Shown: positions 1 to 64,000 of the stretch, piece by piece | Position numbering within the stretch: position 1 is the first letter of the stretch | How the letters are laid out: every line of letters begins with the position of its first letter | Virus record (IMG/VR): IMGVR_UViG_3300042482_001246 | Reading direction: 5' to 3' (one strand) | Source of the DNA: a virus | Taxonomy: Duplodnaviria; Heunggongvirae; Uroviricota; Caudoviricetes | DNA length: 64,000 bases | Program-made: the position numbers and the translations under genes | The notes under the pieces: model-generated | Told to the model about the DNA's origin: nothing | The model's input: only the letters and a program-made list of their open reading frames with translations | Database searches by the model: none

Positions 1-215
1 GTACTGCTGTACTTACACGGACAAGAAGGTCTACCGTTCTCTTTCAAGATTTGTTTTGCCTGTTCAAGTGTCATAACTGTTTCCTTTTAGTTCTTTTATG
101 TATCGATTAATAATATCGTTGTTATTACTAATTCTGTCAAGGGTTTTTTTAACATTTACCCTGTTTCTTTTTGGTTTCCCCTCTTTTCTTGCCTTTGCCA
201 TACTCATAAATATGT

Positions 216-247
216 TAAAAACAAAAAACCCCACCGTTAAGTGGGGT
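216..247 (-). terminator. rho-independent terminator downstream of the cyclophilin gene
   Basis: Hairpin ccccaccgttaagtggggt, followed on the minus-sense strand by a T-run. Confidence 0.55.
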
Positions 248-253
248 TCAAGA

Positions 254-685
254 TTAAATCAATTCCATAGAATTGATTTGGTCACCTTGTTGGAGTTGGT
301 CAATGATATCAACACCTTCAACAATCTTCCCAAAACAGGTATGATTACCGTCCAAGTGTTGGGTGTTCTGTCTATTGTGACAGATAAAGAACTGTGAACC
401 TCCTGTGTTACGACCAGCGTGTGCCATTGAAAGAACACCTTTATCGTGGAATTGTTTTGGCGCTGTTACTTCACATTGGATTGTGTATCCAGGTCCTCCA
501 TTTCCAACACCGTTAGGACAACCACCTTGGGCAACAAATCCAGGAATCACTCTATGGAAATTAAGTCCGTCATAGAATTTCTTGTTAATCAAACTCTTAA
601 AGTTTTCTACCGTGATTGGAGTTTCGTTGTCATACAACTCCGCAATCATATCACCTTTTGCTGTTGAGATTTTTACTTTACTCAT
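254..685 (-). CDS. cyclophilin-type peptidyl-prolyl cis-trans isomerase
   Basis: Translation has the cyclophilin hallmarks FHRVIPGFVAQGG, GGxxG region and SMAHAG...GSQFFI. The likely start is the internal Met MSKVKI (ATG at 685), because the upstream 6 codons look AT-rich and non-coding. Confidence 0.85.
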   Translation of the reverse strand: MSKVKISTAKGDMIAELYDNETPITVENFKSLINKKFYDGLNFHRVIPGFVAQGGCPNGVGNGGPGYTIQCEVTAPKQFHDKGVLSMAHAGRNTGGSQFFICHNRQNTQHLDGNHTCFGKIVEGVDIIDQLQQGDQINSMELI

Positions 686-719
686 ATATCTTGTTTTTAA
701 CAATGATAACTAAAAAATA

Positions 720-1562
720 TTAGTGTATCAAGACCTTCTCGGTTTTACCATTATCATAAAGATAAATTATAATTTCTTCTTTACGAACATTATAAACAGG
801 TCGACCCATCATGTCATACATCCCAATTACTTTTGGTTCAGGTTTGGTAAATGTAATCACACTTGAAAGATTAGAACGCTTACAAACATCTAATTTCCTA
901 AACATGAATGTGTCCTGACTAACACATTTGTTCCACCATTGAGCAACTACTAATACACGACCAGTGTCTTTAAATACAAAGTTAAAAAGCCTTGTATCAC
1001 CATAACCTAAGAAGTCCGCATCTGGAAAATCATATTCCATTCCAATTTGGTAATCACTAAGTGAGTCCCACTCACTTTGAGTCATTTTAGCCATCCAAGG
1101 TCCTGAGTAGAACATTAAGTAGTAGCTCATACAAGTATCTTTTAATGGGTAACCTTTAATAGTGCTCATTTCAAATTTATACTGCTTACAACTATTTGGA
1201 TACACATTCGAACTTACAGTAGCGCCTGGAAACTTAATAATTTCTAAAGGTCGGTAGATGGCCGTATCACATTTTGTACACCTGTTCCAAACCTTCAAAT
1301 ACATTTTATATTTACCTTTAACATTAAATTGAACTTGAATCAACCCCCTATTATCTCTAATAGTATCAGTCTTTTTGGTTTGGAAGTCGTAAACCATAAA
1401 CATATAATCAACACAAGTGTCATCAAGTACTTGACCACTCACATACCATTTGTAAAGATTACGTTGATTTGATTGTTGGAGTTTTAGTGTGCTCCAATCA
1501 CATTTTGCGTTCGCTGTTGCTAAGGAGACCAAAAGCATTAAAAGCGTAAATAGTTTTTTCAT
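720..1562 (-). CDS. secreted hypothetical protein with N-terminal signal peptide (W/Y/C-rich)
   Basis: 280 aa ORF. N-terminus MKKLFTLLMLLVSLATANA is a typical signal peptide. No recognisable catalytic motif. Confidence 0.6.
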   Translation of the reverse strand: MKKLFTLLMLLVSLATANAKCDWSTLKLQQSNQRNLYKWYVSGQVLDDTCVDYMFMVYDFQTKKTDTIRDNRGLIQVQFNVKGKYKMYLKVWNRCTKCDTAIYRPLEIIKFPGATVSSNVYPNSCKQYKFEMSTIKGYPLKDTCMSYYLMFYSGPWMAKMTQSEWDSLSDYQIGMEYDFPDADFLGYGDTRLFNFVFKDTGRVLVVAQWWNKCVSQDTFMFRKLDVCKRSNLSSVITFTKPEPKVIGMYDMMGRPVYNVRKEEIIIYLYDNGKTEKVLIH

Positions 1563-1605
1563 AATTTCAAATATAGAACATATATTTCAGAATATTGTCA
1601 TCATA

Positions 1606-1640
1606 AAGTAAAAACCCCCACCGATTGGTGAGGGTTTCAA
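1606..1640 (-). terminator. rho-independent terminator after the SPFH gene
   Basis: GC hairpin cccaccgattggtgaggg directly after the stop codon, followed by a T-run on the minus sense. Confidence 0.55.
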
Positions 1641-1642
1641 AG

Positions 1643-2497
1643 TTACTTAATCCCATACATTAGATTGGTTCCATTTCCCAGGACCGTGGACGGTACGTTA
1701 CCTTTCCACTTCTCAATCCATTGTTGTTGAATCAACATAGGAGTTAGTGTTTGTTGTCGTAGTCGGTTTGCTTCCGCTTCAGCCTTAGCTCTTGTTAACA
1801 TCGCCTGAGCGTTACCTTCAGCAGTTGCCACTTTAATCTTAGCCTCAGCCTCAGCTTGTTTTACTTTGTTCTCAGCCGTTAAAGCCGCTTGGACCGCGTT
1901 ATTCTTAGCTTCAATTGCTTTCTTGAATGTTTCAGGGTAAACCAAGTTAGATGTAAACTGACTTAGAATAAACCCTTCAGGTTCAAGTTGTTTTACCAAA
2001 ACACTTCTAACCTTCAACTCAAACAATTCACGGTTTGAAATCAATTCATCCGCAGTGTATGAGTTAGCAACAACTCGGAAAGCATCATACACAGCCGTCT
2101 TTAGAAATCCACCTTCAATATCACCCAACTCAACACGATACTTTGAAAAAATGTAAGGTACTTTTTCACGTTTAACTGAGTAGTTCAACAATGGTGATAC
2201 GTGAAACTCGGAACCGTCTTTTGAGTTAACAACAAACGACTCATCGATTTCATTCTCCCTGTCCAACTTATATTCTTTGTGTTGAACGTATGTTGGGAAC
2301 TCAACAATTTTTGTACTGATTGGGTTATAAAATACCCACCCTGTTACCTCAGTAACATCATCAACACCTTTACCATCTCCATAGAGATTTACCTTAACAC
2401 CTACGTGTCCTGCATCAATACGTTCACATCCTGCGAACATAGTGAAAATTAATACCAAAGCAATTACGCTTCCCAAAATTTTAGTTAGATTGCTCAT
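1643..2497 (-). CDS. SPFH/band-7 (stomatin/prohibitin-like) membrane protein
   Basis: N-terminal TM segment, then GHVGVKVNLYGDG...VEFPTYVQ...ELISNRE and an Ala/Glu-rich coiled-coil tail, as expected for an SPFH domain. Confidence 0.75.
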   Translation of the reverse strand: MSNLTKILGSVIALVLIFTMFAGCERIDAGHVGVKVNLYGDGKGVDDVTEVTGWVFYNPISTKIVEFPTYVQHKEYKLDRENEIDESFVVNSKDGSEFHVSPLLNYSVKREKVPYIFSKYRVELGDIEGGFLKTAVYDAFRVVANSYTADELISNRELFELKVRSVLVKQLEPEGFILSQFTSNLVYPETFKKAIEAKNNAVQAALTAENKVKQAEAEAKIKVATAEGNAQAMLTRAKAEAEANRLRQQTLTPMLIQQQWIEKWKGNVPSTVLGNGTNLMYGIK

Positions 2498-2726
2498 CTT
2501 CTTTTTTGTTTGTTTTAAATAAATTAATTAATGAATCCGCAACATTTTTAATTACATAAACTCCGCCAATAAAGGTTGCTAATAAAAATGCGAAGCCAAT
2601 TATTACAAGTGCACTGTCAGGTTTATTCATAAAAATAAATGAATAGTCCATAATTTCCCACATCACCAATACAGTGATTACGATTAATGCTAAATGGAAT
2701 AACGTTTTTATAAGGATATTTTTCAT
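2481..2726 (-). CDS. small two-TM membrane protein (possible NfeD-like partner of SPFH)
   Basis: 81 aa with two hydrophobic helices. It overlaps the SPFH start by 17 nt, so the two are probably translationally coupled. SPFH genes are classically paired with small NfeD-type membrane partners. Confidence 0.5.
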   Translation of the reverse strand: MKNILIKTLFHLALIVITVLVMWEIMDYSFIFMNKPDSALVIIGFAFLLATFIGGVYVIKNVADSLINLFKTNKKEDEQSN

Positions 2727-2738
2727 ACTCGTTTTTTT

Positions 2739-2768
2739 AAAAAACCCCCCACCGAAGTGAGGGGTTAG
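2739..2768 (-). terminator. strong rho-independent terminator (8 bp GC stem, UUCG loop) just upstream of the membrane-protein/SPFH pair
   Basis: Minus-sense cccctcac-ttcg-gtgggggg followed by tttttt. It lies only about 12 nt before the ATG at 2726. Confidence 0.65.
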
Positions 2769-2950
2769 TGTGTTGGCTAGGTTTTCTTCAATAAAGGTTT
2801 TAATGAGTTTTAAGGTTTGACTCTCTCAGTGATTTTTGAACAGGTGAACAATCTAATTTTTGAATACTTTAACGTCATCAATTATCTAATGGATAGTAGA
2901 GTTTTTATGTAACTAAATCTCCAAAAACACCAACCAAACACAACTTTCTT

Positions 2951-3385
2951 TTACAACGTTTTTGTCGCGTTGTATGTGTCTAACTCGTCCTGAAGAGCGT
3001 CAATCTCGTCTTCATAAGACTTAACCATTTTGTCTCGGGTGCTAGCGCTGATAACTACATTATAGTTCAACAACATTGATTCACCATAACCTCTACGACT
3101 AACGTTACCCTCTTGGGTATCCATTTTCTTCAAGGTCTTAACCAAATTTTTCAATTCAGACAAACGGAAAATCTTGTCATAAACTTCATTATTCGCCCTG
3201 TGGATTGCAGTCTTCAATTCAATCAATTGGTTAGTTTCTTCCAACAAACTCTGCAATTCTGTCTGTGGGTCATAACTACGGATGGCTCCTTCGATAACTG
3301 AGTTATCTTTTTCAATTCGAACAATTCTCTCATTGATACTTTTCACCAATCGAGCTTTTTGTTTTAGTGCTTGTTTAATCGTCAT
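2951..3385 (-). CDS. hypothetical coiled-coil protein
   Basis: 144 aa, heptad-rich, no catalytic motif. A TAtaTTTG box sits directly upstream. Confidence 0.55.
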   Translation of the reverse strand: MTIKQALKQKARLVKSINERIVRIEKDNSVIEGAIRSYDPQTELQSLLEETNQLIELKTAIHRANNEVYDKIFRLSELKNLVKTLKKMDTQEGNVSRRGYGESMLLNYNVVISASTRDKMVKSYEDEIDALQDELDTYNATKTL

Positions 3386-3424
3386 AATCTTCTATTTAAG
3401 TTTTACAAATATAAATGTTTTTTA

Positions 3425-4093
3425 TTAACTGTCAACTTCCGTGGGGTCAATTCTTTTTTCGTGATGGTCTTTAGGAAGTGTTAACCTTACTTTTGGTCGG
3501 TCCTTCAACAAAGAACGAATCTCACTTAAATCATAAGGATATAAGTTGTTACCGTCAACCCCAACGTCCATTGCTCGTCCATCAGCAATCTTAAGATGTG
3601 ATGGTAAGTGAACGTGTCCGTGTAAGTGAATTACCCCATCATTCATACCATTCCAAGACGCTATTGGATAGTGTAGACATACGATAGAAATCTTATCTAC
3701 AATCTTTCCGTTGGGAATCCTCAAATCTAAATGTAAGTAATCAAAACATCCTTTGAACACCCTTTGGATGTCTTCTTTATCTCTACGAATGTGGTGGTCG
3801 TGGTTACCAAAAACTAAGTAAACGTTTTTACATAAGATTCTGTTACGAAACTCTTCAATCTTATCGAATCCACCGAAAGACCAGTCACCTAAGTGAATCA
3901 ATATATCATTCTCACCAATCATCTCATTGATGTTGTTGACCAAGACATCATTCATATGGTCAAGGGATTTGAAATCTCGAGTTAGATTTTCAGCGCCAAC
4001 CCATTTTGTAGTTGCGCTACAAATATTACCGTGACCATAGTGAGTATCACTGGTAAAAAATAACCGCTGTCCTTTCTCTAATACAAGTTTCAT
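3425..4093 (-). CDS. calcineurin-like metallophosphoesterase
   Basis: Metallophosphatase signature order DTHYGH ... GDWSFGG ... GNHDHH ... HGHVH. Confidence 0.75.
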   Translation of the reverse strand: MKLVLEKGQRLFFTSDTHYGHGNICSATTKWVGAENLTRDFKSLDHMNDVLVNNINEMIGENDILIHLGDWSFGGFDKIEEFRNRILCKNVYLVFGNHDHHIRRDKEDIQRVFKGCFDYLHLDLRIPNGKIVDKISIVCLHYPIASWNGMNDGVIHLHGHVHLPSHLKIADGRAMDVGVDGNNLYPYDLSEIRSLLKDRPKVRLTLPKDHHEKRIDPTEVDS

Positions 4094-4132
4094 AGGACAA
4101 AGGTAAAATAAAATATAGATTAAATCAAAAAA

Positions 4133-4927
4133 TTACGCGATTTTTTCAAACTTAGATAAAGTTTCACTTGCTTTAGAACGTGCCATACCTGATGAACCAC
4201 CAGCATTCAAGTCAGCAAAATAGTTAGACGCGTCTTTTTCATTATCAAATTTAGGAAGTGAATTTGGTGATTTACCTTTTAACATAAAGGCAATTGCAAC
4301 TTTGGCAGCTACTCTTGGGTCATCTAATGAATCAGGATTACCTTCAAGGTTTTCACCAACAAGACTACCATATTTTTTGTAGTTCGCTCTACCTGTTAGT
4401 CCATTGAACCCTCTACCTCTGTATTTGTATCCATCACCAGGTTCAGTGTTACCCAATCTGATACCTGATTTGTACCCATACATATATTCAAAAAAGTCCT
4501 TATTACTTTTTTTAAGTCTCGTTAACTGTCTATCACTTAACCTTTGGGCTCTTTTACCAAAAATACTTCTGATTCTATCGTTACTTGTATTACCGTAACC
4601 AATTTCAGAACCCATCTGAAAACCAGATTCTTTGGCCAAAACACTTAATATACCAATTTGAGTATCAACATCAGTAATACCCATTTTATTCATTTCATCT
4701 ATCACGATTTCTACGTTTCTGCCGGCTTCACCACTATAACTGTGTTTGATTTTACCATTATCGGAAACTTCAAGGTCGTCGGTTTTAACCTCATCACCTT
4801 TTGGTTTCTCTTCAGGCGCAAATGCTGAAAGGGTTTTTAAAAAATCGGCAAGTCTCCCAATAGCTTGTTCATTTAAACCCATAAGTCTAAACTGCTTATT
4901 AACTTCTTTCAAAAGTGGTTTTGACAT
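4133..4927 (-). CDS. glycoside hydrolase family 19-like lysozyme/endolysin
   Basis: GH19 motifs: KESGF..., then YRGRGFNGLTGRANY (compare chitinase YGRGPIQLSWNYNY), then AAKVAIAFM. Confidence 0.6.
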   Translation of the reverse strand: MSKPLLKEVNKQFRLMGLNEQAIGRLADFLKTLSAFAPEEKPKGDEVKTDDLEVSDNGKIKHSYSGEAGRNVEIVIDEMNKMGITDVDTQIGILSVLAKESGFQMGSEIGYGNTSNDRIRSIFGKRAQRLSDRQLTRLKKSNKDFFEYMYGYKSGIRLGNTEPGDGYKYRGRGFNGLTGRANYKKYGSLVGENLEGNPDSLDDPRVAAKVAIAFMLKGKSPNSLPKFDNEKDASNYFADLNAGGSSGMARSKASETLSKFEKIA

Positions 4928-5261
4928 AATATTTTTATCTATAAATATACAATTACAAAGTATTTATCATATATCTTTGATTCATTATGGCCGACAGGAA
5001 TTTTTATATGAGAAGAGTATTGACCAAAATTGTAAAAAATATGGTTAGTAAAAATCCTGCATTCAAAAATATTCGTTCAGTTGAAATACAATTCTTACTT
5101 AAATCTCCTGTTAGAAGCGCAATGTGTGATTGGGTTTATGGTCTTACTATCAAGACATATAACGATGATGTTAACCAACCTCAAATAATTTCTCAAATAA
5201 AAGAAAGAATTGATTCTGTTACATCACAACTAACAAAAGACACTTTCTGTCTCACCGACTA

Positions 5262-6389
5262 TTACTTCGAGTAGTCGTATTTACGAAAAATCCCATCTAC
5301 CGTATGTAACGCTTGAGCAACCACTTGGTGCATATCATAATAAGCATAGGTCCCAAGTCTACCCCCAAATATGTATTTAGATTCAGACTCTGTCAATGAT
5401 TTATATTTTTCATAAATCTCAACATTTTTACCGTCTCTGATTGGGTAATATGGTTCGTTCTCACCAGTATACTCACAAGAGTATTCCTTACTGATATAAG
5501 TACCTTTTTGATTCTTAGGGTCAAACCATTTATGTTCTAATATTCGAGTATACTTAGTATCAGAATCAGTAAAATTCATTACAGGGTTTCCTTGGAAGTT
5601 GTCAACTTCTAATTGGTAATTCTCCCATCTAAGACTACGATATTCCAATCGACCAAATTCGTAATCGTAAAACTTATCAATTGGTCCTGTGTAAATTATC
5701 TTATCAGATAAAGACTCAAGGATATCTCTATTCTCAAAAAAATCAAATTCAGTCAGTACTTCAATACCTGATAGTAGTTTTTCAAAAATTTGGGTATAAC
5801 CTCCGTCAGGAATTCCTTGGTACTTGTCATTGAAATAATTGTTATTCCAAGTAAATCTAACAGGTAATCTTTTAATAATGGATGGTGGTAGTTCAGAACA
5901 TTTCTTATCCCATTGTTTCTCAGTATAACCTTTAATCAACTTTTCATATATGTCAGTCCCTACCATTGAAAGAGCTTGTTCTTCCAAATTAGTGATAGGT
6001 CCCTTATATTTTTGTTCATCAATCATATACTGTGCCTTTTCAGGTGTGTTAACACCCCACAGTTGATTGAATGTCCACATATTGAAAGGTAATGAGTAAA
6101 TCTCACCCTTATAGTTAGCCAAAGGTGAATTAACAAACTGATTAAAAGTTGCAAATCTGTTTACGTAGTTCCAAACTCTTTCATCATTAGTATGGAATAT
6201 GTGAGCACCATACTTGTGAACGTGTATACCGTCTATATTTTCAGTATAACAGTTTCCACCGATATGATTTCTTTTTTCAACAACTAATACGTTGAATTTC
6301 TTACTTAGTTCGTGGGCGCAGATTGCTCCAAAGAGACCTGCCCCCACGATTACAAAGTCATAATGTCTATAGGAAGTCAAAAACGACAC
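5262..6389 (-). CDS. glf: UDP-galactopyranose mutase
   Basis: FAD-binding site DFVIVGAGLFGAICA, then EKRNHIGGNCYT and UGM-like colinearity over the whole protein. Confidence 0.85.
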   Translation of the reverse strand: MSFLTSYRHYDFVIVGAGLFGAICAHELSKKFNVLVVEKRNHIGGNCYTENIDGIHVHKYGAHIFHTNDERVWNYVNRFATFNQFVNSPLANYKGEIYSLPFNMWTFNQLWGVNTPEKAQYMIDEQKYKGPITNLEEQALSMVGTDIYEKLIKGYTEKQWDKKCSELPPSIIKRLPVRFTWNNNYFNDKYQGIPDGGYTQIFEKLLSGIEVLTEFDFFENRDILESLSDKIIYTGPIDKFYDYEFGRLEYRSLRWENYQLEVDNFQGNPVMNFTDSDTKYTRILEHKWFDPKNQKGTYISKEYSCEYTGENEPYYPIRDGKNVEIYEKYKSLTESESKYIFGGRLGTYAYYDMHQVVAQALHTVDGIFRKYDYSK

Positions 6390-7524
6390 TGTCAGGAGAT
6401 AATACAGGTTTATTAATCTTGTTCTCTAATCTTTCTTTGAACTCATACAAGAAGTTAGATGAATTAGTATAACATCTATCCTCAATCAAGAAACACAAAT
6501 TAGGATATGGGTTTTCTCTACCTTCATTAATCATTTGTTCAACAACCTCAAGAGCTTCTTTGTTCCTTTGTCTTTTCTCATAAAAGAATGCCAAATACAT
6601 CAAGTGTTCATTTCTTGTTGGAGAGAACGGTCCTGCAGATTTGTAGTGTTCTTCCGCTTTATCATACTCCCCTCTAAAGTTATATGCTTCACCCAAAAGT
6701 ATAAATGTTAGATATGACATCTCATCTAATCTTGCAGGTTTACCAGTATTAAACCAGTTGTGATTAAGTGCTAAAAACTTATTAAAGTAGAAAATCGCTC
6801 TACGAGCATATTCGTCTGAGTGGTCCTTTCCAAATGCAAGTTCATCAGGATTTCCATAACAATCAGCATAACTCTTACCAACATACCAAAGATGATACAT
6901 ATCCTCATTGATGGTGTTTCCAACAACTTTGTCAATTTCTAATTCCAAAGCATCTCTCAAAAACTTTCTTGGTGCAAACCAAGTCTGACCATCATTTGTG
7001 ATTAAGTGTCTAAATCCAAAAGGTAGAACCATTCTTTGGAAATTTTCACCGACTTCAGGTAAGTGAATTGTTTCGTGTCTTTTATCGTGTTGAAAAAACC
7101 AAGGTCTTTTTGCATTCCATAACCAAGTTCTGTAATACTTTGTACCCATTGCCTGAGCTGTAATGTTGAATGAATCAATTGAAGTGTCTTCCAATACAGT
7201 CCAATCAAAGTCCTCATCAACAATTAGTTGTTCATCAGCATCCATTCTCAGAATCCAATCACATCCGTGGTCAGCCTTCAAACATTCCTGTAAGGTATGG
7301 TCTCTATTCCATCCTGGATATTGCCATTCAATCTCATACAGGAATCCAGGAATCCCTTTTTCTTTGAAGTAGTTTCTTATAATGTCTTGTGTTCCGTCAG
7401 TAGACCCATTGTCCTGTATAACCCAATAATCAATATATTGGAAACAGGAGTCTAACATTCTTGTGATAGTTCTGGCCTCATTAGCCACCATCGCGTTTAA
7501 GCAAATTTTGGTTTTTTTATTCAT
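6367..7524 (-). CDS. family 2 glycosyltransferase with C-terminal TPR-like region
   Basis: N-terminal GT2 nucleotide-binding core (ICLNAMVANEA...QDNGSTDGT...DADE). Overlaps glf by 23 nt. Confidence 0.7.
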   Translation of the reverse strand: MNKKTKICLNAMVANEARTITRMLDSCFQYIDYWVIQDNGSTDGTQDIIRNYFKEKGIPGFLYEIEWQYPGWNRDHTLQECLKADHGCDWILRMDADEQLIVDEDFDWTVLEDTSIDSFNITAQAMGTKYYRTWLWNAKRPWFFQHDKRHETIHLPEVGENFQRMVLPFGFRHLITNDGQTWFAPRKFLRDALELEIDKVVGNTINEDMYHLWYVGKSYADCYGNPDELAFGKDHSDEYARRAIFYFNKFLALNHNWFNTGKPARLDEMSYLTFILLGEAYNFRGEYDKAEEHYKSAGPFSPTRNEHLMYLAFFYEKRQRNKEALEVVEQMINEGRENPYPNLCFLIEDRCYTNSSNFLYEFKERLENKINKPVLSPDSVVFDFL

Positions 7525-8764
7525 AAATGTAATTCATTACTTGTTCTTGTTTATAGTATTTTTTGATTGGGACACTGTTTTGGAACTTTTGTGAGTGTTG
7601 TGTAATCTCATCCCAATTCCAATCAAAATAACCCATTTCTTCAATTCTGTCGTGTATTCTTTTATCATAGAAGTCCCTGATTAATCTGGCCCTACGATTA
7701 ATATCTGTTGCATTATTATCAACTGTTGAGTTGTTATTGTTGTATTGTAGATATAACACCTTCTTTACGTGAATCATCTTGGTTTCTAAAAATGTACGAA
7801 TAAGAATCTCCAAGTCATCAGCAACAGGTGTTAATTTATTGTGTCCTGAAATATTATGATAAACACTTCTCTCCCACATTCTAGCGTGGTTTGGCATTGT
7901 GATATTGAATCTAATTGTGAGTGGGTTTACATCAGGGTACCAATGAGCAAGTCTATCAACACCGTCAACATTTACCCAACTGTGTCCAGCATACCCAAAG
8001 TCAAAATAGTTATCGTGACGAGCATACCAATTACCAGTCCAATCGTGGTCATAAAACTTAGGTTCACCGTCCTCGTATATCTCTGAACAATCAGTATAAA
8101 GAAATCCCGCGTCAGGGTATTTTAATATTGCATCATTAGCGGTTTCAAGACAAGTTGTAACCAAACAATCATCGTGGTCCAATTCAATCAACCAATCACC
8201 ATCACCTAACATAGCTGCACGATGTTTAGCCAAACCAATATTACCACCCGATAATGGATAAATCCTGTGAGGTTTTACCCGATAGTCTTTCTCCGCAATT
8301 TCAGTTATCATCTCCCAAGTTTCAGGGTCAGGCGAATCATCAACCACAACCCATTCCCAATTATCAAAGGTTTGGTTGTTTAAAGACTCATAAGTCCTAT
8401 AAATCCTTTCTCCTGTTTTGTAGGTTGGTGTGAAAATTGTAAATCTTGGTCTAAAATATTCACAGTTTCTAAACACAGTCTGACAAACAATTACGTTCGC
8501 CAAAATTGCTTCATCAATCGGTTCATCATAGTGAATGTGAAATCTTTTCAAATGATAGTGTGGGATGTTTACTTCTTCACCAAAACTTATAATTAAGTCA
8601 GGTTTATATTTTGTATAATCACCAACGACATCGTTTGTATATGGTAGATTATAAACAACAACATCATCAAACAGATGTTCTTCCCAGTATATTTGTGAGA
8701 TTAAGGTTGTTTCACCTTCCGTACCTAATCCATACACTATTGCTGACGGTTTTTTTGTCTTCAT
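7517..8764 (-). CDS. family 2 glycosyltransferase
   Basis: FTIFTPTYKTGERIYRTYESLNNQTFDNWEWVVVDDSPD ... LDHDD matches the GT2 DXD-type core. Overlaps the downstream gene by 8 nt. Confidence 0.75.
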   Translation of the reverse strand: MKTKKPSAIVYGLGTEGETTLISQIYWEEHLFDDVVVYNLPYTNDVVGDYTKYKPDLIISFGEEVNIPHYHLKRFHIHYDEPIDEAILANVIVCQTVFRNCEYFRPRFTIFTPTYKTGERIYRTYESLNNQTFDNWEWVVVDDSPDPETWEMITEIAEKDYRVKPHRIYPLSGGNIGLAKHRAAMLGDGDWLIELDHDDCLVTTCLETANDAILKYPDAGFLYTDCSEIYEDGEPKFYDHDWTGNWYARHDNYFDFGYAGHSWVNVDGVDRLAHWYPDVNPLTIRFNITMPNHARMWERSVYHNISGHNKLTPVADDLEILIRTFLETKMIHVKKVLYLQYNNNNSTVDNNATDINRRARLIRDFYDKRIHDRIEEMGYFDWNWDEITQHSQKFQNSVPIKKYYKQEQVMNYIYE

Positions 8765-8802
8765 ACGTTCAAAACATAGTTATTTAAAGTGTTGTTGTAA
8801 AG

Positions 8803-8845
8803 TTCATATAAAAGAAAAGGTCCTCTTTCGAGGACCAATTCACCA
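8803..8845 (-). terminator. rho-independent terminator
   Basis: Minus-sense ggtcctcgaaagaggacc hairpin followed by ttttctttt. Confidence 0.6.
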
Positions 8846-8851
8846 ACCATC

Positions 8852-9592
8852 TTATACCCACTCCATCATAATCTGAGACTTCCCGTTCCATTCTTTGATT
8901 TGACGTTTCGGAACCCAAAACTCCATCTCTCCGATTTCCTCAACTCGTTTGAGGTATGCCTCACGGTAAGCTCCGGCTTCAGAAGAGTTCTTGATGTAAG
9001 GGATTCTCATATGCTTTGAACAAATCTTACCCATTCCTGTCAACATTGAGAACTCATCAGTCAAATCTTTACCACAACACATACAAACCTTCATACGGCT
9101 TACGGTCATCTTACCTGAGAACTTAACCGCCTTTGGTGAGATAGCCAAAATCTTAGTGATATCCAAGATTGTTGGGTTGAACTCAAGGTTGTAAGTCTCC
9201 TTCATTTGTTGACCGATTTTACGTCCAACCTTGATGGTTTCTCCTACGGTTGGAAGTTTGAAGTTGATAGTCTTAGACTTGTCTTCTTCCTTCTCGATTT
9301 GTTTGAGAGCTGCGTTGATTTGTTTGTTGGTCAACGTTCCCCACTTTTGAAGTTTAAGAGAGATGTCTTTCACGAAGGTGCTCTCACCGTTGTATTCAAC
9401 GATTTTCTTCAACTCGGGACGTTCCTCAACGTTCAAAGTGGTTACAGGTGCATTGAGACATTTCTCAGCGGCTTCGACTTGCTTGGGAGTCAAACGACCC
9501 CACTGGTTAAGAGATTCTTTCATTTTAAGGATGAAGCTGTTGTTACCTTGGTAGTTACGAACTTTTTCTTGGGTAGTGATGGTGGTTGTCAT
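8852..9592 (-). CDS. hypothetical protein with two LxKWGxLTxKQ repeats
   Basis: The ORF-track start at 9724 reads through the terminator at about 9655-9690. I chose the internal Met MTTTITT instead. The protein carries an internal duplicated roughly 25 aa motif. Confidence 0.55.
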   Translation of the reverse strand: MTTTITTQEKVRNYQGNNSFILKMKESLNQWGRLTPKQVEAAEKCLNAPVTTLNVEERPELKKIVEYNGESTFVKDISLKLQKWGTLTNKQINAALKQIEKEEDKSKTINFKLPTVGETIKVGRKIGQQMKETYNLEFNPTILDITKILAISPKAVKFSGKMTVSRMKVCMCCGKDLTDEFSMLTGMGKICSKHMRIPYIKNSSEAGAYREAYLKRVEEIGEMEFWVPKRQIKEWNGKSQIMMEWV

Positions 9593-9651
9593 ATTGGTTG
9601 GTTTTAAATTCAATACAAAGATAAGGAAAGTTTTGGTTCCCACAACACAAT

Positions 9652-9692
9652 TCAAAAAAAAATCCCCTCTTTTTTTAGAGGGGATTGTCACT
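9652..9692 (-). terminator. rho-independent terminator
   Basis: Minus-sense aatcccctct-aaaaaaa-gaggggatt followed by a run of T. Confidence 0.65.
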
Positions 9693-9693
9693 C

Positions 9694-10158
9694 TTAGTTT
9701 TGAGTGAAGGCTTGGTCTGCCCAAGTCTTAGCTCCGAAGAATTCCCAAATCTTCATATCACACATATCGGGGAAAGACTCTCTCATTGTACCTACAGTCA
9801 ACACGTCCAAGAATCCTTTGTCGATACTGTTCCACTTGTTTCCTTTGGTGGTCAATACGTTCATCCAGTTACCGTATTCGTCCTTCACTTGAACGTTAAC
9901 AAGTGTGTTCTTCTTGTATCCACTGATAACTCGCTTGGGAGTTCCTTTGGTGTCGTGGATACTGATGAACCCTGCTCGACACTTACCAGCGATACGGAAC
10001 TCATACTCTTTGTTCTCGTCTTTAAGGTGGTTAGAAACCGATACAGTGTGACGTTTGCTCTTTACAATGGTTTCGAAACTTCCGTAGAATACGTCTCCTG
10101 CCATTACGCCTTCAGTAACTTTGATGATAGATTTTGGGGTGGTGGTTGTGGTTGTCAT
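9694..10158 (-). CDS. hypothetical protein (N-terminus MTTTTTT)
   Basis: 154 aa ORF with a terminator downstream and a TTTG-N19-TATCTTTG promoter-like element upstream. Confidence 0.6.
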   Translation of the reverse strand: MTTTTTTPKSIIKVTEGVMAGDVFYGSFETIVKSKRHTVSVSNHLKDENKEYEFRIAGKCRAGFISIHDTKGTPKRVISGYKKNTLVNVQVKDEYGNWMNVLTTKGNKWNSIDKGFLDVLTVGTMRESFPDMCDMKIWEFFGAKTWADQAFTQN

Positions 10159-10177
10159 ATGTGTGTGTATTTGTTTT

Positions 10178-10216
10178 TAACACTACAAAGATAGTGATAT
10201 TATCCAAACTGCCAAA
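10178..10216 (-). promoter_or_regulatory. Bacteroidota-type sigmaA promoter-like element (TTTG N19 TAnnTTTG)
   Basis: Minus-sense TTTGgcagtttggataatatcacTATCTTTG, about 25 nt upstream of the ATG at 10158. Confidence 0.4.
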
Positions 10217-10223
10217 ACTTTTT

Positions 10224-10529
10224 TTAAGAATTTCTACAACTTCCGTCACAACCTTGTCCGGCACCTTCGTAGTAGTTGGTCCTGAAGTCAACGTGGGTTC
10301 CTGTTGGTACGTTTGTTTTTCTACCACATTGGATACAAACTTCAAACCCATCGATACTGTTACCTAAACTTGTAACCATACCGTTCTCGTCTATCTGTAA
10401 CGTAACGTGTTCATCTCGGTTAGATTTCATTAACTCAATCTCATTCCAATATTTTTGACGAACATATTCACCGAGAGAATAATCGTTTGGGTGGGAGAGT
10501 ATTTCTTTTGATGTGATTTTTATTTCCAT
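10224..10529 (-). CDS. small hypothetical protein with C-terminal CxxC...C zinc-ribbon-like motif
   Basis: I trimmed the track ORF to the internal Met MEIKIT. The upstream 40 codons are AT-rich junk-like sequence. Confidence 0.5.
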   Translation of the reverse strand: MEIKITSKEILSHPNDYSLGEYVRQKYWNEIELMKSNRDEHVTLQIDENGMVTSLGNSIDGFEVCIQCGRKTNVPTGTHVDFRTNYYEGAGQGCDGSCRNS

Positions 10530-10617
10530 AGTTTTTTTTGTAAAAATAGTTTTAAGTTGTTTGTATGTAAACAAGATACCAGTCTTGTGGTATTTATTAA
10601 ATATCTTGAGGTAAAAT

Positions 10618-11142
10618 ATGAAATTAGATGACGTTTTAAGAATTTTCAAACATTCAGGTGGTTACCCAAACCCAAAAGCAACAGATATTTTGGATTTTAT
10701 GAATCTGAACAAAATCAAGTTCGCCCAAATGGTTGCAGATAGATTTGGTGAATCAGGGGCCGATAAGTTCTTCGACACCTCAGTAAAACGTTTATCTCAA
10801 AAAGATGGTGTATTTAAAATTTACCCATATGCTCAATGGGGACAGGATAACCCAAGTTATCTTGATTTGGATTTTAGTAATTCAAATACGGTTTTAGAAG
10901 AAGTTGGTAACCCTTACATTGGTATTTTGATTGAAGATTGGCAATTAAAAGATTCTTTAGTCGAGTTTATGGATGATGAAGGTAATACTCAAACATATAC
11001 ATTAGACGAACTTTTTGAAGTGATATCTGATGAAGAACCTTACCAACTTGATGATGCAATAGAAGATTGGATGTCTGTCATACAAAGGTCAATTTCAAAT
11101 TACTTAGGAGTTCCGGTAGTTTTAGGAAATAGGAAAAAATAA
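10618..11142 (+). CDS. hypothetical protein (plus strand, divergent from the neighbouring genes)
   Basis: 174 aa ORF followed immediately by a plus-sense terminator. Confidence 0.6.
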   Translation: MKLDDVLRIFKHSGGYPNPKATDILDFMNLNKIKFAQMVADRFGESGADKFFDTSVKRLSQKDGVFKIYPYAQWGQDNPSYLDLDFSNSNTVLEEVGNPYIGILIEDWQLKDSLVEFMDDEGNTQTYTLDELFEVISDEEPYQLDDAIEDWMSVIQRSISNYLGVPVVLGNRKK

Positions 11143-11146
11143 AAAA

Positions 11147-11174
11147 GGTCAGATGATATCTGACCTTTTCTTTT
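11147..11174 (+). terminator. rho-independent terminator
   Basis: ggtcagat-gat-atctgacc hairpin followed by ttttctttt. Confidence 0.7.
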
Positions 11175-11223
11175 GGGACTGACAGGATTTGTCAATCGAC
11201 TCCACCACCTGGACTACCAGGAT

Positions 11224-11517
11224 TTACTTGGTAACCAAAGCTTCCACTTTGGATTTCATATGTTCTGACAATGATACCTCACCAACCGTGGGTGTAATCA
11301 ATGAAGTCAAAACAATTGAATCAACCAAATATTTGTACGGAATGTGAACCAAGAAGTCGGTACCATTGAAGAAATCCAAATCTCCTTTGAGTTCCAAACA
11401 ACCGTGAACCATTTTCAAAAACAACTTAAACTGAATACCGTCAACAAAGGTTTCATTCAAGAGGGTCCCGAACTTCTCGTTCTCAATCCTAATATTGTAT
11501 GTAAAATTGATTTTCAT
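11224..11517 (-). CDS. small hypothetical protein
   Basis: Trimmed to begin after the terminator hairpin at 11558-11579. About 97 aa, no motif recognised. Confidence 0.3.
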   Translation of the reverse strand: MKINFTYNIRIENEKFGTLLNETFVDGIQFKLFLKMVHGCLELKGDLDFFNGTDFLVHIPYKYLVDSIVLTSLITPTVGEVSLSEHMKSKVEALVTK

Positions 11518-11550
11518 ACCACAAATATAGAAATAACTTTTCATATAAAC

Positions 11551-11579
11551 AAAAAAACCCGAAGATTTTTTTCTTCGGG
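11551..11579 (-). terminator. rho-independent terminator closing the tRNA/ncRNA transcription unit
   Basis: cccgaaga-ttttttt-cttcggg hairpin. The minus sense is followed by ttttttt. Confidence 0.6.
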
Positions 11580-11590
11580 TTCTGGCACTT

Positions 11591-12470
11591 AGGTTGAGAA
11601 TACACCTTCGATTAAGAATCTTTAGGGACATTATTGTTTCTTCCCGTTTCCACTACCTTTTGAGTAGTAATTCTTAGTGACGGTTCCTTAGGGGTACCAT
11701 TCCTTGAGTCGTGCGGTTACTCTCTTTGTACTTGTTACTCTCCGAGGTTGCCACCCCAGTGAATCCTTGCGGGATTAGAGAACTTTCTCAAGAATCATTT
11801 GGGTCTTGGGAACCCATAATGGCAATGAACATCTCATTACTATGTAGTCACCTTTCGCCTACGACTGACAGACACTTTTCCTTCGTCTTTTAGTATTTGC
11901 ATACTTCAAAATGCAAAGTTGTTGGTCTGTGGATGGTGAAAGTAGCGGTCTGCCAACCAGACAAGCCATCTTTTGAACGACTCGATACTGAACTACTCTC
12001 TGAGATATCCCTACCTCGATACTTCAAGAAATCTTCATAATTAAAATCTTGGTAGATTCTAACTAAGGTTACCAACAGCACCACCTGTACGATAACATGA
12101 CTTTCGTCTTTAAGACACCTCTGATATTGAATCCCGTGATTGTAAAGTTGGATGACTTTACTTCTCACAACAATTCTACGAGTTATTCTTATTGTTCTTC
12201 CGAACTCAACTCAACGACCCACATCGCTGAGTCATCATTCCATTTTGTCTACAGTGTCACCCTCGACTACTCAGGAACAATGATATCCCGCTTGCCTACT
12301 CGAGCTCTAAGAACCGAAGTTCAAAGAACCGCAGTCTCCGTTAACCTTCGGAGACCACTTTATCCCACTTTCGTGGTTTATTTATTGACCATAGGCGGCC
12401 AATTATCTTATTTACTAACCTGTTGGTTAGAAGGATAATCAAATATGTAAAAGAACGTGTTTCGTTAATT
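11591..12470 (-). ncRNA. candidate large structured non-coding RNA (GOLLD/ROOL-like class) downstream of the tRNA
   Basis: About 880 nt with no credible ORF in any frame. GC is visibly elevated over the roughly 33% GC background. Many local stem-loops (for example gtctccg-aaggttaa-cggagac). Bounded by a TTG-N20-TAACTTTG promoter-like element and a terminator. Confidence 0.3.
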
Positions 12471-12530
12471 GTTTCACAAAGTTAAGAAGATTATTTTAAT
12501 CTGTCAAGCACTTTGTAAAAGTTTTTTTTG

Positions 12531-12604
12531 TTGCGGGAGTCGGACTCGAACCGACGGCCTCAAGGTTATGAGCCTTGCGAGCTACCAACTGCTACCACCC
12601 CGCG
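12531..12604 (-). tRNA. initiator tRNA-fMet (anticodon CAU)
   Basis: Minus-sense CGCGGGGTGGTAGCAGTTGGTAGCTCGCAAGGCTCATAACCTTGAGGCCGTCGGTTCGAGTCCGACTCCCGCAA. Features: cloverleaf, TTCGAGT T-loop, CTCATAA anticodon loop, C1:A72 mismatch, and near-identity in layout to E. coli tRNA-fMet. CCA is not encoded. Confidence 0.85.
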
Positions 12605-12834
12605 ATATATTTTAAAGAACGTGATTCGAAAAAAAATCCCAAAACTTATATCCTCTCGAACACTCATTTTGGGATTTGGGGTTTGAGGATTCTACTCCTC
12701 TTCTTCCGAGTGTCTCACAAACTTACGAACAAATTTTGGACTTGTCAAATTGTTTATGAAACTTTTTTTGGGGGTATTATCTACCTTTCGGTAGAGTTTT
12801 ATAAATATATGCTAAAATTGGAAAAAACCAAGTC

Positions 12835-13254
12835 TTACAGTATATTCATTAACAATTTATTTAATTTTTCTCCTGTTTCAAGGTTTTTTACTTGTTTTTT
12901 GGTAAAATAACCACATTCGGTGTGTTCCTCACCGTCTTTGGCACTCTCCAAATCAGGTATAAGTTCCGTATCGCTATTGTATTCATATAGATACATTAGT
13001 CCCTTGAAGTGTTTACCATCACGCGTAAATCTTGGTAACATACCAGTGAACTTTAAGTTATCAGGATTCAAATCTAAATCAGTTTCTTCTTTAAATTCTC
13101 TAACAGCTGCCACCCTTGTCTCTTCCCCCTCTTCAATTTTTCCCGCAGGAACAGACCACATACCAGGGAAACTACCCTTCTTATTTCTCTTACATAGTAA
13201 GCATTTGTCACCAACTTTGACTAGTACACCGACGTATCTTTTGTAATCATTCAT
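12835..13254 (-). CDS. NUDIX hydrolase
   Basis: Nudix box GKIEEGEETRVAAVREFKEETDL. Confidence 0.8.
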   Translation of the reverse strand: MNDYKRYVGVLVKVGDKCLLCKRNKKGSFPGMWSVPAGKIEEGEETRVAAVREFKEETDLDLNPDNLKFTGMLPRFTRDGKHFKGLMYLYEYNSDTELIPDLESAKDGEEHTECGYFTKKQVKNLETGEKLNKLLMNIL

Positions 13255-13268
13255 ATTTATAGATATCT

Positions 13269-13619
13269 ATGAGAGTAAAAATAGGTGAAAATATATTCAA
13301 TGTGAAGATTAGACACGACAATAAAGGTCGTGCTATGGGTATGATGGGTCGTAAATTTACTGACGAGTATAACGGTATGTTATTCTTTATGGATGAAGAC
13401 TCAAGTTGTTTTTGGATGAAGAACTGCGTCATTCCTCTTGATATCATATTCATTGATAATAGAGTAATAACTAAGATACACCACGACTGTCCTCCTTGTA
13501 AAGAAGATGACTGTCCAAGTTATTGTGGAAAGGGTGGAATGATTTTAGAAATTATGGGTGGTTCTGCAAAAGAACTCGATATCAAAAAAGGTGATGAGAT
13601 TAAGATTCTTGTTGACTAG
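13269..13619 (+). CDS. DUF192 (COG1430) family protein
   Basis: GMLFFMD...FWMKNCVIPLDIIFID...CPPC..DCPSY...MILEI matches the DUF192 pattern. It lies antisense inside a minus-strand gene string. Confidence 0.65.
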   Translation: MRVKIGENIFNVKIRHDNKGRAMGMMGRKFTDEYNGMLFFMDEDSSCFWMKNCVIPLDIIFIDNRVITKIHHDCPPCKEDDCPSYCGKGGMILEIMGGSAKELDIKKGDEIKILVD

Positions 13620-15018
13620 CATCAATCTTCTCTTGTAACTTTCTCAAAAATTCCTCACCAATCATTTTAACAAACTTAATGTAAGGAGCGTCCTCTCTTT
13701 CAGGGTCGTATCTGTATGAACCTCTTGGTGGTCTTGTACTTCTTCCAAGATAGTTAAGTCCTGATATGTTGGTAATACATTTGTGTCCACCTGAGTTAGC
13801 TTGAATCAAGTCCCAAGCGTTGATACCAATCTTATCTAACATTTGCATTTCTTCTTCAGATAGTTGGTCGTATGGTTTTTCCATCATATCCTTAATTTTA
13901 TCAAGGATTTTTTCACCACCATCCATCATCATCAACTTACCACCATAAATTGCATCGAAGTCTTTGAATGTAAATCCTACTGATTCAGGTCCAACTGATG
14001 ATTCACTCACATACTTTATCGTTGATAATGGGATTGTTCTATCTTTAAGTTGTCCCTCCCATTTGGCCAGAACCTCTTGTGCAATCTCACCGAGATTAAC
14101 ACCTTTGAGTTCTCTATCTTTTTTGAATGGATTACAAGATGCCTGTACTAACCCTAACGGCCACATAATAATTAAGAAGTCAGCTTCAGGATTGTTTCTA
14201 AAAGGAGTGTATCGGTCATATGACCCAGTACCTTTTAAACTACCCATACCATACTGAACGATGATATTACCAATCTTCCTAACATTTGGATGACCTTTCA
14301 TTGAGTCCATATAGGTCTCAGCGTTTCTTTGAAGGTCCTCAGGTTTTTCTCTTGTATTGGAACCCATCCAAGATTTGATGTTGTTTAATATTGAAAGTAA
14401 GGATGGTTCCGAATCATTAACCAAGTATTCAAGGAACCCTTTCTTGTTTTTGAACGCCAACAATAGTTTGTTTGTAACAAATCCTAACAACATTTTGTTA
14501 CTAGCCAAATCTTTTTCTTTGTTAAGTCTAAACAAATAATTGATTACATCCTTGGTTGTTAAACCATATTTGGCAAAGTCTGCTGAGTCGACAGTTGATA
14601 TTAATCTAATGTCATCAGCAGGAAATAATTCTTTTGGTGAGATAATTTGTGAAATGGTTTCAACGTTTGACCTTGCCTGTCTAAAAGACTTTGAAGCGTC
14701 TTTCTCAGCACCGACTTGTTTGTCGTGGTGGTCAGTGTGAATAACAAACATTGGTTTACCGTGAGCAAAATCAACTAAGACTGGCATTACATCACCAGAT
14801 GCATCAGGTTTTTTAACTGAGAATTCTTTATCTCCATACTGTATAACCTCACTATCAACAACTTTAATACCATTATCTTCAAGGTATTTTTTCATTGCAA
14901 TTGCAGTTGTTACACCATCCAAATCTTGGTGGAAATATATTTTAGCCTTTGGGTATCTTTGTGCCAAAGCCTTAATGTCTCTTAAACCTGATTCCTTAAT
15001 TATTTTTTTCATACACAC
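13600..15018 (-). CDS. DHH-family phosphoesterase (NrnA/RecJ-like fold)
   Basis: IYFHQDLDGVTTAIAM ... VLVDFAHG ... IHTDHHD shows the DHH motifs I-III. 472 aa with a large C-terminal extension. Confidence 0.65.
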   Translation of the reverse strand: MCMKKIIKESGLRDIKALAQRYPKAKIYFHQDLDGVTTAIAMKKYLEDNGIKVVDSEVIQYGDKEFSVKKPDASGDVMPVLVDFAHGKPMFVIHTDHHDKQVGAEKDASKSFRQARSNVETISQIISPKELFPADDIRLISTVDSADFAKYGLTTKDVINYLFRLNKEKDLASNKMLLGFVTNKLLLAFKNKKGFLEYLVNDSEPSLLSILNNIKSWMGSNTREKPEDLQRNAETYMDSMKGHPNVRKIGNIIVQYGMGSLKGTGSYDRYTPFRNNPEADFLIIMWPLGLVQASCNPFKKDRELKGVNLGEIAQEVLAKWEGQLKDRTIPLSTIKYVSESSVGPESVGFTFKDFDAIYGGKLMMMDGGEKILDKIKDMMEKPYDQLSEEEMQMLDKIGINAWDLIQANSGGHKCITNISGLNYLGRSTRPPRGSYRYDPEREDAPYIKFVKMIGEEFLRKLQEKIDASQQES

Positions 15019-15021
15019 TAA

Positions 15022-15393
15022 TTACATTGATGGTAACATACTCATAAGAACCACATCGTTAGCTCTTAACCCATTTTTAGCCTTTAAATTACACAAATGA
15101 TTGAATTTATACATATGGTTCGCTTGCATCGTCATATCTTCTAATTTACTCAAACTATCACCAGGTTTGATTTTATACAACATTATGTTTTGCACACCTT
15201 CGTTTTTAATATCTTTAACTAAATCTTCTTTAGTGAAACAATATTTTGCACCGGCTTCAGTTGGTTTAGGACCTTTTTTAAGAATCTCTTCCGCTTTTTT
15301 AACGTAAAAAGATTCAGGTTGTGTCTGTTCACTAACAACCTTACGAATTAAGTTAGTTAATTCTGACTCTGTTAATCTAATAACTTTTTTCAT
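15022..15393 (-). CDS. hypothetical protein, possible LysM-like segment
   Basis: YKIKPGDSLSKL...NDVVLM resembles a LysM core. This is weak evidence. Confidence 0.45.
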   Translation of the reverse strand: MKKVIRLTESELTNLIRKVVSEQTQPESFYVKKAEEILKKGPKPTEAGAKYCFTKEDLVKDIKNEGVQNIMLYKIKPGDSLSKLEDMTMQANHMYKFNHLCNLKAKNGLRANDVVLMSMLPSM

Positions 15394-15764
15394 TAGTATT
15401 TAAGTGTTAATAGGTATTTTAATTTGTTTATTAATAGTAACATCTCATCTCTCAAGTTGAGTAAGTCGCTATCAACTTTAGGGTCTAATCTGTCAGTAAG
15501 TGAAATTAAAAATTCACACGTACCATCAATAAAGCTTTGTAATGACATTGATTCTAAGTCTTGAAACATAATTGAGAATGATTCTGTAAATTCAGGTCTA
15601 CCATATTTACCCATCATACCTTCAACAAAGTCATCAATGAATCCCCCCATTTTATCGTATACTTTACCGTATGCTCTGTGTTTTGCGTCATACATAGTTT
15701 GCCAATGTATAAATCTAAATTGGTTTTGTATTTGTACTAATTTTAATATTACTTCTTCTTTCAT
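15393..15764 (-). CDS. hypothetical protein
   Basis: 123 aa, start/stop coupled to its neighbours. Confidence 0.5.
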   Translation of the reverse strand: MKEEVILKLVQIQNQFRFIHWQTMYDAKHRAYGKVYDKMGGFIDDFVEGMMGKYGRPEFTESFSIMFQDLESMSLQSFIDGTCEFLISLTDRLDPKVDSDLLNLRDEMLLLINKLKYLLTLKY

Positions 15765-15765
15765 T

Positions 15766-16821
15766 TTAAGCCGTCATTGGTCCTTTTATTAATGTATTCA
15801 TAAACATACCCATTATATCCATTTTTTGTGAACCTAAAGACATTTCGTTACCACCATCTTTAACTTCATCTGATACTTTTGGGAAATCCTCTTGTAAATA
15901 TGTTTGTGCTTCAGGAGTTTTTTCATACTTCTCCATCTTGGCTAATAATTCGTCTTCCCCTCCAACTATTTTTTCAAGTTCATCTGGTCCAACAAAATTT
16001 GCAACACCTAAATAATCTAAGAATCCTAAATAGAATTTGGTTTTACCCATCAAAACTCTAATCTTCATATTACCTTTTCTCCATAGGTCCGAAACTCTTC
16101 CAGCACCTAATCCACCACCATAAAAAAATCTTTGTAAAAAATTTGGTTTGTTTAAAATTGTGGGGTCCAAGAATTTTTCTCTCTTAACTAACGACTCAAG
16201 TCCTTGAATTAGTTCTTGTTGTTGTTTAGCAGATTTAGTAGGTAATCTTTTCGCTAAAGAAGCCGCCTCAGTTCCAACACCTCTAAAAAGTCTTACCCAT
16301 TCTTTGATGGTGTTTTTAAATCCTCTTGTGATGGCTCCACCAGGTATACGGTCAATGAATTCATCAACTTTTGGTGCCCATTCTCTACCTTTTCTTGCGA
16401 AAGTACCAAGAGCACCTTCACTTTTAGCAATTTGATTTAGATATTTTTGCGCTTTAACAGTATCACCAGCATCAACTGCTTTAGATACCGCTCTCATTAA
16501 TTGAGGTGTTTTACCCCCAACTTTCATCGCTCCCATAACAGATTTACCTAAAGCATCACCAATGTAAGGGACAACAGAAATTAACGATAAAAAGGCATAA
16601 AGGTTATCGCCTTGTCTGTAATAAGATATTGCGTTTATTAAATCAGCAATTCCTGTTGGGTCTACAATCCCAACCAAACTTAACACATCATTTTTCCAAT
16701 TGTCCTCGTTAAGAGTTTTAGTATCAGAAGTTTTTTCCAATACCATAACACTCTTAATGATTTCAAGTTGGGATTCCGTTAATATTACTTGAGGCATAAA
16801 TTCTTTTACAATAAATACCAA
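15766..16821 (-). CDS. hypothetical protein
   Basis: 351 aa with no recognisable motif. Confidence 0.55.
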   Translation of the reverse strand: MVFIVKEFMPQVILTESQLEIIKSVMVLEKTSDTKTLNEDNWKNDVLSLVGIVDPTGIADLINAISYYRQGDNLYAFLSLISVVPYIGDALGKSVMGAMKVGGKTPQLMRAVSKAVDAGDTVKAQKYLNQIAKSEGALGTFARKGREWAPKVDEFIDRIPGGAITRGFKNTIKEWVRLFRGVGTEAASLAKRLPTKSAKQQQELIQGLESLVKREKFLDPTILNKPNFLQRFFYGGGLGAGRVSDLWRKGNMKIRVLMGKTKFYLGFLDYLGVANFVGPDELEKIVGGEDELLAKMEKYEKTPEAQTYLQEDFPKVSDEVKDGGNEMSLGSQKMDIMGMFMNTLIKGPMTA

Positions 16822-16827
16822 GAAGTT

Positions 16828-16858
16828 AAAAAGAAAACCCCCACTTTTTTAGTGAGGG
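16828..16858 (-). terminator. rho-independent terminator overlapping the methyltransferase stop codon
   Basis: Minus-sense ccctcact-aaaaaa-agtggggg followed by ttttctttt. Confidence 0.55.
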
Positions 16859-17718
16859 TTCTGATTGTTGAAATCGATGACTTGTTGTCTTCGTTGTTCT
16901 ACGAATAACCCGACTCTGTCTCGAGCCACTTTAGAATAGTTTGGACTCAGTTCAATACCAATCCATCTTCTGTCAAGTGTCTCAGCGGCGACCAAACTTG
17001 TACCTGAACCTGCGAATGGGTCAAGAACAATGTCATTCTTATACGTAAGAATTTTGATTGCCTTGGTTGGAATATCCATTGAGAACGTGGCTTTAGTTAG
17101 ACTTCGTGTGTCAGCAAAGTATTTCCACTGTCCGAAAACCAAATCGATGAACTCACGTTTTTGTTGTTCCGTATACATCATCTTTGGTCTCATATTACCA
17201 TCCTTACCTTCTACTTCTCCCATTTCGCCAGTCCATTCAGGTTGACCTTTTACTTTCTTAATGTGTTTGTTTTTGTATGCCAAAATAACACATTCTTTTG
17301 GGTTATAGATGTAAGGGGCTGAAGGGCTCATCCAAGACCCCCAAGCCGTGGTACGACTTCTATGTGGTGATTCTTCTTCAAGGTCAACAACTCCGAAGAA
17401 TTTGTAACCAATCTGTTTCATAATCTGCCACACTTCACTGACCATAAAGATTCTACCTCCTTTATCCTGACGGTTGATTTCGTATGGGATGTTAAGAGCA
17501 ATCCTACCATCATCTTTCAATACACGGTATGCTTGTTCCATCCACGAATATGTAAATTTTACATATTCCTCCCAAACCATATCATCTTCGTGAACATCAT
17601 AATCGATACCAACACCATAAGGTGGTGATGTAACAATCAGGTCCACTGAACCTTCAGGCATCGAAGCCATCACTTCAATACAATCTCCATTAATTACTCT
17701 TCCAATTAAATCTTCCAT
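16849..17718 (-). CDS. DNA methyltransferase (N6-adenine/N4-cytosine, beta class)
   Basis: Motif IV DLIVTSPPY near the N-terminus and motif I DPFAGSGTS near the C-terminus, which is beta-class order. No restriction endonuclease lies nearby. Confidence 0.8.
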   Translation of the reverse strand: MEDLIGRVINGDCIEVMASMPEGSVDLIVTSPPYGVGIDYDVHEDDMVWEEYVKFTYSWMEQAYRVLKDDGRIALNIPYEINRQDKGGRIFMVSEVWQIMKQIGYKFFGVVDLEEESPHRSRTTAWGSWMSPSAPYIYNPKECVILAYKNKHIKKVKGQPEWTGEMGEVEGKDGNMRPKMMYTEQQKREFIDLVFGQWKYFADTRSLTKATFSMDIPTKAIKILTYKNDIVLDPFAGSGTSLVAAETLDRRWIGIELSPNYSKVARDRVGLFVEQRRQQVIDFNNQNPH

Positions 17719-17719
17719 A

Positions 17720-18889
17720 TTATAATCCTAAAATTTCAAGGGTTTTATTCACTCTACTTTGTGGTGACAAGTTTCTTTCATAATACTCCCTTGCGTTTTT
17801 AGAAATATAACTTAAAAATTCGTGGTCATCAACAACCTCTTTGAATCTTTCCTCAATCATTTTTACGTGGTGAGGTCCTGATAGTCGGTCACTGGCAACT
17901 CCATTGTGTCTTGGCATATCATCAGGATATGGAACAGAAATGTAATGTACGTTTGGAATTAACTTTTCGTGCATTTCAACTTGGAACTCAAATCTAATCA
18001 ATGGCATTCCAATCGCCATACATTCAATGTCTCTATAACAAAGTTCTCCCACTCCTGCCATAGACAACGACACTTGGTAATCTATCATATCATTGAAGTA
18101 TGCTTCAGGGGTTGTTGGTGTTTCGGGACAATACAACAACTCATCCGAGAAATGTTTTAAAGCGGGTCTTTGTGAAACATTACCTCTGAAATACATTAAA
18201 GGTACTTTGTTTTGAACGTGTTTTCTTTTGTGATAAAACTGTTCCAAGTCAATCAAACCAGATGGGAAATAAATCCAAGGTGAGTATTTGTCATAGTTAT
18301 TATCAACGTGGTGTTTAATCTTGTAATCAATGAACTGTGAAATCAAAACCTTCTTACATAAAGGATTGTGTTTCTCATTCATAGTTGCGTAACCCAAGTC
18401 ATCAGAGACACTCATAATCCAAAACTCACCAGAGTCAGCATCTTCAATAACATATTCACACTCCAACAATAAGAATTCTTTGGCAAGACCTTTTTTTAAT
18501 TTAATTTCTTGTCTGTCAAAGTGAGCATTCTCAAAATGCCTGTTCTCAATAACCTCATATCGTTCTGATAGTTCTTGGGTTAACTCATCCCAAAATAAAT
18601 TGTAATTACGATAGTATCGAGTTTTGTCATTTGTTGGGTTATGGATTATCAGTCTACGATGAGGTTTATCACCATTTCCACTTTTATTCTGAACCTCACG
18701 GTTGAGATACCATAGAGCTTTATTCAAATCTTGAAGTTCCTTGTCAGTCCCCTTTTTACCTGCCCTTGAAATATATTTTACAGTATTCCCAAGATTAAAT
18801 CCTAAGTCCCAAGCTTCAATAACTTTTATTGCTTCATATGGATTATTCTTTCCCCCATAATGTTGAGGGTGATTTACTTGTTCACTCAT
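17720..18889 (-). CDS. DUF3310 N-terminal domain fused to a GT-B (GT1-like) glycosyltransferase-like domain
   Basis: N-terminus HPQHYGG...AIKVIEAWDLGFNLGNTVKYISRAGKKG...LNKALWYL matches the DUF3310 pattern. C-terminus GVGELCYRDIECMAIGMPLI resembles the GT1 E-x7-E region. Confidence 0.5.
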   Translation of the reverse strand: MSEQVNHPQHYGGKNNPYEAIKVIEAWDLGFNLGNTVKYISRAGKKGTDKELQDLNKALWYLNREVQNKSGNGDKPHRRLIIHNPTNDKTRYYRNYNLFWDELTQELSERYEVIENRHFENAHFDRQEIKLKKGLAKEFLLLECEYVIEDADSGEFWIMSVSDDLGYATMNEKHNPLCKKVLISQFIDYKIKHHVDNNYDKYSPWIYFPSGLIDLEQFYHKRKHVQNKVPLMYFRGNVSQRPALKHFSDELLYCPETPTTPEAYFNDMIDYQVSLSMAGVGELCYRDIECMAIGMPLIRFEFQVEMHEKLIPNVHYISVPYPDDMPRHNGVASDRLSGPHHVKMIEERFKEVVDDHEFLSYISKNAREYYERNLSPQSRVNKTLEILGL

Positions 18890-18892
18890 ATA

Positions 18893-20056
18893 TTAATCGT
18901 TATAAATTGAACCACTTTTATTTTCAGACTCTTCGAATTGATGTTGTTCCATAATATCTTTAAGTGGTGATTTTTGAGTATCAACTTTAGTATTCATATT
19001 ATGAATAATCTTATCAAGAGTTAATGCAAAGTCCAGAGTTTCGGATATGATACCAACAATTTTATATGGGTCACCATTTGATGCCGGTCTACGGTCTTCA
19101 ACATAACCCTTCCATTCTTTTGATGTAGACAATGGAACTCTGATTGATGCACCTCGGTCAGCAACCCCCCAACTAAACTTGTCAATAGATTGGGTTTCGT
19201 GTTTACCAGTCAAACGAAGATTGTTATCAGAACCGTAATTGTTAATGTGTAACTGATGACGTGAATCAAAGGCGTTAAAGATGTTTTTGAAGTATTCATC
19301 ACCACCTTCATTTCTCATCTTGTCATTTGAGAAGTTACAGTGTAATCCTGAACCATTCCAATCACCCATCACAGGTTTAGGGTGGAATTCAATCTTAAAA
19401 CCATAGTCCTCAGACATTTGTTGTAAAATGTATCTCGACATCCACAAATCATCACCGGCCTTTAATTTACCTTTGGAGAATACCTGGTACTCCCACTGAC
19501 CCAATAAGACCTCGGCGTTTGTACCTGTAATTTCAATACCTGCCAAGATACAATTTTCCATATGAGTATCCACAAATTTTCTACCGTTAACTTGTCCGTT
19601 ACCTACACCACAATAGTATTTTCCTTGTGGTTCAGGATATCCATTCTCAGGGAAACCCAAAGGTCTACCATCTTTCATAATGGTATACTCTTGTTCAAAA
19701 CCAAACCAAAGGTCCTCTTCTTCTTCCCCAACAAGACTTCTTGTATTTGATACGTGTGGAGTCCCATCGGGATTCATAACCTCACACAACACCAAGAAAG
19801 ACCATAGACCACCTTCGTTAAGTGAGTTGTGATAAACTCTAACAGGTTTCAAAATACAATCAGAAAAATGTCCGTCAGCTTGTTGTGTTGATGAACCATC
19901 AAAACTCCACTCAGGGCAATCCTTCAGTGTTATAATATCCCCATATGGAATATTCTGAAGACCAGTCTCTTCTTTTTCAATCACCTTAACCTTACTTCTA
20001 AGATTAGGTTCTGGCTGATACCCATCCAACCACACATATTCTAATTTAACTTTCAT
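18893..20056 (-). CDS. glnII: glutamine synthetase, type II (eukaryote-like GS)
   Basis: N-terminus EYVWLDGYQPEPNLRSK, GKYYCGVGNG...GTNAEVLLGQWEYQV and GFEQEYT are colinear with GSII enzymes. Confidence 0.8.
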   Translation of the reverse strand: MKVKLEYVWLDGYQPEPNLRSKVKVIEKEETGLQNIPYGDIITLKDCPEWSFDGSSTQQADGHFSDCILKPVRVYHNSLNEGGLWSFLVLCEVMNPDGTPHVSNTRSLVGEEEEDLWFGFEQEYTIMKDGRPLGFPENGYPEPQGKYYCGVGNGQVNGRKFVDTHMENCILAGIEITGTNAEVLLGQWEYQVFSKGKLKAGDDLWMSRYILQQMSEDYGFKIEFHPKPVMGDWNGSGLHCNFSNDKMRNEGGDEYFKNIFNAFDSRHQLHINNYGSDNNLRLTGKHETQSIDKFSWGVADRGASIRVPLSTSKEWKGYVEDRRPASNGDPYKIVGIISETLDFALTLDKIIHNMNTKVDTQKSPLKDIMEQHQFEESENKSGSIYND

Positions 20057-20061
20057 ATTAT

Positions 20062-20253
20062 TTAATTTTCTTTTTTTACAACGTAGTAACCTTTGGAATA
20101 ACTAGACTCCTCAATCAATCCTTCATCCATTAGTTTATTTAATTTAACTTCAGTTTCATTTTCAGTCTCTTTCAAAATGTATTTTGAAATGTAACTGATG
20201 TGAATTGGTTGTCTCAACTTAGAAAGTAGTGTCTTGAGCGTCTTGTCTTCCAT
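20062..20253 (-). CDS. small hypothetical protein
   Basis: 63 aa, tightly packed with its neighbours. Confidence 0.4.
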   Translation of the reverse strand: MEDKTLKTLLSKLRQPIHISYISKYILKETENETEVKLNKLMDEGLIEESSYSKGYYVVKKEN

Positions 20254-20255
20254 AA

Positions 20256-20483
20256 TTAATAATCTAAAAATTTATCATTGTCTTCCAAAAATTCTAAAAA
20301 TGGGTGGTCATAATCCATATCAACCCATTTTCCTTTATTTCCATCCCATATCAAATATTCATCTGAGATATTTGTTCGGGTATATTTAAGTTCAAAAGTT
20401 TTACCCTTATCATCCTTGACCTTATATTGAGTTGTATAAGAGAATGATAGTTCTTCTGGTGGACCTACAATTGAGTATTTCAT
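20256..20483 (-). CDS. small hypothetical protein
   Basis: 75 aa, 4-nt overlap coupling. Confidence 0.4.
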   Translation of the reverse strand: MKYSIVGPPEELSFSYTTQYKVKDDKGKTFELKYTRTNISDEYLIWDGNKGKWVDMDYDHPFLEFLEDNDKFLDY

Positions 20484-20704
20484 TTCTTTTTCTTTTTGTA
20501 CTTTTTCTCAACACCCTCCGTTTTTTCTTTTTTCTTAACTTCGGTAATGATTGGAGCAACTCGTCCATCTTCTTTCCATTCGTTCTTTGGAATGAACTTC
20601 CAATAACCCGTTGAAACTCGTTGGTCCGCAACCTTGTCTTCAACGCGCATAATTCGTCCCACCTCGTACTGAGATGTTTCTTTGATAGCTTTAATGCATT
20701 TCAT
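20480..20704 (-). CDS. small hypothetical protein with lysine-rich tail
   Basis: 74 aa with a C-terminal KKKEKTEGVEKKYKKKKK tail. Confidence 0.4.
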   Translation of the reverse strand: MKCIKAIKETSQYEVGRIMRVEDKVADQRVSTGYWKFIPKNEWKEDGRVAPIITEVKKKEKTEGVEKKYKKKKK

Positions 20705-20906
20705 TTTTAGTAGTATTAGATTTTAAGTTAAATGTAGTAATGATTTCTTGTTCTGACAAATTCTTCTCATAAAGTTTATAAACTTTGCTTGAAAACTCAT
20801 CCATAAAGATGATTGCGTCAGCCTTACCATAGAGACCGTCCAAATTGTATTTGTATAAGTAATGTAAGGTTGTTTGTTCTGAAATGTATCGTCTGTGAAA
20901 ACCCAT
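20691..20906 (-). CDS. small hypothetical protein
   Basis: 71 aa. Confidence 0.35.
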   Translation of the reverse strand: MGFHRRYISEQTTLHYLYKYNLDGLYGKADAIIFMDEFSSKVYKLYEKNLSEQEIITTFNLKSNTTKNEMH

Positions 20907-20915
20907 ATCACAAAA

Positions 20916-21701
20916 TTACGAAACAATTTTTAAATTATCAAAATTTTCTAACTTTTCTTTTGGGACACTTTGAAGAATATATGAAAGAAGTTTTCTTTTC
21001 GCCATTGGGATAAGCGTCTCTTCAAAAGGGAAATGTTGTCTTGATTGAAACTCAAACACAGGTAATTTACTTTGGTACACGTCTTGTTTCCAATTTGTAG
21101 ATTCATTAATTATTTGATTAACTGTTCTACCATCAGTAACTCCTGAAAAAATAGACTCAAGATGTAATTTAGAGTCTTTTGACTTTTTTATCTTTCTTAT
21201 TGAGTACTCCCAAATGTATAACTCTTTTTCAGGTTTACGAGTATAAACTAAGTACCCATAACCTTTGTGTAAGTAGTTCTTATTTTTTTTATGTTGTATA
21301 TCTGTAGATTCGTAAACAATAGACCATATGGATTTACCAATACTGAAAACATCCATAAGTTTTGAGTTTGAGTAATATAAAGTTTTCTTTAATTCTAAAC
21401 TTTGGTCTTCATTTAGATTAGGTAATTTTTTTGGGTATAATTCTTTCAATAGAATTTCATCATCACAAGTTTCGAATTTTTTATTCGTAAGTAATAATGT
21501 ATTTTCTCGATTAATTGATTGGACATTAGCTAAATGAAGTGAAATCTCGACAAAATCAGGGTATATCTTATAATCGTCAAAACTACTCTCACATTTTTGT
21601 ATGTAATCTAATAGCGTATATTTGTTATACTCAAAATCTATTGGTTCCTGAAACATCCATTCAGGACTCAACTTAAATTGTGTTTTTCTCTTTCTTCCCA
21701 T
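20916..21701 (-). CDS. hypothetical protein
   Basis: 261 aa. Confidence 0.55.
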   Translation of the reverse strand: MGRKRKTQFKLSPEWMFQEPIDFEYNKYTLLDYIQKCESSFDDYKIYPDFVEISLHLANVQSINRENTLLLTNKKFETCDDEILLKELYPKKLPNLNEDQSLELKKTLYYSNSKLMDVFSIGKSIWSIVYESTDIQHKKNKNYLHKGYGYLVYTRKPEKELYIWEYSIRKIKKSKDSKLHLESIFSGVTDGRTVNQIINESTNWKQDVYQSKLPVFEFQSRQHFPFEETLIPMAKRKLLSYILQSVPKEKLENFDNLKIVS

Positions 21702-21731
21702 TTACTAAATGATAATTAAAAAGAAAATTTA

Positions 21732-23483
21732 TTAAAGTTTTATAATGTAATAAGTCTCTCCTTGGACGGTCTCTTCGTGAACCGCCCCATCATTGTGTGA
21801 CATCATATCATAACTCTCATTATCGATAACAGTATCTATAAATTTTTCCTTATCAATAAAATCATCTAATTCTAATCCGTAATCCTCCGCGTATCCAGTT
21901 GGGTTGTATCTAACTTCATCCAACTTACTTTCAATCATATTTTCAATATCATCGTCTGAAAAATCACCTTCAGGATTTTCTTCTATTTCTTCTTTTTGTT
22001 CTTCTAATTCAGTAATATAGTCTTCCAATTGACTAATTCTATCGTCAATTTTATCAACCTTATCTTCATCATCAATCCCATATTTAATTTTTTCAAGTCT
22101 TTCTATCTCCCTTTGTGTTTGTAAAACTCTAGCGTCAATAATTTTAATAGTTTCAACTTGTTTTGAATCTAATTGTCTTTGGGAATCGTCTAAATAAGCA
22201 TCAGGCTCTTGGTAAACGTCCTGATTGAAATAATCATCAAACCAATTAAGTATTTCATCCTCATTAACCGCATTATCCTTAACCCAACTAGCAAACCCAT
22301 CATACCCTTCAGTATCAACCATATCCTCAACATACTCTCTCAACGCATCATCCATCTCCGTCTCGGTACCCACAGTATATTCATCACCATATAGTTCAGT
22401 TGCAAATTTTTGCATTCCATAGTGTTGGGATTCCAAAGGTATTAAATCGTAAACGTCTTTATATTCTTTAAACTCATCTAACTCTTCTTCTAATTGTTCA
22501 ATCTGAGATAATAAATCATACCTTACAGTATCAGAATTTTCATATTCTTCTTGAAGTTCACTTATTCTTTCTAAAATATCCGTTCTTCTTTCTTCATCAT
22601 CTTCACTCATAGATTCGATTTCTCCCTCTGAAACCAAATAATCAAAAAGTGCGTGTGCCATCAATCCTATAGTTGGGCAATCAGGACCTAACTCCCACTC
22701 TTTATCAATTCTTCGTTCATTTGCTTCTTCCATAGACAATCTTTTTTCTTGAGCAATCCTTTTTTCTTGTTCTTTTTTATCAATATCAGTCTTTGTTATG
22801 TAGTAATCTAAATTACTCATTTTGTCTTCATATTTTCTCTCAAGAAAACTAATAATAAACGAATACACAACATTAAAGTTTGGTATAGAATTTAAAACAT
22901 CCTCCATACCAACTCTCACATTTTTAACATAAAAATAAGGTTTGGAGTTTCTAACAAAAACAATTGTTATTTTTTCCTCAGGATTATTTTTATTAATTAA
23001 ATAGACAATTTTTTTGTCCCCATATTCCCCATATGTTATGTTAAACGAGTTTTCACTACTAACGTCGACACATCCTACAGAATCTTTACCATAATAACAA
23101 GCGCCTGATTGGGTAGATGGTGAAACAATCAATAATTTATCATCTTCAAATATTATGGACTTGTTATTGGTAGTGGTCATATTGTTTAGATATTGACCGG
23201 TAAAACTATCTATTTGGTTTTTTAAATCTTCATATGAACCAAACTTATTAATGTCAGTTGTTTGTAAAACACCTTTAAGTCTTTCAAATTTCTGTGTCAA
23301 ATCAATAATATTAATTAAGTTAATATTATCCCCTTCTTCAGGGAATTTGTTTGCAACCCAATCCCAATACTCAGGTTGGATGTATTTTACTATTGACGAT
23401 AAGAGTGGTAAACTCAGTTTGTCCTTATATTTTGTTGTAAAATCAGACTTACTTTGTTCTTTTAATAACTTACGGATTGACAT
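21732..23483 (-). CDS. large acidic coiled-coil hypothetical protein
   Basis: 583 aa. The C-terminal half is extremely Glu/Asp-rich and heptad-like. Confidence 0.6.
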   Translation of the reverse strand: MSIRKLLKEQSKSDFTTKYKDKLSLPLLSSIVKYIQPEYWDWVANKFPEEGDNINLINIIDLTQKFERLKGVLQTTDINKFGSYEDLKNQIDSFTGQYLNNMTTTNNKSIIFEDDKLLIVSPSTQSGACYYGKDSVGCVDVSSENSFNITYGEYGDKKIVYLINKNNPEEKITIVFVRNSKPYFYVKNVRVGMEDVLNSIPNFNVVYSFIISFLERKYEDKMSNLDYYITKTDIDKKEQEKRIAQEKRLSMEEANERRIDKEWELGPDCPTIGLMAHALFDYLVSEGEIESMSEDDEERRTDILERISELQEEYENSDTVRYDLLSQIEQLEEELDEFKEYKDVYDLIPLESQHYGMQKFATELYGDEYTVGTETEMDDALREYVEDMVDTEGYDGFASWVKDNAVNEDEILNWFDDYFNQDVYQEPDAYLDDSQRQLDSKQVETIKIIDARVLQTQREIERLEKIKYGIDDEDKVDKIDDRISQLEDYITELEEQKEEIEENPEGDFSDDDIENMIESKLDEVRYNPTGYAEDYGLELDDFIDKEKFIDTVIDNESYDMMSHNDGAVHEETVQGETYYIIKL

Positions 23484-23570
23484 TATTTTTTATTTGATAA
23501 ATACTTTGATTGATTTATATTTCTACAAGTTTACTATTTATATGTAATAAAACTCCAATACTACAAAATT

Positions 23571-23723
23571 ATGGGATGTGGTTGTAAAAACAAAGCAAAC
23601 AACAGTACTAACACTCAATCAAGTCAACAACAGACTCAAGCAACCGCTCAAAGAGCTCAGTATGTTCAAGAGACTGTTAAAGATGCCATTAAGAAAACAG
23701 TTGAGAAATATTACAAACGTTAA
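23571..23723 (+). CDS. small Gln-rich protein beginning MGCGC
   Basis: 50 aa ORF below the track cutoff. ATG at 23571, stop at 23721-23723, terminator just downstream. Confidence 0.35.
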   Translation: MGCGCKNKANNSTNTQSSQQQTQATAQRAQYVQETVKDAIKKTVEKYYKR

Positions 23724-23749
23724 GTTGTAATATGTTAGTAAAATTAAAA

Positions 23750-23774
23750 GGGTGAAGAAATTCACCCTTTTTTT
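23750..23774 (+). terminator. rho-independent terminator (bidirectional-looking)
   Basis: gggtgaa-gaaa-ttcaccc followed by ttttttt, with an A-run on the other side. Confidence 0.65.
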
Positions 23775-23784
23775 ATATTTATAA

Positions 23785-24807
23785 GTGATGACAGGGAAAT
23801 TACAAAGATTAATCGACGATGTTAATAATGGTAAATTTGATATTATCAAAGATTTTTTTGGTGATATGGAAACTTTTTTGGACTATCTTGGTAAAAAAGG
23901 TTTGATACACGAATTAGACCTTATTAACAACGAAGAAGAATTCGAATATGAAGTTAACAAAATAGCCCTCGCAATTAAAGAACATAATCCCGAAAAATTT
24001 AGAGAATATGTTTTATCTTCATTAAGTGATGTTACTTATGAAAATGGTGAATACTATGTGACTTTGAATGATAAAAGTAGACTCGCGTATCTTTTTTGTG
24101 ATGATAGAAGAAATGGTATGTCTCAATCAACAATATCAGAGATACTAGATGGTGAATGGGATTTTGATTTTTGGGATACTACCGATAATGTTTATAGGGA
24201 TGTTATTCAAGAACTAAATAAGGATAATCTTACTTATTTATCAAAAAAAATAAGTAACGAATTATCTGACGTTAAGGTAGAACCTGAAACAGAATTGTTA
24301 GAAGAAATTGCCGAGGAACAAGGTCATCCTGAATATGTAACCTTAACCCCCGAGTTGATTCACGACAGAATATTCAATGATGAGGATTCAACAGAAAGTA
24401 TTTTGAATGAAACCGAAAACATTAAATCAGATTTACACTCATTACATAACAGAGCATATGCAAATGCTTATGAAGATGAGGTGTATAGTGGTATAATGGA
24501 TGAACTTGAAACATTTTTTGATATGCGCCATTCTGATTGGATAACAGTTCCAAGTAGTGTAAACCCAAACAAATCTTATACCTATTTCAAAGTTAAAATA
24601 AATAATTTTGATTCAGAGATTTCCGATTACCTTAATAACGCGAAGAATCATAATGAACCATTAAGTAATTATGGTGACTATCTTAGTATTTTGAGTGAAA
24701 ATATTAGTTATGGTAGTGCCAATTGTTTGGTATATTACACGCCTGATTATGCGGATTGGCCAAAAACAAAAGAAAATATTAACGAACTTTTTGGTGACTA
24801 TTTTTAA
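23785..24807 (+). CDS. hypothetical acidic protein (plus-strand island)
   Basis: 340 aa. Confidence 0.55.
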
Positions 24808-27800
24808 ATAATCCCCTTTAGTTTAGCTTTATCCAAAACTTTTTTAGCTCTCTCTTCAAGAGATGTTATTCTAACCTCTTGTTCTTTTAACGCTTCAATG
24901 TTAACGGCAATCATTTCTTTATAATTCATTGTTAACACTTTACCTTCAGTATAAATAACTTCAGGAACATAAGGCAAAACTTCTTGAGCAATAAATCCAA
25001 TAGCTTTTTTGTCATTAGAACTATATTCTTTACCTCTCCATTTAAATGTGACACCTCTAATACTTAATATCTTATTTAGAGCATCACCGATAGGTTTAAC
25101 ATCTTTTTTCAGTCTTTCATCTGAAGGACCTGTTGGTCCTTGTGGACCTTGAGCTCCTTGTGCTCCGAATGTTGAACTAGCACCTCCTTGAGCCCCTGGT
25201 GCTCCTTGTGCCCCTGTTGGACCTGGTGTTGCAGAACCTTGAGCACCTGTTGGTCCTTTAAGACCTGTAGGTCCTTGTGCACCGACGGCTCCCTCAAAAC
25301 CTTGTGAACCTTGAGCTCCTTGAGCCCCTGTTGCACCTTGTGCACCTTGTGGTCCATTAGGAGACGTTGGCCCTTGAGCCCCTTGAGCTCCTTGAGCTCC
25401 AATAGCACCTGAATTTCCTTGAGCGCCTTGAGCACCTTGAGCGCCGGCTGTACCTGAACCTTGAGCACCTTGAGGTCCTGTTGGTCCTGTTGCACCTTGA
25501 GGTCCTGTTGGTCCTGTTGCACCTTGAGCACCTTGAAATCCTTGACCCCCTGTAGGTCCTACGGCTCCTTGTGAACCTTGAGCCCCTTGAGGTCCTGTTG
25601 GTCCTGTTGCACCTTGAGCTCCTTGAGCTCCAACAGGTCCTTGAGCACCTGTGGCTCCTTGGAATCCCTGCTGACCATTAGGTCCTATTCCACCTACGTC
25701 CCCTTGAGCACCTTGCGCTCCTTGGAATCCTTGTCCTCCTGTTGCTCCTTGAGACCCTTGAGCACCTGTTCCTCCTTGAGCTCCCTGAAAACCTTGTCCT
25801 CCTTGCGCCCCTTGTGGACCTTGAGCTCCTGTGGCACCTTGAGCACCTTGAGCTCCCTGCCCACCTTGCGCTCCTTGTGGACCTATTGCTCCTTGGAAAC
25901 CTTGTGCTCCTTGAAAACCTTGTCCTCCTTGAGCCCCTTGAGTTCCTGTTGCTCCTTGAGCACCTTGAGCCCCTTGTGCTCCCTGTCCTCCTGTTGCGCC
26001 TTGAGCTCCTTGTGCTCCTTGTCCTCCTGTTGCTCCTTGGACTCCTTGTCCACCTGTTGCTCCTTGCGCACCTTGGTTACCAACAGCACCTTGAGCTCCT
26101 TGGAAACCTTGAGCCCCCTGACCTCCTTGTGCACCTTGTACTCCAACAGCACCTTGAGCCCCTTGTGCTCCTTGGAAACCTTGTCCTCCTTGAGCACCTT
26201 GAGTACCTGATATACCTACAGAACCTTGAGAACCTTGAGCCCCTTGTCCTCCTTGAGCACCTTGAGTTCCTGATACACCTTGAGCTCCTTGAGCCCCTTG
26301 GAAACCTTGACCTCCTTGAGCACCTTGAGTTCCTGTTGTACCTTGAGCCCCTTGAGCTCCTTGAAAACCTTGTCCTCCTTGAGCTCCTTGGGTTCCTGTT
26401 GCTCCTTGAGCTCCTTGAGCTCCTTGAGCTCCTTGGAAACCTTGAGCACCTTGGGTTCCTGTTGCACCTTGAGCCCCTTGAGCTCCTTGGAAACCTTGAC
26501 CTCCTTGAGCCCCTTGGGTTCCTGTCGCTCCTTGTGCACCTTGAGCTCCTTGTGCTCCCTGTCCACCCTGAGCACCCTGAGTTGCTGTCGCTCCTTGCGC
26601 TCCTTGAGCTCCTTGAGCTCCTTGACCACCTTGAGCACCTTGGTTACCAACTGCCCCTTGTGAACCTTGAGCCCCTTGTGCTCCTTGTCCACCTTGGGCT
26701 CCCTGATTACCTTTAGCCCCTTGAGCTCCTTGCGCCCCTTGGGCTCCTTGACCACCTTGAGCACCTTGGTTACCAACTGCCCCTTGTGAACCTTGAGCCC
26801 CTTGCGCTCCTTGTCCACCTTGCGCTCCTTGTCCACCTTGAGCACCTTGAGCCCCTTGTGCTCCTTGAGCACCTTGTCCTCCTTGAGCACCTTGTGTTCC
26901 CGTTGCACCTTGAGCACCTTGAGCTCCTTGGAAACCTTGTCCACCTTGAGCACCCTGTGTTCCTGTTGCTCCTTGAGCCCCTTGTGCTCCTTGGGCTCCT
27001 TGTCCACCTTGAGCACCCTGTGTTCCTGTTGCACCTTGAGCACCTTGTGCTCCTTGGGCTCCTTGTCCACCTTGGGCACCTTGGTTACCCTTTCCACCTT
27101 GAGCACCTTGTGCTCCTTGGGCTCCTTGTCCACCTTGAGCACCCTGTGTTCCTGTTGCACCTTGAGCACCTTGTGCTCCTTGGGCTCCTTGTCCACCTTG
27201 GGCACCTTGGTTACCCTTTCCACCTTGAGCACCTTGTGCTCCTTGGGCCCCTTGTCCACCTTGAGCACCCTGATTACCTGTCGCACCCTGAGCCCCTTGA
27301 GCTCCTTGAGCTCCCTGTCCACCTTGTGCACCTTGGTTACCAACCGCTCCTTGTGAACCTTGAGCTCCTTGAGCTCCTTGTCCTCCTTGGGCGCCTTGGT
27401 TACCAACCGCTCCTTGTGAACCTTGAGCTCCTTGAGCACCTTGTCCACCTTGAGCACCTTGATTACCTTTTCCACCTTGAGCGCCTTGAGCTCCTTGAGC
27501 TCCTTGTCCTCCTTGGGCACCTTGGTTACCAACCGCTCCTTGTGAACCTTGAGCTCCTTGAGCTCCTTGTCCACCTTGAGCGCCTTGATTACCTTTTCCA
27601 CCTTGGGCGCCTTGAGCACCTTGAGCACCTTGTCCTCCTTGAGCCCCTTGGTTACCTGTTGCCCCTTGAGCTCCTTGTGCGCCTTGTGAACCTTGCCCTC
27701 CTGTTGCTCCTTGGGAACCTTGAGCTCCTTGGGCTCCTTGACTACCAACCGCTCCTTGAGCACCTTGGTTACCAGTATTACCCTGAGCACCTTGTCCTCC

Positions 27801-28088
27801 TTGGGCACCTTGATTACCTTGAGCGCCTTGTGGTCCAGCATTTACATTACCTTTCCATCCGGTAGAGTCTATTATTAATCCGTAATTGTTTGTAACTGTA
27901 TTAGCACTTAAATTTGTATTTTGTACTTGGAATATAGGTGCTGTCTTGGCAATTTTTAGATATGTTGTTGTTTGATTTACAACATAATTCAATGTAGAAC
28001 TAGAATATACCAAATCACTTCGAGTATTCCCCGAATCATAAAATTGTATTGTTATACTTGCAGGTACTATTATTATATTCTCAGCCAC
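24804..28088 (-). CDS. collagen-like fibre protein 1 with C-terminal S74 intramolecular-chaperone domain
   Basis: About 900 residues of Gly-X-Gln triplets (GAQ/GNQ/GGQ/GSQ/GTQ). C-terminus [10 protein letters not shown]...GFIAQEV matches the endosialidase/tail-fibre chaperone autocleavage region. Confidence 0.85.
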
Positions 28089-31000
28089 GTAATTTTTCTT
28101 CTAATTCAGTTAATGATGTTTTAAGGACATCCATTCTTTTTTGATTTTCTTTTACAAAAGATACTCCAAGAGTAACAAGTAGTTCATACTGTAAAGATTT
28201 ATAACCAAACTTATCTTCCCAAACAATTTCAGGAAAATATTTTTCAACTTGTTGGGCGATAAAACCTATACTTCGTTTTTTAAGTAAATACTTTTCATTG
28301 TCTTTATACAATGAAAGTTGTGGTATATTTTCAACCCAATCAAAAGATACACCATTCATATTAACAACATCAATAGCTCTATCAAATTTCTTGATGTTTT
28401 CTTTCAATCTTCTATCTGAAGGTGGCCCTTGAGGTCCTTGAGCACCTTGTGCTCCTTGTGGTCCCGTTTTACCAGCATTACCTTGAGCACCTTGAGCACC
28501 TTGTGGTCCTGTAACACTAGCACCTTGAGCTCCTTGAGAACCAGTACCTCCTGCAGGTCCTGTTGCACCTTGAGCTCCTTGGACTCCTTGTGGACCTGTC
28601 CCACCTGTAACAGCTCCTTGAGCGCCTTGTGCTCCTTGTGCCCCTGCAGCTCCTTTTCCTCCTTGAGCACCTTGTGCTCCTGTGGAACCCTGAGTTCCGG
28701 CCTTTCCTGTTGCACCTGTAGCACCTTTTGGTCCCGATGGTCCTTGAGCTCCTGTTGGTCCTTGAGGTCCTCTTGACCCTTGTACACCTTGTCCTCCTGT
28801 CTGACCTGCAGCACCTTGAGCCCCCTGTGTCGCACCCGCAGGTCCTTTTGTTCCTCCCGCACCTTGAGCACCTGTAGGACCTGGACCTCCTGTAGGACCT
28901 GTCGCTCCTTGAGACCCTTGAGAACCTTGAGCTCCAGCGGGTCCTTGAGCACCTTGTGTAACACTCGGATTCCCTTGTGGTCCTTGTGAACCTGTTGCTC
29001 CTGTGGCACCCTGAGCTCCTTGGGTACCTCCTTGAGCACCTGTGGCTCCTTGTGGGCCTTGAGGTCCTTTTGCTCCTTGAGCTCCTTGAGGACCTCCTTG
29101 AGCCCCTATCGGACCTTGGGCTCCTTGAGCTCCTGTAGCACCTGTTGCACCTTGAGTACCTCCTGTAGCACCTTGGAATCCCTGAGGTCCTGTAGCACCT
29201 GTAGCACCCTGAGCCCCTTGAGGTCCTCCTTGTGCACCAACAGGTCCTTGAGCACCTGTAGCACCTGTAGCACCTGGAGCCCCTTGCGGAGTACCTTGTG
29301 GTCCTTGAGCACCTTGAGCTCCTGTTGGTCCTGTAGAGCCTGTTGCTCCTTGGACCGCTCCTTGAGCACCTTGATTACCAACAGCACCTGTTTGTCCAGT
29401 CGCACCTTGTGCCCCTTGAGCACCTTGAGGTCCTCCTGGATTTCCCTGAGCACCTTGGGCTCCTTGTCCACCTTGAGCACCCTGTGCACCTGTTGGTCCT
29501 CCCTGTGCACCTGTTGGTCCTTGAGCACCTTGGGCTCCTTGAGCACCTTGTCCTCCTTGTACACCTCCTTGAGAACCTGTTGGTCCTTGAGCTCCTGTCG
29601 CACCTGTGGCACCTGTCGCTCCTTGCGTTCCTCCTTGAGCACCTGTTGGTCCTTGAGCCCCTGTTGCACCTGTGGCTCCTGTAGCCCCTTGAGGTCCTCC
29701 TTGTGCACCAACAGGTCCTTGAGCTCCTGTAGCTCCTGTGGCTCCCGTCGCACCCTGAACTCCACCTTGAGCACCTGTTGGTCCTTGAGCTCCTGTAGCT
29801 CCTGTGGCCCCTGTTGCACCCTGAACTCCACCTTGAGCACCTGTAGGTCCTTGTGCACCTGTTGTTCCATTAGCACCCGTTGCCCCCTGAACTCCACCTT
29901 GAGCACCTGTTGGCCCTTGTGCACCTGTTGTTCCATTAGCACCTTGAGCCCCTTGAGGTCCTCCTTGTGCACCTGTTGGTCCTTGGGCACCTGTTGTACC
30001 TTGAGCACCTTGAGCTCCTTGAGAAGCTCCTTGTGCTCCTTGTGAACCAACGGCTCCTTGAGCACCTTGTGCTCCCTGATTTCCCTGAACTCCACCTTGT
30101 GCTCCTGTAGGTCCTTGGGCACCTGTTGTACCTTGAGCACCTTGAGCCCCTTGAGAAGCCCCTTGAGCTCCTTGTGAACCAACGGCTCCTTGTGCACCCT
30201 GTGCTCCCTGATTTCCCTGAACTCCACCTTGTGCTCCTGTAGGTCCTTGTGCACCTGTTGTACCAGCGGCACCTGTTGCCCCCTGAACTCCACCTTGAGC
30301 ACCTGTAGGTCCTTGTGCTCCTGTGGCACCTGTCGCACCTGTTGCCCCTTGGACACCTCCTTGAGCTCCCGTACTACCTTGAGCTCCTTGAGCACCTGTC
30401 GTACCCTGAGCACCCTGAGAAGCACCTTGTGCACCTTGTGAACCAACGGCTCCTTGAGCACCTTGTGCTCCCTGATTTCCTTGGACACCACCTTGAGCTC
30501 CCGTAGGTCCTTGGGCACCTGTCGTACCTTGAGCACCTTGAGCACCTTGTGATGCACCTTGAGCTCCTTGTGAACCAACGGCTCCTTGAGCACCTTGTGC
30601 TCCCTGATTTCCTTGGACACCACCTTGAGCACCTGTTGTCCCTTGAGCACCTTGAGCTCCTGTCGCCCCTGTCGCTCCTTGCGTTCCTCCTTGAGCGCCC
30701 GTACTACCTTGGGCACCTTGGGCACCTGTGGCTCCTGTCGCTCCTTGTGTTCCTCCTTGAGCACCTGTACTACCTTGAGCACCTTGTGCCCCTGTCGTAC
30801 CTTGAGCACCTTGTGAACCTCCTTGAGCACCTTGTGAACCAACGGCTCCCTGAGCACCTTGGGCTCCTTGTCCTCCTTGTGTCCCACCTTGAGCACCTGT
30901 ACTACCTTGAGCACCTTGAGCACCTGTCGTACCTTGAGCACCTTGTGAACCTCCTTGAGCTCCTTGTGAACCAACGGCTCCTTGAGCACCTTGTGCTCCC

Positions 31001-34000
31001 TGATTTCCTTGGACACCACCTTGAGCACCTGCAATACCTTGAGCACCTTGTGCCCCTGTTGTTCCTTGCGCCCCTTGAGACGCTCCTTGAGCACCTTGTG
31101 CTCCTACTGCTCCTTGAGCACCAGTACTACCTTGTGCTCCTTGAGCTCCTGTACTACCACCCCCACCTTGAGCTCCCGTTGTTCCTTGTGCCCCAACATT
31201 TCCTTGAGCTCCTTGAGCACCTTTAATAGTTGTTTGTGGTCCAATCCATACACCGGCATTATTAATCATATTTTGACCACCAACCCATAAACCTGATGGT
31301 GAACTTGATATTGTAACACCTGTAGTTGTTATGTCATTATTACTGAAAACTACTAATGATGGACTTGTTGTTGCAGAAAATTTGACATCACCCGGTGCAA
31401 CCATATTAATTTGGATACTATCCGCAGCAGACGCCCCCTCGTATACTATATGAGGCGATGAGTTTCCTGTAGTTCCACTTGGATATATTATTACGTCTGC
31501 CATATATTAATTTCTTTCAACCTTTTCTTCTAAATTTGTTAATAGAGAATCCAAGTCATCAATAAATACTTGTTGCTCTTTTATGGCTTCTACTAAATAA
31601 GCGTTAAGTGAGGTATAGTTTAAACTATAATAACCGCCACCCCTTAATTCAATTATATCTGGTATTACACTTCTAACTTCTTGTGCAATAAAACCAAACG
31701 AGTGTAGTTTACCATCTCGTTTCATTGCCTCATAGTTGGGGTCTAATTCGTTCCAATCAAATTCAACAGGATTTAATTGTAAAACACTTTCTAACGAGTT
31801 TTCAATAGTAGTAATTTCTTGTTTTAAACTAATATCTGAAGGACAAGTATTAGGAACACCAATAATTAAACAACCTCCTGTGTCTAGGTCGTAATAAAGT
31901 GATGATAAGTCATACCATACGGGAGCAGGTAAAGGAGTTACACAACTAAGATTTGCACAGTCAGTCGCATTTTCAAACACAGATGTGTTGTTAGTCCAAG
32001 TAGTAATATCGTCTGGCGAGTATATGTCCCCATAAAATCCGCGGTTTAATGAACAAGCACTACCCGGGTCACCCGCATAATAACCTGAATATTGAAAACA
32101 AGATGCTGATGGTGGTCCTGCCGGTCCTGGCGCTCCAGGAGCACCCTGAGCACCTTGTGGTCCCGTATCACCTTGAGCTCCCGTAGCACCTGTTAGTCCG
32201 TCGGCACCTGCAGGTCCTGGTGCTCCTTGAGCACCTTGTGTTAACCCTTGTGCACCTTGTGGTCCTTGAGCGCCTTGTGCACCTTGTGGTCCTTTTGCAC
32301 CTGTAGGTCCTGGTGCTCCTTGTGCACCTAATGGACCGGCACCTCTAAGTTCCCCTATTCCCCCTTGAGCCCCCTGAGCACCTGATGGTACAATTGGTGT
32401 AGGTCCTTGAGCACCTTGTGCACCTTGTCCTCCACCTGCTCCTTGAGCTCCTTGGAATCCAAGAGGTCCTTGAGCACCTTGAGTAGCACCTGTTGGTCCT
32501 TGAGCCCCTGTAGCACCTTGTGGTCCAGGAAGTCCAGCAATTCCTTGTGTTCCAACATTTCCTTGAGCACCTGTAGGTCCGGGAGAACCTTGAGCACCTG
32601 TTGCACCGATATTTCCAATAGGACCAGGACCTGTTCCTTGAGCTCCTTGTGGTCCTTGAACACCAGGAAATCCTGTGTTTCCTTGTGCACCTGTGGCACC
32701 TGTTGCACCTGTTGGTCCAACATCTCCTTGTGAACCTTGAAATCCAAAAGTACCGGTACCACCACCAGCACCTGTATTTCCAACATCACCTTGTGCACCT
32801 GAAAAACCTGTGGCACCTTGAGCTCCTTGAGAACCTGTAGGCCCAACCGGACCTGTTGCTCCACCCGCTCCTTGAGAACCTTGAGCTCCTGTAGCACCAG
32901 TATTTCCAACATTACCTTGTGAACCTTGAGCTCCTTGAGCCCCTTGTGGTCCTCCTCCTCCCACAGGACCCGCAAAACCTGGAAATCCTGTAGAACCTTG
33001 AGAACCTTGAGCTCCTTGAGCCCCTTGTGGTCCAACGGCCCCTTGAGAACCCTGAGCTCCTTGAGCTCCTTGAGCACCTATTGTACCTGAATTACCTGTT
33101 GGCCCAAAGACTCCTACCGTTCCTTGAGCTCCTTGTGCTCCTTGTGGTCCTCCTGAACCTTGTGGACCTCGAGCCCCTTGTGAACCCTGAGCACCTTGTG
33201 CTCCTTGTGCACCCACATTACCTGTAGGTCCAACGGCTCCTTGTGAACCCTGAGCACCTTGTGCTCCTTGTGCACCTTGGTTACCTGTAGGTCCAACGGC
33301 TCCTTGTGAACCCTGAGCTCCTTGGGCTCCTTGCGCACCTTGGTTACCTGTAGGTCCAACGGCTCCTTGTGAACCTTGAGCTCCTTGTGCTCCTTGTGGT
33401 CCTCCTGAACCTTGCGGTCCAACGGCTCCTTGTGAACCTTGTGCTCCTTGTGCTCCTTGTGGTCCTCCTGAACCTTGCGGTCCAACGGCTCCTTGTGAAC
33501 CCTGAGCACCTTGTGCTCCTTGTGCACCCACATTACCTGTAGGTCCAACGGCTCCTTGTGAACCCTGAGCACCTTGTGCTCCTTGTGCACCTTGGTTACC
33601 TGTAGGTCCAACGGCTCCTTGTGAACCTGTATTACCTTGAGCTCCTTGGTTACCGGTATTTCCTTGGGCTCCTGTATGTCCTGTTGAACCTTGTGCTCCT
33701 TGAGCTCCTGTTGCACCTCCATTACCTGTTGGTCCAACCGCTCCTTGGAAACCTGTGTTACCTTGTGCTCCTTGATTACCTGTGTTTCCTTGTGCACCTG
33801 TATGTCCTGTTGAGCCCTGAGCACCTTGTGCACCTGTTGCCCCACCATTACCTGTAGGCCCTACATTACCTTGTGAACCTTGAGCCCCTTGTGCCCCTTG
33901 AGCCCCTTGAGCCCCTTGTGGTCCTACATTACCTTGTGAACCTTGTGCTCCTTGTGCTCCTTGTGGTCCTGTTGAACCTGTTGGTCCGACATTACCCTGA

Positions 34001-34800
34001 GCTCCCTGATTACCTTGAGCACCTGTTGGCCCCACGTTTCCTTGTGCACCTGTGTGTCCTGTTGAACCCTGAGCACCTTGTGCTCCTGTAGCTCCCGCAT
34101 TACCTGTTGGTCCTACGTTACCCTGAGAACCTTGATTTCCTTGTGCACCTGTATTACCAGTATTACCTTGAGCACCTGTATGTCCTGTTGAACCCTGAGC
34201 GCCTTGTGCTCCTGTCGCACCTCCGTTACCTGTTGGTCCGACATTACCCTGAGCGCCCTGATTACCTTGTGAACCTTGTGACCCTGTTGCACCTGTTGGT
34301 CCGACATTACCTTGTGCTCCCTGATTACCTTGTGAACCTTGTGACCCTGTCGCTCCTGTTGGTCCGACATTACCCTGAGCACCTTGATTACCTTGAGAAC
34401 CTTGAGCTCCCACATTACCTTGTGCACCAGGATGTCCTGTTGAACCCTGAGCTCCTTGAGCACCTGTCGCACCTCCGTTACCTGTTGGTCCGACATTACC
34501 CTGAGCACCTTGATTACCTTGAGAACCTTGAGCTCCCACATTACCTTGTGCGCCAGGATGTCCTGTTGAACCCTGAGCTCCTTGTGCACCTGTCGCTCCT
34601 CCGTTACCTGTTGGTCCGACATTACCCTGAGCGCCCTGATTACCCTGAGCACCTGTTGGTCCCACGTTTCCTTGTGCACCAGGATGTCCTTGAGAACCTT
34701 GAGCATTTGCTGAACCTTGAGCTCCTTGATTACCCTTTCCACCTTGTGAACCTTGTGAACCCTGAGCACCCGTATTTCCAATGGCTCCTTGAGCTCCTTG
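25090..34800 (-). repeat. extensive near-perfect triplet/multi-triplet tandem repeats inside the three collagen-like genes
   Basis: Recurrent units such as ggtgctccttgagcaccttg repeat dozens of times. They generate long spurious ORFs in five other frames. Confidence 0.9.
28081..31503 (-). CDS. collagen-like fibre protein 2 with C-terminal S74 chaperone domain
   Basis: GxQ triplets with GGVQG/GASQG interruptions. C-terminus [11 protein letters not shown]...GFIAQQV. Confidence 0.85.
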
Positions 34801-35085
34801 ATTACCTTGGAATCCTGTTATATTTGTTCCAGGTCCTAACCAAGCACCTGTACCATTTAATACTTGAATTCCTCCAATAGTTAGATTATTAATGATATTA
34901 ATATCATCATACGCTTGGATACCACCCGATGACATTAATAATGTAGAACCCCACTTTATAGAAGTACCAGCACCATAAGGTCTGACCTCTAACCTCAAAG
35001 TTCCCGTATTTTCAAAATCAATATAGGGAATCCTTCCGGGATTCGGGACTAAATTACCAGGTACAATTGTTATATTTTTTGCCAT
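31507..35085 (-). CDS. collagen-like fibre protein 3 with Cys-rich knob and C-terminal S74 chaperone domain
   Basis: G-N-Q/G-A-Q triplets with GPTG/GPQG, then a Cys-rich segment, then [11 protein letters not shown]...GFIAQEV. Confidence 0.85.
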
Positions 35086-35089
35086 CAGG

Positions 35090-35125
35090 GATTTTTCTAC
35101 TCTCTATAAATACAATTCTTATGCT
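35090..35125 (-). promoter_or_regulatory. candidate late-promoter motif (minus-sense AATTGTATTTATAGAG...) upstream of the collagen operon
   Basis: A TATTTATAGA-type motif is shared with the upstream regions at 4938-4954, 63193-63208, 44344-44360, 23497-23514 and 36064-36080. Confidence 0.35.
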
Positions 35126-35146
35126 TTTTAGATAAACAAAAAACAA

Positions 35147-35428
35147 TTAAATAATATGTTTTTTGATTATATCAACAGCTTCAGTTAATTCATTATAGTC
35201 CCTATCAGGAGTATACATATGAGGAATGGTTTTTTCTTTAGTTTCTTCAATAATGAGTAATGCTGGTACAAAATCATTTTCTGTTAATTGTGAAAAGATA
35301 TCATACTCTTCTTCATACTCATCAATGTCTCTATCAACGAAGTCAATGTTCTCTTTGACTAACATCTCTTTGAAGTCAGTACAATGAGGACAGCCTTTCA
35401 TTGTATAAACAATAATTGTTTTACTCAT
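35147..35428 (-). CDS. glutaredoxin/NrdH-like redoxin
   Basis: N-terminal CPHC active site in a roughly 90 aa thioredoxin-fold protein. Confidence 0.7.
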   Translation of the reverse strand: MSKTIIVYTMKGCPHCTDFKEMLVKENIDFVDRDIDEYEEEYDIFSQLTENDFVPALLIIEETKEKTIPHMYTPDRDYNELTEAVDIIKKHII

Positions 35429-35736
35429 TAGTTCATTAGTATTTCAGTTAATTCAGGTGTCGGCACAACTCCTGTTCTTGTCATATCAACTACACCATTT
35501 TTGAAGAGTTTTAAAGTCGGTACCGCTCTGATTCCCATCTCTGTTCTTACGAAGTCGTGGTCTGTGTCAATATCGTATTTGTATACAGGTATTTTTGTTT
35601 CATTCTCAGATGTGATTTTCTCAAGTGATGATAACAATACTTTACAAGGCCCACACCAAGTTGCGTATAAATCTAAGAGGAAACTTTCCTTGTTATTTAT
35701 TTTTTCTTTCAATTGTTCTGTCGTTAACTGTTCCAT
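35428..35736 (-). CDS. thioredoxin
   Basis: WCGPCK active site with thioredoxin-fold spacing. Confidence 0.8.
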   Translation of the reverse strand: MEQLTTEQLKEKINNKESFLLDLYATWCGPCKVLLSSLEKITSENETKIPVYKYDIDTDHDFVRTEMGIRAVPTLKLFKNGVVDMTRTGVVPTPELTEILMN

Positions 35737-35745
35737 ATTCTATAA

Positions 35746-36054
35746 TTAGTTTTTTTTATTTAAAAGTGACCTTAAATATATTTCCACAACGTTCATTTTT
35801 TCAGGTAAGAAATAACACACAATACTAAATCGTGTATTACTATCCCATTCCTGTACGTGTAGATATATTTGTTCTTTTTTATTCGCCGAGTAAATCATCT
35901 CTCTAAGATTATTTGTAGGGTAACTATCCTTTACGTATACCAATTCAAGCTTGTTGAATTTTTTACCGTCAATATCAACGTTCCCTAAATTAAACTCTGA
36001 AAATATAACCCCCTCTTTTTGTTCAATACTTTCAATATACCTCGGTCTTTCCAT
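35746..36054 (-). CDS. hypothetical protein
   Basis: 102 aa. Confidence 0.5.
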   Translation of the reverse strand: MERPRYIESIEQKEGVIFSEFNLGNVDIDGKKFNKLELVYVKDSYPTNNLREMIYSANKKEQIYLHVQEWDSNTRFSIVCYFLPEKMNVVEIYLRSLLNKKN

Positions 36055-36080
36055 AATATTATTTTACTACAAAATATATG

Positions 36081-36106
36081 AAAATAAAAAAGGGAGTAAA
36101 CCTCCC
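36081..36106 (-). terminator. rho-independent terminator
   Basis: gggaggtttactccc hairpin right after the stop at 36107, then a T-run on the minus sense. Confidence 0.6.
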
Positions 36107-36394
36107 TTAATTTAAAAATATCTTACCGAAAGCATTTTCAATAAATTGTATTTGTTCTCTGTGTTTTTCTTTGTTCTTCTTAGGTCCACCATTCAACTTC
36201 AAACATATATCAATATATTGTGATTGTGTTAAAGTTATTTCTTCACCACTATCAAAGTTTTGTTGTGCAACCTTTTCGATTTCTTTGTAAAACTCTTCTT
36301 TCTTTTCTAAGGGAACAAGACTTTTTAAATCATCTTCATTAGAATTGAAAAACTTCTTAACTCCTGCAATGTAAATTTTTACATCAACACTCAT
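36107..36394 (-). CDS. hypothetical protein
   Basis: 95 aa. Confidence 0.5.
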   Translation of the reverse strand: MSVDVKIYIAGVKKFFNSNEDDLKSLVPLEKKEEFYKEIEKVAQQNFDSGEEITLTQSQYIDICLKLNGGPKKNKEKHREQIQFIENAFGKIFLN

Positions 36395-36412
36395 AACAAT
36401 AAAATTTAATAA

Positions 36413-37747
36413 TTATCTTCTTCCTTCTAACTCTGTGAAGTCATATAGACCTGGACCAACCTCGAATGCCACATCAGTGATTTCCTTAGGTAATACTATA
36501 TTATTTGAACCCATAATATTCATAATCATAATCTCAGGTAAAGTGGCAACACACGCAGGTATTGACTTAACCTCAGGACAATTTAGAACTGCAAAATATG
36601 CTAATTTTTTAAGTTCACATATCGCATCAGGAACACTAGTTATACACCCATCAAATGTAAGCCTATCTAAGTTTGTGAATCTTGAAATTGTATCAGGAAT
36701 TCTAAATGTAATTGGTGTTCTAGTGTTTCTAGTTGAGATATTAATTTTGTGTATGTCGTCAGGTAATGAATCAAATAACTCATCCAAACCATACAACCCA
36801 ATAAACTTACCTACAGAACCAGACTCAAAGTTATCAATAACCAATTCTTTACCTTGGTGTGTTAAACCTTTAGCAAATTCAGGTTTGAAGTAATCTTTAA
36901 GTTCTGCCATAGGACCGTTCAAATACTCAATTAAATTAACACTACGGTCATCCTTATCCATAAACTGATTTGATTGGAAATGGAATTGGTATCTTTCTTT
37001 TGGTAATCCTGTTGTTGGAGATACATTAGTATCATTTGGATTATAGATAACATACAAAGGTCCGTCTTTAATGTATCTATCGAAGTAACTTAAACCAGGT
37101 GCTGAAGTACACCAACGAGTCTCTTGTTGATTACCACCGTAAAAACAAGCGGCTTCTTTACCTCTTTCTCCTTTATCAGATATCTTAATAACTCTCCAAT
37201 TTTTACCCTCAAATCCAGATTCAGCACCAGGGTGTACTGGCGCAGCCTTTCTTTCGGCTTTAGTTGTTGTCGCCATAGTTAAGTCAAAGTCCTTAACAGC
37301 ATCGTATAAAGCTTCAGGTGTTAGTTTATTGATATCCCTCATTTCAAGAGGTAACTTACCTTTAAACCTTTTAAACTTGGTCAAATCCTCAGTCACTTTG
37401 TAAAGGTCTTCCATAAACCTTTCTCTCATAACTTTAACTTCTCTCTCGTGACCTTGTTCACCTCTTGGGATTTCAGTCTTAACGTTCATATAACTCTTAA
37501 TTAACCAAGGAGTGTATTCACCAACTTTAACTCGAGATAATTCCTCTTTTGATGCTCTTTCCAAATCAACATCATTTAAACGAGATGTTGGGTCGGCTTG
37601 GATTAATTCGAAGAACTCTTGTTTGCTCAATGGAGCCTTTAAAGGTTTACCTTCTTTATCTTTTTTAGGTAATACAAACTTATCCATCAAAACTTCAAGT
37701 CTTGATTGTTCCAATATGATTTTCTTAAGTACGTTTGCGAACTTCAT
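36413..37747 (-). CDS. hypothetical protein with C-terminal leucine-rich repeats
   Basis: The C-terminal roughly 120 aa show LxxLxLxxC/N-type repeats (LDRLTFDGCITSVPDAICELKKLAYFAVLNCPEVKSIP). Confidence 0.5.
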   Translation of the reverse strand: MKFANVLKKIILEQSRLEVLMDKFVLPKKDKEGKPLKAPLSKQEFFELIQADPTSRLNDVDLERASKEELSRVKVGEYTPWLIKSYMNVKTEIPRGEQGHEREVKVMRERFMEDLYKVTEDLTKFKRFKGKLPLEMRDINKLTPEALYDAVKDFDLTMATTTKAERKAAPVHPGAESGFEGKNWRVIKISDKGERGKEAACFYGGNQQETRWCTSAPGLSYFDRYIKDGPLYVIYNPNDTNVSPTTGLPKERYQFHFQSNQFMDKDDRSVNLIEYLNGPMAELKDYFKPEFAKGLTHQGKELVIDNFESGSVGKFIGLYGLDELFDSLPDDIHKINISTRNTRTPITFRIPDTISRFTNLDRLTFDGCITSVPDAICELKKLAYFAVLNCPEVKSIPACVATLPEIMIMNIMGSNNIVLPKEITDVAFEVGPGLYDFTELEGRR

Positions 37748-37793
37748 TATCTTACAAATTTAATAATAAATATACAATTAACCACAAATTATT

Positions 37794-38633
37794 CTAATAA
37801 TTCATTATAAGAATCTCTTCCCCCATATTTTGAGTTTTACCTTTGGTTGCCGCAGCTGCCTTGGCAAAAAGTTTTTTCTCCCATCGATACTTGTCTTCAG
37901 GGAACCAAGTATGTAGTAATTCAAAATCATAATAGGATAAACTGAATTTACCCTTAACCTCATCTAATACATTTGCCAACCTTTCGTGGTCGTCTCTATC
38001 AAAATCGTGATTTGAGTAGTAGTTCTCAGTTTTCCAATATGGTGGGTCCAAATAAATGTATGTAGTTGGTGAATCATACTTAGCAATTACTTCAGCAAAA
38101 TCCATATTTTCGACCACACTAATTTTCAAGAAATGTTCCACCCACTCAGGCTTAGATAACTTATCCCTAAATGTTAGATACTTTGACTTGTATTTACCTT
38201 TCAAATCAATGAACGAACTTGTTTCTGGTCTACTCCCACTAAACACTTGTGTTAGAACATATGCATATTTTGCCGCAATATTATAATCAGGATTATTAAT
38301 CTCTAACCCGTCCGAAAATAATTCTCTCTGGAACTCCACAAATTGTTCTTTATAGATTGTAGGAGTTGTCTCCTCTCCAAGTTGTTGACAAGGAATTGAA
38401 TTAACAGCCTTGAGTAGTTCTTTTGGATTCTTAAGACAAGAAAATAAATTGTGATTCAATGGATTAAAGTCGTTGTAAACAACAGTTTTTAAATTAGGGA
38501 ATTTTTTTAAATCCATATTATAAAAACACCAAAACATTCCTCCGAATGTTTCAACATACGTTTCCATATCTGTTGGATAGAAATCAACTATCCATTTACC
38601 AATCTTACTTTTACCTCCAATATAACTGAGCAT
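37794..38633 (-). CDS. Dam-like (D12 class, alpha group) N6-adenine DNA methyltransferase
   Basis: YIGGKSK near the N-terminus and IYLDPPYW later, which is Dam-family order. I chose the start at the internal Met MLSYIGG. Confidence 0.75.
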   Translation of the reverse strand: MLSYIGGKSKIGKWIVDFYPTDMETYVETFGGMFWCFYNMDLKKFPNLKTVVYNDFNPLNHNLFSCLKNPKELLKAVNSIPCQQLGEETTPTIYKEQFVEFQRELFSDGLEINNPDYNIAAKYAYVLTQVFSGSRPETSSFIDLKGKYKSKYLTFRDKLSKPEWVEHFLKISVVENMDFAEVIAKYDSPTTYIYLDPPYWKTENYYSNHDFDRDDHERLANVLDEVKGKFSLSYYDFELLHTWFPEDKYRWEKKLFAKAAAATKGKTQNMGEEILIMNY

Positions 38634-38689
38634 AGAATTCTTTTTTACAAAGATAAGAATTAGATTCTTAAAAAGCAACCCCCAATGTT

Positions 38690-38770
38690 AAGTTTTTTCA
38701 AGATATTGATATATGTTAACACAACCTTATACTTATGTTAAGAGAGTGTTAACACTTTTCATAAACCAAA
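38690..38770. promoter_or_regulatory. divergent intergenic region with repeated ATGTTAA(G/C) half-sites and GTGTTAACAC palindromes
   Basis: atgttaagtt, tatgttaacaca, tatgttaagag and gtgttaacac lie within 80 nt, between the Dam-like methyltransferase gene and the plus-strand secreted-protein gene. Confidence 0.4.
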
Positions 38771-38785
38771 ATAAATTAAAATAAA

Positions 38786-39028
38786 ATGAAAAAGTTTTTA
38801 TTGGTTTTAATGATGGGTTTATTATTCACACCATCATTCGCTCAAGGCGGAAAAGGAAAGAAGAAACACAAGACACAACAAAATACAGAAGTTGTGTCAG
38901 AAGTGCGACCAATTCATAGACAACGTTGGGTTGAAAGGGATGGTGAGTATTATGTCATCGTTTCAAGAACCACAATAAGTAAAGAAGATTATCTAAGACT
39001 TAGAGAGCTTCAGAGAAACAATCACTGA
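38786..39028 (+). CDS. small secreted basic protein
   Basis: Signal peptide MKKFLLVLMMGLLFTPSFAQ, 80 aa. Confidence 0.5.
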   Translation: MKKFLLVLMMGLLFTPSFAQGGKGKKKHKTQQNTEVVSEVRPIHRQRWVERDGEYYVIVSRTTISKEDYLRLRELQRNNH

Positions 39029-39211
39029 TAACAGTTTTTGTATGGGCGACAAGACGCTTTTTGAGAAAACCCCATCTTGCTACACGGGGTTTTTTTACAA
39101 TATGATTGACTCCACTTACGAGGTTTTTTGAAATTAGATTTACTTGCCTCGTTTGTTTGAATATATTCTTTAATAATTGATTTAATTAAATCTCTCATAA
39201 TAATAAATACT

Positions 39212-39349
39212 ATGGCTTGTCAAGATTGTAAAAAAGGTTCACCAATAAGATTAACTAAAAATCAGTGGTTGTCATTGATTGCCGGAGCATATATGGTTAG
39301 TGCTACGATATACACCACTTATGTTATTTTTCGTTGGCTTCTAAAGTAG
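39212..39349 (+). CDS. tiny CxxC plus TM protein
   Basis: 45 aa, MACQDCKKG... followed by a hydrophobic helix. Convergent with and overlapping the dnaJ-like 3' end. Low confidence. Confidence 0.25.
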   Translation: MACQDCKKGSPIRLTKNQWLSLIAGAYMVSATIYTTYVIFRWLLK

Positions 39350-40259
39350 CCTTATCGAACTTAACACTTAATTTAACATACATATACGCCCCGTTGAATC
39401 CTTTACCTTTTAATCTCAACGGTACGTTACTATCAAACACTTTAGGTGCGGCAACTTTCAATTCACCATCGGGATGTGGGATAGTATAATAATCCTCAGT
39501 TAAATCTTTATAATCCAATACGAGATTATAAATCAAATCATCCCCCATTTTTTGAAATCCTTCTGATTCAACAATTTCTATTTTTAAGATTAAATCTCCA
39601 TACATACCTTGTTGGAAGTCACCCTTTTGGTCCATCTTGAAGAACTGACCTTCATCAACCCCTTTAGGTAAGTTTACACTTATACTTTCAAATTTCTTTG
39701 TTGTACCAACACCAGAACAATTACTACAGAATCTGGCTAAATTATACCCTTTACCCTGACATTGTGGACAAGCACTTCTAACTTGTTGTTGGAAGAATCC
39801 TGAACCAAGGATTTGAGTGATAGCACCTGTGCCACCACATCCATTACAACCAACTCTATCACCACCAGAACCTGAACAACTATTACAAGCAACATCTCTT
39901 TGGTAACTTAAGTTTTTAGTAACCCCCTTATAAGATTCTAAAACACTGACATCAACCTTTAAAACTTTATCAGGAACTTTTCTATGTCTTGGATTACCTC
40001 TCCCCCCATTTTGAAACATCTCTCTAAAAAAGTCCTCAAATTGAGAACCTGCAAAGGGATTGTTTTGTGAGTTAAGATATGATTCTTTTTTAGACGGATT
40101 TGATAATATATCATACGCCTCGGCGATTTCTTTAAACTTTTCAGCACCTTCAGGGTTTACATCTGGGTGATATTGTTTACTTAATTTCCTATACGCTTTT
40201 TTGATTTCATCGTCAGACGCGTTTTCAGAAACACCTAAAATTTCGAAATAATTTTTCAT
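39324..40259 (-). CDS. dnaJ: DnaJ-like co-chaperone (J domain plus Cys-rich zinc-finger)
   Basis: NYFEILGV...YRKLSKQYHPDVNP carries the HPD motif. Four CxxCxGxG-type repeats follow (CNSCSGSGG, CNGCGGTG, CPQCQGKG, CSNCSGVG). Confidence 0.85.
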   Translation of the reverse strand: MKNYFEILGVSENASDDEIKKAYRKLSKQYHPDVNPEGAEKFKEIAEAYDILSNPSKKESYLNSQNNPFAGSQFEDFFREMFQNGGRGNPRHRKVPDKVLKVDVSVLESYKGVTKNLSYQRDVACNSCSGSGGDRVGCNGCGGTGAITQILGSGFFQQQVRSACPQCQGKGYNLARFCSNCSGVGTTKKFESISVNLPKGVDEGQFFKMDQKGDFQQGMYGDLILKIEIVESEGFQKMGDDLIYNLVLDYKDLTEDYYTIPHPDGELKVAAPKVFDSNVPLRLKGKGFNGAYMYVKLSVKFDKATLEANEK

Positions 40260-40270
40260 TCAGCTATTAT

Positions 40271-40912
40271 ATGAACTTCTATATTGTATTGTTTAAGGAT
40301 AAGACTAAGAAAAAGATAATAAAGAAATTTTCTAATTCAAAAAAAGCCGAGGATTTTTATAACGAAATGTTAAAAGAAAATAAAAGTGTTATTTTTGAAA
40401 AGTTATTTGATAACGGGAAACCCTCAAAATACGACATTGGTTTATTGTCAGATAAAAAACCAAAATCAAATCAAATCTATATTCAAGATGAGATTGGTAG
40501 AAATATTAAAGTAACATTTGAGGATGATTCTTTTACCGCAATAAAAATATCACCATACAAAGTTGAAGAAACTATATTCGATATTTCCAATAATAAAAAA
40601 ATATCAATAACCGATTTTGTTTCCTTATTAAAAAAGGACGATAGTTTAAAAGTTATCTATCCTCTTAACAACAAAATTATATTGCAAAATGATGATAACT
40701 TAAAACTATTCTCATTAAAAAGTGAGAGTGAATGTATGAGGTTCATTGAGTGTTTATCTGAACATATCTACACTCAAAAAAGAAAAGATTGTATGTTTGT
40801 GAATGATACTTCCAAACCTCAAAAGAAATATCTAATTAAATTACTTTCAGAATATGGGTTTGATAAAAAAATGTTATACCGTAAACACACTACTTATCCT
40901 CGGTCAACATAA
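40271..40912 (+). CDS. hypothetical protein (plus strand)
   Basis: 213 aa, Lys/Asn-rich. Confidence 0.5.
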   Translation: MNFYIVLFKDKTKKKIIKKFSNSKKAEDFYNEMLKENKSVIFEKLFDNGKPSKYDIGLLSDKKPKSNQIYIQDEIGRNIKVTFEDDSFTAIKISPYKVEETIFDISNNKKISITDFVSLLKKDDSLKVIYPLNNKIILQNDDNLKLFSLKSESECMRFIECLSEHIYTQKRKDCMFVNDTSKPQKKYLIKLLSEYGFDKKMLYRKHTTYPRST

Positions 40913-41120
40913 AATGAAAATCAACCCCTGATATTTCAACAGTAAACTGGTTGTGATGTCTGTCAATTTCCCTGAATTTTCCAATCATTTTACTATAGTC
41001 TTCTTTATTTAATTCAAAAACAACTATTGTGTCACCTTCAGGAAAAAGGTCAACCAAATAATCAGACAGTAATGCCATCTTTCCTAATTCGTCCAGAGAA
41101 TTCTCTTTATCTTGCTCCAT
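40890..41120 (-). CDS. small hypothetical protein
   Basis: 76 aa. Overlaps the next ORF in another frame. Confidence 0.35.
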   Translation of the reverse strand: MEQDKENSLDELGKMALLSDYLVDLFPEGDTIVVFELNKEDYSKMIGKFREIDRHHNQFTVEISGVDFHFMLTEDK

Positions 41121-41266
41121 AATGTTTCTTTTGGTTTGACGAATAATTCATCTTTTTTTAGTTTTTTAAGTTCTTCAGCGAACTTAGTCTTTTCGTTGTT
41201 TAACTCGGCTTGGTCTTTATCAATTTCCTTCTTCAGCCAGTTCAACATTTTCTCCTCGTGGCTCAT
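41084..41266 (-). CDS. small coiled-coil hypothetical protein
   Basis: 60 aa. Overlaps ORFs on both sides in different frames. Confidence 0.3.
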   Translation of the reverse strand: MSHEEKMLNWLKKEIDKDQAELNNEKTKFAEELKKLKKDELFVKPKETLWSKIKRILWTN

Positions 41267-41657
41267 CTATAATATCAAGTAATTGTGGTTTATCTCCAAA
41301 CTCAAATTGTAAGGTCTTTAAAGTGTCTAAATCTCTCTTAGCAAAAGTTTCTTTAAGTTGTTGTACCGCAAGATTGAATAATTCATCTTTCATTTCACGT
41401 TCCTTATTCAATCTAATAACTTTATTGATACCTGTAATTGTTTTCTCAAAAGATATTTCACTCATTTCACAGACAAAACTAATTCCTTTCATATTTTCCA
41501 CGCCAGAATCAAATGGAACAATACTACAAATCTCTTGAATTGATTTTGGTAATCCCCAATTTGAGGGGAAGGCTAAGTCTATAGACATATAAGTCTCAAG
41601 TTTTCTCATTGAGACAAAGTAACTCCCGAAGGATTCTATGTGTTGGTATAAGTTCAT
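41220..41657 (-). CDS. hypothetical protein
   Basis: 145 aa. Confidence 0.5.
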   Translation of the reverse strand: MNLYQHIESFGSYFVSMRKLETYMSIDLAFPSNWGLPKSIQEICSIVPFDSGVENMKGISFVCEMSEISFEKTITGINKVIRLNKEREMKDELFNLAVQQLKETFAKRDLDTLKTLQFEFGDKPQLLDIIDEPRGENVELAEEGN

Positions 41658-41697
41658 ACTTGTAAAATATAGGTTAAAATATAACTAATAGAAAGCC

Positions 41698-41757
41698 CAA
41701 AAAACAATAAGTCCCTGTTAGATAACTTAAGTTCGTTTCCTAACAGGGCCCCTATTA
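41698..41757 (-). terminator. long-loop hairpin plus T-run, candidate terminator
   Basis: ccctgttag ... ctaacaggg is a 9 bp stem. A T-rich tract follows on the minus sense. Confidence 0.35.
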
Positions 41758-41836
41758 ATCTTACGAGGTTCCTTAAACTAACCAATATTGAAAATATAAA
41801 CACAAATAAAAAAATAGTGTTAATATTCAACATAAC

Positions 41837-42010
41837 TTAGTCTTTTTTACTCTCATCCAAAATCTCTACGCGAAGTTGTTGTAACAAAGCTTTCAATTCT
41901 TGACAAGTCTTTCTAGCTCTTGTACCGGCACTTTTATTACCTTTGTAGAACTTCTCCGTGTCAAACGATAGAGTTTCGGTTAAATCTTTAATTTGCTTCA
42001 AAGTTTCCAT
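41837..42010 (-). CDS. Hc1-like (histone H1-like) small DNA-binding protein
   Basis: 57 aa ORF below the track cutoff: METLKQIKDLTETLSFDTEKFYKGNKSAGTRARKTCQELKALLQQLRVEILDESKKD. The KGNKSAGTRARK...ELK core resembles the chlamydial/Bacteroidota Hc1 N-domain (KGNKAAAQRVR...KLEK). Confidence 0.45.
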   Translation of the reverse strand: METLKQIKDLTETLSFDTEKFYKGNKSAGTRARKTCQELKALLQQLRVEILDESKKD

Positions 42011-42081
42011 TTTCAATTAAAAATAAAATCTGTTTATTTGTTGGTTTAATTATAATATAGATTAAACCATAATCAACCCAA

Positions 42082-42546
42082 TTATAAATGAATTACAGAA
42101 CGATTAAATAGTTTATAAACCTCTGTTAATATATCCAGGTCAGATTTAACAAAAGTTTTGTCTAAGTCAAATAAGTCTTTTACAAATAAGTTGATTGATT
42201 TTCTGATGTTCTCATCTTTTTGATTATAAAAGCTGTCGTTCATAAACACCTTCATATAATCTTTATGTTCACCATCAGAATCTATGAGAATATTTTCCTT
42301 TTGGAAGTTTTCTAATATTTTGTTCCAACACCAATTAAAGTGATTTGTTATATCTTCTTCAGAAAATTTAATTTTAGTTTCTAATGTGTCGTCACCAAGA
42401 TATGTTGTTACCACTAATGTGGTTAAAGATTCAACAATATCATTAAATAACTCAACCCTTTCAGGTATCATATTATGGATATTAAACCATATCTCAACGT
42501 CTTCCTTTGGCACAGGTTGGGTTATCCAATTATAAAAATTCTCCAT
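42082..42546 (-). CDS. hypothetical protein
   Basis: 154 aa. Confidence 0.5.
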   Translation of the reverse strand: MENFYNWITQPVPKEDVEIWFNIHNMIPERVELFNDIVESLTTLVVTTYLGDDTLETKIKFSEEDITNHFNWCWNKILENFQKENILIDSDGEHKDYMKVFMNDSFYNQKDENIRKSINLFVKDLFDLDKTFVKSDLDILTEVYKLFNRSVIHL

Positions 42547-42592
42547 AGTTTCCTATGGAGAATCATAAAATCAAATTATATTAATTGTAGTG

Positions 42593-44332
42593 TTATTGAG
42601 TTTTTTTGTTATAATCAACAAGACTTTTCATTTTTTGAATCTCTTCAGAAATTAATTTCTCTTGTTTATTTTCTTTACTCTCACCTAATTTTTTGAAGAT
42701 GTCTTGTGATTTTTTAGCACCTTTCTTAAGTTTCAAATCACCTTGTTCTGTTGACTCACCAGCTTGGTCCACAGGTTGTGGATATCTCTTATAAGACGCG
42801 TTCATTTGTTCTGCACCATAAACATTATCCTCAAAGTTTTTATACATCTTTTCACCAAGTTCTGATGGAACAACATTACCTAAAGCATTCCCATCTTTGT
42901 CAACTTGAGCATTACCCGTTTTAGATGAACCTTTTAAGTTAGCCTCAATCCACTCATCATTTGGTTTAATCTCGTCATAAACCAAATTAGTCATACCAGG
43001 ATATGCAAAATCGTCAATGTATTCCTCAACAGCATCTGAAGCTTTATAAGCTTTCTTAGGTGTTTCTTTCATTTCACCGTTACCCCTTGGGAATTTCTTA
43101 GGTTCCATATCATATTCACCTTCAGAAGCATCTTTTAAATACTCTTTCATCTTCTTAACAGTGTCTTTGATGTGTTTGTCATTAACCTCTTTGTTTTTCT
43201 TTTCAACCTTATTGAAATCGGGTTCAACTGAAGAACTTTTTTTACTAATATTTGATTGTTCCATTACAATTCTTTCAATTAAATCAATTATTTCATTTTC
43301 AGTCAATTTAACACTTTCATTAACTTTAGCTTTACCTTTACCAGGCCAATCTTTTTTAGCTCTTTTTGCAAAGTATAATTGACTCATTTTTGTCTTATCA
43401 GTATGTGGTACTTTCTTACCATCATCTTTTAATTTCTGAGTCTTGTCTTTCAATTTTTTGATTGCCTTATCTAAATCATCAATTGTCATATCAGAATATT
43501 GACCAGTTTGTTTAACATCAACATTTCCTTTCCACTTTTCAGTAACTTCATATTTTTTACCGTCAACAGTAAAACTATCTTTACCTTCTTTCTTAGCCTT
43601 TGCTAAAGCCCCTGAGAATGCATTACCTTCTTCAGTCTCTCCTTGTTCACCCATTCTTTGTTTTTTTATATCCGAGTAAACACCAATAACTTTAGATGGT
43701 CTACCATCAAACTCATCTCTATCTTCTTCACCAATATCCATTCTTTTTTTACGTAATTTCAATGGTCCCCATTTGTCACGATATGTGTTAAATATTCTTC
43801 TACCACTATCACTTTGGTCTCCACTTTGAAACCACCTTTGATTGCCAGCCTTTTCAGTAAATGAATCATAATCATCAAACTCTTCCTCGTCATAATCAAA
43901 ATCAAAACCACCAGTGTACTCTCTATCCCTTTCATCAGTCCAATACTCTTTATCACCTCTGTTTTGACCTAAAAATTTACTTTCATTGAATTCTTTAGCA
44001 ACTTTCTTTTCGTAATTGTATCCTACATTTTTAACCTTGCCTACTTTTTTAGGACTATCAGTTTCAAAATCACCGTAAGGTTTAACCCCTTCAATGTCAT
44101 CATCACCCATAGTGTATTCTTTCATAGGTTTTTTCTTACGTAGAAGTTTGAAGTCCCCAGCATCTATTTTATTATTCTTGTTCTTGTCTAACTCACTTTG
44201 TCTACCGTGTAGTTTTTCAGTGGTTTCAACTTTTTTGGCAATTTCAGAAACAATTTGGTCAGCCTTAGCCTCCAAAGCTTCATTTAATGCTTTTTCAACG
44301 ATGTTGTCAATATATTTTGAAAAATTGTCCAT
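42593..44332 (-). CDS. large Lys/Glu/Asp-rich low-complexity protein (possible virion internal/scaffold-like)
   Basis: 579 aa of highly charged sequence, preceded by a TATTTATAAT late-motif variant. Confidence 0.55.
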   Translation of the reverse strand: MDNFSKYIDNIVEKALNEALEAKADQIVSEIAKKVETTEKLHGRQSELDKNKNNKIDAGDFKLLRKKKPMKEYTMGDDDIEGVKPYGDFETDSPKKVGKVKNVGYNYEKKVAKEFNESKFLGQNRGDKEYWTDERDREYTGGFDFDYDEEEFDDYDSFTEKAGNQRWFQSGDQSDSGRRIFNTYRDKWGPLKLRKKRMDIGEEDRDEFDGRPSKVIGVYSDIKKQRMGEQGETEEGNAFSGALAKAKKEGKDSFTVDGKKYEVTEKWKGNVDVKQTGQYSDMTIDDLDKAIKKLKDKTQKLKDDGKKVPHTDKTKMSQLYFAKRAKKDWPGKGKAKVNESVKLTENEIIDLIERIVMEQSNISKKSSSVEPDFNKVEKKNKEVNDKHIKDTVKKMKEYLKDASEGEYDMEPKKFPRGNGEMKETPKKAYKASDAVEEYIDDFAYPGMTNLVYDEIKPNDEWIEANLKGSSKTGNAQVDKDGNALGNVVPSELGEKMYKNFEDNVYGAEQMNASYKRYPQPVDQAGESTEQGDLKLKKGAKKSQDIFKKLGESKENKQEKLISEEIQKMKSLVDYNKKTQ

Positions 44333-44372
44333 ACGATTTTTAATTATAAATATCCACGATTATGTAATCGTT

Positions 44373-45344
44373 TTATTTTTTGTTTTTAGTTTTTAGATTG
44401 TAATAAAGTATCTTTTTGATTATTTGTTCATCAACACCCAATTTTTGACTAGCCGAATTAATTGCTTCTTTAACTGAACCATTTTCAAAAATTTTAACTG
44501 CACCTGCCCCTTGATTACAATAGGGAAAGGTCAAACATTTCTTTTTGACCTTAACAAACTTTCCTCCTTTATAAATTGGTTTCTTACCCCCTCTCCAGTT
44601 TTTCTTATTTTTAGCAATAAATGCCGGTGTTGAGTAAGCTCCTACTGAGGCTGACGTAGTTGCTTCTGTTGCTTCAACCTTTTCTATATCACCTTCTTTA
44701 CTCTCAATCTTAGATAATTTTGTATAGTAATGTGGGTCTTCATATAAATGGTCTTTTGCAATCTCCATTGCAATTTTAATACTATCGGTATGTTCTAATT
44801 CAGTTTTAACACCCTTAACAAGTTCTTTCTTTAAGGTTTTAAACACATCTTCAATTTCACCCTTCATTTTACCTTTAGAGTGCATTTTAGCAATATCCTT
44901 AAGTGTTTTACCTTTGGCTAAACCACCAGGTATCTTTTCAGTTTCATTTGTTTCCTCTTTAGTAAATAATGGTGCTGAAAATGGACCTGCAGATGATGCA
45001 CCTGTTGCCTCATCAGCCTCTATTTTATTAACCCTACCATATTTTTTCTTTTTTACAAATGGGTCATTAGACGCCGCATTTGGAACACCGTAACTGTATT
45101 GGTCACCAGTGTCTTTATCGTGTTTTCTAGATTTTTTCTTAAACTCAACAAAATCAGAATCTAATTTCAAATCTTCTTTGAATTTATTTTTAGCATCTTC
45201 GTATTCAGATTCTTTTGTCTCACCCTCCATATTCATAGAATATTTCAAAGCATCCCCAATAGTGTCAGAATTTAATTTGACATTCGGCTGTGATGTATAA
45301 GCCGCCATAATACCTTTTTTAAATAAATCTGAACTACTTCTCAT
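44373..45344 (-). CDS. Lys-rich hypothetical protein
   Basis: 323 aa. Confidence 0.55.
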   Translation of the reverse strand: MRSSSDLFKKGIMAAYTSQPNVKLNSDTIGDALKYSMNMEGETKESEYEDAKNKFKEDLKLDSDFVEFKKKSRKHDKDTGDQYSYGVPNAASNDPFVKKKKYGRVNKIEADEATGASSAGPFSAPLFTKEETNETEKIPGGLAKGKTLKDIAKMHSKGKMKGEIEDVFKTLKKELVKGVKTELEHTDSIKIAMEIAKDHLYEDPHYYTKLSKIESKEGDIEKVEATEATTSASVGAYSTPAFIAKNKKNWRGGKKPIYKGGKFVKVKKKCLTFPYCNQGAGAVKIFENGSVKEAINSASQKLGVDEQIIKKILYYNLKTKNKK

Positions 45345-45345
45345 C

Positions 45346-45591
45346 TTATGCGTTTCTTAATCTTGGTTCCCAATATGAACGGTTCATCCACATAAATTGG
45401 TAGAACTCTCTAAACATTCTTAAAGTAATATCTTTAATGTCTCCTTGAAGTTTACCTCTTTTTATTTCTTTGGCAATCGTGTCCATCATTTTGTCTTCGA
45501 ATTGCTTAATAGTATTAGTATTCATAAAGCTCTTTATTTCTTTACGAATTAATACCTCTATTTCTTTTACGTCTGAACTTGTTAGTGCCAT
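45346..45591 (-). CDS. small hypothetical protein
   Basis: 81 aa. Confidence 0.45.
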   Translation of the reverse strand: MALTSSDVKEIEVLIRKEIKSFMNTNTIKQFEDKMMDTIAKEIKRGKLQGDIKDITLRMFREFYQFMWMNRSYWEPRLRNA

Positions 45592-46019
45592 TACTTTGTT
45601 ATGTATAAATAACTCAAAGTCAGAATTATTGCTCCTGAAATTATCTGAGAAAAAGTTTTTTTTGTTTTAACTTTTCTTAATTCTTTTTGAGTGGTTTTTA
45701 TCTCATCGTTTAAGATTTCATTTTTTCTTTTTTCACTTTCAACTAAGGTAATGTAATTATCCTCTTTTGACTTTAGTTTTTGTATTACTGAATCTTGATA
45801 AGTAACTTTTAATTCTAATTGTGTGATTTGAATATTAGCCAAAGATAATTGAGCAATCGCCGAATCACCCCTCATCAAATCTTTAACAACCTCTCTAGCA
45901 ACTTTAACAGGTAAAACTACTACCTGGCTATCTTTACTTTGAGTAACGGTCTGTGAAAAACTTGGTAAGCTCAGTGTCAGTAAAATTACTAACAGAATTA
46001 ATCTTTTTACCATATTCAT
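45591..46019 (-). CDS. signal-peptide protein with C-terminal TM anchor (lysis-accessory candidate)
   Basis: MNMVKRLILLVILLTLSLPSFSQ signal, a coiled-coil middle and a hydrophobic C-terminus. Overlaps the next ORF by 86 nt in another frame. Confidence 0.45.
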   Translation of the reverse strand: MNMVKRLILLVILLTLSLPSFSQTVTQSKDSQVVVLPVKVAREVVKDLMRGDSAIAQLSLANIQITQLELKVTYQDSVIQKLKSKEDNYITLVESEKRKNEILNDEIKTTQKELRKVKTKKTFSQIISGAIILTLSYLYITK

Positions 46020-46302
46020 TCCCTACTTTAATTCTAATCTCTTTTATTTGTTGTATACTGTTGTTTGTCTCTTCAATTTTAACTTCATACTTTTCAATCT
46101 CAGTTTGTAGTTTCTCTTGTTTTTTTTCGATATTTTCAATCTTATTATTTAACTCTCTAATTTCAAAACGAGCTTCTTCACTCATCTTACTTAAAGGTGT
46201 TAAAACAAAAATCATCCAATACAATATAAAAAGACACACAACAAATATTAATATAGATTTGTAGTTGTTCTTAATATATGATATGATTAGATTACTCTTC
46301 AT
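45934..46302 (-). CDS. type-II membrane coiled-coil protein (i-spanin-like architecture)
   Basis: N-terminal TM helix followed by a long heptad region. Confidence 0.4.
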   Translation of the reverse strand: MKSNLIISYIKNNYKSILIFVVCLFILYWMIFVLTPLSKMSEEARFEIRELNNKIENIEKKQEKLQTEIEKYEVKIEETNNSIQQIKEIRIKVGNEYGKKINSVSNFTDTELTKFFTDRYSK

Positions 46303-46867
46303 CTTGTGTTGTTTGTTTTCTTGAAGCTAAAACCCTCGACCACTTAACTTTAAATTTATCGTAAAAACTTTTTAACTTATTAATTGTTTCTAAAGTCTCA
46401 TCATCAACTTTCAACATATTCCCGTTGATGTAAGTACCACTACTTTCACCAATAGTATAAATAAAATCAATATCTTTATCGATAATTTTACCTGACCATT
46501 CAACAGTAGTTGGGTATAGGTTTAATTGATTAAAATCTGAAAGGTCTGAAACCTCTTCAGAGAAGTCATCCATAGTCTCTTGGAAAGCAACTTTATCGTC
46601 AGTTGTAATGTCTGTATCAGATTTTTCTTTTCCGTGAATGGCTAGTATCCCACCTGATATTCTATATTTTTGGACATACTCATCGTCAGCCTCTTTTTCT
46701 TTACCATTCTCAGCAGTATCGTATTCATCCTGTTCGATTTCATCTTCGATACTCTTACCAATATTCATTGGTCCAAGTTTTTCGGCGTTTAATTGTTCCA
46801 TCACCAATCTTGATGTCTTTAACAAGTCTTTAATTTCGTCGTACCTATTGTTCGCTAAGTTGTTCAT
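46292..46867 (-). CDS. hypothetical acidic protein
   Basis: 191 aa. Confidence 0.5.
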   Translation of the reverse strand: MNNLANNRYDEIKDLLKTSRLVMEQLNAEKLGPMNIGKSIEDEIEQDEYDTAENGKEKEADDEYVQKYRISGGILAIHGKEKSDTDITTDDKVAFQETMDDFSEEVSDLSDFNQLNLYPTTVEWSGKIIDKDIDFIYTIGESSGTYINGNMLKVDDETLETINKLKSFYDKFKVKWSRVLASRKQTTQDEE

Positions 46868-47456
46868 CTTCTATTTGTTTTTTGAATGATGTGAAAGGAA
46901 ATGCAGGACTTAAATCTGTAAATCTTTGGTCATAATTACTTCTTGAAACTATTCCCTTGAAGTTTTCGATGCCATCGAATTTTGTATTATGCCCTACGAA
47001 TTTATTTGGTATTGAAAATTTCTCACACAACATTTTACAAAGTTCAACAGATTTCTCGATTTGAACATCCGTGTATGGTTGCCAAAAGAAATAGTCTCTC
47101 CACTTCTTTTCATATACATTATCTTTATAAATATTACCAATCCAATTCAAGTAGTGTTCAGAAAGAGGTTTTTTATTTAACCATCCATAGTTTTCAAAAC
47201 AAACAATTATATGATTTTTTTTAATCCTATCATTAATTAAAAAATCACTAGTGTAATTCGGTGATAATATCTCTAATACTCTACCTTCTCGAGTTATTAG
47301 ATAGTGAGGTAACTTAGTATAGTTACCCCCCATTCTAAACTTAAGGGAGGTCAAGTATTCACTTGCCTCCCTTGATGTATGACAGAGCACAATCTGTCTT
47401 TTTTCTTTAAGTTTTTTTTGTGTCTTAAATTTACCGTAAACGATTACTTCATCCAT
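46845..47456 (-). CDS. N-acetylmuramoyl-L-alanine amidase (amidase_2/PGRP, T7-lysozyme-like)
   Basis: IVLCHTSREAS ... HYLITREGRVLEI parallels T7 lysozyme AIFVHCSAT ... YHFIIKRDGTVE. Confidence 0.6.
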   Translation of the reverse strand: MDEVIVYGKFKTQKKLKEKRQIVLCHTSREASEYLTSLKFRMGGNYTKLPHYLITREGRVLEILSPNYTSDFLINDRIKKNHIIVCFENYGWLNKKPLSEHYLNWIGNIYKDNVYEKKWRDYFFWQPYTDVQIEKSVELCKMLCEKFSIPNKFVGHNTKFDGIENFKGIVSRSNYDQRFTDLSPAFPFTSFKKQIEDEQLSEQ

Positions 47457-48129
47457 TTCGTCCTGTATAGGATAGTCGGTTTATATTGTTTTGTTCTTCG
47501 GATAAATTTTCAAACTTTTTCCTGTTCATTTCATCAAGAAGTTTTTGTAGTCTTTCAATCTCTTCTTGTGACGCTTTTAACCTTTCATTCTCATCTCTTT
47601 CGAATTCTTTCTTAGCAACTTCTTTCGATATTTCGTCAATGTCAACGTCAGGTGGTAAAGTTTTCTTATCCTGTTCCTCAAATTTAACTAACATATGTAA
47701 AAACGAAAGAGAAATTAGTGGTAACATACCACCAGCAAAGAACGCTAAGAATCTTTTATGTGACACAAGGTTACCAGATTCAACTCCAATATATGAAACG
47801 AGAGGGTCTGTCATTTCAACCCAACTCTTGAACATATCTCCATTCATATCAATATACTGATAAGCAAAAAATATGTTACCAATAAATTGTATTAATGTTA
47901 CAATACCAAATGGTAAATAAACTTTTCTACCCATTTGTGCTGATATTGCAGCAAGTGCTGACAACGCAGCAATTTCAATACCTACTGATAGATAGATTGC
48001 CCAAGTAACAGGATTACTTATTCCATACCAAGTAGTAACGTGAGATATTGAAACAAATGCAACTGTTAGAATTGGAATCAAAAATGCAAAGTAGATGATT
48101 TTTTTAAAATTCCTTTGTATCCAATTCAT
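47449..48129 (-). CDS. multi-pass membrane protein (holin-like/lysis-associated candidate)
   Basis: Four or more hydrophobic helices, then a charged coiled-coil tail. Confidence 0.5.
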   Translation of the reverse strand: MNWIQRNFKKIIYFAFLIPILTVAFVSISHVTTWYGISNPVTWAIYLSVGIEIAALSALAAISAQMGRKVYLPFGIVTLIQFIGNIFFAYQYIDMNGDMFKSWVEMTDPLVSYIGVESGNLVSHKRFLAFFAGGMLPLISLSFLHMLVKFEEQDKKTLPPDVDIDEISKEVAKKEFERDENERLKASQEEIERLQKLLDEMNRKKFENLSEEQNNINRLSYTGRNG

Positions 48130-48131
48130 AG

Positions 48132-48419
48132 TTATTTCATTTTAGCTTCTAATGACGAAATTTCATTGTCAATTTGAGTTTGTCTATTAACATCTAAAAT
48201 TTTTCTATCAGTTGATTGAATCATTCTTTTTTCGGATTTCAACCCTTCAATCTGAAGTCTTAAATTCAATTCTTCTTTAGTGTATGTGGAGTCTTTGATT
48301 ACACCAATCTCTTTTCTAATTTTTGACAACTCACGAGTGTCTCCACAACTTTTGAAGAAACTCAACACCGCAATTACCAAAACAATCACAGTGAAATTCT
48401 TTTTAATAAATTCTTTCAT
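48132..48419 (-). CDS. single-TM coiled-coil protein
   Basis: N-terminal signal-anchor, 95 aa. Confidence 0.45.
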   Translation of the reverse strand: MKEFIKKNFTVIVLVIAVLSFFKSCGDTRELSKIRKEIGVIKDSTYTKEELNLRLQIEGLKSEKRMIQSTDRKILDVNRQTQIDNEISSLEAKMK

Positions 48420-48451
48420 AGTTTTTTTTTATAAATAAATATCCAAAAATC

Positions 48452-49261
48452 TTATAGATAATCAAAAAGTTCACTAGACTCATTACGCAACTTACGTAAA
48501 GCCTTCTCTTTAATTTGTCTAACACGTTCCTTAGTTAATTGGAAGTCATTACCAATATCTTCAAGTGTACGGGTATTTCCTGACAATCCGTAGTAATCTT
48601 CAATGATAATTTTTTCACGGTCATCTAAAACTTCTAAGATACCTTTCAACTTGTCTTTAAGGATGTCTTTTGTATGAAATCCGGAGTCAGGTGCCAAAGC
48701 ATCAGGATTACTCAAAACATCCAACAAAGTATCACCATCTTCATTGAGGGGATTATCATAATTAACCGTATAAGGAAGGGTTACAAACTTTTCGGGTAAC
48801 TCAACCCCACTCTTCTCAAGTTCTTTTTTAGCCTTTTGAAGTTCTTGAACAACATTCACAGGAAGACGAATAGTTCTCGCATTCTCGTTAAGTGATTGTA
48901 GGATTGATTGTCTTACCCACCAAACCGCATATGAAATAAACCTTAGCTGTTTGGACCAATCGAAATTTTCAACAGCTTTAAGTAATCCAAGATTACCTTC
49001 AGCAATTAGGTCACAAAGTTCTAATCCTTGATTTTGGTATTGTTTGGCAACAGTAATTACAAATCGGAGATTACCTGTTAACAATTCTTGTTCAATTTGA
49101 CGTTTCTCTGTTAACGTCAAATCATCCGATAACATTCTCTGAGCGAGTTGTTTTTCTCTATCAGGTGTCATAACTTTTATCTTACGAATATCTTTAAGAT
49201 AAGTTGCAATCTCTTCTTGATTAATAGGGATACTTAAATTTTTGTCTTTCATATGTCTCAC
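48452..49261 (-). CDS. sigma-70 family RNA polymerase sigma factor
   Basis: Region 2 RFVITVAKQYQNQGLELCDLIAEGNLGLLKAVENFDWSKQLRFISYAVWWVRQSI, and region 4 HTH TLEDIGNDFQLTKERVRQIKEKALRKLR. Confidence 0.85.
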   Translation of the reverse strand: MRHMKDKNLSIPINQEEIATYLKDIRKIKVMTPDREKQLAQRMLSDDLTLTEKRQIEQELLTGNLRFVITVAKQYQNQGLELCDLIAEGNLGLLKAVENFDWSKQLRFISYAVWWVRQSILQSLNENARTIRLPVNVVQELQKAKKELEKSGVELPEKFVTLPYTVNYDNPLNEDGDTLLDVLSNPDALAPDSGFHTKDILKDKLKGILEVLDDREKIIIEDYYGLSGNTRTLEDIGNDFQLTKERVRQIKEKALRKLRNESSELFDYL

Positions 49262-49800
49262 TTAATGTAGGTTTTTAAAATTTGTTGTTCTTCTTCTGTT
49301 AGTGTTTCAAGTCCTTGGTCGTATATTTTTTCTAAAAGGTCGTCTAATGTAGGTATCTTGATTTTGTTTTTTGAGCGACGAATGATATCAATAATGTCGT
49401 CTTCATCATCATCGTCATCTTCATTTTCAAGAAATTCTAATATTGAAAACCCTTCCGTTCCATTCTTAACATTCGTCATATTAACAGATGACAAATTTAG
49501 TTCCGAATTTGGATTATCGATGTTAAAAAACCACTTTTCGTCATCATCAGGTAAAAAGACTGACATATTGTCAGTTTCACTGACAAAAATTCCATATATG
49601 TTACCGTAAAAAGCATCGTGAACATATGATTTAATCTCATCTTTAGTCATTTCACTCTTGAAATGAAAAAAAAACAAACCTGAATTGTAAAGATAAGAAA
49701 AATTTTCAGACCCAACGACTGGTGATACCACCATAATAATATCGTTTTTGTGTTTGTCGTTAAAGTCCTTAAAAGAGATAATTAAGTTGTACTTTGTCAT
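49258..49800 (-). CDS. hypothetical protein with poly-Asp/Glu patch, translationally coupled to the sigma factor
   Basis: 180 aa with ENEDDDDDEDD. Its stop overlaps the sigma-factor start (ATGA). Confidence 0.5.
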   Translation of the reverse strand: MTKYNLIISFKDFNDKHKNDIIMVVSPVVGSENFSYLYNSGLFFFHFKSEMTKDEIKSYVHDAFYGNIYGIFVSETDNMSVFLPDDDEKWFFNIDNPNSELNLSSVNMTNVKNGTEGFSILEFLENEDDDDDEDDIIDIIRRSKNKIKIPTLDDLLEKIYDQGLETLTEEEQQILKTYIK

Positions 49801-49849
49801 AGATTAAAATTATAATGCTAAGATACAACTTAATTTCTAAATAACCAAC

Positions 49850-52222
49850 CTATTGTATAACATTTGATACGTTATCATCCTTTTTAATCTTAACGATATT
49901 GTCAGCCCAGTTGGACACTAAAGGATTGTGTGTGATAACAAATATCTTTTCAAAGTAATCTTTAATCTTAGAAAAGAACTCACCAACTAATTCCAGATTC
50001 TCATTGGAGATTTTACCGAATACCTCATCCCAAACAATAACATTTGGTTTTGGTAGTGAACATATCTTACTTAAGACTGAACGAAGTGCCATACTTGCAA
50101 TTGTTCTCTCATACCCTGAACCAGAAGCCATAAGTTTTTCAACTCCAGTAGAATTATCAATCATAATGAACTCAACCTCATTCTTATCATTAATTCTAAT
50201 TTCAAGGTTGAAATAACAAGAGTCTTGTAAAAGTCTTTGTAATTCTTGGTTGATGACAGGCATCATAGTCTTCATAATAATTTTAGAAATACCATTCTTA
50301 CCATACAACTCCAAATACAATTTATAGACCTTTTCACGTTCAAACTCTTGTCCAATTTTAGTAATCAAATCTGTATTCTTACTAATTTTATCTTCAAAGT
50401 TTTGAATTTGATTCGCGTTTTGTACTTGTTGTCTCTCAAATCCTCTTTTTTGATTTATAAGTTCATCAATACGAAGTTGTGCCTTTAAAATCTGAGCTTC
50501 AAGTTCCTGGTTCTTTTTAATTTTTTCTTGAGACTCCTCATATCTTCTTAGTTTGTCCTTAACTCTTTCAAGTTTCAACTTTGTTGCCTCGAGAGAAACC
50601 TCATACTTTTCACGAATAAGTTTATTCTTCTCATATTCGTCAAACTCTTTTTTAAGTTGTGTGAATCCTTGTTCTTTGACGGTTAAATCCTGCATTAACT
50701 TCAATTTCTCGTCTTTTTGCACGATAAATCCGTCAAGCTCGGCGATTTTTGCCTGTGTAATTGCAGCGTTCATTAATTCAATCCCACAGTGCTCACACTT
50801 TATGCCACCTGAAACCTCAGACTTTAATTTCTCCAACCCTTCAATTTGAATCTCAATCTGAGCAATTTGAATATTAACGTCACTAATCTCACGTCTAACC
50901 ACATCGTGTTTATCCTCGTGATAATATTGAGTCGGTTCTTTAACAACAACTGACTTTATTTGTTGTTCTATTTTTTCACATTCACCCTCAACATTTGATA
51001 TCTCACTTTTAAGTGATAGTGGGTTTAATGATAACAATTCTTGGTCAATGTCACTAAATTTGGCATTTAATAAACCATCTTTATATTCTTGACCTCTTGA
51101 TAAACGGTCACTAACATCTTTTAACTCTTTCTCAAGATTTTCATCACTTTGTTTAACAGTTATAATTTGTTCCTGTGATGTGGTAATCTCTTGCTTTAAA
51201 GTCTCTGAATTGTAAACGTTAGACAACATACCTTTTGAAAATTCACTGTAAATCTCCTTGGCAGCTTCTTCTTTTCTTTTTAGAAACTCAAGTCCCATAA
51301 ATCTTGATAACACTTGTCCACGAGCAGTTGGTTTGGAATCAATAAGTTCTTCAAGATTACTAGAGGTTGTTAAAATTGTCATCAAGAAATCATCCATTTC
51401 ACCAATAGAATTTTTGATAAACTTTTCAGTCTCTCTACGTTGTTCACCAGTAAAATTTTGATAACTACCATCAGGTAATTTTTTCAAGAAGTCCAATTCT
51501 GTTTTAACATTCCAATCACCAGACTTTGCTTTTTTTCTTTCAATGTTACGACTAACAATGTATTCATCACCGTCAATAACAATTTCACCTCTTACAGAAA
51601 CTTTATTAGAATCTCGGAACCTGTTAAAGATTTCTTCAGCCTTTTGAGTTTTGGATGTTGTGTTGAAAAACAAAAACATCAATAAATCTACAGTTAATAC
51701 TGTCTTACCACCAAAGTTTGGTGGGTCTGATTCCACAACCGTAATACCATTACATTTTTCAAAATCCAAAACTTGATTGTCCCCATAACTTAGAAAGTTT
51801 GAAAAATGTATTTTCTTAATGAACCATTTTTTGAATGGTGTTAGTTCAACATCTTCAACCAACAATTTATTATCAACCGCACCATCAATAGAAATTATTG
51901 AGTCATACAAATCCATAGAACCTTTAGACTCCAACATACTTTTAATAAGTTCTCGTTGGTAGTTCTTATCCATAATATTGAAAGACACGTCAACTGTTTG
52001 AGTAACTTCTTCAGATTGTTTACTCTTTGTAATAACGTTAACGTTGGTTGTGTTATACTTTTTAGTGAAGTATTGTTTAACACTTTTAATTCTTTCTTGA
52101 GTAAAGTTCTCGGGCGTATCTTCCCATATAACTTGTACGTATGGATTTTCGTATTCTTCTATTTTAATTTTTTTAGGCATATTTTTGTAATCAAATAATT
52201 TTGGTGGGTTGAATAAGTCCAT
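49850..52222 (-). CDS. sbcC: SbcC/Rad50-like recombination ATPase (T4 gp46-like)
   Basis: N-terminal P-loop NFGGKTV, long coiled-coil middle, C-terminal signature/Walker B/H-loop (SGSGYERTIASMAL, VIVWDEVFG, FVITHNP). Confidence 0.75.
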   Translation of the reverse strand: MDLFNPPKLFDYKNMPKKIKIEEYENPYVQVIWEDTPENFTQERIKSVKQYFTKKYNTTNVNVITKSKQSEEVTQTVDVSFNIMDKNYQRELIKSMLESKGSMDLYDSIISIDGAVDNKLLVEDVELTPFKKWFIKKIHFSNFLSYGDNQVLDFEKCNGITVVESDPPNFGGKTVLTVDLLMFLFFNTTSKTQKAEEIFNRFRDSNKVSVRGEIVIDGDEYIVSRNIERKKAKSGDWNVKTELDFLKKLPDGSYQNFTGEQRRETEKFIKNSIGEMDDFLMTILTTSSNLEELIDSKPTARGQVLSRFMGLEFLKRKEEAAKEIYSEFSKGMLSNVYNSETLKQEITTSQEQIITVKQSDENLEKELKDVSDRLSRGQEYKDGLLNAKFSDIDQELLSLNPLSLKSEISNVEGECEKIEQQIKSVVVKEPTQYYHEDKHDVVRREISDVNIQIAQIEIQIEGLEKLKSEVSGGIKCEHCGIELMNAAITQAKIAELDGFIVQKDEKLKLMQDLTVKEQGFTQLKKEFDEYEKNKLIREKYEVSLEATKLKLERVKDKLRRYEESQEKIKKNQELEAQILKAQLRIDELINQKRGFERQQVQNANQIQNFEDKISKNTDLITKIGQEFEREKVYKLYLELYGKNGISKIIMKTMMPVINQELQRLLQDSCYFNLEIRINDKNEVEFIMIDNSTGVEKLMASGSGYERTIASMALRSVLSKICSLPKPNVIVWDEVFGKISNENLELVGEFFSKIKDYFEKIFVITHNPLVSNWADNIVKIKKDDNVSNVIQ

Positions 52223-52428
52223 TATCCTTGAATTCCGCTGAATCCTGTGGTTCCGCTATTTTGTACGTCACCTTCTTGTTCTTGTTGTTTAAGAGCGTTT
52301 TCTCTCAAGTCAGCTAAATACTTTTGCATTTGCTCGTTCATCATTTTTTGATAAGCGTTCTGAGCCGCTTTAATTTGTTGGTTGCGAGCAGCAACCTTTT
52401 TACGATGTTCTTTTGCTTTTTTTCCCAT
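52222..52428 (-). CDS. small basic coiled-coil protein
   Basis: 68 aa. Confidence 0.4.
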   Translation of the reverse strand: MGKKAKEHRKKVAARNQQIKAAQNAYQKMMNEQMQKYLADLRENALKQQEQEGDVQNSGTTGFSGIQG

Positions 52429-52433
52429 TTTAA

Positions 52434-52769
52434 TTAATTTCTGTGTTCAAACCATTCTACAATGGAGTTAATTGCCCAAACACCACCTGAAGCTAATAGT
52501 CCATCAAAGAACCAAGAGATTTTAATTGGTGTCATAAAAAAGGCGTTAATTGGAGAGAAGATAGTCAATCCCAAGAAGAATCCCACCCAAGTGCTAGTAC
52601 ACATCATACAAGCAATCAAACCTGACAAGAATTTCCCAATGAATTGGAACGGAGCATAATCATTACCTCCCCATTTATGAATTCCTTCACGCAAACCGCT
52701 GAAGATACTTCCGAAAACTAAAATTTGACTAAATCCATAAGCCAAAAGTAACCAAGTTAATAACAACAT
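52434..52769 (-). CDS. small multi-TM membrane protein
   Basis: 111 aa with three hydrophobic helices. Confidence 0.5.
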   Translation of the reverse strand: MLLLTWLLLAYGFSQILVFGSIFSGLREGIHKWGGNDYAPFQFIGKFLSGLIACMMCTSTWVGFFLGLTIFSPINAFFMTPIKISWFFDGLLASGGVWAINSIVEWFEHRN

Positions 52770-52776
52770 ATTTTTT

Positions 52777-53670
52777 TTATTTATAAAGTTTATCGTCTAA
52801 ATTAGAACCTCTTAAATATAACGCTTTTTTTTCATCTTGTAACCTCATAAGTTCAGAAATCTTACTTTCAAGTTCAACTATTTTAGAATCTTTATCCAAA
52901 ATATTTTGTCTTAATTTTACAAGAGTATCTTGTAGTTTCTTACTATTATCGTTATCAGACTGTTTTTCAATGTAAACTTCTTTTACAATTTCAACTGGTG
53001 GTTTGTCTAAAACTTCGTCTAAACTACGTCTAAGTTCATCTAGTTCTTCATCCTTTTTAGACATTTTATCGTGGAAAATATTTTCCATTTCTGTCGTTTT
53101 AGTGGAAAATATTTGTAGTTTACCCTCAGTTTCTGTTAGTTTAGTGGAAAATTTTTGTTTTTCAGTTTCCAACTGTTGTATTTTTAACAACAGTTCAGTT
53201 CTCTCAATATCCAACTTTTCAATTTTACCACCAAGTTCCTTCACCTGTTCGTCATCGGTTATGTAAACTTCTTTTTCAACTACTCTGTCTACAGGTACCT
53301 CTTTGACAACTTCTTTGATAACAACTTTTTCAACAGGGATTTCCCTGATAACTTCCACAGGAACTTCCACAGTAACTTCCACAGGAACTTCCACAGTAAC
53401 TTCCACAGGAACTTCCTTGATGACCTCAATTTCCTTGATTACTTCAACCTCTTTAATGACTTCAACGGGAATTTCCACCCGTTTTTCTCGGATTACCTCC
53501 TTTTCCACCCATTTTTCTTGTTCTCCACCCATTTTACCCAAAAGACCATATCTCTGAATATCAAACCCCTGTTTGAAGCTATCTTGCACAAACTTGTTGA
53601 TATCTGTGATTCCATTCATCATACAGAAATCGTAAATCTCTTTGGTATTTTTAAGTTGGACTGAATACAT
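52777..53670 (-). CDS. repeat-containing coiled-coil protein (PEVK-like VEVPVEVT repeats)
   Basis: Protein repeats are encoded by perfect tandem 24-nt DNA repeats. Confidence 0.55.
   Translation of the reverse strand: MYSVQLKNTKEIYDFCMMNGITDINKFVQDSFKQGFDIQRYGLLGKMGGEQEKWVEKEVIREKRVEIPVEVIKEVEVIKEIEVIKEVPVEVTVEVPVEVTVEVPVEVIREIPVEKVVIKEVVKEVPVDRVVEKEVYITDDEQVKELGGKIEKLDIERTELLLKIQQLETEKQKFSTKLTETEGKLQIFSTKTTEMENIFHDKMSKKDEELDELRRSLDEVLDKPPVEIVKEVYIEKQSDNDNSKKLQDTLVKLRQNILDKDSKIVELESKISELMRLQDEKKALYLRGSNLDDKLYK
53330..53415. repeat. perfect tandem repeat acttccacaggaacttccacagta x3 or more
   Basis: Read directly from the sequence at 53337-53410. Confidence 0.85.
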
Positions 53671-54452
53671 TACCCTGCGTTTACCAATCTTTCAGACCCT
53701 TCAACAAGGTCATCATAAGAACTAATTTTAAATGCCAAAAATGGTTTAGGATTTGGTAGGTCAATAAACGTATATTCATCTTTTTTAACCTCGTAGACAC
53801 CATATCCGTGTTTAGTTAATGTCTCACCAAAGTTTTGTTGAATCGTAGACCCTACCATATAAGCCTTCTTTTTACCAGGAATATCAAACACTTGTCTTTT
53901 ATGGATATCACCACAAAGAACTAGGTCACACCCTTTGAATTTAGAAGAGTCGAACCCATCTTCAAACTTGTATCCAATATCTGTAGATAAACCAACTACA
54001 GGTCCGTGGAACAACCCAATCTTAACCCTATCACTCTTTTCAATGTCAGGCGGGATGTTATGGTCCATCAATGAATATACCACCCAATCAATGTTTTCAT
54101 CTTCATACACACCCCTGTTTTTATAATAAACAATTTCAGGATTATTCAATGAATCGATAATAGGTGTCAGAGCGTCTAATCTTGACTGGTTGTTTTCAAG
54201 GAAGTCGTGGTTACCGATTATCAAAACTGTTTTAGCAATTTTAGAACACTCGGTAAGTGTCCAAGCAACCATATCAATAAGCTCAGGTGTCATTTGGTTC
54301 TTAGAATGCACCAAATCACCCGTAAAGACAATCCTGTCAGGATTCAATGCTCTCCACTCATCAAATGCTTTTGCCAGAATGGATTTATACAATTCGTGGT
54401 CTTTAAACAAACGAATATGTAAATCAGAAAAGTGAATTAATCTGTTTATCAT
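53670..54452 (-). CDS. sbcD: SbcD/Mre11-like nuclease (T4 gp47-like)
   Basis: Calcineurin-like motifs FSDLHI, TGDLVH, IGNHDF, FHGPV and CGDIH, in phosphoesterase order. Confidence 0.75.
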   Translation of the reverse strand: MINRLIHFSDLHIRLFKDHELYKSILAKAFDEWRALNPDRIVFTGDLVHSKNQMTPELIDMVAWTLTECSKIAKTVLIIGNHDFLENNQSRLDALTPIIDSLNNPEIVYYKNRGVYEDENIDWVVYSLMDHNIPPDIEKSDRVKIGLFHGPVVGLSTDIGYKFEDGFDSSKFKGCDLVLCGDIHKRQVFDIPGKKKAYMVGSTIQQNFGETLTKHGYGVYEVKKDEYTFIDLPNPKPFLAFKISSYDDLVEGSERLVNAG

Positions 54453-54658
54453 TCTGGCATTGCAAATTCAGGATTTATATGTCCACAAGCATCACACTTG
54501 TAGATTGGGAAGGGTACGATAGAATCGTTTGCCGAACCTGTAAGTAGTTTACTCACTTTCTTGAAAGAGAGGACTTCTTGGAAGGTTTCATTTTCGCAGG
54601 CATCACATTTAATTGTTTCTGCGTCTTTAAGACTAATTTGTGGTCGTAAATCGTTCAT
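54449..54658 (-). CDS. zinc-ribbon small protein
   Basis: CDAC...(37 aa)...CDAC. Its stop overlaps the sbcD start. Confidence 0.5.
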   Translation of the reverse strand: MNDLRPQISLKDAETIKCDACENETFQEVLSFKKVSKLLTGSANDSIVPFPIYKCDACGHINPEFAMPE

Positions 54659-54659
54659 A

Positions 54660-55532
54660 TTATTTGTTTAATTGTAAATTTAGTTTAGTTATTAAGTTAC
54701 TCAAGGATTCATTAGCCATTCTAACAAGGTCTGAGTCCAATTCTTGTCCAGCAGCAATTGCAATGTTTTTTTGGATACTACTTAAGTCAATATTTTTGAT
54801 TGTGTTAACCATCTTGTTAATGTCTTGTTTTGCTCTTCTTTTTCTGAACTCTTTAGCACATTCAACACGGTAAAGAGTTATACAGGTCATCACATCATCC
54901 CATTCCCATCCATTTGATACTAGCGTTGAATCATTAACAGTTATGTCTGAAGGGTTGTAAATACTCACTTCACCACCCATAGGATTAGAAGTTTCCTCAT
55001 TGAATAATGCAAATTTAGAATAGTTTCCTGAAACTTCTTTTTTAGAAATTACATACACTAAAAAACCATTTTTCACGTAACGATTAAATGTTGATTCATT
55101 GGTTTTAGATGCCGTACACCATCTTGTTGCCGCACCATACTTAAGGGAACCTTTGTGAGTTAAAGGTTGTAACATAAGTAAATTTTCATTCTCCCAAAGA
55201 ACTCTAATATGAGCATCTCGGTCAAATGTTTTTTCTTCGTGTTTTAAAATGGCGTCTTCAACAGTTTTTTTCAATGTATCAAAATTTTGGTACATTGGAT
55301 TGTAAATGTCCTTAACCTCTATGTAATTTTGATACAACTCAAAACTTCTAACTAAATTAATTAGTGTTTCTGATGTAAAGTTTTTACCAATTTTTTTCTT
55401 ATTAGCCCATACTTTTAAAAGAAATGGTAAATATTTGTGTGTGCTGGTATTATCCGCAGCACGAAATTTATTAAAAATACCAGCACTTACGTTACTACTA
55501 TAAGTCTTCCACAATTCATCTACTTTCGACAT
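54660..55532 (-). CDS. hypothetical protein
   Basis: 290 aa. Confidence 0.55.
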   Translation of the reverse strand: MSKVDELWKTYSSNVSAGIFNKFRAADNTSTHKYLPFLLKVWANKKKIGKNFTSETLINLVRSFELYQNYIEVKDIYNPMYQNFDTLKKTVEDAILKHEEKTFDRDAHIRVLWENENLLMLQPLTHKGSLKYGAATRWCTASKTNESTFNRYVKNGFLVYVISKKEVSGNYSKFALFNEETSNPMGGEVSIYNPSDITVNDSTLVSNGWEWDDVMTCITLYRVECAKEFRKRRAKQDINKMVNTIKNIDLSSIQKNIAIAAGQELDSDLVRMANESLSNLITKLNLQLNK

Positions 55533-55578
55533 AATAATATTTTTTTCAAAGATAAGAATTAAACCTTAGTATGACAAA

Positions 55579-56439
55579 CTATCCAAGGATATTTTTCATA
55601 TCCATATTAAGAACTGTATTGATAACATCTTTAGGGACACGGTATTCTTGGTAATCCCCATCATCTTTGAGTAATACCACAATACTACCCAACAACTTCA
55701 TATCACCATACTTTGTACCTTCCAACATCTTTAACAATAGTTTACCGTAGAAAGGTAACTGAAGATAGTAGTGTCCCAAAGCATTATTAGGATATAAGTC
55801 AAATGGATGATACATTGTCTTGGTAAACTTATTGGTTTCAAAATTCTTCTGTTTATTTGTTTTCCAATCAGTAACCAAGAAACCAATTTCAGTGCCAGTC
55901 GCATTAAGTGTTAACCATACTTTGTCACCTTGTCCTGTATAACCAAGTTCAGGATGACCCAAGACAACTTCAGTATCCAATAATACCAATCCTCTGTCGT
56001 CACATAAATCCAAATATTTGTGACCAGCACGAATCATACTTTCACTTCTAGCTTCAGAAAAAATATCACACTCAAAGACAGGTTGTCTAACTTCTTTGGT
56101 AAGTCCAAAACGAGACAAAGCCTCAACTTCCAAATGATAGTGTGTTCTACTACCCAAGTTAGTGGATTCGTCTGCCAACATCTTCCACTCTTCTTTTAAT
56201 CTTTCGGCTTCTTTATAATCACCTTTCGCCTTCTTAAGTGCCGCCTCTTCTGTCGGGAACTCCTCGTAAAAGTTTTTCAGAAGTTTTGATACCGATGGGA
56301 AATCAGAACGTAATTCCCCATCAAGACCTTTCATATTATATTTGTGATTATCCTCAAAAAACTCAAGTCCAAATTCTTTTCTTTTATCGTCCAAAATTTG
56401 ACGAATTTCTTCAGCAGCAATTTTTAAATCTAACATCAT
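55579..56439 (-). CDS. putative PD-(D/E)XK-family nuclease
   Basis: LLDTEVVLGHPELGYTGQGDKV followed by FLVTDWKTNKQ resembles D...(D/E)xK motifs. Placement between primase and recombination genes supports the call. Confidence 0.4.
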   Translation of the reverse strand: MMLDLKIAAEEIRQILDDKRKEFGLEFFEDNHKYNMKGLDGELRSDFPSVSKLLKNFYEEFPTEEAALKKAKGDYKEAERLKEEWKMLADESTNLGSRTHYHLEVEALSRFGLTKEVRQPVFECDIFSEARSESMIRAGHKYLDLCDDRGLVLLDTEVVLGHPELGYTGQGDKVWLTLNATGTEIGFLVTDWKTNKQKNFETNKFTKTMYHPFDLYPNNALGHYYLQLPFYGKLLLKMLEGTKYGDMKLLGSIVVLLKDDGDYQEYRVPKDVINTVLNMDMKNILG

Positions 56440-57354
56440 CTATTTTATTTCGTAATAATACTCGTCAATTTTACCCCCCAAGTCACATACGTCCTTGTCT
56501 TTAGGTAATTTCAAAATTTTAATTTTATCATATAACACACCACCATTTAAAGTGTGATATAGTTTAAGTGCGTTACTCCAAGCGTCACCATCCAAACATA
56601 TGTGAATATAACCCTGAACATTATTGTATAGTTTTTCAAACAACAAATTTGAAAGGTGTTTACCTAACATTGGGATTGGATTTGGTAGGAAGAACGCGTC
56701 AAACACACCTTCACATAGATACACATCTTTGGTCCAATCAATCCTACTTTCGTTGAAGATTATTTCATCTTTTGGTACCGCAGGGTTTTTATACTTCATC
56801 TTTTTATTTGCCCAAGCTCGTCCAACAAAATAATTCAACTGACCGTTCATATCAAATGAGGGAACAATAATACGATATGCGTAATCACCGCTTACGGTAT
56901 AACCAATATCATACTTATCAATCATCTCATCAGTAATACCACGGGAGTGTAAGTAATTTAATGCTTCTCTGTGTGGAATAAATCTTGAGTTAGAGTCTTT
57001 GAATTTAACAAACCCCTCAGGTAAACGTAACTTAACTTTTGGTTTTTCATCCTCCCCTTCTTTTTTTGGTCTGATTAACTCAAAAATCTGTTTTTGTTTT
57101 TTGGTTGCGAACTGGTCAAATAGTTTACCCAACGCTCCTTGAGTTCCATAGGTTTCGGAACAAGCCCAACATTTGTATACACCTATGTTATAGTTAATTT
57201 CTAAGTTACCTTTACCATCTCCCTTGTCTAACCCTTTCTCCATAGAGCAAACGGGACAGTCGAAAGATATTTGACCTTTCGACTCGTAATGAAGTTTCTC
57301 CTTTCCTAAGAAATCTTTAAGTAACTCAACTATAACTTCAGATTCTTCACTCAT
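56440..57354 (-). CDS. DNA primase (zinc-binding domain plus TOPRIM)
   Basis: CPVCS...CWACS zinc ribbon, then TOPRIM YLCEGVFDAFF and ICLDGDAWS. Confidence 0.7.
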   Translation of the reverse strand: MSEESEVIVELLKDFLGKEKLHYESKGQISFDCPVCSMEKGLDKGDGKGNLEINYNIGVYKCWACSETYGTQGALGKLFDQFATKKQKQIFELIRPKKEGEDEKPKVKLRLPEGFVKFKDSNSRFIPHREALNYLHSRGITDEMIDKYDIGYTVSGDYAYRIIVPSFDMNGQLNYFVGRAWANKKMKYKNPAVPKDEIIFNESRIDWTKDVYLCEGVFDAFFLPNPIPMLGKHLSNLLFEKLYNNVQGYIHICLDGDAWSNALKLYHTLNGGVLYDKIKILKLPKDKDVCDLGGKIDEYYYEIK

Positions 57355-57358
57355 TTTA

Positions 57359-57742
57359 TCAGTTTAATTTGAGTTTCCACTCTACTTTTTTTATGATGAA
57401 ACTCCACTGGTTTATCCCAAATAACTCAATGTCCTTTCTTATTGCGTATTCCGCACATCTTCTAATCATTTTATTGAGTTTAACTTTAGAAATGTTGTGT
57501 GTAACTAAAATCTCAGACGTTAACCATTCAGAGTATCTGTTGTCAAGTCTGGCAAAGATTACTCCGTCGAAGATGATATCGATTTCATACACGTGAGGTC
57601 CGCCCTCATTGTATTTACGGACTTTTTTAACCTTTAAGGAACCATTGATTTTGTCATAGACACTGAAAGGATATGATGCCATAACCTTGTTCAAGTAAGA
57701 AATGTGAGTGTCTTTGACCATTTTCATAGTACAAAGATACAC
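57359..57742 (-). CDS. hypothetical protein
   Basis: 127 aa. Confidence 0.5.
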   Translation of the reverse strand: MYLCTMKMVKDTHISYLNKVMASYPFSVYDKINGSLKVKKVRKYNEGGPHVYEIDIIFDGVIFARLDNRYSEWLTSEILVTHNISKVKLNKMIRRCAEYAIRKDIELFGINQWSFIIKKVEWKLKLN

Positions 57743-57754
57743 ATATTTTTTAAA

Positions 57755-58354
57755 TTACCAAAATTTTTCTTGTTTCATAAATCCTAACACACAAGTATAT
57801 GAGTCACTCATATCAAAGTTTTCCTTTTTAAGTGTGTTGTTTCTGGTGTATAACCAAGTGATTTGAGGTTCTCGTTTGGCAACCATATCCCAAATGACTT
57901 CTTTCTTATCAATCGTTTTTGGGTACCCCCCAAATAATACAAACTTACCCTTATCATTCTTTTGTACCAATTCAGGGAATGCACATTTACGAGCATTATA
58001 AGTAGATATCAACTCAGGTACAATACCAAACACATCATATACATCTTTACAGATAAGTGTGTTGTATCTCATAAGAGTTCCAACAGTGTAAACGTTATTT
58101 GAGTTTAATAGTGGTTCTTCAATAATGACTTTGGTGATACCAAGATTTTGATACTCCATAAGTTTTTCTTTAAAAATTATACTTTTGGTAATCAACTCTT
58201 CAATCTTATTTTCAGATTTTGGTTTTGGTTGAGGGGATAAGTGAGTAAGTTCTAATAGTTGTTGAGTTTGGATATCGAACAATGCGAATCCAATAGTTTT
58301 CGTACTAACATCTAAACCTAATACTTTAGGAGAATTTTTTTGAAGTTTTGCCAT
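57755..58354 (-). CDS. RuvC-like Holliday junction resolvase
   Basis: N-terminus KVLGLDVSTKTIGFALFD resembles the RuvC/RNase-H-fold first acidic motif. Size 199 aa. Confidence 0.45.
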   Translation of the reverse strand: MAKLQKNSPKVLGLDVSTKTIGFALFDIQTQQLLELTHLSPQPKPKSENKIEELITKSIIFKEKLMEYQNLGITKVIIEEPLLNSNNVYTVGTLMRYNTLICKDVYDVFGIVPELISTYNARKCAFPELVQKNDKGKFVLFGGYPKTIDKKEVIWDMVAKREPQITWLYTRNNTLKKENFDMSDSYTCVLGFMKQEKFW

Positions 58355-58355
58355 A

Positions 58356-60524
58356 TTAAAAATCTAATTTAACTACAAACTGTTGTATACCCGCTCTTAG
58401 AACAGGAGATTGTAGTTTAGATATAACAATAAGGTCTAAATTAGAATCGTAAAGCCCAATTTCAGTAATGTAAGGGTTTGTCCCTGTTACAAATGTTGGG
58501 TTTGAACTCGTTGTAAATTGATTATTACCCAAGTTGATTAGATATCTCATCTCGTATATTGTCGCCGCAACATCAGTTTGTAGATTACCATAGAAATAAT
58601 ATTCATCCCCAAAGTTGAGTAACTCTGTTTGTCCGTTTTGAGGTATGTCTATGTAATTCGCTAAATTGTATGTGGTTGCACCTGTGTAATCCTCCAAAGA
58701 TATTTGGAACACTTGGCTAGTAATACCTGAAGCGGTTATGAAATCATTTATTGTTGTTCCCGATAATTGGTCGGTAACATCAATTTCTCTCCATAAGTTT
58801 GGTTGTGGTCTTGTATCACCTGAAACTAACTGACAAATAATCTTCATACTTGTTGCAGTAAACCCTTCAGTAGAACCAGTACCTAAGAATGGGAACTCAT
58901 TACCAAATCTAATTGCAACGTTCTGTGAATTCTCGGTACAAGCAGTTGTTGGTCCAAGAATACTTGAATAGTAGTTACAATGTAACGAATCAGTGAATCC
59001 TGTTGAATCAAATCTATAAGTGACCCACATCTTTTCAGTTTCATTATTCATCACACCTTGACCTGAATTGTTATTTGTAAAACAAGTGTTAGGCGTAATC
59101 AAACTAAGTTGTGGTGCAGGTATCGTCCAGTTTCTATTTGCCTTATATGAAAGTGCAGCAACAACTTCTTCATCATCTATAATAACAATTTCTTGGTCAG
59201 GGAATACCTTACCAATTCTGTTAAGATTATTGTTATCGTCAGGGTTGGTATCATATAAATGATAATATCTAATACCCGGGTCATTCATATCAGGATTTGG
59301 AACCGACTTAATATAATATGGGACACATAAGTCATATCCCGGAGGGTCTATGTAAAATACTTCACCCGTTGTATTACCAGTTGACTTGTGCCACATCAAT
59401 GTTGGAATTGTCAACTTAAAGTTTCTTGCTAATCCTGGGTCTGATGTTGGGTTTTGTGGGTCAAAAGGAACTGTTGCAAATTTCTCAGCATAAACATTAT
59501 CAATAGATTGATTAGTGTAGTGGATAATTGCAATAGTTTTTTGGTCCTTAGGTTGAACCACTACTTTTTCATCAAAAGAATTATAATAAAAAGTTTGGCT
59601 TGTATCAGTCTGACCACTATTTTCTTGATAACCAAGATATTCTTTGGTTCCAATATAAGTAACAGAATTGTATTGATTAAACCCTTCATATGTTGATGTG
59701 AAAACTCCTGCGGGTGATTCGCTCCAAGGAATATTCATATTCCAAATTAAAGTACTTTCTTTTTCACACTCATCAGTTGGTAGTGTCGGAACAATAGTAT
59801 CGTAAAGTTCTGTCATACCTGAAGGATATACTAAACATCTTGCAATAACACCCGCAGACTGACCAGTATAAATTGGTACAGCTCTGTCTAATGTTAGTGT
59901 CCAAGTTGTTGTTCCTGTTGTTCCTGTTGCAGGGTCAATATCCTGTATCTTGTATGTTAAAACAGGAGATGTTGTAAATTCACCTGTATTGTATCCATTA
60001 CCATCAAAGAAGAATGTAATGAAATCACCGATTGATGGTGTCCCTGTTGTTGACGCGGCAAAGTCATAAGTAATTGAAACCCCACTTGTTTGTCCTGATA
60101 AAGTATTCATCTCAACAACATAGTTAGATGTAACTGTGTAGGCTGAACTTGTCTGAGCACTAAATGGGTAGGTATTACCTGTCACAAAAAACCCATAAGG
60201 AACTTGTGAATTATAAATGTAGTCGATATTGGAATCCATAAACGGTATTCCGTAAGTATTTCCTGTTACTCCTTTAACAAATAACGGGTATTTAATATTC
60301 TCTTTGTTAGACTGTGGGACACCGTTATCATTCTGAGCATTAAATGCCGGCATCAATATGTCATTATTTGTAACACTATAACTTGGTACCGCAGTGTAAT
60401 TTACTTCACTGTCCCCAATTGAAAAATAGGAAATCTGGAAACTTCCCTGAGAAATGTTTCTTCTTCCAACATCAGTAAGTCTAGTGTTGATTAACCCTGA
60501 AGTATTTTTAATGATATATCCCAT
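58356..60524 (-). CDS. large virion structural protein candidate
   Basis: 722 aa, Thr/Asn/Gly-rich with beta-rich composition. Adjacent to fibre-like genes. Confidence 0.5.
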   Translation of the reverse strand: MGYIIKNTSGLINTRLTDVGRRNISQGSFQISYFSIGDSEVNYTAVPSYSVTNNDILMPAFNAQNDNGVPQSNKENIKYPLFVKGVTGNTYGIPFMDSNIDYIYNSQVPYGFFVTGNTYPFSAQTSSAYTVTSNYVVEMNTLSGQTSGVSITYDFAASTTGTPSIGDFITFFFDGNGYNTGEFTTSPVLTYKIQDIDPATGTTGTTTWTLTLDRAVPIYTGQSAGVIARCLVYPSGMTELYDTIVPTLPTDECEKESTLIWNMNIPWSESPAGVFTSTYEGFNQYNSVTYIGTKEYLGYQENSGQTDTSQTFYYNSFDEKVVVQPKDQKTIAIIHYTNQSIDNVYAEKFATVPFDPQNPTSDPGLARNFKLTIPTLMWHKSTGNTTGEVFYIDPPGYDLCVPYYIKSVPNPDMNDPGIRYYHLYDTNPDDNNNLNRIGKVFPDQEIVIIDDEEVVAALSYKANRNWTIPAPQLSLITPNTCFTNNNSGQGVMNNETEKMWVTYRFDSTGFTDSLHCNYYSSILGPTTACTENSQNVAIRFGNEFPFLGTGSTEGFTATSMKIICQLVSGDTRPQPNLWREIDVTDQLSGTTINDFITASGITSQVFQISLEDYTGATTYNLANYIDIPQNGQTELLNFGDEYYFYGNLQTDVAATIYEMRYLINLGNNQFTTSSNPTFVTGTNPYITEIGLYDSNLDLIVISKLQSPVLRAGIQQFVVKLDF

Positions 60525-60553
60525 ATAATATTAAATAGTTTTACAATATTTTT

Positions 60554-62545
60554 TTATTGTACTGTTACTTGTGATGCATTTATTGTATGACTTAATTTAG
60601 CCTCTCCTTGATTGTATAACGCTGAACAACAATTACATCCGTTAATTGAAACGTTACTTAAGTATACTGTAATATTTTGTGTTACCTCAGTCATACATCC
60701 ATTAACATTCAACGGAGTGGTTATATTAACATTTGAGTTACAAGCTCCACTTACCACATCACCAGCAACCATAGTAATTGGGTATGTATTAACATAATCA
60801 GTTGTGTATTGGTTATTTGGTGCACAGAATGGTCTTGGGTCAACAGATGACGAACCTGTTGTTGTAGGTGTAAGTACGTTTGTATTCTTCTTAGTTGTCA
60901 GTGTGTAAGTTGCACTACCATCACCAGGTTGTTTTTCAATTTGTTCAACATCGATTCCTAAATCAAATGATAATGTAACACCAGGTGATAAAGGTGGCAG
61001 TACATTTACTCTCCAAGTAATATTTCTACTAAATGTAGCGTTAGTCGCTTGGGTTAATTGTTGTATTCCAACTGAGTATGTTACCGGTGATGCTTGTGAA
61101 GCAACTACGACAGTTTGTTGGTATTGAGCGTTATTTTGGTCTTTTACCACTACAGAATATGCGCCAGGACATAATCCGTTTACGACATTGGTTCCATTGA
61201 ATGTAACTCCGTTATCTGTTGAATATAAATAAGGTCCGATTCCGCCAGATGGTAAAATTGTTATCGCTCCATCACAACTACTTAGACAACTTGATGCCTG
61301 TGCAGTTACTTTAGCACTTATAACATTAATTGTTGAACAAGTACCAGTGTAAACTGTTACGTTAGCATTTTTAGTAGCTCCAACAGGATACCATCCTGAT
61401 AATGGTACTGATGAAGCGTCTTGAGAAGCAACAGTTCCACCATATTGAGTGTAACCAGTTACATACCAAGTACTATTCTGTGGGTTCCATACCATACCAT
61501 AAGTTGAACCATTTGACCAACTTGGTTTACCATTAATACTACCATTCGGGAAGAATTGGATTTGTTCAGGAGTGTTCTGACCCCATTGGATAAACATACA
61601 TAAGTTTGGATACACAGGTGTTGCAGATGGTGTGATTGAAGGTGTTGGTGTATTAGTTGGTGTAGGTGATGGTGCTATTAACGAACAAGATGTATATGCT
61701 GTGAAATCACCATAAAAGTCGGATACAACAACTTGGTAAGACCCCCCCTTTAAGTTAAATAAGTAAGGTGTTTTTTGTCCACCCTCCCAAGTTATATCGT
61801 AAGGTGGTGTTCCACCTGTGATAGTTAGATATAATTTACCATCAAAACTTTTTGGTGTTGATGGGTTAACACCATAACAACTAACTCCCATTGGGAATAC
61901 TGTGAACACATCACAATCATTCTTTGGGACATAAATAACATTGTTTGTTGGTGTCGGAGTTGGTGTTGGTGTATTAGTTGGGCTTGAAGTTACGGTTGAT
62001 GTAACTGTTGGAGTAACTGTAGCAGTTGGTGTTGAATAAGGTGTAGCCGTTGGTGTTTGAGTTGGGCAAGTTGTAGATGCCGGAACAAATAGTTTTGTAA
62101 CTCCGTTATGTGGTTTAGTGTAGTCAAATATAATTGTTGTGCCAGAACTTGTTCCATATACATAGTTTCCACAACAATCGTAGTAATAACACTTCTCACT
62201 AGTCGTATATCCTGAACCACAAACAATAGATGTTGGTGTTGGAGTATAATTAGGTGTTCTAGTTGGGAATGGTGTTGGTGTTATACTTGGCTCGGGTTCA
62301 TCAACACAAGGATTTAATAAAATACCATTAAAATTTATAAAACCACTTCCACCATTTTCAATATAAACATCTTGACTCGTTGCGTATGAACCACTTTCTT
62401 GACAACCACAAACACTATAAAAATTACCAGGTTGTATGGTTGCACTTTGTGATGTAGTTCCATCATTACAAGAATACGAATAAAAAATCTGAGGAGATTC
62501 AGACTCATTCCATACCATCCATCTAATACAAGTAGTACAAGCCAT
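60554..62545 (-). CDS. Cys-rich fibre/receptor-binding-like protein with (T/P)n linkers
   Basis: 663 aa. PTPTPTPTNN linkers separate Cys-containing beta-type modules. Confidence 0.55.
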   Translation of the reverse strand: MACTTCIRWMVWNESESPQIFYSYSCNDGTTSQSATIQPGNFYSVCGCQESGSYATSQDVYIENGGSGFINFNGILLNPCVDEPEPSITPTPFPTRTPNYTPTPTSIVCGSGYTTSEKCYYYDCCGNYVYGTSSGTTIIFDYTKPHNGVTKLFVPASTTCPTQTPTATPYSTPTATVTPTVTSTVTSSPTNTPTPTPTPTNNVIYVPKNDCDVFTVFPMGVSCYGVNPSTPKSFDGKLYLTITGGTPPYDITWEGGQKTPYLFNLKGGSYQVVVSDFYGDFTAYTSCSLIAPSPTPTNTPTPSITPSATPVYPNLCMFIQWGQNTPEQIQFFPNGSINGKPSWSNGSTYGMVWNPQNSTWYVTGYTQYGGTVASQDASSVPLSGWYPVGATKNANVTVYTGTCSTINVISAKVTAQASSCLSSCDGAITILPSGGIGPYLYSTDNGVTFNGTNVVNGLCPGAYSVVVKDQNNAQYQQTVVVASQASPVTYSVGIQQLTQATNATFSRNITWRVNVLPPLSPGVTLSFDLGIDVEQIEKQPGDGSATYTLTTKKNTNVLTPTTTGSSSVDPRPFCAPNNQYTTDYVNTYPITMVAGDVVSGACNSNVNITTPLNVNGCMTEVTQNITVYLSNVSINGCNCCSALYNQGEAKLSHTINASQVTVQ

Positions 62546-63192
62546 TATACGCAGAGTGTAAAGTTGATTATGATTCCACTTGAATCTATTTGTACCGCAT
62601 ATGTGTTAGCTCCGAATATCATTTTTCTCCATCTATTACCTTGATTTACAGGGTTGAATAAACTACCACCAATGTTTGTTTGATAAACTGTTGCACCTAT
62701 TACAGGTGTTGATGGTGTCGCAACATAAGAAGTATAGTAATAGTCATCTAAAAGTGTATCCAAACACGCACTTGATGAATTAACATATAAATTTCTACCT
62801 ATTTGATGCGGATAAACCAAACTTGTTGGTGTTGGAGTAGGCGTGTTACTTGATGTAGGTGTTGGGGTCGCTTGAAGTGTTGTTGAAGGTGTTGGTGTAA
62901 TACTAGCGGTTGGTGTTGTAGTTGGAGTATGTGTTTGTGTTGGAGTTTGTGTTGGCGTATTAGTTGGTGTTGGAGTTGGTGTTATGTAAAGAGTCTGATA
63001 AACGGTACAACCCGCAGCATCAACAATTTTAATCACAAAGTCTAATGAAGAATATGAATCAGGAACATCAAATGTATAAGGGGCACTTGCAACAGTTGCA
63101 ACTGAAACACAGTTCCCACTAAAACTATCGCAATAAAAAACCTCAAACGGTAAGTTTGCTGTAATATTAGGTATGGTAACTGTTTGACTCAT
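62545..63192 (-). CDS. fibre-associated protein with TPTPTPT linker
   Basis: 215 aa. Start overlaps the upstream stop. A TTATTTATAGATAA motif abuts the ATG. Confidence 0.55.
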   Translation of the reverse strand: MSQTVTIPNITANLPFEVFYCDSFSGNCVSVATVASAPYTFDVPDSYSSLDFVIKIVDAAGCTVYQTLYITPTPTPTNTPTQTPTQTHTPTTTPTASITPTPSTTLQATPTPTSSNTPTPTPTSLVYPHQIGRNLYVNSSSACLDTLLDDYYYTSYVATPSTPVIGATVYQTNIGGSLFNPVNQGNRWRKMIFGANTYAVQIDSSGIIINFTLCV

Positions 63193-63221
63193 TTATCTAT
63201 AAATAACATTTTTCATTTTTT

Positions 63222-64000
63222 TTATTGTCTAACTCCAAGTCCTCTGACTCTGTCTGTAAATATTGTATTACCATTTGTGGTTGGTGTCCAAATTTCTCCG
63301 TCATTTGAAACCGCAAGTTGATTTGTTCCAATACCACCCATAATCCATTGGTTACCGTCCCAAGCAACTGAATACACTAATACAGTAATTATACCACTAG
63401 CGGTACTTGATGGTTGCCAACTGAACCCATCAGTTGAATATGCAATTTTATTTGTCCCTCCACCACCGGCTAAGAATCTTAAACCATTGTGAGATACTGC
63501 GTATGTATCTGATGTAAATACGGTGTTTCCGTTTGTGGATGCAGACCAAGTAATACCATCGTAAGAAATTGCAACCTTATTTGTTCCACTTCCAACCGCA
63601 ACGAATCTATCATTATACCAAACAATACTTCTAACTGCACTGTTTATAATTGAATTACCATTTGCCGATTGGAACCAAGTAACCCCATTATCATCAGAAT
63701 AGAATATTGTTTGAGTAACTAAACCTCCAGCTTGTCCACCAATAACCCATCTACTTCCATTTGAAGCCGTACATAACAGTGCGTTGTTACCAAACACACC
63801 ACTGGCTGAACTTCCTGTCCAAGTTATACCATCATTAGAATATGCAACTTTTGACGCTCCTGAATTAATACCAACCGCCATCCAAAGACCATTATACCAA
63901 TTCACCCCATAAACCAATGTACCAAATATTGAACTTCCATTCGCCGAGTCGACCCAAGTATCACCATCATACGAGTATAGTAACTTGTTAGTACCAGATG
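63222..64000 (-). CDS. BNR/Asp-box repeat beta-propeller protein (partial, continues past the window end)
   Basis: At least 4 repeats of S-x-D-G-x-T-W: YSNDGITWTGSS, ISYDGITWSAS, YSTDGFSWQPSS, VSNDGEIWTPTT. Confidence 0.6.
   Translation of the reverse strand, partial: SGTNKLLYSYDGDTWVDSANGSSIFGTLVYGVNWYNGLWMAVGINSGASKVAYSNDGITWTGSSASGVFGNNALLCTASNGSRWVIGGQAGGLVTQTIFYSDDNGVTWFQSANGNSIINSAVRSIVWYNDRFVAVGSGTNKVAISYDGITWSASTNGNTVFTSDTYAVSHNGLRFLAGGGGTNKIAYSTDGFSWQPSSTASGIITVLVYSVAWDGNQWIMGGIGTNQLAVSNDGEIWTPTTNGNTIFTDRVRGLGVRQ

Follow-up and report, generated by a model that had tools for sequence, protein, structure and literature searches.

TATTTAT, a conserved and oriented element upstream of tail-fibre, endolysin and other genes of freshwater jumbo phages, as the candidate core of a phage-specific promoter class

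In this study, we analysed a 64,000-nt stretch (the window) of a jumbo-phage genome and found that the word TATTTAT is a real cis-element; computation supports its orientation, its strong conservation and a geometry like that of a core promoter. The explanation towards which we lean is that TATTTAT is probably the -10-type core of a phage-specific promoter class without a -35 element, read by a phage sigma factor within a transcription cascade. A phage-specific promoter class had been proposed in a first-pass annotation of the window; what stands of that proposal is an oriented conserved element that is not enriched at Bacteroidota genes, whereas its transcription start is so far only predicted.

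The enrichment of TATTTAT lies in position and orientation rather than in frequency, because the 29 copies are ordinary window-wide (22.3 ± 5 expected; 9 of 100 shuffles reach 29) and 17 of them fall within intergenic DNA, which makes up 4.5% of the window and is 73% A+T. In sense orientation the word occurs in 14 of 83 upstream regions of 40 nt, against 2.2 ± 1.4 expected from local dinucleotide shuffles, none of 1000 of which reached 14, and it is the most enriched 7-mer upstream of window genes; the antisense word ATAAATA is found there at chance (3 vs. 2.85 expected). Relative to the expectation for AT-rich DNA, the word is thus in excess upstream of genes on the sense strand and not in the window-wide total. 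The exact 10-mer TATTTATAGA has four copies in the window vs. 0.29 expected, all of them sense-oriented and directly upstream of an ORF start. Outside the 7-mer, the sites have in common no more than a purine immediately 5' and a weak tail that is first A/T-rich and then A-rich, and the consensus given earlier, TATTTATAGA(T)AAAA, was therefore over-specified. At the position following the last T (-5), A accounts for 52%, T for 40% and G for 3% of 111 leadered sites.

The six strings quoted in the first-pass annotation as instances of one motif were all found, on the minus strand and at the start codons it gave. Five of them (4927, 35085, 63192, 44332 and 23483) have TATTTAT; the 36054 site (TATATTTTGTAG) was rejected as a member, being without the core, as is its sole detected orthologue. 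Further candidates were set aside as well, namely TAATTATAGA (one mismatch) upstream of 35428-35736, a variant absent at orthologues, an in-gene copy before 45346-45591 (3 of 55 orthologues) and a copy before 10618-11142 (0 of 4). The sites and associated features are collected in Table 1.

Table 1. TATTTAT sites and related features in the window; six of the sites that the first-pass annotation did not contain are marked "absent" in the last column.
Feature	Position	Strand	Context	First-pass annotation
TATTTAT, flagged site	35106..35112	-	20 nt before ATG 35085; TATTTATAGA spans 35103-35112
Collagen-like tail-fibre genes, three	31507-35085, 28081-31503, 24804-28088		first starts at ATG 35085
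TATTTAT	4941..4947	-	13 nt upstream of endolysin gene 4133-4927 (GH19-like)
TATTTAT	63199..63205	-	6 nt upstream of 62545-63192; leaderless-type spacing
TATTTAT	44346..44352	-	13 nt upstream of 579-aa charged protein 42593-44332
TATTTAT	23497..23503	-	13 nt upstream of 583-aa acidic protein 21732-23483
TATTTAT (TATTTATAGA)	13254..13260	+	8 nt upstream of DUF192 gene 13269-13619	absent
TATTTAT	16811..16817	-	13 nt upstream of 15766-16797 (343 aa); terminator 16834-16862 adjoins upstream	absent
TATTTAT	37766..37772	-	18 nt upstream of LRR protein gene 36413-37747	absent
Two overlapping TATTTAT	48431..48441	-	11 and 15 nt upstream of 48132-48419	absent
TATTTAT, lower confidence	39203..39209	-	4 nt upstream of small putative ORF 39022-39198 (58 aa)	absent
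TATTTAT, lower confidence	23776..23782	+	5 nt upstream of 23788-24807 (+), right after terminator 23746-23771
Orphan TATTTAT	12801..12807	-	no ORF downstream; hairpin 12780-12795 begins 5 nt later	absent
Host-type promoter	10186..10216	-	TTTG 10216-10213, 19-nt spacer, TATCTTTG 10193-10186; upstream of 9694-10158
Sigma factor, 266 aa	48452..49252	-	phrog_351; candidate reader of TATTTAT

Conservation was assessed over 232 related loci from freshwater jumbo phages of ~310-326 kb, which are not independent samples, many loci coming from closely related contigs. The core is retained upstream of the same genes while flanks and ATG spacing change and protein identity falls to 26-40%; upstream of neighbouring genes in the related loci it is found in approximately 0 of 30-60 cases, and it is missing from internal operon junctions. 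Before the 579-aa protein, (a/g)aTATTTAT stands in 24/24 distinct orthologue upstream regions, down to 39% protein identity, with a core-to-ATG distance ranging from 13 to 20 nt. Upstream of gene 15766-16797 the order terminator, ~12 nt, TATTTAT, 13-15 nt, ATG is kept in 30/30 regions, to 36% identity, and the terminator at 16834-16862 was also found independently by a separate scan. The DUF192 site, which shares bases with the start codon of the divergently oriented NUDIX gene 12835-13254, keeps the core in 35/36 regions at 4-8 nt from the ATG, and the 583-aa protein keeps it in 14/14 at 26-33% identity; used as a query, this protein retrieved no related loci, its orthologues having come from inside other loci. 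The gene of the LRR protein, whose domains are known from Pfam annotation of relatives, has TATTTAT in 31/31 regions and TAnnTTTG in 23/31 as well. In the window a host-type box, TAAATTTG, lies 11 nt downstream of its TATTTAT, and the two may therefore be tandem promoters.

The flagged site before the tail-fibre genes, which carry Collagen and Peptidase_S74 domains and belong to tail-fibre PHROGs, retains TATTTAT in 14 of 15 distinct orthologue upstream regions with differing flanks. The proportion is 10 of 13 for gene 62545-63192, which is followed, with overlap, by a 663-aa SprB-repeat protein (60554-62545), and 14 of 15, within 60 nt, for gene 48132-48419 immediately downstream of the sigma gene, where a terminator hairpin contains the core in many orthologues. 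The lower-confidence sites keep the core in 13 of 20 (39198) and in only 2 of 5 (23788) orthologue upstream regions. The endolysin, assigned through phrog_181 and a weak Glyco_hydro_19 match, retrieved no orthologues as a query for related loci. No match among cultured and deposited phages was obtained by megablast of 10 kb, and tblastn with SbcC and the sigma factor gave only distant matches (<40% identity) and no annotated close relative.

Bacteroidota sigma A (Bfr type) recognizes a -33 TTTG and a -7 TAnnTTTG (TAHHTTTG) element, in which T-7 and G-5 are near-invariant (PMC6847099). The element at 10186..10216 is a textbook promoter of this host type, and its gene has TAnnTTTG in 4/4 orthologue upstream regions; the box is also enriched upstream of window genes in general (10 vs. 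2.4 expected). That the TATTTAT motif is distinct from these host-like boxes, as had been stated earlier, is borne out by protein clusters, which fall into mutually exclusive classes. TATTTAT precedes 114 of 117 members of the 579-aa protein cluster, where the host-type box occurs in none, and 61/63 and 56/60 members of other clusters, with host-type boxes in 0-4. Conversely, TAnnTTTG precedes 62 of 81 members of the DUF6576 cluster and 34/47, 28/29 and 22/22 of others, with TATTTAT in 0. Mixing of the boxes within a gene family is confined to a few tandem cases, and two genes have both types in this arrangement. The host-type class includes the genes for replication, recombination and methylases. 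In a small sample of 18 Bacteroidota chromosomal loci (39% GC, 103 upstream regions), TAHHTTTG was found upstream 20 times vs. 4.3 expected, whereas TATTTAT was not enriched (3 vs. 5.4). A third promoter class, sought among regions having neither box, yielded only conserved coding sequence of small upstream genes.

The arrangement of TATTTAT relative to genes resembles that of the host-type box. The distance from the word to the ATG is bimodal, at 4-6 and 13-20 nt, and that from the host-type box is bimodal as well, at 4 and 18-24 nt in the phage family. Intrinsic terminators stand directly upstream of TATTTAT, and the word is the sole conserved element between terminator and ATG. In F. johnsoniae, the mapped start site follows the end of the -7 box by 4-5 nt (PMC6847099), and transcription from TATTTAT would likewise start ~5 nt after the last T, at a predicted ~35100-35101 for the flagged site. 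The predicted +1 is A in 77% of 111 non-redundant leadered sites, compared with 46-56% in the five preceding positions. With such a start, sites 4-6 nt from the ATG would give leaderless mRNAs, and those at 13-20 nt would give leaders of ~8-15 nt; the very short or leaderless mRNAs suggested by the first-pass annotation agree with these distances, which are those of the host-type box too.

A -35 partner was sought as TTGACA at 15-19 nt, in TTTG/TTG profiles and among upstream k-mers, and none was found; TTTG and TTG have no positional peak 15-30 nt upstream of TATTTAT. Information content stays below 0.1 bit from -45 to -16 relative to the word, and the only enrichment upstream of it consists of G/C-rich terminator stems. 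A scan of the window for E. coli-type promoters showed no enrichment (63 vs. 55.8).

The sigma factor mentioned in the first-pass annotation is indeed encoded in the window by a sigma-70-family gene. Its product scores 56.7 bits for Sigma70_r2 (cut-off 24), 54.9 for Sigma70_r4 (24.1) and 25.6 for Sigma70_r1_2 (22) in Pfam, its best solved-structure matches are primary SigA/RpoD chains (7.5e-48), and it shares 37-44% identity with Bacteroidota primary sigma A; judged by sequence, it is a paralogue of that sigma. It is conserved throughout the phage family, with 364 relatives confirmed by tblastn and thousands of metagenomic homologues. Its gene lies in an operon led by a host-type promoter: it begins 5 nt after the DUF6576 gene 49258-49800, and a host-type box precedes the latter in the window and in 5/7 orthologues.

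T-12 and A-11 are universal in sigma-70-family -10 elements, and the TA at the 5' end of our word is invariant by construction of the word. The phage sigma and the host type have the same region 2.3/2.4 helix, RFISYAVWW(V/I)RQSILQ, in keeping with the retention of T-12 A-11. In sigma-70 structures, region 1.2 touches the bases just downstream of the -10 hexamer, and it is in region 1.2 that the phage protein differs at family-invariant residues (YLKDIRK vs. host YLQEIG(K/R)). Set against the -7 box of Bacteroidota (T-12 A-11 H H T-8 T-7 T-6 G-5), the core would read T-12 A-11 T-10 T-9 T-8 A-7 T-6 W-5, keeping the TA anchor and differing at the host-invariant -7 (T to A) and -5 (G to A/T; host consensus from PMC6847099). 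T-8, T-6 and the H positions -10/-9, here T, would be common to both. It is therefore plausible that the phage sigma reads TATTTAT. More tentatively, and somewhat short of what we would call probable, this paralogue of the primary sigma may have evolved an orthogonal -10 specificity, TATTTATW vs. TAHHTTTG, through a two-position switch (-7, -5) matched by the region 1.2 substitutions. The cascade would proceed in two steps. First, host RNA polymerase with host sigma A would read the TAnnTTTG promoters, which would serve the replication, recombination and DNA-methylase genes and the operon holding the phage sigma. Second, the phage sigma would direct the same core enzyme to the TATTTAT promoters, which would serve tail fibres, endolysin, several conserved proteins and at least one non-coding RNA.

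A -10-type core promoter could also be read by another factor, be it host sigma A redirected by a small phage protein, another sigma-like factor or a phage RNA polymerase. Our analysis covers 64 kb of the ~320-kb genome, and a second sigma, a sigma modifier or a phage RNA polymerase could lie in the ~250 kb elsewhere. The phage sigma has kept an intact region 4.2 that hardly differs from the host's (LTKERVRQIKEKALRKL), but TATTTAT comes without a -35/-33 element, which counts against the link to this sigma, and its -10-reading helix, being that of the host, could equally serve the TAnnTTTG class. There is precedent for host sigma serving middle and late promoters of a phage independently of a -35 element (PMC3950348): gp39 of Thermus phage P23-45 restricts host RNA polymerase to -35-less promoters. 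Against a different reader stand the family-wide conservation of the sigma, its placement under a host-type promoter, as a cascade predicts, the region 1.2 changes at invariant positions, which match where the boxes differ, and the fact that no other transcription factor was identified within the 64-kb window. We consider such a reader unlikely, although deserving of serious attention.

The word might instead be the operator of a phage DNA-binding regulator, activator or repressor, overlapping a weak core promoter. A short invariant word upstream of a regulon-like gene set would suit this reading, and possible DNA binders are encoded in the window, e.g., 39324-40259 with its weak antiterminator Q-like match. 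However, the word is asymmetric and single-copy, and its location corresponds to -10 instead of -40 to -60; conservation between terminator and ATG extends to no other core-promoter element, the word is spaced from the ATG in the same distribution as the host -7 box, and the universal T-12 A-11 is retained. An operator is accordingly quite improbable.

Slightly less probable still is that TATTTAT acts in RNA, as a translation-initiation enhancer, a translational operator or an RNase-processing site in the 5' leader. This idea draws on the closeness of the word to start codons in a group whose leaders are A-rich and have no Shine-Dalgarno sequences (PMC6847099); an SD-like word precedes only 5 of 65 window genes. 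The bimodal ATG distance, and its variation within orthologue sets, argue otherwise, as does the absence from internal operon junctions. In addition, where the word lies downstream of a terminator it would go untranscribed unless a promoter fits the remaining ~12 nt, and the 4-6 nt spacing leaves no room for a promoter between terminator and word. The orphan site speaks to the same point. Its core is present in 10/10 distinct relatives, found via the neighbouring tRNA, and the hairpin after it is conserved, with a GAAA (GNRA-type) loop and a covarying stem (TCTACC/GGTAGA, CACCT/AGGTG, TGTCC/GGACG and TGAATC/GATTCA). As the MAFFT alignment was out of structural register, stems were scored by script, and at least 5 bp were formed in 10 of 13 sequences vs. 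6% of shuffles. That this conserved copy precedes a covarying hairpin without an ORF speaks against a role of the motif in translation.

An origin of the word by chance in AT-rich intergenic DNA, for which only the unremarkable window-wide count and the A+T content speak, is refuted by the shuffles together with the reverse complement at chance, by conservation at orthologous sites across a large phage family, by the class split of protein clusters and by the lack of enrichment at the sampled chromosomal genes, and its likelihood is negligible.

It is textbook knowledge that phages of Bacillus and E. coli have promoter classes of their own, read by phage sigmas, and a literature search by sequence word and topic returned no such class for Bacteroidota phages; the study of large freshwater Bacteroidota phages lists a core sigma and contains no promoter analysis (PMC12619734). 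Compared with the sigma A promoters of Bacteroidota, TATTTAT shares an A/T-rich upstream region and the distribution of start-codon distances in the phage family, and its candidate reader is a paralogue of the sigma concerned, whereas it lacks a -33 TTTG at fixed spacing (an element that is weak in F. johnsoniae as well; PMC6847099) and is not enriched at chromosomal genes. T4 late promoters (TATAAATA, served by gp55, gp33 and the gp45 clamp) likewise consist of an AT-rich 7-8-mer at -10, need no -35, depend on a phage sigma-family reader on the host core enzyme, as proposed here, and drive virion and lysis genes. The word enriched here in sense orientation is, however, TATTTATA, the reverse complement of TATAAATA, while sense TATAAATA occurs in upstream regions at chance (1 vs. 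0.83 expected); T4 gp55 is a minimal region-2 protein, in contrast to the full-length primary-sigma paralogue with regions 1.2, 2 and 4 found here.

In the SPO1 cascade (gp28, then gp33/gp34), a phage sigma expressed from a host-type promoter replaces the host primary sigma and so switches promoter class, as proposed here, but both hexamers, -35 and -10, are distinctive in the middle and late promoters of SPO1, whereas only a -10-type word is conserved here, and host phylum and promoter grammar differ. The middle and late promoters of Thermus phage P23-45 are similarly -35-independent and separate phage from host transcription; that phage is reported to encode no sigma, its gp39 and gp76 remodel host sigma A, blocking region 4, and its promoters carry a TG extension (extended -10), compared with the weak G/purine preference 5' of our word (PMC3950348).

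Transcription and translation signals of Bacteroidota differ from the standard bacterial ones, and over hundreds of related contigs two promoter grammars separate cleanly, which gives a simple partition of the genes of uncultured jumbo phages into two transcription programmes. Leaderless mRNAs are predicted to be widespread, in a phylum whose host mRNAs are mostly leadered, and an orthogonal expression switch for Bacteroidota engineering could result; the analysis also singles out particular sigma residues and promoter positions at which specificity could be tested. Should the more tentative reading, an orthogonal -10 specificity of the sigma paralogue, be true, a -35-independent and largely leaderless second programme would operate in a widespread family of ~320-kb freshwater jumbo phages and would also drive structured non-coding RNAs. 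The sigma and its promoters would then form a natural orthogonal pair for Bacteroidota and offer a direct handle on the reading of -7 and -5 by sigma A of this phylum.

With regard to timing, the class includes the three collagen-like tail-fibre genes and the endolysin, the only two categories that speak for late expression, and late timing, as the first-pass annotation had supposed, is plausible; the LRR protein, DUF192 and the non-coding RNA also belong to the class and are not obviously late. PHROGs, Pfam and PDB sequence searches of the families in the class gave mostly no matches. The 579-aa and 583-aa proteins are both highly charged and of low complexity.

All six strings quoted in the first-pass annotation, which had proposed a candidate late promoter shared by at least six start codons, were found in the window; five of these sites share the 7-mer TATTTAT, whereas the 36054 site has neither this word nor supporting conservation. 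The exact 10-mer TATTTATAGA occurred in 4 copies against 0.29 expected, each immediately preceding an ORF start in the sense orientation, including a plus-strand copy at 13254 before the DUF192 gene that had not been listed. Of all 7-mers in the 45 nt preceding genes, TATTTAT was the most enriched, with sense copies in 14 of 83 upstream regions versus 2.2 expected from local dinucleotide shuffles (0/1000 reached 14), and its reverse complement was at chance under the same control. A frequency no higher than expected for an AT-rich genome had been suggested as grounds for rejection, and the whole-window count is indeed ordinary (29 vs. 22.3 ± 5); a test of frequency alone would have discarded in error a motif whose signal is the location and direction of its copies. 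No enrichment of E. coli-type promoters was observed in the window.

We compared the 60 nt upstream of the orthologues of each window gene in 232 related loci. TATTTAT was retained before several genes (see table), with flanking bases and exact ATG distance varying and protein identity falling to 26-40%, and most other genes had it in 0 of 30-60 orthologue upstream regions. When every ORF of 100 aa or more from the related loci was clustered, protein families separated into two unmixed classes, carrying either TATTTAT or the host-type box, the Bacteroidota sigma A -7 element TAnnTTTG. For example, 114 of 117 members of one family had TATTTAT and none the host-type box, and in another 62 of 81 had the host-type box and none TATTTAT. 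In 18 Bacteroidota chromosomal loci (117 kb, sigma-gene neighbourhoods), TAHHTTTG stood upstream of genes 20 times against 4.3 expected, and TATTTAT was not enriched there (3 vs. 5.4). Judged from these sequence comparisons, TATTTAT is a genuine promoter-type element that is both conserved and phage-specific. Our literature search found no description of a TATTTAT promoter element, and a recent study of large freshwater Bacteroidota phages names a sigma as core but contains no promoter analysis (PMC12619734).

Coordinates of the genes, RNAs and sites discussed, with the distinct orthologue upstream regions containing TATTTAT
Feature	Coordinates	Strand	Regions with TATTTAT
579-aa protein	42593-44332		24/24
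LRR protein	36413-37747		31/31
343-aa protein	15766-16797		30/30
DUF192	13269-13619	+	35/36
583-aa protein	21732-23483		14/14
First fibre gene	31507-35085	-	14/15
Gene	62545-63192		10/13
Three fibre genes	24804-35085	-	
Tandem boxes, LRR gene	37748-37793		
NUDIX	12835-13254	-	
NUDIX/DUF192 start codons	13252-13271		
Orphan TATTTAT	12801-12807	-	
Conserved block after orphan	12620-12800	-	
tRNA-Met	12530-12604	-	
Host-type box TAACTTTG	about 12471-12478		
GOLLD RNA (RF02032)	11591-12000	-	
Mechanically called ORFs, probably spurious	11224-12438		

Alignment of 163 non-redundant sites revealed no conserved -35-like element (every position between -45 and -16 below 0.1 bit). A purine, preceded by a weak G/T, lies immediately 5' of TATTTAT, and the 3' tail is A/T-rich, then A-rich. 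The enriched upstream k-mers GGGG, GGGTT and AAAGG are parts of intrinsic terminators, and a frequent order in the window and its relatives is terminator hairpin, T-run, ~12 nt, TATTTAT, 13-15 nt, ATG. Distances to ATG form two modes, at 4-6 nt and 13-20 nt, and so do those of the host-type boxes in the same genomes, at 4 nt and 18-24 nt. In Flavobacterium johnsoniae, where mRNAs are mostly leadered, the -7 box has the form T-12 A-11 H H T-8 T-7 T-6 G-5 and the mapped start lies 4-5 nt later (PMC6847099). Placed in this frame, TATTTAT would read T-12 A-11 T-10 T-9 T-8 A-7 T-6, so that it would depart from the host box at exactly two near-invariant host positions, -7 and -5. The predicted +1 of the short-spacing class would be the A of ATG, yielding leaderless mRNAs, and the leadered class would initiate at an A five bases past TATTTAT; the predicted +1 of leadered sites is A in 77%, the maximum among flanking positions. 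Host-type boxes also stand exactly 4-5 nt before ATG at the minus-strand starts 57727, 4093, 20906 and 1562 (TATCTTTGtactATG, TACCTTTGtcctATG, TAATTTTGtgatATG and TATATTTGaaattATG), which implies putative leaderless mRNAs in this class too; its sharpest spacing peak in relatives is 4 nt (33 sites).

A conserved orphan TATTTAT has no ORF downstream. In every relative located through the neighbouring tRNA gene, a hairpin comes 2-7 nt after this copy; its loop is usually GAAA or GAGA and its stem shows compensatory substitutions, which favours a transcribed structured RNA starting just past the word. Action of TATTTAT at the RNA level, including a role in translation, is unlikely because of this ORF-less hairpin, the terminator-TATTTAT-ATG arrangement and the variable ATG spacing inside orthologue sets. 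The T4 late box TATAAATA and the phage word are reverse complements, but only the TATTTATA orientation is enriched here, which rules out that the two are the same element.

The best candidate reader of TATTTAT, by inference, is the phage sigma (266 aa; 48452-49252, minus strand). It has regions 1.2, 2 and 4 and is 37-44% identical to Bacteroidota primary sigma factors of the MRQLKITKS...-starting type (286-291 aa). First, the region 2.3/2.4 helix RFISYAVWW(V/I)RQSILQ is identical in the phage and host types, which fits the retained T-12 A-11. Second, region 1.2 differs family-invariantly (phage YLKDIRK, host YLQEIG(K/R)), and in sigma-70 holoenzyme-promoter structures this region and neighbouring 2.1 touch non-template bases at and just downstream of -7. 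Third, the sigma gene begins 5 nt past a DUF6576 gene that has a host-type box in most relatives, a layout expected for a cascade. Against this reading, region 4.2 is nearly host-identical, yet no -35/-33 element accompanies TATTTAT, and the assignment draws on the window, with ~250 kb of the genome outside it. Region 3 is ~20 residues shorter than in Bacteroidota sigma A; additionally, a 6-residue insertion separates regions 1.2 and 2.1, and the N-terminus differs, with no MRQLKITKS motif. Between the sigma gene and the 48132-48419 orthologue, many relatives (L005-L012, L021, L023, L039, L044, L065, L084, L102) carry a terminator-like hairpin, GGTGTATTTAT(n3-4)ATACACC, with TATTTAT embedded in its 5' arm and loop and TTTTATATTT following the hairpin; this may be an overlapping terminator/promoter, or the real promoter may be TATATTTAA just past the hairpin.

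Host-type boxes precede the primase-exonuclease, SbcCD and nucleotide kinase-methylase units, a methylase, a phosphoesterase and the sigma operon, and TATTTAT-led genes include the fibre operon and endolysin, a distribution that fits a putative early/middle (host-type) versus late (TATTTAT) split. However, a simple late class is opposed by the mostly unannotated TATTTAT families, one being an LRR protein, and by two genes with both boxes in tandem, so that some genes may be expressed in both programmes. At the LRR gene, TATTTAT is followed 11 nt later by TAAATTTG, both present in 23/31 relatives; relatives of the 583-aa gene have TATCTTTG ~23 nt upstream of TATTTAT. The arrangement follows the same logic as the SPO1 and T4 sigma switches, and its -35-less architecture resembles T4 late and P23-45 middle/late promoters; in contrast to host sigma A promoters, TATTTAT sites lack T-7, G-5, the -33 element and host-DNA enrichment. 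The element is chiefly useful because it offers a clean, naturally occurring two-grammar system within a phylum whose transcription signals are non-standard.

The window (GC ~33%, almost every gene on the minus strand) encodes an endolysin, three collagen-like tail-fibre genes with a Peptidase_S74 domain, primase, exonuclease, SbcC, SbcD, two DNA methyltransferases and one sigma-70-family factor. No close relative was found among deposited phages; the window belongs to a very large IMG/VR contig family from freshwater metagenomes, several contigs reaching 309-326 kb. The host very probably belongs to the Bacteroidota, because textbook TTTG-N19-TAnnTTTG promoters occur, Shine-Dalgarno words precede just 5/65 genes, one protein has an SprB repeat and the phage sigma has its closest cellular homologues among Bacteroidota primary sigma factors.

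The three consecutive collagen-repeat fibre genes (~1100-1200 aa each; GC 48-54% vs. genome ~33%) have one predicted TATTTAT promoter upstream and junction gaps of -8 and 3 nt; the first carries the C-terminal Peptidase_S74 (intramolecular chaperone) domain. The start codons of the divergent NUDIX and DUF192 genes are just 14 nt apart, and therefore each promoter must sit within or overlap the 5' end of the opposite gene; TATTTAT of DUF192 and the start codon of NUDIX overlap, a layout kept in relatives. Downstream of the orphan site, a block conserved in relatives L154-L230 comprises a GNRA-type-loop hairpin, ACACCCCA-A(n)-GTTTCA and a strong TTGACA-N17-TA(nn)TTTG promoter; the ~80 nt after it close with a hairpin and T-run immediately before the tRNA. 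This organization points to one or two small RNAs, and the block had no match in Rfam. The tRNA-Met lies just 5' of a full-length GOLLD RNA match (307 bits vs. gathering score 150; model positions 1-416), with a host-type box between them, and the 'lake-derived' GOLLD RNA is thus located here in a freshwater jumbo phage, one that probably infects Bacteroidota. The 4.5-kb contig L233 (CAYRYW010000094.1), deposited within a MAG that is labelled 'uncultured Dehalococcoidales bacterium', encodes a sigma with 69% identity to that of the phage and is almost certainly a mis-binned piece of this freshwater jumbo-phage family.
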